Of a stretch of 27,730 nt of DNA, positions 1 to 27,730 are shown piece after piece. Both the position numbers and the translations under genes were made by a program. How positions within the stretch are numbered: position 1 is the stretch's first letter; every line of letters begins with the position of its first letter. The DNA is taken from NCBI GenBank assembly GCA_964590575.1, contig CAZPWM010000036.1:1-27730 (forward strand). The letters run 5' to 3'. This DNA is from an uncultured archaeon. Its GTDB lineage: Archaea; Asgardarchaeota; Thorarchaeia; Thorarchaeales; Thorarchaeaceae. The notes under the pieces are model-generated. The model was not told the origin of the DNA. It made no database searches and saw only the letters and a program-made list of their open reading frames with translations.

Positions 1-47
1 AGTACTTCTACGAGGTTCTAACATACCTGAAGTATATGCATCTTCCA

Positions 48-533
48 TCATAGGAAACGTTCATACATCTGGACAAGCATGCCCACGGATTGTTCATACG
101 GTTTTCCCCATGGACGAAAACCAAACTTTTTCATGAGTTTCTCCCCTGCCTCTTGCCCAACGAGAATATTGCAATAGTTCCTCTTGCATCCGTGCGCCCG
201 ACCATAATCTGCAAACTGAATGTACATGGCTGAAGCTAATCCTGTAGCTCTGCATTCTGGACGCACTGTCTGATGTTCGCCGTAGAGACCCTTATCGGTG
301 ATCTTTGCTTTGTAGAGACCAACAATCCGCCCTTGAAGTCGACTTCCAAAATAGTGGTAACCGTTCTTCATCTCCTCAATTATTTGCTCAGGAGTGTATA
401 TTCTCTGATTTCGCCAGTGTTCAGGATAATCCGTGGCAAGTGGCCAGACCTGTCTGAAGAGCTCTGAGATTTCCTCAGCGTCTTCTTGGCTAAATTCAAT
501 AATGCGAATCTCTTCAGCTGGATACTCTTCCAT
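48..533 (-). CDS. GNAT-family N-acetyltransferase
   Basis: GNAT pattern: 'IRIIEFSQEDAEEISELF', acetyl-CoA motif A-like 'VRPECRATGLASAM', C-terminal 'KLMKKFGF'. ORF track starts at TTG 545; I prefer ATG 533 because a TATA-like TTATAG lies at 565-570 (minus). Confidence 0.8.
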   Translation of the reverse strand: MEEYPAEEIRIIEFSQEDAEEISELFRQVWPLATDYPEHWRNQRIYTPEQIIEEMKNGYHYFGSRLQGRIVGLYKAKITDKGLYGEHQTVRPECRATGLASAMYIQFADYGRAHGCKRNYCNILVGQEAGEKLMKKFGFRPWGKPYEQSVGMLVQMYERFL

Positions 534-584
534 GATTCTCAACAAAACAAGAAGATTTCAGGGCTATAACTGCTAGGTTTGAGT

Positions 585-1712
585 CTATCTCTGTGTTTGA
601 GCGGCCCAATCATACGCTTCCTGGTTAGGTGTGCATCCACCACATTTGTGGCACCCAGCAACAGTATTTTCTGGGTTCAAGTCATTGTTATAGAGAATCG
701 TTCCAATCCTCTTGTAGAATCCAATCGAGGTGTCTAAATCACCGACATATGCAGGAATATAATTTGCAAGTTGACTACCATGAGACGGTCGAACCGGAGC
801 CACAACGGGTAAGACGCCAACCTCAGCTAATTCCTCAACCAAAGCAAGTGTCTTAGAAGTATCCTCTCCGAGACCATATAGTAAGAATGTGCTGACATTC
901 CCTCTACCAAAGTAGTCAAGGGCATACTGCCAGCTTCTATGATACAATTCAAGAGAGCCGTACTGAAATTTTCCTGGGCACATCTCTTCTCGGGTCGATT
1001 CGTCAGCGCTTTCAATGTGTATGCCAACAGCATTTGCACCTGCATTAGCTACATCGCGAATCATACCAATTTCCATTGGAGGTTCAAACTGAACCCCTAT
1101 TGGAATATTACTGACTTGTCGTATGGCTTCAATAATTCTGCGTAGGGGTTCTAAACTAGCATCAGGAGTTTCAGGTGTTCCTGTCGTTAGCAGCATGTCT
1201 TCAACAACACCCTCACGCTCTGCTGCAAGCAGGACTTCAACAAGTTGATCGGGAGTCTTTTCAAGAACACTATCATCTGACAAATGCGATATAGGAATTG
1301 TGCAGAATTTGCACTGGGTTCCATTACTCCAATACCTACATGCTTGATAGATTGTCGTTGCAAGGGTTTGAGTTCCATGCAATAAGGCAATTTTGTAATA
1401 CGGGACCCCCTCATTGGTAGTTAAATCGTAGAACTTGGGTCTCGGAACCATCTTCAATTCAATTTCATTATCGTATATCCATGTGCTTGAATCATCCGTT
1501 GGTTCAAGAGATGCAGAATCGTACTTCTTAGCAATCTCTCCTTGCCTTATAGGGACTCCACATGGTTTGCCATTTGGAAGAACAAAGTACCGAGCCCCTA
1601 CTGGTCCAGCTCCCCCTTTTCGACCTTTCCACTGATCGTCTGGAAGACTAGCACCTTCTGTTAGAAGTCTCACCTTCAGGCGAAGTATATCTTCTGCGTC
1701 CATGACAGTCAC
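585..1712 (-). CDS. Radical SAM protein, MSMEG_0568/NitD-like family
   Basis: Extended CX8CX2C motif 'CRYWSNGTQCKFC', preceded by 'GVPYYKIALLHG..TLATT..Q'; N-terminal 'RKGGAGP'; C-terminal 'AGCHKCGGC'. All are recalled as typical of MSMEG_0568-type radical SAM proteins. Alternative start ATG 1703. Confidence 0.8.
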   Translation of the reverse strand: MTVMDAEDILRLKVRLLTEGASLPDDQWKGRKGGAGPVGARYFVLPNGKPCGVPIRQGEIAKKYDSASLEPTDDSSTWIYDNEIELKMVPRPKFYDLTTNEGVPYYKIALLHGTQTLATTIYQACRYWSNGTQCKFCTIPISHLSDDSVLEKTPDQLVEVLLAAEREGVVEDMLLTTGTPETPDASLEPLRRIIEAIRQVSNIPIGVQFEPPMEIGMIRDVANAGANAVGIHIESADESTREEMCPGKFQYGSLELYHRSWQYALDYFGRGNVSTFLLYGLGEDTSKTLALVEELAEVGVLPVVAPVRPSHGSQLANYIPAYVGDLDTSIGFYKRIGTILYNNDLNPENTVAGCHKCGGCTPNQEAYDWAAQTQR

Positions 1713-1731
1713 AATTTCCTATTTTCGAATC

Positions 1732-2856
1732 CTAATCTGCTTTCACATCGCGGCCCTTACTACCTCGCATTACGAACTCAGGCAAGTCAAGAACCGTTAT
1801 GGTTTCGCCTGATTGTGAATCTAACATTTCCTTACAAAATGGACACGATGTCACAAGATAACGTGCATCAATATTTTTGGCCTGACGTATTCTTTCCGCT
1901 CCTATCTTCTTTGCATGCTCTGGAAATAGGGTTCTAAGCCCTGCACCATTGCCACAGCACATCGCATTATCCCTATTCCGTTCCATCTCAACAACAGCTG
2001 TTCCAGATACTCGTTCAATCACATCTCGTGGTGCGTCATAGATACCGGAATGGCGTCCAAGATGACAAGGATCATGAAATGAAACGGATCCATTGAAATC
2101 TGCGGTTGGTAGCTTATCCAAGGATTTAGACAGGAATTCACTGATGTGTCGTACAGGTTTGTTGAGTTCGTGTCCATTTTTAGTGTAGTCAGAAGTGAGT
2201 GCCCGATAGCAACCAGGGCATGTTACTACAATCTCCTCAGCATCTATGCTATTTAATGCCTCAACATTGTGAGCTGCCAGATCCAGAGCAGACTTTAAAT
2301 CTCCAGTCCGAAATAGTGGACTTCCACAGCACCACTCATCAGGTGTGATCTTAACCGAATATCCAAGTTGTTCAAGAAGGGATACCGTATCTTGAGCAGA
2401 GGTTTTCTCACGATACGCGGCTGTGCAACCTGTGAAGTACAGGATTTTTGGACCCTTTGAGTCACCAGTCTTTATCCAATCATTCCGTTTTGTGTGATTT
2501 TCGCCAAATGGGTTGTGGGTTTCTTTGACAAGGCTTGCAAGTCGAGATATACCCGCAGGCTGCCGGTTTGTCCTCACCAATTCCAGTCGTTTGTTTTCGA
2601 CAAGAGCAGCTATGTCAATTTCCGGTTTGCACCATATGAGACAGTGACTACATTCAAGACACTGATATAGCACTTCCACTCCACGTTCATCTATCGCACG
2701 AGTGCCAATGAGTTCCTGATGTAATAGTAGTGCACGTCCGTGAGGTGTAGGTGAGTCTGATCTCCAGGCAAAAAAGGTTGGACACACATGCCGGCACATC
2801 TTTGGACACGCAGCACACATCCTCACTTGTTCTGCAATCATATCTGGTTCCATCAA
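1732..2856 (-). CDS. Fe-S oxidoreductase, HdrD/GlpC/GlcF-like (ferredoxin-type motifs + 2 CCG domains)
   Basis: 'CAACPKMCRHVCP', 'CLECSHCLIWC', CCG domains 'FTGC...WCCG...TCPGC' and 'FHDPCHLGR...MCCG...SCPFC'. Start overlaps upstream stop (ATGA). Confidence 0.85.
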   Translation of the reverse strand: MMEPDMIAEQVRMCAACPKMCRHVCPTFFAWRSDSPTPHGRALLLHQELIGTRAIDERGVEVLYQCLECSHCLIWCKPEIDIAALVENKRLELVRTNRQPAGISRLASLVKETHNPFGENHTKRNDWIKTGDSKGPKILYFTGCTAAYREKTSAQDTVSLLEQLGYSVKITPDEWCCGSPLFRTGDLKSALDLAAHNVEALNSIDAEEIVVTCPGCYRALTSDYTKNGHELNKPVRHISEFLSKSLDKLPTADFNGSVSFHDPCHLGRHSGIYDAPRDVIERVSGTAVVEMERNRDNAMCCGNGAGLRTLFPEHAKKIGAERIRQAKNIDARYLVTSCPFCKEMLDSQSGETITVLDLPEFVMRGSKGRDVKAD

Positions 2857-4280
2857 TCACGTGCCCCCAGTCCAAGTTTTCCAGGATTCATAATTCCATT
2901 GGGATCCAAGACGTCTTTGATCTTCTTTAAAACCAAAAAACCGGACCCGAGTTCATCAGCTATATATGTGCTACGAGAGAGACCAACCCCATGTTGATGA
3001 CTCATTGTACCACCTTCGCGAAGACAAGCAGCTACTCCAACATCCCAGATTCTCTTGTACGTCGCCCAAGCTGTTTCTGCATCAGGTTGTGAAGTAAAGA
3101 AGATCATGTAGATGCTGCCGCCATTCGGATACATATGTGAAAAATGAGACATTACTACTGCATCTTCTGCTTCCATAACCTCCTTCATGGCATGGTATAC
3201 ATTTTCCAGCTTATCATAGGTAGCAACAATGTCGATTGTGTCTCCTATTGCATACCCACCAGTAGTCAGGCGGGTCGGATAGTACATATCATACCGATGT
3301 TCCCACCACCGTTTCGATGGACCTTCTCCTCGGTCAGTCCCACCCTCCTCTAGACATATTTTATTCGACTGCAGCTCGTCTATTTCGACTTTCTTTAAAG
3401 CCCCATCAAAAGCTAGAAGAAGCATACAGTGGCCTTCTTCGAATTCAAAGTGCAGTGAGAAGCTCAAAGCAGCATCCTCAGGATCGTAAAGTCGCACCAC
3501 AGATGGGAAAATGCCTGCTCTGAAGATCTTTCGAATAGCCTCAAGTCCGCTGTGCACATCAGGAAAACTAATACTTCTAAATCTGCGTTCTTCGGGGATT
3601 GGAAATAGCCTCAGTGTTGCACTTGTGATAATTCCAAGAGTTCCCTCGGACCCAATGAAGATTTGACGAAGATCAGGACCGACAGAATGTCGTGGAACGG
3701 CTTTTGTTTCAATTATAGACCCATCGGGAAGGACAACTTGGAGTCCCAATGTTAGGTCCTCGATTTTACCATAGAGAGAGGACATTGAGCCTCCTGATCT
3801 GGTCGCAATGAAACCCCCAATGTTAGATGCTCGAAGCGAAGTTGGTGTGTGTCCGGTGGTGTATCCAACCCGATTGACCTCTTCCTCAAGATCGATTCCA
3901 ACAACTCCGGCTTGGACTCGAACGAGCATGGAAACATGGTCAATTTCTAGAATTTTATCTAGACGCTTAAGGTCTAATTGAATCCCACCATAAATTGGAA
4001 GTGTTCCACCACATGTACCTGCTCCACCACCGACAGGGGTCACAGGGATTTTCAACTTGTTTGCTACAACTAATATTTTGGAAACCTCATCAACAGTTCC
4101 GGGAAATACAATAAGGTCAGCAAGAGGTAGTATCTCGCCAGCTCGGATTTTTGCTTCACTAAGAGGCCATGCATCGTGGGCATTTAGAATTTGGTCAGTT
4201 TTGTGTTTGGTTACATGTTCGGAACCAACGATTTTTGCTATTTGCCCAAAGGCATCCTGCTTCGTTTTTTCATCAAGCAT
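2853..4280 (-). CDS. FAD-binding oxidoreductase (VAO/GlcD superfamily), alkyl-dihydroxyacetonephosphate synthase-like
   Basis: PCMH FAD-binding motifs 'PVGGGAGTCGG', 'GHTPTS..SNIGG.IATRSGG..S..YGKIED', 'GPDL...FIGSEGTLGIIT'; AGPS-like C-terminus 'SHFSHMYPNGGSIY', 'SHQHGVG', 'LDPNGIMNPGKL'. SD AGGAGTGA precedes ATG 4280 (ORF track start 4316). Confidence 0.8.
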   Translation of the reverse strand: MLDEKTKQDAFGQIAKIVGSEHVTKHKTDQILNAHDAWPLSEAKIRAGEILPLADLIVFPGTVDEVSKILVVANKLKIPVTPVGGGAGTCGGTLPIYGGIQLDLKRLDKILEIDHVSMLVRVQAGVVGIDLEEEVNRVGYTTGHTPTSLRASNIGGFIATRSGGSMSSLYGKIEDLTLGLQVVLPDGSIIETKAVPRHSVGPDLRQIFIGSEGTLGIITSATLRLFPIPEERRFRSISFPDVHSGLEAIRKIFRAGIFPSVVRLYDPEDAALSFSLHFEFEEGHCMLLLAFDGALKKVEIDELQSNKICLEEGGTDRGEGPSKRWWEHRYDMYYPTRLTTGGYAIGDTIDIVATYDKLENVYHAMKEVMEAEDAVVMSHFSHMYPNGGSIYMIFFTSQPDAETAWATYKRIWDVGVAACLREGGTMSHQHGVGLSRSTYIADELGSGFLVLKKIKDVLDPNGIMNPGKLGLGARD

Positions 4281-4287
4281 ATACCGC

Positions 4288-5526
4288 TCACTCCTTCTTA
4301 GGTAGTCTTTGGGCAATGAACACCGTCAAATCATCTACTTCAACGGAACTCCCAGCCTTGAAGAGATTACTCTCTATTTGCGCTGTGCACAAGGGACATG
4401 GAGTTACTATTCTATCGGCTCCAGTCTTCTTAATTGCCTCTAGATTCTCCTTGACGACGGCATTGGATACAGTACTGGAATGGTATGACACCATACCGCC
4501 TCCACCACAGCAAGAGTCATACGCTTCTGATTCAGAAACCCTTACACCAGGCAACTCTTTGAGAATATTTAGTGCATGATCCATAATCTGCCGAGATGTG
4601 TGTCTTATGAGGTGGCAAGGGTCATGAACGGTAACATGAACTTTTGATATCTCTGGAGATTTCTTCAAAACAGTTCTCAATTTTTCTAATCCTATGTCCT
4701 CAACAATGAATTCCAAGATATGAACAGTTGGAACACCCCATTCATTGTGATGTGAAATATCCGATAGATTAGATGTGCAACCAGCGCAGGTGGTAACAAC
4801 TTTCTTGACTCCTAGAACCTTGACTTTCTCTTTAAGCCTTTTAGCTAAGGATTTTGCTGTTTCATCATCCCCCATTAATCGAGCTGGTAGTCCGCAACAT
4901 GACATCTCATCTAGTAGCGTATAGTCAATATCAAAATAGTCTAAGATGACTTTAGCCGCCTCTCGTACTTCTTGAGCCCGTTCTTCAGCCTGACAACCGG
5001 GATAGAACAAAACTTCAGCCCTGTCAACAATCCGGTCCTCTATGAATGGCAGACGAAGCCGTTCGAGTCTCATGTCCCTGCTCTCAGCCTTCTCGGTCTT
5101 GTCCTCCCATGGCTCGAATGCCAGCGAATGTTCGCTGAGAAGTTCTAGAACAATGTGGAATCCCTTAGGGACAAGATCAGGACGATACTCAAAGATTCTA
5201 GCACGAATGAGATTGACTACCTCGGGGATATCGACATTCTTTGGGCAGACTTCACGACAGGTTCCACATCCAGTACACAAGTACACTATGTCTGCAGTGG
5301 ACCAGTACTCTGGGGGTGAACGACTCAATTCAACTGCGATACTTCTCGGTCCACTGAATCGGTCAACACCTACTGCAGCAACAACGGGACAATGATTTAT
5401 ACAAAGACCACAGTTTATGCATCTCTCTACGGATCTGATGATTTCAATCTCATTCCGATGATAAGGAGTTATTCGCTCTTTCTTGAGCGTAGTTTTAATG
5501 TAATCATAGGCTTCTTCTTCATCCAC
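4288..5526 (-). CDS. glpC: Anaerobic glycerol-3-phosphate dehydrogenase subunit C-like Fe-S protein
   Basis: Two CxxCxxCxxxCP motifs (CINCGLCINHCP, CTGCGTCREVCP) and two CCG domains; directly downstream of glpAB. Start probably GTG 5526 (or TTG 5535); ORF track extends to 5559. Confidence 0.75.
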   Translation of the reverse strand: MDEEEAYDYIKTTLKKERITPYHRNEIEIIRSVERCINCGLCINHCPVVAAVGVDRFSGPRSIAVELSRSPPEYWSTADIVYLCTGCGTCREVCPKNVDIPEVVNLIRARIFEYRPDLVPKGFHIVLELLSEHSLAFEPWEDKTEKAESRDMRLERLRLPFIEDRIVDRAEVLFYPGCQAEERAQEVREAAKVILDYFDIDYTLLDEMSCCGLPARLMGDDETAKSLAKRLKEKVKVLGVKKVVTTCAGCTSNLSDISHHNEWGVPTVHILEFIVEDIGLEKLRTVLKKSPEISKVHVTVHDPCHLIRHTSRQIMDHALNILKELPGVRVSESEAYDSCCGGGGMVSYHSSTVSNAVVKENLEAIKKTGADRIVTPCPLCTAQIESNLFKAGSSVEVDDLTVFIAQRLPKKE

Positions 5527-5527
5527 T

Positions 5528-6901
5528 TCAGGCAACCCCCTTGATTGCGTCAATTGCATTCTTTACGGCTGAGTACCCTGTTGTGGCTGCGACACCCAAC
5601 CCACTCTTTTCAGTGGAATAATCATATCCTGCTAGGATTGAGCCAGCAGCGAACAGATTTCTAGCCCATTCTACTCCATCCTCCCTTACTGGTCGAAAGT
5701 GTGGGTCAACTGTCAAACCACAGGAAAATACAGGTTGCCCTTCTGGACTGATTGAAACACGATTTGTGTAGCGAGAGGGTATAACATCATTTGCTGAATG
5801 ATATGCTCCCGTAACTGTCATCTGATTAAAAACGGGTTCTCGGATTCCATTTTGGTCCCCCTGTAATCCACCTCCTATGAATTTTCCAGAGGCTAGAATC
5901 ACTGCCTTCGTGTTTATTGTCAGCTCTCTACGTGGAGCCTTAGCTATAACTTGGGTCACCTGATTTTCCTTCATAGTGTAGGATATTGCTTCGTGACCGA
6001 CCATTAGCTTCCCGCCACTCTTTTTGAATAATCCTTCCAGAGCCAATTGAAGTCTCATACCAGGAACGGATGGTGGAAAACCTAGTAACTCAAAGACCTC
6101 CACGCCAAGTGACTTCTCCAATATGTTCTTGTTCTCAATTGCGAACTTCAGTCCTAGTACTGGTGGAAATGCCACATGAGTAGCTCCGAATTGGTCAACT
6201 TGTTTCTTCAGCTGTTCTATTATATCCTCAATAGAGTCTTTATGATCAAAATGTCGAGCGATCTCAATAGACGAGAGGTTGTATGTTTTTCCAAAGGGAG
6301 CTAACTGAAGTACGCATCCTCCCACTTTTCGGGGTGAGGCACCGATTGCTATGCGATCCTCGAGGTAGGTTTTTGCTGCGATTGATGAACTGAAATCAGG
6401 ATACCCAGTAAATCCAGCAAAGAGGAGAACACTGTCTTGATTTTGCTCAAGGGTCTCTGAATACATTGTTTTTTGGACCAGACATGTTGGCTTTGTTGTG
6501 CCAAGTATTGTGATTGGATGAATATTTGATTCAAATGAGCCAATCAATGGGGCAATTGTTTCACTAAGACTAGTCATAAGCCAGAGGAGGGATTCTCTTG
6601 CCCGACCTATAATCGCATTTGCTACTTCATCGGGTTTGACGTCCTCACCATAACCGATTATACTGTATGGATGAAGAGGAAGCAGTCCAGCGACTGCTGT
6701 AAGTCCCTCTTCTGGTGATGAAAATGGCTCGGTAGCTTCGGGAAGGTAGCCCATAACATCTATGGCTCCGGAGGAGTACGCAGTTGCACTCTGACCCTTT
6801 CGTAACAAGATTGTGGAGAAACCATTCTTTGAAGCGATAGTACCTGCAACTAGACCAGCCATTCCCCCACCAATCACAATGATATCGCATTCCATGTCCA
6901 T
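5528..6901 (-). CDS. glpB: Anaerobic glycerol-3-phosphate dehydrogenase subunit B
   Basis: 'DIIVIGGGMAGL', 'GQSATAYSSGAIDVMG', 'LGTTKPT', 'PPSVPGMRL', 'LASGKFIGGGL', 'NLFAAGSILAGYD..EKSGLGVA.TTGY' match GlpB; adjacent to glpA. Confidence 0.9.
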   Translation of the reverse strand: MDMECDIIVIGGGMAGLVAGTIASKNGFSTILLRKGQSATAYSSGAIDVMGYLPEATEPFSSPEEGLTAVAGLLPLHPYSIIGYGEDVKPDEVANAIIGRARESLLWLMTSLSETIAPLIGSFESNIHPITILGTTKPTCLVQKTMYSETLEQNQDSVLLFAGFTGYPDFSSSIAAKTYLEDRIAIGASPRKVGGCVLQLAPFGKTYNLSSIEIARHFDHKDSIEDIIEQLKKQVDQFGATHVAFPPVLGLKFAIENKNILEKSLGVEVFELLGFPPSVPGMRLQLALEGLFKKSGGKLMVGHEAISYTMKENQVTQVIAKAPRRELTINTKAVILASGKFIGGGLQGDQNGIREPVFNQMTVTGAYHSANDVIPSRYTNRVSISPEGQPVFSCGLTVDPHFRPVREDGVEWARNLFAAGSILAGYDYSTEKSGLGVAATTGYSAVKNAIDAIKGVA

Positions 6902-8548
6902 CTAATTCCCCTCCTCCCATGGCTTTGGATCATAGTCAACATCAGATTGGTCGAGGTTTCCAACACAGGAATACATGCCTTGAGCAAGCTCTTCTTGAGC
7001 AAGTTGCTCTCCTCTCATTGATGGACGAATGCCCTTCCATCTCTCTGCTCGGAAGTCCAGAATGTCAACAAGAAAGTCATCACCTTCGAGGTCTAGTTCC
7101 TCAGATAAAATTGCAGCTGCTTTGAAAGTGCAAAAAGTGCCTTGGCATGGTCCCGTGCCTAATCGTAATCTTCTACGAAGGTCATTCAGCGTTTGTGGAA
7201 ACTCATTTCTTATTGCATATCGAATTTCAGCCTCGATGATGGGTTCACATATACAAATTGTAGTCTTCCAATCAGGATTGTCTTTTGTTAATTCAAGAAC
7301 CTTGACCATCTCAGTCCCACGGCGTGCTCGCATTCGCTCTAGAGAATGCATACTGATACCATATTGAGCAGAGAGCGCTTCAATGTCCACATCATCCTCA
7401 TTACCAGGTAGAGGTACTTCATGCGTCGTGCATTTAGCATCAATCCCTAATTTCCTAACGACAATATTAGTGGCTGCTTCCGCCATATGCCGGCACATCA
7501 CAAGCTTACCACCTGTGAAGCTGATCATTCCATTTTCATGATCTATCACCTGGTATCCACGAGTCACCTTGTCCTCAGGAACATTCCATTCTGGTACCAG
7601 AGGACGGACACCAACCATTGTACGGATAATACGCGCCTCACGAATGGATGGTATTATCGACTCAATGCTCTGAAGCAGATACTCAATCTCATCATACGTA
7701 GCAACCAATGTATCAGGATTTTCCCATGTATCCAACGCAGTAGTACCAAGGAGGGTTGTATTCTCGTGAGGGAAGAGATACACCCATCGTCCATCAATTG
7801 CCTTTACGGTGATTCCAACATTCACAACTCTACGGTCTAGGATTACATGAGTACCTTTGTTGAGTCGAAGATCTAGGTTTGCGCCACTAGTTCGGGCAAT
7901 CTTGTGAGCCCATGGTCCAGCTGCATTCACCACAAGTTTTGTACTAACCGTTTCTGTTTGGCCAGAAACTCGATTATAGAATATCACCCCTCGGATTTCA
8001 TCTGTAGCCTTTTCAAAACCAATGACCTCACAATAGGTTTTGATTTCAGCCCCATGATTTCTTGCATCGAGCGCCTGAAGGAGACATAAACGAAAAGGGT
8101 CAATGAAGAATTCTTCATAGTACACACTGGCGATTACATCAGGATGAATCAATGGCTCAATTTCCAAGGTTGCTTCAGGTGTTATGAACATCATCGCAGG
8201 AACATCTCGCTCCTCTGCATGCTCAGAATAAGCGTCAATATAATCACCGTCACTGGCTGCAACACTCAAGTCAAGGAGAGGGACAAGAGTAGGATTCTTC
8301 ATGATAATATGACGAGCAATTCGGTTTAGATGCACGACTTCCGAAGAGCACATCTTCATTATCTCAGGTTCTCCTCTGTACTTGAGCCCTGAGGATATCA
8401 TTCCAGCACAAGTGCCTACTGTAGCGGAAGCTATGTCATCACGTTCCAATAGCAGAGTTCTCAGACCCCGCATTGCACAGTCGCGAACTACAGCAGTACC
8501 AGTACTTCCTCCACCAATTACGACAACATCGAATTTAGAGTCGCTCAT
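6902..8548 (-). CDS. glpA: Anaerobic glycerol-3-phosphate dehydrogenase subunit A-like (FAD + C-terminal BFD-like [2Fe-2S])
   Basis: 'DVVVIGGGSTG..VVRDCAMRGL', 'VVNAAGPWA', 'KGTH', 'LLGTT', 'GVRPL', 'GGKL'; C-terminal 'ICICE...RLRLGTGPCQGTFC', 'RWKG'. Confidence 0.88.
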   Translation of the reverse strand: MSDSKFDVVVIGGGSTGTAVVRDCAMRGLRTLLLERDDIASATVGTCAGMISSGLKYRGEPEIMKMCSSEVVHLNRIARHIIMKNPTLVPLLDLSVAASDGDYIDAYSEHAEERDVPAMMFITPEATLEIEPLIHPDVIASVYYEEFFIDPFRLCLLQALDARNHGAEIKTYCEVIGFEKATDEIRGVIFYNRVSGQTETVSTKLVVNAAGPWAHKIARTSGANLDLRLNKGTHVILDRRVVNVGITVKAIDGRWVYLFPHENTTLLGTTALDTWENPDTLVATYDEIEYLLQSIESIIPSIREARIIRTMVGVRPLVPEWNVPEDKVTRGYQVIDHENGMISFTGGKLVMCRHMAEAATNIVVRKLGIDAKCTTHEVPLPGNEDDVDIEALSAQYGISMHSLERMRARRGTEMVKVLELTKDNPDWKTTICICEPIIEAEIRYAIRNEFPQTLNDLRRRLRLGTGPCQGTFCTFKAAAILSEELDLEGDDFLVDILDFRAERWKGIRPSMRGEQLAQEELAQGMYSCVGNLDQSDVDYDPKPWEEGN

Positions 8549-8709
8549 GCATATCTTTTCCTGAGAGATTGCTTCTAGGATTAAGCTGAACGTTGATAAC
8601 GTACGTACAATACTAAGGTTTCGGATTGACTAAGAAACCTGAAAAGAACAAACAATAACCAAGATTACGTTAAAAGGAGAAATTCTGGGATTTGTTTGGT
8701 GAATATTAA

Positions 8710-8958
8710 TTGCCTAACTATGACCTTGGTACATTAGTAGTCGACAGCCATGACGTGAAAAAACTCACACAAGCCCTTGACATTCCTGATCACCGTTTTG
8801 AAGACATTGTAAACCTTGCTAGACAGGCTTGGGAGCATGAGGATACAATCAGTGAGTCGATCGAGTATATTGCTCAGAATGCAAGTGGATCAGAACTGGT
8901 ATTAGCACTCGTATTCTTTGGTCGAATCTGGGAAGACAATCATGAAGATGAAGAATAA
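8710..8958 (+). CDS. Small acidic hypothetical protein (82 aa)
   Basis: Fills the gap between glpA and the kinase; GGTGA SD before TTG; protein-like helical composition; no family recognised. Confidence 0.7.
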   Translation: MPNYDLGTLVVDSHDVKKLTQALDIPDHRFEDIVNLARQAWEHEDTISESIEYIAQNASGSELVLALVFFGRIWEDNHEDEE

Positions 8959-8960
8959 TT

Positions 8961-10418
8961 CTATGATATTGCTTCTAGTATATTTCCAATCTCTGAGTTC
9001 ATGAGTTTGTTAAAAATCGGAAATTGTTTCTTGTATACTTCTACGTTTTCAGGAATAGGCTCTCGCCGTTCCTCGATATGAAACATGTTGTCAACAGCCT
9101 CAGAATAGCCCCCATAAATTCCAGTTCCGATGGTACCAAGAATGGCTGCACCAATTACAGTGGAGTCTCGAACTTTGGGTAGAACAATAGGTCTGTTAAT
9201 GCAGTCAGCCTGTATCTGGCGCCATAATGGAGAGTTTGCTCCACCACCGCTGATACGGAGCTCATTGAACTCAATATCAAGCATCCCTTCCATCATTTCA
9301 AGGTACATAGAAATGATATACCCATTGGCCTCGAGGATCGCTCTCGCAACATGAGCCTTCGTATGCCCGAAACCTAAATGGTAGAATATTCCCAAATTGT
9401 ATGCCATGAATGGGAACATCACAAGACCGTCGCTACCAGCAGGCACTGATGCTGCCGAGGATTCGATGATCTGGTAGACATCTTTCTCAGTCTGAGCTGC
9501 AAGAGCCATCTCCGGTTCGCAGTATTGGTCTCTATACCACTTATAGGTGAGTCCAGTTCCAGGGGTAACTCCTTCAAGAATCCACTTTCCCGGCATTGCT
9601 GATGGATTGCAATACATCACATATGGCTCTTCCATGAATTCATCGAGATGAGTTATTACGAAGGTACCAGTGCCTGTTGTGGCTTTTACTATACCAGATT
9701 CAATGACCCCCATACCCAAGGCGGAGCACTGTTGATCTCCACTTCCCAGAATAACCGGGGTCCCTCTTCTCAGAGATGTGGCTTTCGAAGCCTCAGAATT
9801 AATCTCGCCTATGGTGGAACCTGAGTTCTTGATTTCAGCCAGTTTGTCAATTGGTATTCCGGTGGCTTCACATAGATCTTCAGACCACTGAAGTGTTTCA
9901 TGGTCAATCGGACCAAACCTGGCATCAGCAGGTGAACTAACCATAGCGCCACAGAGCCGGTTGTTGATGAAAGCATCAAGCTGCAGCCATTTCCATGTCT
10001 TCTTGAAGAAATCGGGGCGATTCTCAATGAACCACATTAGTTTTCTGACGCTACCTCGTGGACCAATCTCAGCAGCCATCTCTTTGCTTTTTACAGTTGA
10101 TCGGTTATCTATCCAAGTTACAGTAGGAGCCAAAGCATTACCATCCCTATCTATAGGAGTCATTGAGTCTCTGGTCGTTGAAACAACAACACCAACGATA
10201 GCATCTGGTCCATGCTTGCAACCAGCAAGGGCTCTCTGCATTGTGTTCGCTGACGTGCGCCAAAATGTGTCTGCTACCTGTTCATGTATCTTTACATCCT
10301 GTGGTTTGGGAGGATATTCCTCATAGGCTTTACTGACCTCACGCCCTTCTTCATCCACAATAACAGAACGTGTTCCTGTTGTTCCAATATCAAATATCGC
10401 AAAGAGACGGTCACTCAT
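8961..10418 (-). CDS. FGGY-family carbohydrate kinase (glycerol kinase/xylulokinase/YgcE-like)
   Basis: 'FDIGTTGTR', 'STTRDS', 'WIDNRS', 'GSGDQQCSALGMG', 'TGTGTF', 'ARAILEA', 'ISGGGANSPLWRQIQAD'. Start ATG 10418 (MSDRLFAIFD) preferred over 10457. Confidence 0.9.
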   Translation of the reverse strand: MSDRLFAIFDIGTTGTRSVIVDEEGREVSKAYEEYPPKPQDVKIHEQVADTFWRTSANTMQRALAGCKHGPDAIVGVVVSTTRDSMTPIDRDGNALAPTVTWIDNRSTVKSKEMAAEIGPRGSVRKLMWFIENRPDFFKKTWKWLQLDAFINNRLCGAMVSSPADARFGPIDHETLQWSEDLCEATGIPIDKLAEIKNSGSTIGEINSEASKATSLRRGTPVILGSGDQQCSALGMGVIESGIVKATTGTGTFVITHLDEFMEEPYVMYCNPSAMPGKWILEGVTPGTGLTYKWYRDQYCEPEMALAAQTEKDVYQIIESSAASVPAGSDGLVMFPFMAYNLGIFYHLGFGHTKAHVARAILEANGYIISMYLEMMEGMLDIEFNELRISGGGANSPLWRQIQADCINRPIVLPKVRDSTVIGAAILGTIGTGIYGGYSEAVDNMFHIEERREPIPENVEVYKKQFPIFNKLMNSEIGNILEAIS

Positions 10419-10509
10419 AGGTATCACTATCAATATTAGAATTGTACAGAGGGGCATATAGATTGTCCTACCATGAGAGTTATCTTGTGTTTTGGTAACC
10501 GGATAGATA

Positions 10510-11445
10510 ATGTCAGACTATCCAGCACATATTGAGATTGAACCACGTGTACATCTCATCAGAGGACAAAATGAAGCTCGATTTCCAGAGGCAAACACAC
10601 TCTTAATAGACGATGAGATACTCACTCTTGTAGACGCAGGTTCAAATCCAGAACAGGTCTTCTTGACTCTTCGAGACCTAGGTCATCAACCAGAAGACCT
10701 CGAACGTATAGTGCTAACGCATTATCATGCGGATCACAAGGGCTATGCTGCTCATCTGCGACAACTATCCGGTTGCGAAGTGTTGTGTCATCCACTAGCA
10801 AAGGATGGAGTTGAACATTTCCAGACTATGATGAAATACATAGGTATTAACAATCCAGAAACCAAAGCGCACTGGTTGAACCTGCTAAACTCCAGATTAC
10901 CACATGTACGATATGACTACATAGTGGATGGTGTATTCCGTGATGATAGACCCATTGATTGTGGCGAAGTTCAACTCATTCCTCTTCATTCACCGGGTCA
11001 CACACATGACCATACTTGTTTTGGCATCAATGGTTTAGAAAAAATACTTCTTGTCGATATAGACCTCACAGAGTTTGGACCTTGGTATGGGAATGTTGTG
11101 AGTGACATAGGGCATTTCAAGAGGTCTATCGAACAGATTATCGATTTACAACCAAAAATGGGTATTAGCAGTCACCTTCTAGATCCCGTGACGAACGGAC
11201 TTGAAGAGCAACTTAGAAGTTACTTAGCATACTTCCAGAAACGCGATGAAGAAATTCTACGCCATATCGCTGAAGGAATTGACACTGTGAAGGAGCTTGC
11301 CAAAATACCTATTATATATCCTCGAATTCCGCATCCGGTCTATCTCGTTTTTGAGGAATTTATGATTGACAAGCATATTGAACTTCTGTCCAAGAATGAC
11401 CTTGTTCTTCTTGAGGATGGACACCTTCAGGTTCTGAGGACCTAG
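10510..11445 (+). CDS. Metallo-beta-lactamase-fold hydrolase
   Basis: 'LVDAG', HxHxDH 'THYHADH', 'SPGHTHDH', 'LVDID', 'ISSH'. Confidence 0.88.
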   Translation: MSDYPAHIEIEPRVHLIRGQNEARFPEANTLLIDDEILTLVDAGSNPEQVFLTLRDLGHQPEDLERIVLTHYHADHKGYAAHLRQLSGCEVLCHPLAKDGVEHFQTMMKYIGINNPETKAHWLNLLNSRLPHVRYDYIVDGVFRDDRPIDCGEVQLIPLHSPGHTHDHTCFGINGLEKILLVDIDLTEFGPWYGNVVSDIGHFKRSIEQIIDLQPKMGISSHLLDPVTNGLEEQLRSYLAYFQKRDEEILRHIAEGIDTVKELAKIPIIYPRIPHPVYLVFEEFMIDKHIELLSKNDLVLLEDGHLQVLRT

Positions 11446-11446
11446 T

Positions 11447-12232
11447 TCACCTGTGTTTGAATTCAGGTTTGCGTTTCTCAAGGAAAGCTGCTACACCTTC
11501 TTCCTTATCATCTGTGTCAAAGGTCTGGCAAAATGCGTCAAGCTCGAAAGCTAGGTGTTCGTCGAGTGTGAGTTGCCAAGCGTTCTGGGTAGACTGTTTT
11601 GCCAAATCGAGAGCGACTCCCGGCATTTGGGATAGCTTCGCAGCAAGTTCCAAAACTCCCTCTCTGAGTTCGTCCTGGGAATTGAAGACTTTGTTCACAA
11701 GACCAATTCTGAAGGCTTCCTCAGCATCCACCCGACCGCCAGTTAGAATGAGTTCTTTTGCAATTCCTAGTCCAACAAGCCTAGCAAGTCTTACAGTTCC
11801 TCCATTTCCAGGGATTGTACCAAGATTTATCTCTGGAAGACCGAATTGTGCGTTGCTAGATGCATAACGTATATCGCATGCTAGTGCTAACTCACAACCT
11901 CCACCAAGTGCATATCCATTGATAGCTGCAATAATCGGCTTGGTCATCGATGTCATGTACTCAGCAATATCTCGACTGGGATCAACAACAGAGTGGATAG
12001 TTTTTGAGTCGCGTCCCACAAAATCAGTGATATCACTTCCAGATATGAAAGCCTTTTCACCAGCGCCAGTGATGACGATTACGCGGATAGAAGGATCTTC
12101 CTCAGCCCGTTTGAGCATGTCAAGTAGTATTTCTTTCACTTTAAGGTTGAACGCATTATATTTCTCAATACGGTTTATTGTGATTGTAGCTATCGCATCC
12201 TCTACATCAAAGAGAACCGAATCTTCTGTCAT
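11447..12232 (-). CDS. Enoyl-CoA hydratase (crotonase family), paralogue 1
   Basis: 'AFISGSDI', 'AAINGYALGGGCELALACD', 'FGLPEINLG' (both catalytic Glu), 'EGVAAFLEKRKP'. ATG 12232 preferred because ORF-track start 12289 overlaps the HAD gene. Confidence 0.92.
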   Translation of the reverse strand: MTEDSVLFDVEDAIATITINRIEKYNAFNLKVKEILLDMLKRAEEDPSIRVIVITGAGEKAFISGSDITDFVGRDSKTIHSVVDPSRDIAEYMTSMTKPIIAAINGYALGGGCELALACDIRYASSNAQFGLPEINLGTIPGNGGTVRLARLVGLGIAKELILTGGRVDAEEAFRIGLVNKVFNSQDELREGVLELAAKLSQMPGVALDLAKQSTQNAWQLTLDEHLAFELDAFCQTFDTDDKEEGVAAFLEKRKPEFKHR

Positions 12233-12251
12233 GGTAGTTTCACATCCACTG

Positions 12252-13379
12252 TCACTGAAGCGTTTTGGGAAGGCTATAGCAATCTCCAAATTCTTGCTGA
12301 AGTTTTTTCAACTCCTCTCTAACCACATCGAGGCCAAGCCGTTCAATAGTTTCAAAGGGCCCTTCCTTATAGTTAGAACCCAGTTTCATGGCCTTGTCAA
12401 TATCCTCCTTTGATGCAATCCCGGTCTCGAATTCAATCATAGCCTCTCTCAGATAGGGCATGATGATTCTGTTGACCAACCAATCTGGATCTGCACCTTT
12501 TGGTTCTTCAAGCGACCGTTTCTGGCCATCTTCATAAGCATAGAAACCCTTGCCAGCTTTCCTACCAATTCTTCCTTCCTCTACATACTTCTTGAGTATT
12601 TCAGGAACTTTGTAACAATCTCCCAATTCTCTCTCAAGAGTACTCCCGGTGCCAAGTGATACATCCAAACCAACAAAGTCAGTCAGTTCCAATGATCCCA
12701 TTGGTGTACCGAACTTCTCTTTCATGGCTGTGTCAATCTCTTCAGCACTTGCTAAGCCTTGTTCATTGATCTGTAATACTGCTCTCGAAATCTGCGCACG
12801 GAGCCTGTTTACAATGAATCCTGGGCTGTCTATTGCCTTCACGGTAATCTTTCTTTGCTTCTCACCAACTTCTAAAGCAGTCTGAATAGTATCGTTGTTT
12901 GTTTCTTTTCCTATGATAACCTCTAGAAGCTTCATAGCAGGTACTGGAGAGAAGTAGTGCATCCCAATTACCTTGGCCGGTCGATTTGTGACCTTTCCAA
13001 GCTCGGTTATACTAAGAGAAGATGTGTTGGAGGCAAGGATCGTGTGAGGCTTTGCAGCATGGTCCATCTCTTTGAACAGTTTCTTCTTGACCTCCATATT
13101 CTCGAAGACAGCCTCTATGACCAAATCTACATCGCTGACTGCTTCACTCAGATATGTTGTAGTCGCTAGCCGACTGATGATATTCTCACCATCTTCAGGT
13201 GATAACTTCCCTCGTTTGACTCCTGATTCCACATAATTCTTAACCCTTGACAAACCTCGATTAATCGCGTTTTCATCCAAATCTGTCATTATCACATCAT
13301 ATCCGGAGGCTCGTGAAACATATGAGATTCCAGCCCCCATTAGACCGGCACCAACAACGGCTATCTTGTTGACCTTCAT
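12252..13379 (-). CDS. 3-hydroxyacyl-CoA dehydrogenase with duplicated C-terminal domain, paralogue 1
   Basis: 'GAGLMGAGI', 'IEAVFE', 'ASNTSSL', 'GMHYFSPVPAMKLLE' (His-Glu), 'PGFIVNR', 'GRKAGKGFY', second HAD_C repeat 'LVNRII...IDKAMKLG...GPF'. ATG 13379 overlaps upstream TGA. Confidence 0.92.
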   Translation of the reverse strand: MKVNKIAVVGAGLMGAGISYVSRASGYDVIMTDLDENAINRGLSRVKNYVESGVKRGKLSPEDGENIISRLATTTYLSEAVSDVDLVIEAVFENMEVKKKLFKEMDHAAKPHTILASNTSSLSITELGKVTNRPAKVIGMHYFSPVPAMKLLEVIIGKETNNDTIQTALEVGEKQRKITVKAIDSPGFIVNRLRAQISRAVLQINEQGLASAEEIDTAMKEKFGTPMGSLELTDFVGLDVSLGTGSTLERELGDCYKVPEILKKYVEEGRIGRKAGKGFYAYEDGQKRSLEEPKGADPDWLVNRIIMPYLREAMIEFETGIASKEDIDKAMKLGSNYKEGPFETIERLGLDVVREELKKLQQEFGDCYSLPKTLQ

Positions 13380-14152
13380 TTCTTTAACTCCTTTTTTCTG
13401 AAAGCTAATCTCTCGTATTGTTTCCCCCAACGCTCATCATACAATAATCCCTCAAGTGGTGGTCGACTGGGTCCTAGGTGTCTTGATTTCATTGGAATTC
13501 CGATGCAAAATGCTGTCAATGGAGTCCATATCGGTGGAATTCCAATCCTATCACGAATTAACTGAGTGTGTCGTGAGTCTGAGCATATCAGAGCCTCGTA
13601 GCCGCAGCCATAACCCATTGCTGTTGCGACCATCCACATATTCTGGATAGCCATGCCTGCAACAACAGAACCGAAAAGTTCGTTGGGATACAATTTTGTG
13701 GCATCATGCCATGCAGGACACGCGCACACAATAATAACAGTGTCACTCTTCTCCGGGTAGCGAAAGAGGTCTCCTTCTCGAAGTCGAGAAAATACAGCGG
13801 CTCGAAACTCATCCTCTATGTACCAATTTCTACCACTTGTGAGCTCGAAAGGAGCTGATCCAAAAACTGTCTGCGCGTTTTCCTGTGCGATATCTGCTAG
13901 GTATTCCTTTGTATCTTGATCATCTCGAATCACGGTTAATCGAATCATCAACATGTTTTCTGGACTTGGTGCATGTCGCGCAGCCTCTAATATCAATTCA
14001 ATATGTTCATCAGGGATCCTTCCACCAGTAAATTCACGGATAGAGCGTCGAGACCTAATATGCTTCATAACCTGTAAACCTGAAGCAATCTTTGTGTCTT
14101 CTACCTCTCTGCCGCTAACATCCAAACTTCCTTTGGTATCTGTTGTCATCAT
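13376..14152 (-). CDS. Nitroreductase-family flavoprotein, paralogue 1
   Basis: FMN-binding 'IRSRRSIREF', 'ILEAARHAPS..N', 'MAIQNMWMVATAMGYG'. Confidence 0.88.
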   Translation of the reverse strand: MMTTDTKGSLDVSGREVEDTKIASGLQVMKHIRSRRSIREFTGGRIPDEHIELILEAARHAPSPENMLMIRLTVIRDDQDTKEYLADIAQENAQTVFGSAPFELTSGRNWYIEDEFRAAVFSRLREGDLFRYPEKSDTVIIVCACPAWHDATKLYPNELFGSVVAGMAIQNMWMVATAMGYGCGYEALICSDSRHTQLIRDRIGIPPIWTPLTAFCIGIPMKSRHLGPSRPPLEGLLYDERWGKQYERLAFRKKELKK

Positions 14153-14227
14153 ATCACCTCAAGATAGTTTCTTGAAATACTTCAACAGCAATTCCTATGG
14201 GTCTGTATTTGAACCTGAATCGGTTTC

Positions 14228-15013
14228 CTATTTGTGTTTGAATTCTGCTTTGCGCTTCTCAAGGAAAGCCGCTACACCTTCTTCTTTATCCTCAGTATCG
14301 AAGGTTTGACAAAACGAATCAAGCTCAAATGCAAGATTATCAGTAAGAGTCTGCTGCCAAGCATTATTCAGTGATTGTTTTGCCAGTTTGAGTGCCACAC
14401 CAGGTTTTCCAACCAACTTGGTTGCGAGTTCCTTCGTACCTTCATGGAGAGCTTCAATTGACTCAAACACTCTGTTTACTAGACCAATACGTAATGCTTC
14501 ATCTGCCTTGATCTGATCTCCGGTGTATACAAGCTCTTTGGCCATTCCGAGACCGACAAGTCGTGGGAGTCTAACTGTACCACCGTATCCTGGAATGATA
14601 CCTAGAAGGATCTCAGGTTGACCAAATCTTGCATTTGCAGAAGCATACCGAATGTCGCAGGCCATGGCAAGCTCACAGCCCCCTCCCAGTGCGAAACCGT
14701 TTATTGCGGCAATCACTGGTTTACTCATCGACTCAATATATACACTGAGTTCTTGTCCTTGCAGCGCAGCTGGACGTACTTCTTTTGAGTTCACACCCGG
14801 GAACCCTGTGATATCAGCTCCTGCAGCAAATGCTTTCTCTCCAGCACCGGTCAAGATAACAACCCTCACCGCATCATCCTTCTCAGCTTTCTTGAAGAAA
14901 TCACTCATAGCTGCTCTCACTGTCGTGTTCAATGCATTATATTTTTCAGGTCGATTAATCGTGATGGTAGCAATTCCATCAGCCACTTCGTAGAGAACTT
15001 CTTGTTCAGACAC
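14228..15013 (-). CDS. Enoyl-CoA hydratase (crotonase family), paralogue 2
   Basis: 'AFAAGADI', 'GGGCELAMACD', 'FGQPEILLGIIPGYGGT.RL.RLVG'; GGAGG SD before GTG. Confidence 0.93.
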   Translation of the reverse strand: MSEQEVLYEVADGIATITINRPEKYNALNTTVRAAMSDFFKKAEKDDAVRVVILTGAGEKAFAAGADITGFPGVNSKEVRPAALQGQELSVYIESMSKPVIAAINGFALGGGCELAMACDIRYASANARFGQPEILLGIIPGYGGTVRLPRLVGLGMAKELVYTGDQIKADEALRIGLVNRVFESIEALHEGTKELATKLVGKPGVALKLAKQSLNNAWQQTLTDNLAFELDSFCQTFDTEDKEEGVAAFLEKRKAEFKHK

Positions 15014-15056
15014 ATCTCTTCCTCCTGACTATTGCTCGCTCAGGGGCAGTTGTGAG

Positions 15057-15069
15057 TAATAAGCCTTCG
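15057..15069 (-). promoter_or_regulatory. Putative archaeal BRE/TATA promoter of the ECH-nitroreductase-HAD-ECH operon
   Basis: Minus strand reads CGAAGGCTTATTA about 45 nt upstream of GTG 15013: purine-rich BRE-like segment followed by TTATTA. Confidence 0.45.
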
Positions 15070-15147
15070 CGCGTATGACACAGGGCTCACTTAATGTTTA
15101 ATTACTTGTTTGCAACAATGTAACAAGTACCACCCGGAGATGGTGCA

Positions 15148-15495
15148 ATGGTTAGCTCGGAAAAGAGAGATGTATGGAGTGAGAGTCTCAGCAAAATGAA
15201 GGCATCTCTTGAAAGCACATATGATTTCAAGACAATAGTCCAAGAAGAGAAACGACTTCTTGACGGCTTGAAAGATGACGCCAGAGATTATGTGGTCTTC
15301 TCGAGCTACAGAAGGAACGCGGGAAAACGTAGACTCAATGATATCAAGAATGTGATCGATGCTGCTCTTGAGAAGTTAGATTGCTGTGATTCGTATGAAG
15401 CATCCAGAATCTACCTTGAAACTCTGAAAACTGTAACGATGCAAACTCGTTGGGCGTCAGTATTAGAAACGCTTTCAGAATATACCCACTCATGA
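15148..15495 (+). CDS. Hypothetical helical protein (115 aa)
   Basis: Intact ATG-TGA ORF with GGAGATGGTG upstream, in an otherwise empty gap; no family recognised. Confidence 0.75.
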   Translation: MVSSEKRDVWSESLSKMKASLESTYDFKTIVQEEKRLLDGLKDDARDYVVFSSYRRNAGKRRLNDIKNVIDAALEKLDCCDSYEASRIYLETLKTVTMQTRWASVLETLSEYTHS

Positions 15496-15581
15496 AATGA
15501 TTGGATAGCATTCTATGTCACTAAACTATCATTCATATTGCGATTCCATTTGGATGTGCTAAATCAAACAGGTGATTTATC

Positions 15582-15791
15582 ATCCCAACGATACTGGACG
15601 AGAACTGCTGCGATAGCTGCGGAACATGTGTGAAAACCTGCAGGTACGGAGTTTATGAGATAGTTGACGAGAAACCGCAAGTGGCTCATGTTCAGTATTG
15701 CAAGGACTGCGGAAATTGCATTGAAGAGTGTCCTAATAGGTGTATAACTTTTCGTAGCAGCGCTCAGAAAAATAAAGCTGAAAATAAATAG
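15582..15791 (+). CDS. 2[4Fe-4S] ferredoxin (~69 aa), apparent non-canonical ATC start; absent from ORF track
   Basis: Manual translation: (I/M)PTILDENCCDSCGTCVKTCRYGVYEIVDEKPQVAHVQYCKDCGNCIEECPNRCITFRSSAQKNKAENK*, with two CxxCxxCxxxC motifs; SD AGGTGA at 15570-15575. Confidence 0.85.
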   Translation: MPTILDENCCDSCGTCVKTCRYGVYEIVDEKPQVAHVQYCKDCGNCIEECPNRCITFRSSAQKNKAENK

Positions 15792-15817
15792 AAAGGGGAG
15801 CCCGAAGGCTCAACCTT
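15775..15817 (-). terminator. Hairpin with cUUCGg tetraloop followed by U-rich tract (thiolase-DUF35 transcript)
   Basis: Minus strand GAGCC-TTCG-GGCTC (15798-15811), extendable by AAGG/CCTT, then TTTCTATTTATTTT. Confidence 0.6.
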
Positions 15818-15819
15818 AA

Positions 15820-16233
15820 CTATACTAGCCACTTGTATGTAGTCATTTTATCTTGGTTTTCAAAAGCAAGTTTGAGAGGCATACCAACTGTTGGTGGACC
15901 CATTGGATTTGTTATATGGGCAGTTAACCGTAGGCCTGATGGGAACTCTCCAATGGCAACAATATATGGCTGCTTTGCTGACAGACTTGCTGGAGCAAAG
16001 TCTACAATGACATAAGAGTAGAGTTTTGCTTCACGTTCGGTGAATTCTGTAAGTTCACAATCACTCATGTCTTTCTGGCAGTGCTGTCTGGGAGGTAGAT
16101 ATTCAGCTCCACACTTTGTACACTTGCTCTTCATGAGCTTTCCCTGTTCAAGTGCCTCCAAAAACTTCTGGAAGAAGGGTGTCACAGCCTTGTCAGTGGA
16201 GTAACCAAGATAGATCTCTTTATGTTCTGCCAT
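15820..16233 (-). CDS. DUF35 Zn-ribbon/OB-fold thiolase partner protein
   Basis: 'FLEALEQGKL...KCTKCG..YLPPRQHC..D', OB-fold 'LYSYVIV..AP...PYIVAIGEF..GLRLTAHI....VGM'; directly downstream of the thiolase. Confidence 0.9.
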   Translation of the reverse strand: MAEHKEIYLGYSTDKAVTPFFQKFLEALEQGKLMKSKCTKCGAEYLPPRQHCQKDMSDCELTEFTEREAKLYSYVIVDFAPASLSAKQPYIVAIGEFPSGLRLTAHITNPMGPPTVGMPLKLAFENQDKMTTYKWLV

Positions 16234-16236
16234 TCT

Positions 16237-17403
16237 TTACCAACCCCTCTCAAAGATGAACACGTTGACGAACTGACCGGATTGCCCGACATTGTGTGCA
16301 AGACCATATTTGACATCCTTAATTTGTCGGGACTTATACTCGGACTCTCCTCTCATCTGTTTCATAATCTCGTAAGTCATTGAAAGACCAGTCGCACCAA
16401 GTGGATGACCTTTGCTCTTAAGACCACCATCGCAGTTCACAGGAATTCGACCATCGTGATAGACTTCTTTGTTTTCTATGAGTTCTCGACCTTTTCCTGG
16501 TTCTGCAAAACCTATGTCTTCATATGCAACCATCTCAGCTATACTGAAACAGTCGTGTACTTCAGCCATGTTCATATCATCAGGTTTGAGCCCAGCCATA
16601 TTAAAAGCAGCTTTTGCAGCGCGTTTTGCACCAGGTATTGACGTAAGTGATTCTCTATCTTGAATCATCATTGCTGAAGCTCCTGCACCAATGCCTCTAA
16701 TCCACATTGGTCTATCTGTGAATTCTTTTACGCGATCTTCAGCTGCAATTACAACCCCTGCTGCACCATCTGTAATAAGACTGCAATCATAGAGATTTAG
16801 TGGCCTACATATTGGTACAGCGTTATTGGCTTCCTCCAGAGAAACCTCTCTTGGAAGATGCGCCTTAGGATTTTGTGCACCATAATGATGAGATTTTACA
16901 GAAATCATTGAAAGAACTTCATGAGGAAGATTATACTCATGCATATACCTTGATGCCATGAGAGCATAGAACGCGGGGAAACTGATTCCGTATGGATATT
17001 CCCATCGCATGTCCCCAGCCTGCGACATATATTCAGTTGCAACTGCTGATGAAACCCTGTTCATTTGCTCAACTCCAAGAACCAACATAACATCATAAAG
17101 TCCTGCCGCCACCATTCCCCACGCTGCTCTTAGACTTGCAGTACCTGTAGTACACGCTGATTCAACTCTTAGGTGAGGTTTGTTTTGAAGTCCTAGATAG
17201 TCTGCAATTAGAGCTGAACCAGCTCCTTGACCTGTGAATTGTGACGCGGCGTATGAGAGAACTGATGCCTCAATTTTGTCTTGCGTTAATCCGTCATCAT
17301 AGATTGGTTTGTACGCTTCTGCACAGAGCTCTCGCATTGTTGCATCGTAACGTTTTCCGAATTTGCTGTGTCCCGCTGCGACAACAGCAACTTTTCTTGC
17401 CAT
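16237..17403 (-). CDS. Thiolase (acetyl-CoA C-acyltransferase), archaeal SCP2-type
   Basis: 'RVESACTTG' (catalytic Cys), 'DCSLITDGAA', 'AEVHDCF', 'GGLKSKGHPLGATG', 'LAHNVG'. Confidence 0.93.
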   Translation of the reverse strand: MARKVAVVAAGHSKFGKRYDATMRELCAEAYKPIYDDGLTQDKIEASVLSYAASQFTGQGAGSALIADYLGLQNKPHLRVESACTTGTASLRAAWGMVAAGLYDVMLVLGVEQMNRVSSAVATEYMSQAGDMRWEYPYGISFPAFYALMASRYMHEYNLPHEVLSMISVKSHHYGAQNPKAHLPREVSLEEANNAVPICRPLNLYDCSLITDGAAGVVIAAEDRVKEFTDRPMWIRGIGAGASAMMIQDRESLTSIPGAKRAAKAAFNMAGLKPDDMNMAEVHDCFSIAEMVAYEDIGFAEPGKGRELIENKEVYHDGRIPVNCDGGLKSKGHPLGATGLSMTYEIMKQMRGESEYKSRQIKDVKYGLAHNVGQSGQFVNVFIFERGW

Positions 17404-17514
17404 TTCATTTCCTCCATGGAGAGAGCCAGTCCTGTGGGTCCAGCAATTGGCTCATATCATTTACAGTATGAAACTTCTCCTATAACACCTAGTCTTAAGG
17501 TTGACGATTAACCA

Positions 17515-17552
17515 TAAAAAGAGAAGAAAGACCCCGCAGAGTCCGGGGTCTT
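17515..17552 (-). terminator. Hairpin plus U-rich tract after crotonase paralogue 3
   Basis: AAGACCCCG-N7-CGGGGTCTT (17528-17552), followed on the minus strand by TTCTTCTCTTTTT. Confidence 0.65.
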
Positions 17553-17563
17553 GAAAAAATCAA

Positions 17564-18376
17564 CTATTCTCCAGTAAACTTACCACGTCGCTTCTCAAAG
17601 ACTGAAGAGATTCCCTCACCGAGATCCTTAGTGTTGAAACACTCCATTCCAGCCTCAGTTTGAAATGCAAAGTTACCCTTGTAGTCTTGTTCAAAAGCCA
17701 TGTGTGTTGCTTGTTTGGCTAGTTTCAGAGCAACTGGTGCATTGCCGCCCAATTTTGCTCCATACCACATTGCCTGACTCAGCAACTCGTCCTTGCTGAC
17801 AACCTTACTTACAAGGCCCATATCAAGAGCCTCTTGAGCTGTGACCTGACCACCAGTTAGAATTATTTCCATTGCTTTCCCAAGCCCAACAATTCTTGGA
17901 AGTCTTACACATCCACCCCAAGCAGGAATAAGACCCAAACTGACTTCAGGTGTTCCGATTTTTGCTTCAGTTTCGCAAATTCGGATGTCACACGCGAGAG
18001 CAATTTCAGTTCCACCTCCAAGACAGAGGCCATTGATAGCAGCTATCACAGGTTTTGTCGATTTTGCAATGGCATCCACTGCCTGCTGACCATCCTCTAG
18101 GAGAGGTTTGACTTCAGCGGGTTTGCCGAGGAACCCTTGTGCTGTCTTAAGGTCTGCACCAGTACAGTAGACTTTTTCATGTGCAGAAGCAATAACAATT
18201 GACCTGATCTCAGGGTCATTTTCAGCCTCTTGTAGAGCAGCAGTGAGGTCATTTAGAAATTGATCGTTAATACTGTTCAAAGAATCAAGGCGATTCATCT
18301 TGATAACGGCTACATTCTTTGCAGGCGAAAGGAAAGAGCCCTCTTTTGAGTATAGCATTGTTTCGTATTCTGGCAT
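17564..18376 (-). CDS. Enoyl-CoA hydratase (crotonase family), paralogue 3
   Basis: 'YCTGADL', 'GGGTEIALACD', 'IGTPEVSLGLIPAWGG'. AGGTGG SD favours ATG 18376 (ORF track GTG 18385). Confidence 0.9.
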   Translation of the reverse strand: MPEYETMLYSKEGSFLSPAKNVAVIKMNRLDSLNSINDQFLNDLTAALQEAENDPEIRSIVIASAHEKVYCTGADLKTAQGFLGKPAEVKPLLEDGQQAVDAIAKSTKPVIAAINGLCLGGGTEIALACDIRICETEAKIGTPEVSLGLIPAWGGCVRLPRIVGLGKAMEIILTGGQVTAQEALDMGLVSKVVSKDELLSQAMWYGAKLGGNAPVALKLAKQATHMAFEQDYKGNFAFQTEAGMECFNTKDLGEGISSVFEKRRGKFTGE

Positions 18377-18423
18377 TTTTTCCACCTTTTCGGAAACTTT
18401 ACTATTTCGGAGGTAGTGACCGA

Positions 18424-18437
18424 CTTATAAACCCCAT
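18424..18437 (-). promoter_or_regulatory. Putative TATA box for crotonase paralogue 3
   Basis: Minus strand ATGGGGTTTATAAG about 50 nt upstream of the start, just after the upstream terminator hairpin. Confidence 0.45.
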
Positions 18438-18477
18438 TTATCCTGTCTAGAGAATGACCAACCTTCGATAACAATTC

Positions 18478-18513
18478 ATAAAATAAGAAATAGGCAGGGA
18501 TTACTACCCTGCC
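18478..18513 (-). terminator. Hairpin plus U-rich tract after HAD paralogue 2
   Basis: GGCAGGG-N7-CCCTGCC (18493-18513), followed on the minus strand by TATTTCTTATTTT. Confidence 0.6.
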
Positions 18514-18521
18514 AGTGTACT

Positions 18522-19649
18522 CTAATCTAGATACTTTGGTACGGAGTAACAGTCCCCTAATTCTTCATGCAGTTTCTTGATGAAATCACGAACTTTTTCA
18601 ACACCAAATTGGTCGAGCATTTCGAATGGACCCATTGGCCAGCTTGCACCGAGCTTCATAGCCATGTTGATGTCTTCTACAGACGCAATACCGTCATCCA
18701 CAAGAAGCATTGCCTCTCGTATAGCGGGAATGTTGATACGCTCTACAATCCAATTCGCATCTGCACCTTTTGGAGCTTCGGGCTCGACTTCCTCAGCGCC
18801 ATAGGAGTAAAAGCCCTTCTTGGACTTCATGCCTATATCACCAGCATCCACGAGGTTCTTGAGGGTTTCAGGAGGTTTGAAGCAATCTCCAATTTCCCTA
18901 TAGAGCGTTGACATAGCATTGAATGTAATATCCAAACCAACAAAGTCACCCAGTGTGAAGGGTCCTGCGGGAGCCTTGCCAACACTGGTCATTGCTAAGT
19001 CAATCTCTTCCTTTGTCGCTTCACCACGCTCCAGCATTAGAAGTGCTTCGCGCATTGCAGGCATAAGAAGACGATTGACAATGAAACCAGGACTGTTCTT
19101 GGCAATCACTGTTTTCTTGTTTTGAGTCTTACCAACAGATTCAGCTGCTGTAATGGTTTCATCACTTGTCTTAACTCCAATGACAAGCTCTAAGAGCTTC
19201 ATTGCCGGGACTGGTGAGAAATAGTGCATCCCGATGAATTTGTCGGGTCTCTTTGTAGAATCTGCTAATTCATCAATGCTTAAAGATGAGGTGTTTGTTG
19301 CCAGGATACAATGAGCTGGTGCGGCAGCATCTAGCTTGGCAAAGACTTCCTTCTTGATATCCATATTCTCAAAGATAGCCTCAATGACTAAGTCAGCGTC
19401 TTTGACAGCCTCTTCAAGATTAACTGTAGCTTTTAGTCTACTCATCAGACCTTCAGCATCATTCATGGAGATTTTTCCTTTGTCTATGCCAGTCATAACA
19501 TCAGTACGAATACGCTCCATACCTGCGTCAACGAACTCCTGCTTAGTGTCAACAACGGTCACGTTGAACCCATTCCATGCTGAAACATAGGCAATACCCG
19601 CGCCCATTAATCCAGCGCCGATAACTGCAATCTTATTGACCACATTCAT
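18522..19649 (-). CDS. 3-hydroxyacyl-CoA dehydrogenase with duplicated C-terminal domain, paralogue 2
   Basis: 'GAGLMGAGIA', 'ATNTSSL', 'GMHYFSPVPAMKLLE', 'PGFIVNRLL', 'GMKSKKGFY', second HAD_C repeat '...AMKLGASWPMGPFE'. Confidence 0.93.
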   Translation of the reverse strand: MNVVNKIAVIGAGLMGAGIAYVSAWNGFNVTVVDTKQEFVDAGMERIRTDVMTGIDKGKISMNDAEGLMSRLKATVNLEEAVKDADLVIEAIFENMDIKKEVFAKLDAAAPAHCILATNTSSLSIDELADSTKRPDKFIGMHYFSPVPAMKLLELVIGVKTSDETITAAESVGKTQNKKTVIAKNSPGFIVNRLLMPAMREALLMLERGEATKEEIDLAMTSVGKAPAGPFTLGDFVGLDITFNAMSTLYREIGDCFKPPETLKNLVDAGDIGMKSKKGFYSYGAEEVEPEAPKGADANWIVERINIPAIREAMLLVDDGIASVEDINMAMKLGASWPMGPFEMLDQFGVEKVRDFIKKLHEELGDCYSVPKYLD

Positions 19650-19655
19650 GACCTC

Positions 19656-20015
19656 CTACATTGCGCCCATCATTACTTGGAGAATTAGATTTGCTAGGGG
19701 ATCACTTTCATTAGCGTTCCCAATTACAACAAGATCTCCTTTCTTCATAGTGTCCTTGAATGGAACTTCACCAGTGAAGATTCCAAGTAACGTTTTAGCA
19801 TTTGATTTGTAGATGACATCAGGACTGGGATAGATTCCATCGAATAGCTCAATCTTGTCCTTTGTCACCACCATGTAACTGTCACCTTCCTCGGTGTGAA
19901 CCTGAAGGATTTTACCATGGTATGGACCAACCCAAGCCGCGAGCTGTTGTTTGAGGTCATCCTTGCTGTTGCATTGTGTCATAAGGAATTTGAAAAATTC
20001 TTGTAGTTGTGACAT
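19656..20015 (-). CDS. SCP2 sterol/lipid-binding domain protein
   Basis: SCP2-like C-terminal pattern 'G.YPSPDVIYKSNAKTLLGIFTGEV...TMKKGDLVVIGN'; size 119 aa; lipid-metabolism context. Confidence 0.75.
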   Translation of the reverse strand: MSQLQEFFKFLMTQCNSKDDLKQQLAAWVGPYHGKILQVHTEEGDSYMVVTKDKIELFDGIYPSPDVIYKSNAKTLLGIFTGEVPFKDTMKKGDLVVIGNANESDPLANLILQVMMGAM

Positions 20016-20019
20016 TGTT

Positions 20020-20547
20020 TCAGTCCTCCTTAATTATCCAGTCGTCCACAGCCTCTTGCATGGCAGCGTCAACAGAACTAGCCCAGAAATTACCTTTTTT
20101 CGATTTCACTTTATCGAGAAAGTTATCATATTTGTCCCCATCCATGAGCACTACAATGCGCCCCTTTCGGTCGTTGATGAAGGATTGATGAATCATCTTC
20201 TTAGAGGTCCAATATTCAGCCTCGATATCACCAACTTTCAGTCGCGGGTAAAAAGGCCATGATCCACTTGGATGAGGTCTGAAAGATTTGCCTCCAGACT
20301 TCCACTTCTTCACTTTATCGCCCTCGGCTTCCTTAAATCCGGGTCGGAAAGGCCATTGTGGTACATAACGAAAGCCCTTTTCGCCATCAACTACACCGCC
20401 TGACCAACGACCAGTATACACACGTCCACCCGTGTTGTCACAGAACTGCTCCATAACAACTTCGATGAAGCCTTCAGGAGTAAGACCAGCTTCTTCGGCC
20501 ATCTTCTTCATGTTCTCAAAAGTTTCGCCTTCAAAATTGACGTCCAT
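20020..20547 (-). CDS. Hypothetical protein (175 aa) with possible RHH-like segments at both termini
   Basis: Tightly coupled in the operon (1 nt from upstream stop, GGAGG SD); RHH-like beta-helix-helix patterns judged by eye only. Confidence 0.75.
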   Translation of the reverse strand: MDVNFEGETFENMKKMAEEAGLTPEGFIEVVMEQFCDNTGGRVYTGRWSGGVVDGEKGFRYVPQWPFRPGFKEAEGDKVKKWKSGGKSFRPHPSGSWPFYPRLKVGDIEAEYWTSKKMIHQSFINDRKGRIVVLMDGDKYDNFLDKVKSKKGNFWASSVDAAMQEAVDDWIIKED

Positions 20548-20548
20548 A

Positions 20549-21310
20549 TCACTTACCCTCCTTCCTGAATGCTAGCCTTGTGTATGGCTTGCCCCAACGT
20601 TCCTCATACATGAGCCCTTCGAGAGGGGCTCTGCTGGGACCTAACGCTCTTGGGGATACACGTTTGCCAATACAAAACGCTGTCAGCGGTTCCCAGATTG
20701 GTGGAATTCCAAATCGGTCTCTGATGAGTTGAGCATGTCGAGGATCTGAAGCGACAAGAGCTTCATATCCGCAACCATATCCAAGTTCAGTGGCTACCAG
20801 CCACATATTCATTATTGCCATTCCACAAACTACAGATCCGAATAGTGAATTGGGGTAAAGATATCCAGCATCATGCCAAGCTTCACTTGCACAAACAATA
20901 ATCGCAGTGTCACTTTTCTCAGGATATCTGAATAGCTCTCCATCCCTCAGTCGGGCATAAACTGCCGCTCTGTAAGGATCAGTGATAAACCAGTTTCTTC
21001 CACTTGTAAGTTCAAATGGAGCTCCTCCAAAAGCCGTCTGAGCCATTTCCTGAGCTATATCCGCCAGGAATTCCTTACTCTCTTGATCATCGCGTATGAC
21101 AACAAAACGCATCATTAACATATTCTCAGGACTCGGCGCATGTCGTGCCGATTCCAATATCAACTCGATGTGTTCATCGGGTATTTTTTCGCCAGTGAAT
21201 TCTCTGATAGAGCGTCTTTCTCGAATCCATTTCAGGGATTCAAGCTCTTGTGTTGTTTTCACTCCATCTTCAGATTCACCAGCAGCTTTACTCTCTGCAT
21301 CTGAAGCCAT
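20549..21310 (-). CDS. Nitroreductase-family flavoprotein, paralogue 2
   Basis: 'IRERRSIREF', 'LESARHAPSPEN', 'MAIMNMWLVATELGYG'; colinear with and highly similar to 13376-14152. Confidence 0.88.
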   Translation of the reverse strand: MASDAESKAAGESEDGVKTTQELESLKWIRERRSIREFTGEKIPDEHIELILESARHAPSPENMLMMRFVVIRDDQESKEFLADIAQEMAQTAFGGAPFELTSGRNWFITDPYRAAVYARLRDGELFRYPEKSDTAIIVCASEAWHDAGYLYPNSLFGSVVCGMAIMNMWLVATELGYGCGYEALVASDPRHAQLIRDRFGIPPIWEPLTAFCIGKRVSPRALGPSRAPLEGLMYEERWGKPYTRLAFRKEGK

Positions 21311-21613
21311 TTATATACCTCAACTTATTGTTGAACGACCTTCGTAGTTATCAGCCTGCATAAATGTATTCCGAGAGGCTGAAATAGAACAAAAATGAAG
21401 CTCTAGAAGCTATATTCTGTAATATCGTATCAATACCATAACAAACGATACCCTGAGCAGTTCTCCATCATACTCTGATTAATGACCCAGTATTGGCAGC
21501 ACTATACAAGCTGACTTATGATTCATCCTCAATTCAGTCTCTGAGCGCATATTGCTCCTCCCGGCGTATATGCGTTCCTTTCTTTTATGAATCGGGAGCT
21601 GGCATGCTCCCTC

Positions 21614-22693
21614 CTAATGCTTCTTAGTCTGCTTTAGGATTGCATCCAAATCAAGAACTTCGCTCACAATATTCTCTACAATTGCTAGCTTTTCTTTGTT
21701 ATCTACAGTGACTGTCCCAATCAATCCATCCACAATATGGCCGGTCCCATATGTGTCATGTGCTGTAACCATAATTGGAACACCTCGTTCACGGGCACGA
21801 GCGACAGTACCAACATCAGGACCCAGTCCACCTGTAAGAATAAGCAAGTTGGTGTCTGTTTCTAGAGCTGTGAGACAAATATCAGTTCTATCCCCGCTAG
21901 TAATGACAGCTTTATCACGTACGCGTCGAAACCACCTGAGTGCATTTTCTGGAGCCATGCTTCCAACCATGAATTGATCTATGAGTAGATCCATCTTGTC
22001 AGTGTCACCAATAATCTCACCATCAAGAGCTCTTTGAATTTCTCGGACTGTAGGACTGAATAACTCGCTATTTAGATAAATAACGCCAACTAAACCTATA
22101 GACCGCCCTTCTAGAAACGGACCTATTTGTTCTATGACAGTTTTCTTGAGCATTGGTGGAACCATATTAAGAACAATCTTTACATTTTCGATTCCCTGTG
22201 TTCTGAAGAGCTCAATCTGGAGAAGGATATCATCAATCGCAGTGATATCGGGAAAGTTGACCAGACATATCACTGTTGCATTGAGTTCCTTGGCTATCTG
22301 TGGTGTTGAGAGGTCCACGTGCATAAGATGCCAGGATGCCTTTGTTCCTTCAACAATCATGTAGTCTAATCCTTCTGAGACCTTTGAGTAGCTTTCTTTA
22401 ATCAGTTTCAACAGTTCATCATGACCAATGAGAATCAGTTCATCATAGCTTGAGTTTGTTCGAACAATAGGACAGAGACATGAAAGAGGGTGGTCCAGTC
22501 CGAGAAGCTCTTTCATAATAGCTGCATCTTCATCGATGTCCTCTGAATTTGTACTATAATCATAACTCTTGGATCCTACAGGTTTGAAGTACCCGACAGA
22601 TTTGCCCTTCTCCTTAAGCTTGGCTGCAAGACCGATAGCAACCATAGTCTTTCCAGTAAGTGTGTCTCCACTTATTACAATATTTTCTACCAT
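21614..22693 (-). CDS. Phosphotransacetylase N-terminal-like protein (BioD-like P-loop + DRTGG domain), no Pta catalytic domain
   Basis: Walker A-like 'GDTLTGKT', 'VGYFKPVG', 'IVEGT', DRTGG signature 'VGSM...ITSGDRTDI...LILTGG'. SD GGAGGGTGA before ATG 22693. Confidence 0.85.
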   Translation of the reverse strand: MVENIVISGDTLTGKTMVAIGLAAKLKEKGKSVGYFKPVGSKSYDYSTNSEDIDEDAAIMKELLGLDHPLSCLCPIVRTNSSYDELILIGHDELLKLIKESYSKVSEGLDYMIVEGTKASWHLMHVDLSTPQIAKELNATVICLVNFPDITAIDDILLQIELFRTQGIENVKIVLNMVPPMLKKTVIEQIGPFLEGRSIGLVGVIYLNSELFSPTVREIQRALDGEIIGDTDKMDLLIDQFMVGSMAPENALRWFRRVRDKAVITSGDRTDICLTALETDTNLLILTGGLGPDVGTVARARERGVPIMVTAHDTYGTGHIVDGLIGTVTVDNKEKLAIVENIVSEVLDLDAILKQTKKH

Positions 22694-22697
22694 TTTA

Positions 22698-24851
22698 TCA
22701 CCCTCCAATAGTTATCTTAACATCAACTGCTGATACGCCTTTTCCTTTTTCATAAGCAAAAGCAGGATTGATATCAAGTTCAACTATATCCTCAAAATCA
22801 GTGACTAGTTGACCTATTCTAAGAATTGTATCTTCAATAGCAACAATATCGCTAGGAGCCTCGCCTCGTACGCCTTTCAAAAGAGCGCCCATTTTTGTTT
22901 CCATGACTAACTCAGTAGCGTCACTACGGCTCATGGGGGCAAGTCTAAATGATATGTCTTTGAGATAATTAACAAATATCCCGCCAGCTCCGAACATCAC
23001 GAGTGGACCAAACTGCACATCTCTAGAACAACCAATGATCAGTTCTTTCCCCTTCTCAGCCATCTCTTGTACATCAACCCCGTAGATAATTGCTCTCGGC
23101 ATGTGAGTTTTCGCATTCTCCAAAATCTGAAGGAATGCCGCTTCAACTTGCTCAGGTGTTTCCAGTCCGACACGAATTCCCCCAATGTCACTTTTATGAA
23201 TGATGTCAGGGCTGGCTATCTTTAGAACAACGGGATATCCAAGCTCTTCCGCAAGAATCTTAGCTTCCTCAGAACTGGTAGCTAATCTAATCCTTGCAAC
23301 AGGAATACCATAAGCCTCAGCGATCGCGTGAGCCTCGCTTCCAAGTAAGACACTCCGGTTATCTTTTCGAACGCTTTCGAAAATTTCCGCAACCCTCTTT
23401 TTGTCTACTTTAAAGATAGGTATAGATCTATCCTTCAAGCTGTCTCGGTTTACCGTGTAATGATAAAGCTCTGCAATTGCATGAACCGCACGCTCTGGAA
23501 AATCAAAGACAGGAATTCGGCCCTCCGTTAACACAATTCGGGGGTATACCATTGAGTTGCCACCCATGAAAACTGCAATCAATGGTTTATCGGGGTACTT
23601 TTTATGGGATTCAACTAAAATCTGTGCCGTTTCTGTTTCCTGAGTCATTGCCTGCGGAGTAAGAAGTACAAGAACTGAGTCTACGTTCTCATCGCGCAGC
23701 GAAGCCTCGACGCATAATGCGTAATCTTCAGGTTGTGCGGTTCCAAGAGCGTCAATGGGATTGTAAACAGAAGCAGCTGGAGGCAGATTCTCTTTCAGAT
23801 ATGCTATAGTTTCTGAGGTCAATTGGGCAATCTGTAGCCCGCTAGCTTCACAAGCATCAGTCGTAAGAATTCCTGGGCCTCCGGCATTTGTTACTATCGC
23901 TACTCGGTTTCCAGAGGGGAGATACATATCATCAAAGACTGCGGCAATATCGAAGAGAGAAGCCATGTTGTTGGCACGCCTTACTCCACATTGCTTGAAT
24001 GCAACATCATAAGCTGTATCGCTTCCTGCTAAAGATCCTGTATGAGAAGATGCAGCCCGCGCTCCAGCTGCACTTACTCCAGACTTCACAACAAAGATTG
24101 GCTTGGTTGGAACAACTTTGCGACAGGCCTCCATGAATTTACGACCATCAACAACAGATTCGATATAGAGCAGGATAAATGTAGAATCGGGGTCTCTGCC
24201 AAAAGCCTCAATAAAATCAGCCTCGTCCAAATGTGCCTTATTGCCCAAACTAACGAATTTCGAGAATCCAATCTTTTCCATTAAACTCCAGTCGAGAATT
24301 CCAGTCATCAGGGCACCAGACTGAGACGCGAATGCAATCTTACCCTTTCCAGGAGTCCCTGCAGAAAACGATGCATTGTATGGAGCACTTGTGTTAATTA
24401 TACCTAGACAGTTTGGGCCTTGTACAACCATTTCATATTTTTCCGCAAGCTCAACGAGCTTCTTCTCGGCTTCTTGGCCTTCGTGTCCTATTTCTTTGAA
24501 ACCAGCAGTTATGATGACAAGTGCCTTTACGCCTTTTTTGCCACATTCTTCAACAGTAAGTAATACGTATTTTGCTGGAATAACGATGATTGCAACATCC
24601 ACTTCATTTGGGATATCAGAAACAGAGCGATGTGTTTTCAAACCAAGTATTTTGCCACCACGTGGATTCACTGGATAGATTCTGCCTTCAAAACCGCTTT
24701 CAATCAGATTCCGAAGAACATCGTTACCCAGTTTACCCTTTGTTTCGGAGGCGCCAATCACTGCAATTGAACGCGGATTGAATAGTTCATCAATACCTTT
24801 CTGACGATCCACTTTGTACACGACCCAAGATTGGTCTGAGTCGGTCGTCAA
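22698..24851 (-). CDS. acd: ADP-forming acetate/acyl-CoA ligase (ACD), fused alpha-beta
   Basis: CoA-binding 'PRSIAVIGAS', 'YPVNP', 'GPNCLG', 'SQSGA', phospho-His 'ASSHTGSLAG', 'TNAGG', 'NPID'; ATP-grasp beta domain 'GYPVVLKIASPDIIHKSDIGG', 'ELDINP'. True start may be GTG 24821 or 24812 because a TATA-like CTTATAA lies just upstream of 24851. Confidence 0.93.
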   Translation of the reverse strand: MTTDSDQSWVVYKVDRQKGIDELFNPRSIAVIGASETKGKLGNDVLRNLIESGFEGRIYPVNPRGGKILGLKTHRSVSDIPNEVDVAIIVIPAKYVLLTVEECGKKGVKALVIITAGFKEIGHEGQEAEKKLVELAEKYEMVVQGPNCLGIINTSAPYNASFSAGTPGKGKIAFASQSGALMTGILDWSLMEKIGFSKFVSLGNKAHLDEADFIEAFGRDPDSTFILLYIESVVDGRKFMEACRKVVPTKPIFVVKSGVSAAGARAASSHTGSLAGSDTAYDVAFKQCGVRRANNMASLFDIAAVFDDMYLPSGNRVAIVTNAGGPGILTTDACEASGLQIAQLTSETIAYLKENLPPAASVYNPIDALGTAQPEDYALCVEASLRDENVDSVLVLLTPQAMTQETETAQILVESHKKYPDKPLIAVFMGGNSMVYPRIVLTEGRIPVFDFPERAVHAIAELYHYTVNRDSLKDRSIPIFKVDKKRVAEIFESVRKDNRSVLLGSEAHAIAEAYGIPVARIRLATSSEEAKILAEELGYPVVLKIASPDIIHKSDIGGIRVGLETPEQVEAAFLQILENAKTHMPRAIIYGVDVQEMAEKGKELIIGCSRDVQFGPLVMFGAGGIFVNYLKDISFRLAPMSRSDATELVMETKMGALLKGVRGEAPSDIVAIEDTILRIGQLVTDFEDIVELDINPAFAYEKGKGVSAVDVKITIGG

Positions 24852-25015
24852 CGACAGCTAGTTATAAGATATCGCTTGCAGGATAACGTTCATTGGCAAT
24901 TAGTTTTCGCTGATCGTCGAATATCGTTACGAGTCTACAAGATTTGAATACCGACCTAGTATTACTTACAATCATATTCAGGTATGACACAGAACATACT
25001 CAGGTGATTATCGAG

Positions 25016-25156
25016 ATGAAGCTCGTTACATTACACATTCCGGAAACATATGTCGATGGACTCGAGAAGCTTGTAGAAAGTAATCTCTATCCAAATAGAT
25101 CCGAAGCTATCCGAATTGCCATTCGCGACTTGCTTAAAAGAGAGTTGTGGGGTTGA
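25016..25156 (+). CDS. Ribbon-helix-helix (CopG/Arc-MetJ) regulator, CdrS-like, 46 aa
   Basis: MKLVTLHIPETYVDGLEKLVESNLYPNRSEAIRIAIRDLLKRELWG; SD AGGTGA at 25002-25007 supports ATG 25016 over the ORF-track start 24944. Confidence 0.9.
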   Translation: MKLVTLHIPETYVDGLEKLVESNLYPNRSEAIRIAIRDLLKRELWG

Positions 25157-25162
25157 TTCTAT

Positions 25163-25191
25163 AATGGAGCCCCACAAGCTCCATTTTTTTT
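25163..25191 (+). terminator. Hairpin plus T-tract after the RHH gene
   Basis: AATGGAGC-CCCACAA-GCTCCATT running into TTTTTTTT. Confidence 0.7.
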
Positions 25192-25289
25192 ACAACCATC
25201 CTAGATTCATTCAAATGTGAACTACATGTCAGCGGATTGTTAGCAGGTCTCCTGTGTTGGGGGGAGCTAACTGTAGAAGAAACTTTGAT

Positions 25290-25319
25290 ATTATTTCATA
25301 TTCATGAATATGTGATAAT
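25290..25319. promoter_or_regulatory. Near-perfect 30-bp palindrome (candidate operator)
   Basis: ATTAT-TT-CATATTCA|TGAATATG-TG-ATAAT; 16-bp perfect core at 25297-25312, about 60 nt upstream of the tandem genes. Confidence 0.45.
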
Positions 25320-25377
25320 TAATCAATTCCTGATTACAACTAGGAGTATCACCAAAATCCATCCAGAGGCGTCTTGA

Positions 25378-26337
25378 GTGAATATAGATCCAAGCGTATT
25401 ATCAGATTCTTCAGATGTTCCTAGTCGTCTTGTTAGAGGCTGCCCATGTTATCGTGAATTTGGCAATGAGAAAGTCTGTTTAAATAATGACAATGTCTTT
25501 CCGATCAATGCAATCTCCGTAGACCCGAGTTTCTTCAATCAACTCGATTCTCGTCATCATCTAAAGGAATTTGGCAGCGATAACAATAGTATGTGCTACC
25601 TCCTGATCTTTCTCGATAGAGAGGGAGGGTTGTGTTACTGTGTGAGTCAGAATCAGCGAATTCGTATTAATGATAAAGATGTTAAAGTGTCTGAGATTGA
25701 TAGCGCTTTGCAGTTCGTTACTTCCTCTGAAAAGAGCAGAGATGGTGTTCTTTGTTCTGATTGTCTGTATAGGTATCTCCGGACTTTAGGTGAGAGTTCA
25801 GAAGGTTTTCTGACAGACGATGAAAGACAAGAAATCATCGCGAAATACGTTCGCGAATTAGCAACAAATATGGCGATACAACTTAGTGGGTTCAAAGTAA
25901 GTGAAGACCCCTCTGATTTCAATGACCACTTATGGAGATACCTCAGAGAAATTAACAGAAGCCGCTCTCACTGGACATCGATGCTTCTCAACTTGAAGAG
26001 AGCTGGAGTAGAGGAAGATCTGATTGAGTTGATAGACGCCTATACTACTCTTGCACGTCTGGAGTCCGTATTCCTGTTTCAAGTCTTATCTCTTGATGAT
26101 CCATCCGATGAAACAGATCCACTCAGTATTCTTCGGTTCATGGTAGGAGTTTCTGAGAAAGTCGTCACTGTTAACGATTTAATTCGTGAAAAAACCAACA
26201 GTCTCACTGAGCGAGATGCTTTGCCAGCAAACATCAGAGAGATGCTTTCTCAGCATTCAGAAGCCAGAAAAACAACAGAATACAAGTTCAGTAATCTTGT
26301 ATCTGCACTTCACAATATTGATACACATACTGTATAA
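25378..26337 (+). CDS. Hypothetical Cys-rich protein, tandem paralogue A
   Basis: 319-aa ORF aligning by eye along its length with the next ORF (LVRGCPCY, KxCxNND, DPS, YCxSQ, CSxCLY, LARLE). Confidence 0.85.
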   Translation: MNIDPSVLSDSSDVPSRLVRGCPCYREFGNEKVCLNNDNVFPINAISVDPSFFNQLDSRHHLKEFGSDNNSMCYLLIFLDREGGLCYCVSQNQRIRINDKDVKVSEIDSALQFVTSSEKSRDGVLCSDCLYRYLRTLGESSEGFLTDDERQEIIAKYVRELATNMAIQLSGFKVSEDPSDFNDHLWRYLREINRSRSHWTSMLLNLKRAGVEEDLIELIDAYTTLARLESVFLFQVLSLDDPSDETDPLSILRFMVGVSEKVVTVNDLIREKTNSLTERDALPANIREMLSQHSEARKTTEYKFSNLVSALHNIDTHTV

Positions 26338-26424
26338 TAACTACTAAATGGCCACTTGTAATAATCAGGAGCTATCCTGTCGAGCGTTTTGAGAGAACGC
26401 AAGCTTGAGTTGGAGAAAAGGAAC

Positions 26425-27405
26425 ATGTTTGGCACCAGCAAGCCGGAGCAAGCATCAAGTATCAAGCTCGTTAGAGGGTGTCCGTGCTACAAAGTGTTTG
26501 GTGCAGGTTCCAATTCAGAGAAACTCTGTGTTAACAATGACAGTGTTCTAGAGATTGAGGCAATCGAAATAGATCCATCTATTTTCTCCTTCCACTACGA
26601 CAAGGACAGTATGGAGGAAGAACAGGCATCTGAGGGTAATGTATGCTATGCATCAATCTACATCAACTATCCAAACAATAAGGTCTATTGTATCTCTCAG
26701 GGATGGGTTTTGAGGATACATGGCAAAGATGTGCCAGGAAACGACCTAGAGGATGCAATGCAGTTTTTGTCAACAAAGGAAATCTCAAGTAGTGCAGAGA
26801 TATGTTCGGAATGCCTCTATAAATTCATTTTGACATTAGGCGACACTTTTGCTGATGCACTAACAGAGAGAGAAAAAACTGAAGAAGTGAAGAGATACGT
26901 AGACAAGTTCTCTCTTATGATTGCAGTGAAGCACAGTCAGACTGACCAAATGATGGAACCTATCGGTACAGAAGAGGATATCGAGGACGGTGTCGATCAT
27001 TTTCAGTTCCTTCGAAACTACTTGGTTCAGCTTCTCGATCAACAAAACTATTGGAATAGACTCGTTCAAGAACTGAAAGAGGAAAATGCGAACGACTGGA
27101 TCCTAAATCTAATTTCAATGAGGGAAAAGTTAGCTAGGTTGGAGTTCCAATTCTATAGCCAAACTCTACAACTAAGAGATATCAATGAGTTCCATATGCT
27201 CATAAAGGTGCTTCAATATGTTCTGAAATCATCAGATGAGATAATTGGACTAAATGAGTTAATTCATTCAGAAATAAGATCAGAAAGATTCCGCCAGCTC
27301 ATTGAGTTGGATGACAGATTGGATCCCCTTGCAGGATATGCTGAAAAGAGTCGGACTATTGAACATAATTTTGGGAACATCTTGCAGATTCTAACCAAGT
27401 TGTAG
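26425..27405 (+). CDS. Hypothetical Cys-rich protein, tandem paralogue B
   Basis: Same motifs as paralogue A; ATG 26425 matches paralogue A's N-terminal length better than TTG 26389. Confidence 0.85.
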   Translation: MFGTSKPEQASSIKLVRGCPCYKVFGAGSNSEKLCVNNDSVLEIEAIEIDPSIFSFHYDKDSMEEEQASEGNVCYASIYINYPNNKVYCISQGWVLRIHGKDVPGNDLEDAMQFLSTKEISSSAEICSECLYKFILTLGDTFADALTEREKTEEVKRYVDKFSLMIAVKHSQTDQMMEPIGTEEDIEDGVDHFQFLRNYLVQLLDQQNYWNRLVQELKEENANDWILNLISMREKLARLEFQFYSQTLQLRDINEFHMLIKVLQYVLKSSDEIIGLNELIHSEIRSERFRQLIELDDRLDPLAGYAEKSRTIEHNFGNILQILTKL

Positions 27406-27410
27406 ACCAA

Positions 27411-27730
27411 TTAAACGATAAATCTTTGATCCGAGAGAATAGTATCTATTAGACGTTTGACAGTGGGATTTTCTTCACCCTTATTCCATTCTTCTGCAAA
27501 ATCCTTGTATGATGCAACCGCTTCCAATACAGCATCAGCTAATTCTTTCAAATCCGAGAGATCAATACCAGGTCCACTTCCAAGACCCGGACAGATTTCT
27601 CTTCTGGCGCTGAGCCCCCACGTCTTCTCGTTTCCAACCTCCCAGAATACAAATGGAAAAGACATACACACCATCGGTCGAATTGTATGAATCATACAGA
27701 GATTGTCTTTCAAGAATATACAATCTCCAT
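27411..27730 (-). CDS. YkgJ-family cysteine-cluster protein (3' part; 5' end outside the window)
   Basis: Frame stays open to the window edge: '...GDCIFLKDNLCMIHTIRPMVCMSFPF...CPGLGSG', matching the family's CxFL..C.I...RP..C..FPF motif. Confidence 0.8.
   Translation of the reverse strand, partial: GDCIFLKDNLCMIHTIRPMVCMSFPFVFWEVGNEKTWGLSARREICPGLGSGPGIDLSDLKELADAVLEAVASYKDFAEEWNKGEENPTVKRLIDTILSDQRFIV

Follow-up and report, generated by a model that had tools for sequence, protein, structure and literature searches.

A conserved Thorarchaeota operon linking a kinase, GlpABC, and an AGPS-like flavoprotein, with a putative role in the oxidation of a modified glycerol phosphate

In a 27,730-nucleotide stretch of DNA from an uncultured Thorarchaeota archaeon (here called the window), we found a conserved operon that most likely oxidizes a modified glycerol phosphate. 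Our leading reading, to which we give slightly less than an even chance, is that the operon oxidizes, step by step, a glycerol-like compound other than plain glycerol, using an FGGY-family kinase, a GlpABC-type glycerol-3-phosphate (G3P) dehydrogenase, and a flavoprotein resembling alkyldihydroxyacetonephosphate synthase (AGPS) that is paired with an Fe-S protein, CCG2. As the substrate, a substituted glycerol or polyol phosphate that is small and soluble is a slightly better fit than a membrane lipid, and a role in ether-lipid cutting is possible. Gene order, conservation, the active-site signature, the obligate CCG2 pairing, and the binding model are supported directly, and from these we infer the chemistry and the substrate.

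All genes named in a preliminary description of this DNA were found by ORF, Pfam, and NCBIfam analyses, and the close spacing that it reported (0 to 19 nt or overlap) agrees with the ORF coordinates. In the order of transcription on the minus strand, the genes encode a GlpA-type flavoprotein with a [2Fe-2S] BFD domain (6902 to 8548; DAO, DAO_C, and Fer2_BFD), a GlpB subunit (5528 to 6901; TIGR03378), a GlpC-like Fe-S subunit (4288 to 5559; Pfam CCG and Fer4_8), the AGPS-like (YgcU-type) FAD protein (2853 to 4280; Pfam FAD_binding_4 and FAD-oxidase_C), the GlpC/GlcF/HdrD-like Fe-S protein CCG2 (1732 to 2856; two Pfam CCG domains), and a radical SAM protein with a variant Cys motif (585 to 1712; Pfam Radical_SAM). 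The distance between glpA and glpB is 0 nt, glpB and glpC overlap, 7 nt separate glpC from the AGPS-like gene, which overlaps the CCG2 gene by 4 nt, and a gap of 19 nt precedes the radical SAM gene. A minus-strand GNAT acetyltransferase gene (48 to 545; Pfam Acetyltransf_1) comes after the radical SAM gene, and the contig ends 47 nt beyond it. In all three relatives scanned (L039, L043, and L045), an aldehyde dehydrogenase gene lies downstream of the GNAT gene and the operon.

The kinase gene (8961 to 10457, minus strand; Pfam FGGY_N and FGGY_C) probably starts at Met14 (10418), the first 13 codons being hydrophobic and resembling an over-extended ORF. It is present upstream of glpA, as described, but the intervening 412-nt gap holds an opposite-strand ORF (8710 to 8958, plus strand) encoding 82 amino acids with an acidic C terminus, so that cotranscription of the kinase gene with glpA is only putative. 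By tblastn, this small ORF has a counterpart at the equivalent position in 7 of the 10 other loci of the family (53 to 72% identity), and it matched no Pfam family. Beta-oxidation genes are indeed near the operon; rather than following it, they lie at higher coordinates, upstream by the direction of transcription, and a plus-strand gene for an MBL-fold hydrolase (10510 to 11445; Pfam Lactamase_B), divergent from the kinase gene, stands in between. The MBL-fold protein gave only weak matches in a search against solved structures.

Operon order was identical in all 10 loci taken from further genomes of this Thorarchaeota family, and this linkage is therefore far beyond chance. The GNAT gene, an MBL-fold gene beside the kinase, and an enoyl-CoA hydratase (ECH) gene flanking the kinase were likewise present at all 10. 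The radical SAM gene is a family-specific operon tail, found in 10 of 10 same-family loci versus 0 of 10 other Asgard loci; its product scored above the cutoff for NF045502 variant_rSAM (143.6 versus 125 bits) and just under that for TIGR04043 (MSMEG_0568 family; 277.7 versus 303.7 bits), has Cys residues at 125/134/137 and 354/357/360, and returned no solved relative in the structure search. The AGPS-like gene adjoins the CCG2 gene at every one of the 20 Asgard loci, 10 within and 10 outside the family. Outside the family, an FGGY gene occurs within 8 of the 10 loci (and additionally at L057), GlpABC genes lie between the kinase and AGPS-like genes in 4, and at L049 an FngABC-type G3P dehydrogenase set (DAO plus BFD, Pyr_redox_2, and DUF1667) takes the place of GlpABC. 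The beta-oxidation linkage was confined to the one family, with none seen at loci outside it.

The preliminary description was right to call the flavoprotein AGPS-like, as its tree placement, residue signature, profile score, and fold match all put it on the AGPS side rather than with GlcD or D-lactate dehydrogenase. The protein (ATG start; 475 amino acids, the same length as its homologues) has AGPS structures as its best solved relatives (2uuu, E = 4e-63; 4bby, E = 1e-60), versus E = 1.5e-45 for D-lactate dehydrogenase, and its profile scored 399.8 bits against AGPS and 283 bits against D-lactate dehydrogenase. The top Foldseek match of its AF2 model (pLDDT 91.6) was mammalian AGPS (TM 0.90 by query length; 29% identity). 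The signature residues are R263, Y391, HxSHxY, and SHQHG, and the AGPS-like clade is prokaryote-wide, shares the catalytic Arg, Tyr, and His loop with AGPS, and lacks the D-lactate/glycolate dehydrogenase signature; the flavoprotein tree, like our other trees, was built by a quick method and contains no eukaryotic or myxobacterial AGPS.

The flavoprotein is nonetheless not a canonical AGPS, because it lacks the N-terminal gating domain, the genome yielded no GNPAT-type acyltransferase, and the pairing with an Fe-S subunit is constant across the Asgard loci. Automatic annotation of close homologues as “alkyldihydroxyacetonephosphate synthase” and the retained catalytic Arg and Tyr would fit an exchange of the acyl group of acyl-DHAP for a fatty alcohol, yielding G3P-based alkyl ether lipids in an archaeon, but we regard this reading as hardly credible. 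A search of the 91%-complete genome for PF01553 (GNPAT/PlsB/PlsC-type) acyltransferases came up empty, which makes the reverse route to G3P ether lipids that had been suggested for the operon unlikely; NAD_binding_4 gave four weak matches, in frames of ~350 amino acids, and no clear fatty acyl-CoA reductase (FAR) in the genome; and the operon context is catabolic. In addition, a section of a preprint (10.1101/2025.10.10.681575) describes the plasmalogen pathway as without evidence in Archaea.

The second Fe-S gene, which had been listed but given no role, encodes a predicted electron-transfer partner of the flavoprotein. CCG2 has 18 Cys residues in the same pattern as in the GlpC-like protein. 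When the AGPS-like protein was modeled with CCG2, the complex scored 0.90, and the best of three controls scored 0.00; 58 of 80 solved complexes attained this mark, as did 2 of 110 mismatched pairs, counts that apply only roughly here, since we used our own alignments. The runs shared at least 95% of contacts, with a partner pLDDT of at least 91, and placed the ferredoxin domain of CCG2 (residues 9 to 78) against the FAD domain of the AGPS-like protein, a prediction that may be influenced by resemblance to solved flavoprotein/Fe-S assemblies. CCG2 is thus an obligate, and probably a bound, partner of the AGPS-like flavoprotein in the Asgard operon. AGPS is a redox-neutral exchange enzyme, and the obligate CCG2 pairing points instead to net redox chemistry; given the redox neutrality of AGPS, the residues in common with it are not proof of a dehydrogenase. 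In our reading, the AGPS-like protein supplies the catalytic subunit of an Fe-S flavoprotein dehydrogenase.

The kinase scored below all NCBIfam equivalog cutoffs (LsrK, 224.8 versus 528 bits; XylB, 208.7 versus 380; GlpK, 141 versus 590), and its best solved relatives are LsrK (5ya0; 173 bits) and then archaeal glycerol kinase (133 bits). All Asgard module kinases fall in one clade, starred in the tree. The catalytic end of glycerol kinase is kept, with equivalents of GlpK R83, W103, D245-Q-Q, and F270, and the two residues that we take to hold the far end of glycerol are lost, E84 being replaced by D and Y135 having no equivalent. This loss suggests that the substrate is a modified glycerol.

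GlpA is the sole GlpA/GlpD-type gene product in its genome (a single match), and GlpABC therefore probably also serves general G3P catabolism. The same observation would suit two unrelated neighbors, namely, a glycerol unit in which the kinase and GlpABC yield DHAP and a separate AGPS-like/CCG2 dehydrogenase acting on, for example, the other enantiomer, sn-glycerol-1-phosphate, or DHAP itself. Many Asgard genomes have the kinase, AGPS-like, and CCG2 genes with no GlpABC nearby, two genomes that are each 96% complete (G108 and G007) lack a GlpA orthologue (best E = 1e-11), and in Acidimicrobiia the linked kinase groups in the GlpK clade of the tree. However, the AGPS-like linkage recurs with three non-orthologous G3P dehydrogenase forms (GlpABC, FngABC-like, and GlpD), so that a chance neighborhood is hard to accept; E84 is gone from the linked kinases, the GlpK-clade ones included, and so in most cases is Y135, a pattern that speaks against plain glycerol; and G108 has an FngABC-like set beside the module. 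We therefore consider two independent units distinctly unlikely.

For the stepwise oxidation that we favor, the FGGY kinase would phosphorylate a primary hydroxyl, and GlpABC would oxidize the C2 hydroxyl to give a DHAP-type head group. The Arg, Tyr, and His loop of the AGPS-like protein may bind this head group while the flavin acts at C1, with, unlike in AGPS, a net two-electron transfer, and the reduced flavin would be reoxidized via the [4Fe-4S] domain of CCG2. The product would be a C1-oxidized (aldehyde-level) triose phosphate, with any O1 substituent leaving as an alcohol, and the aldehyde could be carried further by the aldehyde dehydrogenase found after the operon in relatives.

Our synteny survey agrees with the preliminary description in that a kinase, a G3P-dehydrogenase-type enzyme, and an AGPS-like enzyme remain linked both in Asgard archaea and in several bacterial phyla, and this conservation makes the proposed order of steps from kinase to GlpABC to AGPS-like enzyme reasonable; its long-chain ether-lipid substrate was not borne out. 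The AGPS-like clade adjoins G3P-dehydrogenase-type genes and a kinase (FGGY or DAGK type) in at least five phyla. A GlpA/GlpD-like gene lies within 5 kb at 22 of 43 non-Asgard AGPS-like loci versus 0 of 37 GlcD-like loci, and a kinase gene at 20 of 43 versus 1 of 37. The top neighbor families were DAO (7), DAO_C (6), and FGGY (5) among 119 ORFs from 29 dereplicated loci. A CCG gene lies within 5 kb at 4 of the 43 loci, many bacterial members being without a nearby Fe-S partner, and natural fusions join the AGPS-like domain to a CCG Fe-S module (P0144), a PfkB kinase (P0219), or a Cof-type HAD phosphatase (P0170). The linked kinases are polyphyletic (GlpK-type, Asgard-type, YgcE-type, XylB-type, DAGK_cat, and the PfkB fusion), and substrates may thus differ between subclades.

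These loci also bear on O2-independent ether-lipid catabolism, in which the kinase would act on 1-O-alkylglycerol, GlpABC would form alkyl-DHAP, and the AGPS-like enzyme would cut the C1 ether, either by water exchange or, in view of the Fe-S partner, through oxidation to an unstable hemiacetal, releasing a chain for beta-oxidation. The three-enzyme logic conserved across phyla, the retained AGPS catalytic residues, the lost far-end glycerol contacts in the kinase, and the ECH gene beside the kinase in the family are all compatible with such a route, as are the DAGK_cat/YegS-type lipid-kinase homologue that replaces the FGGY kinase in at least 14 of the 43 bacterial loci (identity checked with Pfam on two) and the alpha/beta hydrolase gene that comes after the kinase at L056. 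We nevertheless consider it unlikely. FGGY kinases are known for soluble substrates, no protein of the operon has a membrane segment, the window has no alcohol dehydrogenase, and the beta-oxidation link was not seen outside one family. The aldehyde dehydrogenases of the relatives scored best against small polar aldehyde dehydrogenases, far under the cutoff (lactaldehyde dehydrogenase, 221 to 238 bits; cutoff, 650); the fusions are to a sugar kinase and a Cof-type phosphatase; and the operons of the closest bacterial relatives (L060 and L063) are of a sugar type, carrying an isomerase, KduI/IolB, and a class II aldolase. The AGPS-like alignments begin only at chain residue ~90 to 128 of 2uuu and 170 to 179 of 4bby, leaving out the N-terminal domain, whose gating helix controls entry to the alkyl channel according to a review (PMC3509576). 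The soluble-type kinase, the lack of this gating domain, and the one-family beta-oxidation linkage together speak against an ether-lipid substrate in this archaeon.

Among known systems, AGPS (AGPS/ADPS, EC 2.5.1.26; 2uuu, Dictyostelium; 4bby, guinea pig) shares with the flavoprotein a VAO-type fold, the catalytic Arg (guinea pig R419) and Tyr (guinea pig Y578), HxSHxY (as in Dictyostelium), and the His loop. It differs in length (584 to 658 amino acids versus 475 here), in having the N-terminal domain with its gating helix and an insertion after residue ~275, and in reading HHH where the family has HQH; here, in contrast, we predict a bound Fe-S partner and find a kinase and GlpABC in the same catabolic operon, in a genome in which neither GNPAT nor FAR was found.

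The operon PA3026-PA3025-PA3024 of Pseudomonas aeruginosa, with PA3023, is activated by GliR, and its biochemical function is presented as unsolved in the account by Kotecka et al. (2021; PMC8151288). By the authors' description, the trio comprises an AGPS-like oxidoreductase, a GlpD homologue, and an FGGY kinase, like the operon here, but has GlpD rather than GlpABC, lacks an Fe-S partner, and has an additional YegS-like lipid kinase. Coactivation of the trio and this kinase with the phospholipase C PlcA would favor an ether-lipid role, whereas deletion of the operon gave no phenotype in the conditions that the paper reports (PMC8151288).

Escherichia coli and haloarchaeal GlpABC and Pyrococcus furiosus FngABC (Schut et al. 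2026; PMC13689815) likewise have a GlpA with a BFD [2Fe-2S] domain and a GlpC with two [4Fe-4S] (CxxCxxCxxxC) and two CCG motifs. The GlpB of the window scored above its equivalog cutoff (TIGR03378, 240.7 versus 174.15 bits), whereas GlpA (TIGR03377, 422.5 versus 552.8 bits) and the GlpC-like protein (best NCBIfam match, TfrB, 181 bits; cutoff, 385) fell below theirs, and they come from an Asgard archaeon; Asgard archaea are not mentioned in the sections of PMC13689815 drawn on here. GlcD/GlcF glycolate oxidase and Fe-S-linked D-lactate dehydrogenases have the same two-part design of an FAD-linked oxidase and a CCG protein, but GlcD-type proteins have GEHG where SHQHG stands here and His rather than Tyr at position 391, and the two main clades of the tree separate them from the AGPS-like protein.

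The parallel drawn earlier with E. coli ygcE/ygcU is a genuine pairing of a kinase with an AGPS-like gene. E. coli K-12 YgcU aligns with the AGPS-like protein of the window along its whole length (31% identity; E = 3e-67) and has the same clade membership and signature; a literature search found no published function for it or the ygc cluster. The cluster includes the FGGY kinase YgcE, which is 25% identical to the kinase of the window and belongs to a separate kinase clade, along with the ETF genes ygcQR and the FixCX-like genes ygcNO. It differs in having no G3P dehydrogenase and in its electron partner, ETF instead of a CCG protein, and the placement of YgcU among ETF and FixCX-like genes indicates that distant members of the clade also have electron-transfer partners.

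The window is one complete 27.7-kb contig from a 3.4-Mb genome bin that is 91% complete, and the close homologues of its proteins carry the name Thorarchaeota. At its low-coordinate end, the minus strand encodes an FGGY kinase (8961 to 10457, with a likely start at 10418), GlpA (6902 to 8548; DAO, DAO_C, and BFD domains), GlpB (5528 to 6901), a GlpC-like Fe-S protein (4288 to 5559; two [4Fe-4S] and two CCG domains), an FAD-linked oxidase resembling AGPS (2853 to 4280; Pfam FAD_binding_4 and FAD-oxidase_C), a second CCG Fe-S protein with two ferredoxin-type motifs and two CCG domains (CCG2; 1732 to 2856), a radical SAM protein (585 to 1712), and a GNAT protein (48 to 545). The tight packing noted in the preliminary description was confirmed, with the genes from glpA through the radical SAM gene overlapping or separated by 0 to 19 nt. 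On the upstream side of the kinase, a divergent MBL-fold gene is followed by a β-oxidation run of enoyl-CoA hydratases, hydroxyacyl-CoA dehydrogenases, a thiolase with an OB-fold partner, SCP2, and an ADP-forming acyl-CoA synthetase. In one sediment metatranscriptome run, three short contigs fell on the kinase gene (9553 to 10410; 0 to 3 differences each), pieces 95 to 96% alike fell on the radical SAM gene and glpB, and a 33-base scrap fell at the junction of the AGPS-like and CCG2 genes (2871 to 2903); the remainder of the stretch was uncovered, and transcription or cotranscription of the operon does not follow from this run.

The 412-nt kinase-glpA “gap” contains an open reading frame on the plus strand (8710 to 8958; 82 amino acids [aa], acidic C terminus) that had been overlooked previously. 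It matched no Pfam family and is kept at the same place in 7 of 10 other family loci (53 to 72% identity); the two loci in which the kinase-glpA gap is just ~100 nt (L043 and L048) both lack it. The contig stops 47 nt past the GNAT gene, and the relatives go on (3 of 3 scanned) with an aldehyde dehydrogenase gene on the same strand, encoding 555 to 590 aa with an N-terminal extension of ~85 to 120 aa (L039, 13568 to 15235; L043, 4758 to 6428; L045, 4673 to 6445), and then with an RsmB-like gene. The top match to this aldehyde dehydrogenase in the window's own genome is merely 39% identical and lies on a different contig; therefore, the operon tail was not assembled in this genome.

Several neighbors deserve mention in their own right. 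The radical SAM protein has Cys residues at 125, 134, and 137 rather than the usual CxxxCxxC spacing, with a second CxxCxxC motif at 354 to 360; it scored slightly below the cutoff of the MSMEG_0568 family (277.7 versus 303.7), and no solved relative was recovered by structure search. The radical SAM-GNAT pair is restricted to the window's own family and recalls what we take to be the MSMEG_0567/0568 neighbors of the MSMEG_0568 family. A glyoxalase II role for the MBL-fold neighbor was considered and dropped, as the search of solved structures returned weak and mixed matches with nothing in its favor. The β-oxidation run includes two nitroreductase-family genes (13376 to 14152 and 20549 to 21310, both on the minus strand) and adjoins genes for a DRTGG/AAA_26 protein and an ADP-forming acyl-CoA synthetase (21614 to 24851), and open reading frames of 175, 319, and 338 aa (20020 to 20547, minus strand; 25378 to 26337 and 26389 to 27405, plus strand) had no Pfam match.

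The flavoprotein is common in the phylum, with a match at an E value of ≤1e-60 in 116 of 201 sampled genomes and in 38 of the 43 from its own family. We took 20-kb stretches around the flavoprotein gene from 20 genomes and aligned the window proteins onto them. The gene linkage described from the window alone held in all 10 same-family loci, which keep the order kinase, GlpA, GlpB, GlpC, flavoprotein, CCG2, radical SAM, and GNAT, and in these 10 loci the MBL gene and an enoyl-CoA hydratase gene lie beside the kinase. In other Asgard families (10 loci), the flavoprotein gene adjoins CCG2 every time (20 of 20 Asgard loci overall), an FGGY gene lies within the locus in 8 (L057, a Loki-type locus, is additional), GlpABC separates the kinase from the flavoprotein in 4, and the radical SAM and GNAT genes were found in none. 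At L049, a locus from another family of the same taxonomic order, a DAO-BFD/Pyr_redox_2/DUF1667 set (4964 to 8160, plus strand) stands in for GlpABC, an MFS transporter gene is a further neighbor of CCG2, the AGPS-like gene, and the kinase, and no GlpA orthologue was found in that genome. This set has the architecture of FngABC, described as an oxidoreductase for glycerol-3-phosphate (G3P) that depends on ferredoxin and NAD (PMC13689815). Judged by gene presence across the 20 Asgard loci, the conserved core is the kinase, the flavoprotein, and CCG2, usually with a G3P-dehydrogenase-type enzyme.

The predicted domains of GlpA, GlpB, and the GlpC-like protein reproduce the GlpABC architecture in one operon; GlpB scored above its equivalog cutoff, while GlpA (422.5 versus 552.8) and GlpC (124.7 versus 278) scored below theirs. 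The kinase scored 141 bits against TIGR01311 (GlpK), for which the glycerol kinase cutoff is 590. Glycerol is contacted in Escherichia coli GlpK by R83, E84, W103, Y135, D245, and F270 (positions confirmed by index). The window's kinase keeps the R, W, D-Q-Q, and F residues, has D in place of E84, and has no counterpart of Y135; the other Asgard module kinases have A in place of E84, and in bacterial modules the kinases of the GlpK clade likewise lack E84 and, mostly, Y135. Because the lost contacts (E84 and Y135) are those at the far end of glycerol and the others are kept, these residues suggest a substrate that is glycerol-like at the phosphorylated end and different at the other.

A second FGGY kinase of the same genome (L150, on contig C45; 6926 to 8455, minus strand) keeps all six GlpK contacts, passes the XylB cutoff (390.5 versus 380.25) but not that of GlpK (364 versus 590), and adjoins a LarA-like gene. 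In a 25-row kinase tree, built by a quick method and carrying long-branch warnings, a single starred clade unites the Asgard module kinases. The E. coli FGGY gene at 4.116 Mb, presumably glpK by its position, is joined by the module kinases of L065, L071, L076, and the Loki-type L057; the E. coli gene at 3.728 Mb is joined by the kinase of L060, and YgcE groups with a Bacteroidales kinase. In a previous survey, Lokiarchaeota and Thorarchaeota “glpK” homologues were mostly carbohydrate kinases, and glpA/D was present (Manoharan et al. 2019, PMC6737245).

The closest solved relatives of the 475-aa flavoprotein are AGPS of Dictyostelium (PDB 2uuu; E value, 4e-63) and guinea pig (PDB 4bby; 1e-60), with D-lactate dehydrogenase behind at 1.5e-45, and a 30-member clade profile enlarged the gap (399.8 and 361 bits versus 283 bits for D-lactate dehydrogenase). 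The AlphaFold model (pLDDT, 91.6) led Foldseek to mammalian AGPS chains at the top (TM score, 0.88 to 0.90, the best being 0.90 by query length at 29% identity), ahead of mouse D-lactate dehydrogenase (0.85), and the VAO-type FAD-binding and cap domains of AGPS are present. A tree of 105 rows was built with IQ-TREE (quick search, LG+G4, SH-aLRT support only) after omission of six family rows that were nearly identical; in it, a 68-row AGPS-like clade was split from 37 GlcD-like rows by a branch with 100% support. The proposed kinship with AGPS rather than GlcD was thus borne out, since the flavoprotein falls in the AGPS-like clade and its signature residues agree; because the tree contains no eukaryotic or myxobacterial AGPS, placement relative to true AGPS rests on profile scores.

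The signature of this clade, in the window's numbering, comprises H144, R161, Y170, R263xxD, W325..R329, HxSHxY, Y391, and [ST]HHH[GA]. E. coli YgcU, which is 31% identical to the flavoprotein, belongs to the same clade. The 37 GlcD-like rows have instead a GEHG motif and a His at position 391, neither of which the flavoprotein has. R352, Y508, and R447 of the Dictyostelium enzyme were reviewed as important for catalysis (PMC3509576). R263 and Y391, invariant or nearly so across the clade, align with the catalytic Arg (Dictyostelium R352, guinea pig R419) and Tyr (Y508 and Y578, respectively). At the R447 position there is a Thr, followed by an Arg one residue on (YPTRL versus PYIRDF), in a low-confidence loop (pLDDT of about 52 at residues 331 to 340). 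The guinea pig alignment shows H144, R161, and Y170, the Dictyostelium alignment shows the HxSHxY stretch, and both alignments show the catalytic Arg, the Tyr, and the His loop, whose AGPS sequence SHHHGVG we take to be the “His-His-His loop.” Here lies the sole departure of the window's protein from the signature, Q429; the window and its family have SHQHG, whereas most other clade members have [ST]HHH[GA]. Two larger candidates for true AGPS, P0229 and a 633-aa Kofleriaceae protein, were set aside as orthologues because their scores against solved AGPS (190 and 234 bits) were no better than that of the window's protein (217 bits). Many top-scoring cluster representatives, among them P0121 and P0123, are roughly double the length (800 to 1,000 aa) with two FAD_binding_4 domains, that is, tandem AGPS-like units, and at L064 (Myxococcota) and L095 (Kofleriaceae) such tandems are followed by a CCG gene.

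Kinship notwithstanding, the flavoprotein is not a canonical AGPS. AGPS has an extra N-terminal domain whose gate-keeping helix sits at the mouth of the alkyl channel and controls it (PMC3509576). The 475-aa flavoprotein lacks this domain, and its alignments cover only chain residues ~90/128 to 583 of 2uuu and 170/179 to 653 of 4bby. AGPS is redox neutral and works without an electron transfer partner, whereas the Asgard flavoprotein always has an Fe-S partner, so that a net oxidation or reduction makes sense and a redox-neutral exchange does not. CCG2 has 18 Cys residues in a pattern like that of the GlpC-like protein, and in the cluster representative P0144 an AGPS-like domain is naturally fused to Fer4 and CCG domains. 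A model of the AGPS-like/CCG2 complex scored 0.90, against 0.00 for the best of three controls. The 0.90 mark was attained in 58 of 80 solved complexes and in 2 of 110 mismatched pairs (rough counts, since the alignments were our own). Its runs share at least 95% of contacts, the partner pLDDT is at least 91, and the ferredoxin domain of CCG2 (residues 9 to 78) rests on the FAD-binding domain. The model supports binding of CCG2 to the flavoprotein without proving it and may draw on a resemblance to flavoprotein/Fe-S assemblies that have been solved. The neighbors of E. coli YgcU are ETF and FixCX-like genes. The genome likewise offers little for ether-lipid synthesis of the canonical kind: the 91%-complete bin gave no match to PF01553, the family of the DHAP acyltransferase partner of AGPS, and no convincing fatty acyl-CoA reductase (four weak PF07993 matches, 39 to 53 bits). 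We therefore regard canonical synthesis as very improbable.

Related gene groups occur well beyond Asgard archaea. A pattern scan from a seven-row alignment, with one genome per species, gave at least 80 loci in a mixed sample of AGPS-like and GlcD-like proteins, and the neighbor counts apply to the listed sample only. Among the matches listed, a GlpA/GlpD-like gene lies within 5 kb in 22 of 43 AGPS-like loci versus 0 of 37 GlcD-like loci, and a kinase gene in 20 of 43 versus 1 of 37; related genomes in these counts are not independent, and two kinases fell under the threshold. A Pfam tally of 119 neighboring open reading frames from 29 dereplicated loci is led by DAO (7), the α-glycerophosphate oxidase C domain (6), and FGGY (5). 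The module kinase is of the FGGY type in Acidimicrobiia, Bacteroidales, and Caulobacterales and of the DAGK_cat/YegS type in Mycobacterium, Nocardia, Rhodococcus, Kitasatospora, and one Saprospiraceae genome (Pfam check of two), and the cluster representative P0219 is a PfkB kinase fused to the flavoprotein. A glycerol unit and an unrelated dehydrogenase might merely have come to lie side by side, which we consider doubtful given that the linkage recurs with three different forms of G3P dehydrogenase. In an actinomycetal locus (L071, 6652 to 8844, minus strand), an Fe-ADH_2-domain gene lies between a GlpA-like gene and an FGGY kinase gene, by the AGPS-like gene; the Fe-ADH_2 family holds glycerol-1-phosphate dehydrogenases. 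The nearest bacterial relatives of the Thorarchaeota flavoprotein (L060 and L063) have a fucose isomerase-like gene, KduI/IolB, and a class II aldolase as neighbors, surroundings that look like sugar catabolism.

The preliminary description had the kinase, GlpABC, and the AGPS-like enzyme act in turn on an ether lipid. The order of steps stands, and it is the most economical explanation of the gene linkage because that linkage survives swaps of both the kinase type and the G3P dehydrogenase type. What has to be recast is the third step. The kinase would act at C3, the G3P-dehydrogenase-type enzyme at C2, and the AGPS-like enzyme at C1 in a net oxidation that passes electrons to CCG2. Our best explanation, held tentatively and at slightly less than an even chance, is that this sequence operates on a modified glycerol or polyol phosphate.

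An ether lipid as the substrate of the module seems unlikely to us. DAGK-type kinases in bacterial modules, the coregulation with PlcA reported in Pseudomonas (PMC8151288), and the β-oxidation neighbors within the family speak for it. Against these stand the missing AGPS gating domain, a kinase of soluble type, fusions of the flavoprotein with a sugar kinase and a phosphatase, the placement of the nearest bacterial relatives in sugar-type operons, operon proteins without membrane segments, and an aldehyde dehydrogenase in the relatives that resembles enzymes for small polar aldehydes, well below all cutoffs. If the substrate were an ether lipid, the module would explain the O2-free breakdown of these persistent lipids. 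One specific form, which we rate as doubtful, is an O2-independent ether-cleaving dehydrogenase. The AGPS-like/CCG2 pair would use the flavin N5 chemistry of AGPS on 1-O-alkyl-DHAP, made from alkylglycerols by the kinase and GlpABC; without exchange, two electrons would pass to the Fe-S subunit, and the resulting C1 hemiacetal would fall apart to release an alcohol (fatty or isoprenoid), leaving a 2-oxo-aldehyde phosphate. If true, sediment Asgard archaea would carry the first route by which glycerol ether lipids are degraded anaerobically, with O2- or quinone-linked counterparts in Actinobacteria and Pseudomonas.

These findings bear on how such genes are annotated. Homologues like the window's flavoprotein are automatically named alkyl-DHAP synthase. 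BLASTp matches to Myxococcus xanthus Agps have served as markers of ether-lipid capacity, with hits reported in archaeal MAGs (PMC11868695), and a reconstruction of LUCA counts alkyl-DHAP synthase among the lipid enzymes (PMC11383801). Our analysis shows the Asgard enzyme to be shorter, Fe-S coupled, and encoded in a catabolic operon; therefore, alkyl-DHAP synthase calls should not be taken as ether-lipid synthesis. A kinase, a G3P-dehydrogenase-type enzyme, and an AGPS-like protein form a widespread trio, and working out its biochemistry would establish a new branch of glycerol or glycerolipid metabolism.

Our literature search found nothing on the Asgard form, its Fe-S partner, or the role of an AGPS homologue in Asgard archaea (supplementary tables may list homologues) and, supplementary tables aside, nothing on the function of ygcU/ygcE or Rv2251 or joining AGPS with glpD/glpK/gylX. 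The bacterial trio is already described in Pseudomonas aeruginosa, where GliR activates PA3026, PA3025, PA3024, and PA3023 together with the phospholipase C PlcA (Kotecka et al. 2021, PMC8151288). These genes encode an AGPS-like oxidoreductase, a GlpD homologue, an FGGY kinase, and a YegS-like kinase, respectively, and the passages of that paper on the PA3026-PA3024 deletion report that neither growth on glycerol nor the Biolog plates used revealed a phenotype; on the basis of database mining, its authors suggested a path that leads from glycerol to alkylglycerone phosphate (PMC8151288). Set against that description rather than against the sequences, the window matches the P. aeruginosa trio in architecture, with an AGPS-like protein, a GlpD/GlpA-type enzyme, and an FGGY kinase.

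Follow-up and report, generated by a model that had tools for sequence, protein, structure and literature searches.

The nitroreductase-fold flavoproteins (NTRs) of this Thorarchaeota locus belong to a conserved four-part cassette, made of the NTR, two small proteins that are fused at this locus and an SCP2-like protein, which is linked to beta-oxidation genes far beyond chance. The cassette is archaeal and undescribed to date, a literature search having found no paper on it. Our leading hypothesis, to which we give a probability of about one in three, is that the NTR is an FMN enzyme that carries out alpha,beta C-C/C=C redox chemistry on an acyl- or enoyl-CoA held by the SCP2-like protein.

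The window, meaning the whole stretch of DNA that was analysed, is 27,730 nucleotides long. A Pfam profile search of positions 11447-21310 placed all the genes of this region on the minus strand; two genes upstream of it, matched with Pfam and NCBIfam, are given last:

11447..12289, minus strand, enoyl-CoA hydratase ECH1 (ECH_1, 231 bits)
12252..13379, minus strand, 3-hydroxyacyl-CoA dehydrogenase HAD1 (Pfam; start ATG at 13379)
13376..14152, minus strand, NTR-A, the second NTR paralogue, 258 aa, P0001 (PF00881, 78.3 bits)
14228..15013, minus strand, enoyl-CoA hydratase ECH2 (ECH_1, 247 bits)
15820..16233, minus strand, DUF35 protein (OB_ChsH2_C and zinc ribbon; Pfam), thiolase partner
16237..17403, minus strand, archaeal-type thiolase (Thiolase_C_1 and Thiolase_N)
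17564..18385, minus strand, crotonase-type enoyl-CoA hydratase ECH3 (ECH_1, 213.5 bits)
18522..19649, minus strand, 3-hydroxyacyl-CoA dehydrogenase HAD2, 375 aa (3HCDH_N, 211.9 bits, and two 3HCDH stretches)
19656..20015, minus strand, SCP2-like protein, 119 aa, at the end of the cassette (PF02036, 21.3 bits)
20020..20547, minus strand, HYP, 175 aa, fusion of small proteins A and B (no Pfam or NCBIfam match)
20549..21310, minus strand, NTR-B, nitroreductase-fold flavoprotein, 253 aa, P0002, first gene of the cassette (PF00881, 85.8 bits)
21614..22708, minus strand, DRTGG/AAA_26 protein, like the N-terminus of Pta
22698..24851, minus strand, ADP-forming acyl-CoA synthetase

The Pfam matches bear out the gene content given in the initial annotation, namely three hydratases, two HADs, a thiolase with DUF35, an SCP2-like gene and two NTRs, with no acyl-CoA dehydrogenase (ACAD) or ETF match among the open reading frames of 11447-21310 or of the whole window. 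ECH1 and ECH2 are 64% identical, the thiolase reaches 448.7 bits against NF004720 (above the cut-off of 420), and the window carries two of the three HAD and three of the four ECH genes of the genome. The two arrangements described for the NTRs were also found: NTR-B is followed in order by HYP, SCP2 and HAD2 with intergenic gaps of 1-6 bases, and the stop codon of NTR-A (TGA, 13378-13376) overlaps the HAD1 start (ATG, 13379-13377) as ATGA, with GGAG upstream. The NTR-A and HAD1 genes are translationally coupled; NTR-A has no small proteins or SCP2 of its own. Contigs from RNA libraries span NTR-B to DUF35, bridging the gene borders, and those from 3 runs terminate at 21299-21319.

The hypothetical gene of the NTR-B operon lies where the initial annotation placed it but is not a single gene by origin, since two small genes are fused here; in most lineages small proteins A and B are separate open reading frames. 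Small protein A (about 84 aa) has an RHH-like N-terminus and the motif GGRxYxGxW...VQWPF; in small protein B, of about 92 aa, the motif is YRxxPxGxW...DIxHE...RKGR and the C-terminus is RHH-like; a strand-helix-helix pattern is present at these two ends, and the GGRxYxGxW, VQWPF and DIxHE motifs fall outside the RHH-like parts. The HYP protein finds nothing in Pfam even at E<=10, and its AF2 model has a pLDDT of 48.5. The weak RHH likeness of the small proteins would also suit DNA binding. As for the SCP2-like protein, its PF02036 score is exactly the cut-off and three orthologues score 25.1, 29.6 and 28.4 bits. One ACAD of the genome (C71) is fused to SCP2 and MaoC, so that SCP2 accompanies the dehydrogenase step in this organism.

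The same gene order occurs again at 39 Thorarchaeota genome loci and 80 metagenome loci, the latter from a clade whose NTR is only about 55% identical; these loci come from related genomes and are not independent events. Where 1.7 kb or more was available downstream, HYP and SCP2 follow the NTR at 31 of 32 Thorarchaeota loci and at all 50 Bathyarchaeia-like metagenome loci, and an SCP2-like gene follows it at 15/15 loci of other Asgard families. Where at least 3 kb was available downstream, a HAD gene lies within 2.5 kb at 26/27 Thorarchaeota and 24/32 Bathyarchaeia-like loci; where at least 6 kb was available, one or more of HAD, ECH and thiolase stand within 6 kb at 22/23 and 21/22 loci, respectively. 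The full NTR-HYP-SCP2-HAD-ECH-THL-DUF35 order recurs in one more Asgard family (L143); several lineages have acyl-CoA synthetases flanking the cassette, and the pair formed by the acyl-CoA synthetase and the DRTGG/AAA_26 protein is retained upstream of NTR-B at 24 of the 39 Thorarchaeota loci. Of the 15 loci from the remaining Asgard lineages, only 8 have CoA-ester genes close to the cassette. NTR homologues are linked to HAD, ECH and thiolase by conserved order in two archaeal phyla, which supports this part of the initial annotation.

The HAD phylogeny shows that this linkage survived a duplication, as had been suggested. The cassette-linked HADs form one clade (100/99 support), apart from the other HAD of the genome, and HAD2 lies inside it. 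Within this clade HAD1 is nested among the Thorarchaeota sequences (99/98 support), which indicates that the NTR-HAD pair was duplicated inside the Thorarchaeota and that both copies are still linked. Over 253 aa the two NTRs share 71% identity.

The NTR is, by sequence and model, a divergent member of the nitroreductase superfamily, assigned to no subfamily. The NTR-B AF2 model (pLDDT 78) matches superfamily structures in Foldseek and VIA, with VIA Z scores of 17.5-19.9 for NfsA, IYD, BluB, FbiB-C and the cyclodipeptide oxidase (CDO) alike, so that structure singles out no subfamily; the sequence scores under every NCBIfam equivalog cut-off. At E<=1e-30 a set of 1.84 billion representatives yields 24 clusters, so the family is narrow; its Thorarchaeota and Bathyarchaeia-like copies are 52-59% identical, and 61 columns, many of them Arg, are invariant among 19 sequences. 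That these are ordinary detoxifying, oxygen-insensitive nitroreductases, set beside beta-oxidation genes by chance, is scarcely credible. The source databases do call them only 'nitroreductase family protein' or 'FMN reductase', but the scores are far under the NfsA, RutE, BluB and FbiB cut-offs, the genes are translationally coupled, and the order is conserved not only in Thorarchaeota but in further Asgard families and in a Bathyarchaeia-like clade; chance placement is contradicted by the conservation counts.

The initial annotation had supposed that the NTR completes a cycle lacking its redox step, while allowing that ACADs could be encoded elsewhere. The caveat proved right and the supposition did not: the genome holds 6 ACAD genes and one EtfAB pair outside the window, and the NTR as a stand-in for a missing ACAD is rejected. 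Among 251 Asgard genomes, ACADs are present in all genomes scored of every NTR-positive family, so NTR and ACAD are not complementary and nothing demands a new dehydrogenase. Beta-oxidation operons without an ACAD gene are ordinary, as in E. coli fadBA versus fadE. At 118/119 cassette loci thiolase, HAD and ECH are present but ACAD and ETF genes are not, a point in favour of a redox role for the NTR; at the exception (L125), EtfB-EtfA-ACAD-like genes come directly after the cassette and HAD, and the cassette coexists there with the classical enzyme. The cassette therefore does not replace the ACADs.

Comparison with known systems shows what such an NTR could do. In gene order it occupies the slot of bcd-etfBA in clostridial-type clusters, beside the equivalents of hbd, crt and thiolase; unlike ACAD/Bcd, to which it is not homologous, it contains none of PF00441, PF02770 and PF02771. 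The FbiB C-terminal domain, which uses FMN in a reduction step on dehydro-F420-0, at a C=C conjugated to a carboxyl, is the best Foldseek match (4xoq/4xom, E about 1e-12, TM 0.56-0.59). The NTRs differ from FbiB, however, in reaching only 41.9-43.9 bits against TIGR03553 (cut-off 249.55), in not being fused to a CofE domain and in having no F420-biosynthesis gene context; CofH was not found in the genome, which is 91% complete. The precedents of C-C/C=C redox invoked by the initial annotation stand for AlbAB (PMC11055893) and for the FbiB C-terminal domain acting on dehydro-F420-0 (PMC8498797). AlbA is an NTR-fold FMN subunit that requires a small, adjacently encoded partner, AlbB, to complete its active site for alpha,beta C-C dehydrogenation beside a carbonyl, and fused CDO-A/CDO-B forms exist (PMC11055893). 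The cassette resembles this system in having an NTR-fold protein with small partners encoded alongside, which are fused to each other here; the CDO structure 9exv matches the NTR-B model (Z 17.7) and 8uc3 the NTR sequence (E=4.2e-4). The partners differ: CDO-B is a four-helix protein, whereas the small proteins of the cassette are of two kinds, combine RHH-like parts with beta-rich motifs and have no match to the CDO-B family; the cassette also adds an SCP2-like protein. CDO genes lie with cyclodipeptide synthases and the cassette with acyl-CoA genes, and since its hosts are anaerobic archaea, O2 is an unlikely acceptor.

Asgard genomes are described as rich in thiolase/DUF35 (KT/DUF35) pairs, and the role of the pair is set out, in bioRxiv 10.1101/2024.07.05.601840, where nitroreductase and SCP2 occur 0 times each. 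The thiolase/DUF35 core is common to this locus and to the fatty acid synthase/beta-oxidation systems of Sulfolobus acidocaldarius, which are made up of KT/DUF35, ACR, MaoC-HCD and an MDR enoyl-CoA reductase; those combine it with SDR and MaoC, as against the S-type HAD and crotonase here, and their enoyl-CoA reductase is an MDR, as against an NTR-fold candidate redox enzyme.

We propose, tentatively, that acyl-CoA esters of short to medium chain length are the substrates of the cassette, which would act together with the neighbouring thiolase/DUF35, HAD and crotonase. In this reading the acyl chain would be bound by the SCP2-like protein, and the small proteins, like AlbB in its pairing with AlbA, would cap the active site or complete it. 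FMN N5 and the CoA thioester's beta-carbon would most likely exchange a hydride, which would either reduce enoyl-CoA to acyl-CoA or, in reverse, dehydrogenate the alpha,beta bond. The cassette may then be an additional route for the redox step, perhaps specific for a chain length or an electron carrier.

A possible though doubtful alternative is that the NTR never contacts a CoA ester and shuttles electrons that connect some acceptor with an ACAD or with the NAD(P)H made by the neighbouring HAD, replacing or supplementing ETF. NAD(P)H:acceptor oxidoreductases are frequent in the superfamily (the top VIA matches include NfsA, Frp and entries resembling NADH oxidase), NTR-A is coupled to an NAD-dependent HAD, and the genome has 6 ACADs but a single EtfAB pair, which lies among Hdr-like genes. 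An additional NTR-like gene, the third, is 27% identical and lies immediately downstream of an ACAD on C35, an arrangement kept in Thorarchaeota loci. Such a shuttle would nevertheless leave unexplained the obligatory SCP2-like lipid/acyl-CoA binder and the two small proteins, and the narrow, highly conserved NTR family is unlike promiscuous NAD(P)H oxidases. FbiB-C and BluB, the top Foldseek neighbours, are not known to make direct use of NAD(P)H.

It is unlikely that the substrate is instead an SCP2-carried isoprenoid, quinone-like lipid or free fatty acid derivative, the proximity to beta-oxidation genes then reflecting shared lipid metabolism or regulation rather than the same pathway step. 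SCP2 domains bind many lipids, and UbiJ and UbiT are SCP2 proteins of quinone synthesis; 7 of the 15 loci of other Asgard lineages have no CoA-ester gene within about 8 kb, and at two of these (L139, L147) a UbiA-family prenyltransferase lies just downstream. These two, however, form a divergent paralogous branch (45-47% identical), HAD, ECH, thiolase/DUF35 and acyl-CoA synthetases are by far the commonest neighbours of the cassette, and the NTRs are joined to HAD genes by gaps of 1-6 bases and by the ATGA overlap. Quite improbable is a regulatory cassette, in which the small proteins would form an RHH DNA-binding heterodimer, set by the redox state of the flavin through the NTR and/or by a lipid ligand through SCP2, that controls the neighbouring acyl-CoA genes. 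The strand-helix-helix ends point that way, the A-B fusion in this lineage fits a pseudo-dimer, the nearest named Atlas clusters are RHH/Arc-like (0.85-0.86, under the trusted level), and PutA is a flavoenzyme that carries an RHH domain. The best PDB profile matches are likewise RHH repressors, CopG (E=0.12) and ORF56 (E=0.31), but no RHH match is significant, conserved motifs lie outside the RHH-like parts, and regulators fixed between enzyme genes across phyla would be unusual. The invariant NTR columns are typical of an enzyme, and an RHH pair acting as a regulator would still be compatible with the NTR being one.

Pfam identifies, all on the minus strand between 11447 and 21310, three crotonase-type enoyl-CoA hydratases (ECH1-3), two 3-hydroxyacyl-CoA dehydrogenases (HAD1 and HAD2), a thiolase of the archaeal type and the DUF35 protein that partners it (THL and DUF35), an SCP2-like protein, a 175-aa protein without a family (HYP) and two PF00881 proteins, the nitroreductase-fold paralogues NTR-A and NTR-B, which are 71% identical. 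The NTR-A stop codon overlaps the HAD1 start (ATGA, with GGAG preceding) and gaps of 1-6 bases separate NTR-B, HYP, SCP2 and HAD2; the description of these genes in the initial annotation is therefore correct. The window carries two of the three HAD genes and three of the four ECH genes of its genome, a 3.40 Mb MAG (G000) that is 91% complete and, among public genomes, most closely related to Candidatus Thorarchaeota MAGs. A Pfam search of the whole window found no acyl-CoA dehydrogenase (ACAD) or electron-transfer flavoprotein (ETF) among its ORFs, and the ACAD domains PF00441, PF02770 and PF02771 are absent from both NTRs as from every window ORF.

Features of the window discussed in the text
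25378-27405, plus strand: two adjoining ORFs of 319 and 338 aa, divergent from the gene of an ADP-forming acyl-CoA synthetase (ACD), without a Pfam or NCBIfam family
20549-21310, minus strand: NTR-B
20020-20547, minus strand: HYP
19656-20015, minus strand: SCP2-like protein
15148-15495, plus strand: 115-aa ORF without a family, between DUF35 and ECH2 and on the opposite strand
13376-14152, minus strand: NTR-A
1732-10457, minus strand: glycerol kinase, GlpA/B/C-like anaerobic glycerol-3-phosphate dehydrogenase, FAD-linked oxidase with two CCG/Fe-S proteins, and a radical SAM protein, on the same strand as the acyl-CoA cluster and downstream of it

What is conserved is a cassette of four parts: an NTR, two small proteins (A and B) and the SCP2-like protein. 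Comparison of the window proteins with 39 Thorarchaeota genome loci by tblastn gave the recurring order ACD-DRTGG-NTRB-HYP-SCP2-HAD2-ECH3-THL-DUF35-(small opposite-strand ORF)-ECH2-NTRA-HAD1-ECH1. The source names of NTR homologues at 54-61% identity are those of Bathyarchaeia, Methanofastidiosia and Hodarchaeales. NTR, HYP and SCP2 recur in 80 metagenome loci whose identity to the Bathyarchaeia-named protein is 70-91%, and in many of these HAD-ECH-THL-DUF35 comes next. Counted over loci of related genomes, which are not independent events, HYP and SCP2 are present in 31/32 Thorarchaeota and 50/50 metagenome loci with at least 1.7 kb downstream; a HAD lies within 2.5 kb in 26/27 and 24/32 of those with at least 3 kb; and at least one of HAD, ECH and THL lies within 6 kb in 22/23 and 21/22 of those with at least 6 kb (loci L040 and L112 are the named exceptions in these counts). 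The single Thorarchaeota locus devoid of HYP and SCP2 is probably L044, which is of the NTR-A type.

In other Asgard families (n = 15 loci), every NTR has an SCP2-like gene after it (15/15) and small-protein matches are found in most. A CoA-ester gene (ACD, AMP-ligases, thiolase/DUF35, ACAD or the full set) occurs within about 8 kb in only eight of these loci; none occurs over that distance in the remaining seven, two of which adjoin a UbiA prenyltransferase gene. The association of NTR with acyl-CoA genes spans at least the Thorarchaeota, a second Asgard family (locus L143) and a Bathyarchaeia-like clade. The two UbiA-adjacent loci (L139:9878-10888 and L147:8938-9948) carry a divergent paralogous cassette of another Asgard family, its NTR 45-47% identical, which has a TFIIB gene on one side and the UbiA-family prenyltransferase gene on the other, away from CoA-ester genes.

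By profile and predicted fold, NTR-A and NTR-B are true members of the nitroreductase superfamily: they score 78.3 and 85.8 bits against PF00881 (cut-off 23.5), and the AF2 model (pLDDT 78) has the alpha+beta FMN-binding fold common to solved members (Foldseek E ~1e-12; VIA Z 17.5-19.9 over 160-200 residues). The NCBIfam equivalog cut-offs of the named subfamilies are all well above their scores (BluB 57.5 vs 150, NfsA 50.4 vs 223, FbiB-C 43.9 vs 249.55, RutE 24.3 vs 152). The best PDB sequence matches are two uncharacterised Geobacter proteins (E ~1e-12) and the FbiB C-terminal domain ranks top in Foldseek for the NTR-B model, while the VIA comparison does not separate NfsA, IYD, BluB, FbiB-C and CDO (cyclodipeptide oxidase) as the subfamily. 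The alignments contain the invariant motifs RRS.R and APSPEN, which may contribute to binding FMN at the homodimer interface typical of the superfamily. Among 19 aligned sequences, which come from two phyla, 61 columns are invariant. The family is narrow, with 24 representative clusters at E<=1e-30 among 1.84 billion, some of them tandem double-NTR proteins of 449-491 aa (P0125-P0137) in which each half is related (up to E=4e-103). Such narrowness and strong conservation speak for a function that is specific and under constraint, not for a promiscuous reductase.

The small proteins are encoded by two separate ORFs in most lineages: A, of about 84 aa, has the motifs GGRxYxGxW and VQWPF, and B, of about 92 aa, YRxxPxGxW, DIxHE and RKGR. 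Their fusion into one gene in the lineage of the window argues that they act together. Seven small-protein sequences searched against Pfam at E<=10 gave chance-level matches only and no family. The AF2 model of HYP (pLDDT 48.5) is too poor for fold comparison, its predicted strands and helices being mixed and of low confidence; an Atlas search with HYP gave no match above 0.88, the best scores to RHH/Arc-like clusters being only 0.85-0.86. The SCP2-like protein of the window scores 21.3 bits against PF02036, exactly the gathering cut-off of 21.3; three orthologues score 25.1, 29.6 and 28.4 bits and three others scanned had no match at E<=1e-4.

The evolutionary history of the cluster includes a duplication. 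A maximum-likelihood analysis of 34 HADs groups those linked to the cassette in a single clade (support 100/99), outside of which falls the third HAD of the genome, on contig C1. The HAD1 type, found beside NTR-A, nests on a long stem within the Thorarchaeota clade (99/98), and NTR-A-type copies, about 70-74% identical to NTR-B, are seen only in the window's own family. The tree and this distribution uphold the earlier proposal of a duplicated NTR-HAD pair whose members have remained linked. As for expression, RNA contigs from four sediment metatranscriptome libraries (90-100% identity) cover about 15.8-21.3 kb and bridge HAD2/SCP2/HYP (19558-20488) and HYP/NTR-B (20240-21309). The contigs of three runs stop at 21299-21319, beside position 21310, where the start codon of NTR-B lies. 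As RNA libraries can contain DNA, these ends and bridges hint only weakly at a transcript starting upstream of NTR-B and running at least into the thiolase/DUF35 genes. None of these contigs covers NTR-A/HAD1/ECH1 and little of ACD/DRTGG is covered, which we do not read as silence.

The initial annotation had placed NTR in the position of a missing ACAD. This stands at the level of the cluster, where ACAD/ETF genes accompany the cassette in 0/39 Thorarchaeota and 1/80 metagenome loci, but not at the level of the genome: G000 has six ACAD genes, on six contigs other than that of the window, and one EtfAB pair. ACAD-less operons are also common in bacteria, so the absence from the cluster alone proves little. 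In a set of 251 Asgard genomes with a completeness of at least 70%, NTR (called at E<=1e-30) is found in 92 and ACAD in 227, and a complementary distribution of the two was sought and not found. ACADs are present in all genomes scored of the NTR-positive families (f1 60/60, f7 5/5, f8 1/1, f12 19/19, f13 3/3, f15 4/4, f18 1/1, f19 6/6); thus, NTR is no stand-in for a missing ACAD. In the sole exception among the 119 loci (L125:4629-7960), the cassette and HAD are followed on the same strand by EtfB-EtfA and by an ACAD-like gene whose identity to the G000 ACADs is 25-29%.

As to the settings of the ACAD and EtfAB genes of G000, one ACAD forms a fusion protein with SCP2 and a MaoC dehydratase, another is beside HdrA/MvhD/CCG-type genes, and EtfAB is in an Hdr-like cluster. 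With the fusion, a 675-aa protein on contig C71 (L131:6523-8550), this organism has SCP2 physically coupled to both the dehydrogenase and the hydratase step. The EtfAB pair on C63 (L134:2499-8953), in which EtfA has an N-terminal ferredoxin domain, belongs to an HdrA/FlpD/HdrC/CCG-like cluster, and C50 (L129:1050-8933) has an ACAD beside HdrA/FlpD-like, FAD-oxidoreductase and CCG genes; both are possible Hdr-linked acyl-CoA redox systems. On C35 (about 21900-26300; L128:7944-12274), an ACAD has immediately downstream of it a third NTR-like gene (NTR3; 27% identity to NTR-A/B), which is followed by a 220-aa ORF without a family (chance-level Pfam matches only at E<=10) and an HMGL-like gene, with a divergent thiolase/DUF35 pair alongside. 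Of the genomes searched, 8/8 of the window's own family and 6/7 of f12 have the pair of NTR3 and the 220-aa ORF, and an ACAD adjoins NTR3 in all seven own-family relatives whose loci are long enough (L157 is too short).

In anaerobic fatty-acid oxidation, as in reverse beta-oxidation, the energetically awkward step is acyl-CoA/enoyl-CoA redox, and to our knowledge its known solutions are all ACAD/ETF systems or SDR/MDR/TIM-barrel reductases. ADP- or AMP-forming acyl-CoA synthetases flank the cluster and thiolase, HAD and hydratase are all encoded in it, leaving this redox as the only step of the cycle without a candidate there. Within the NTR fold, the FbiB C-terminal domain acts on dehydro-F420-0 by reducing it. 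Two of the precedents named in the initial annotation hold for analogous chemistry: AlbAB dehydrogenates the alpha,beta bond beside a carbonyl, with a small partner giving the catalytic tyrosine and with fused forms in existence (PMC11055893), and the FbiB C-terminal domain processes dehydro-F420-0 (PMC8498797). Small genes adjacent to NTR are conserved in the cassette, and their products may bind NTR as the obligatory small partner does in the cyclodipeptide oxidases (CDO-A plus CDO-B); they lack a match to the CDO-B four-helix family (Pfam E<=10, seven sequences). We place the cassette, as a putative member, among the NTR-superfamily oxidoreductases that work with small partners.

Because the redox step lacks a candidate in the cluster and two members of the same fold perform closely analogous chemistry, we rate as the best explanation, with a probability of roughly one in three, that the FMN of NTR exchanges hydride with an acyl- or enoyl-CoA held by SCP2. 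The small proteins would complete the NTR active site, SCP2 would hold the acyl- or enoyl-CoA, and hydride would pass between this substrate and the FMN. In an anaerobe, the reductive direction, or an oxidation tied to some carrier, appears more plausible than an oxidase. It is tempting to speculate, though we regard it as doubtful, that the cassette forms a non-homologous class of acyl-CoA dehydrogenase/enoyl-CoA reductase on the NTR fold, with two small subunits completing the site and SCP2 delivering the acyl-CoA, which would serve beta-oxidation or its reversal in Asgard archaea and Bathyarchaeia with an electron carrier that may not be ETF.

Other roles have to be weighed against hydride transfer to a CoA ester. 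NTR may be a redox accessory to HAD or to the ACADs, a role favoured by the conserved position of the third NTR-like gene directly after the ACAD on C35 and one that we consider unlikely. The loci in which the cassette is solitary or UbiA-adjacent would fit an action on another SCP2-bound lipid, for which we see a rather small chance. Improbable in our judgement is a flavin- or lipid-sensing RHH regulator, suggested by matches of the small-protein profile to CopG (E=0.12) and ORF56 (E=0.31) in the PDB, neither of which is significant. Finally, that ordinary nitroreductases came to lie beside these genes by chance is contradicted by the conservation of the arrangement and hardly credible.

If acyl-CoA/enoyl-CoA redox is indeed carried out by an NTR-fold enzyme, it would represent a new enzyme class, located in the archaeal lineage closest to eukaryotes. 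For this lineage, the origin of fatty-acid metabolism and of the SCP2-linked peroxisome-type beta-oxidation enzymes is debated. Even with another chemistry, the cassette is widespread, present in RNA libraries, lacks a described function and, having only four genes, is directly expressible and assayable. In the full-text literature within reach, which excludes subscription-only papers and bioRxiv supplements, we found no description of the cassette or of an NTR-fold acyl-CoA dehydrogenase/enoyl-CoA reductase; in a preprint on archaeal fatty acid synthase (bioRxiv 10.1101/2024.07.05.601840), "nitroreductase" and "SCP2" have 0 occurrences each.

The best NCBIfam match of the upstream ACD, 4-hydroxybutyrate-CoA ligase (683 bits vs a cut-off of 1300), prompted the idea that NTR substitutes for 4-hydroxybutyryl-CoA dehydratase. 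It was rejected: two HpaB/AbfD-like genes elsewhere in the genome make the substitute unnecessary, and no invariant cysteines for an Fe-S cluster are seen in the alignments. As regards F420, a possible cofactor, CofH (FO synthase) had no match in the 91%-complete G000, which has three CofE-like genes (F420-ligase family) on contigs C88, C99 and C150. The 115-aa ORF, which may be a regulator, is kept in place at 36-80% identity in 27/39 Thorarchaeota loci, that is, in every locus reaching that position except L032, L040 and L046. Upstream of the cassette, the 338-aa ORF recurs in 28/39 loci (35-84% identity) and the 319-aa ORF in 27/39 (26-89%). The glycerol genes may conceivably be tied to the acyl-CoA cluster, for example through lipid breakdown to glycerol and fatty acids.
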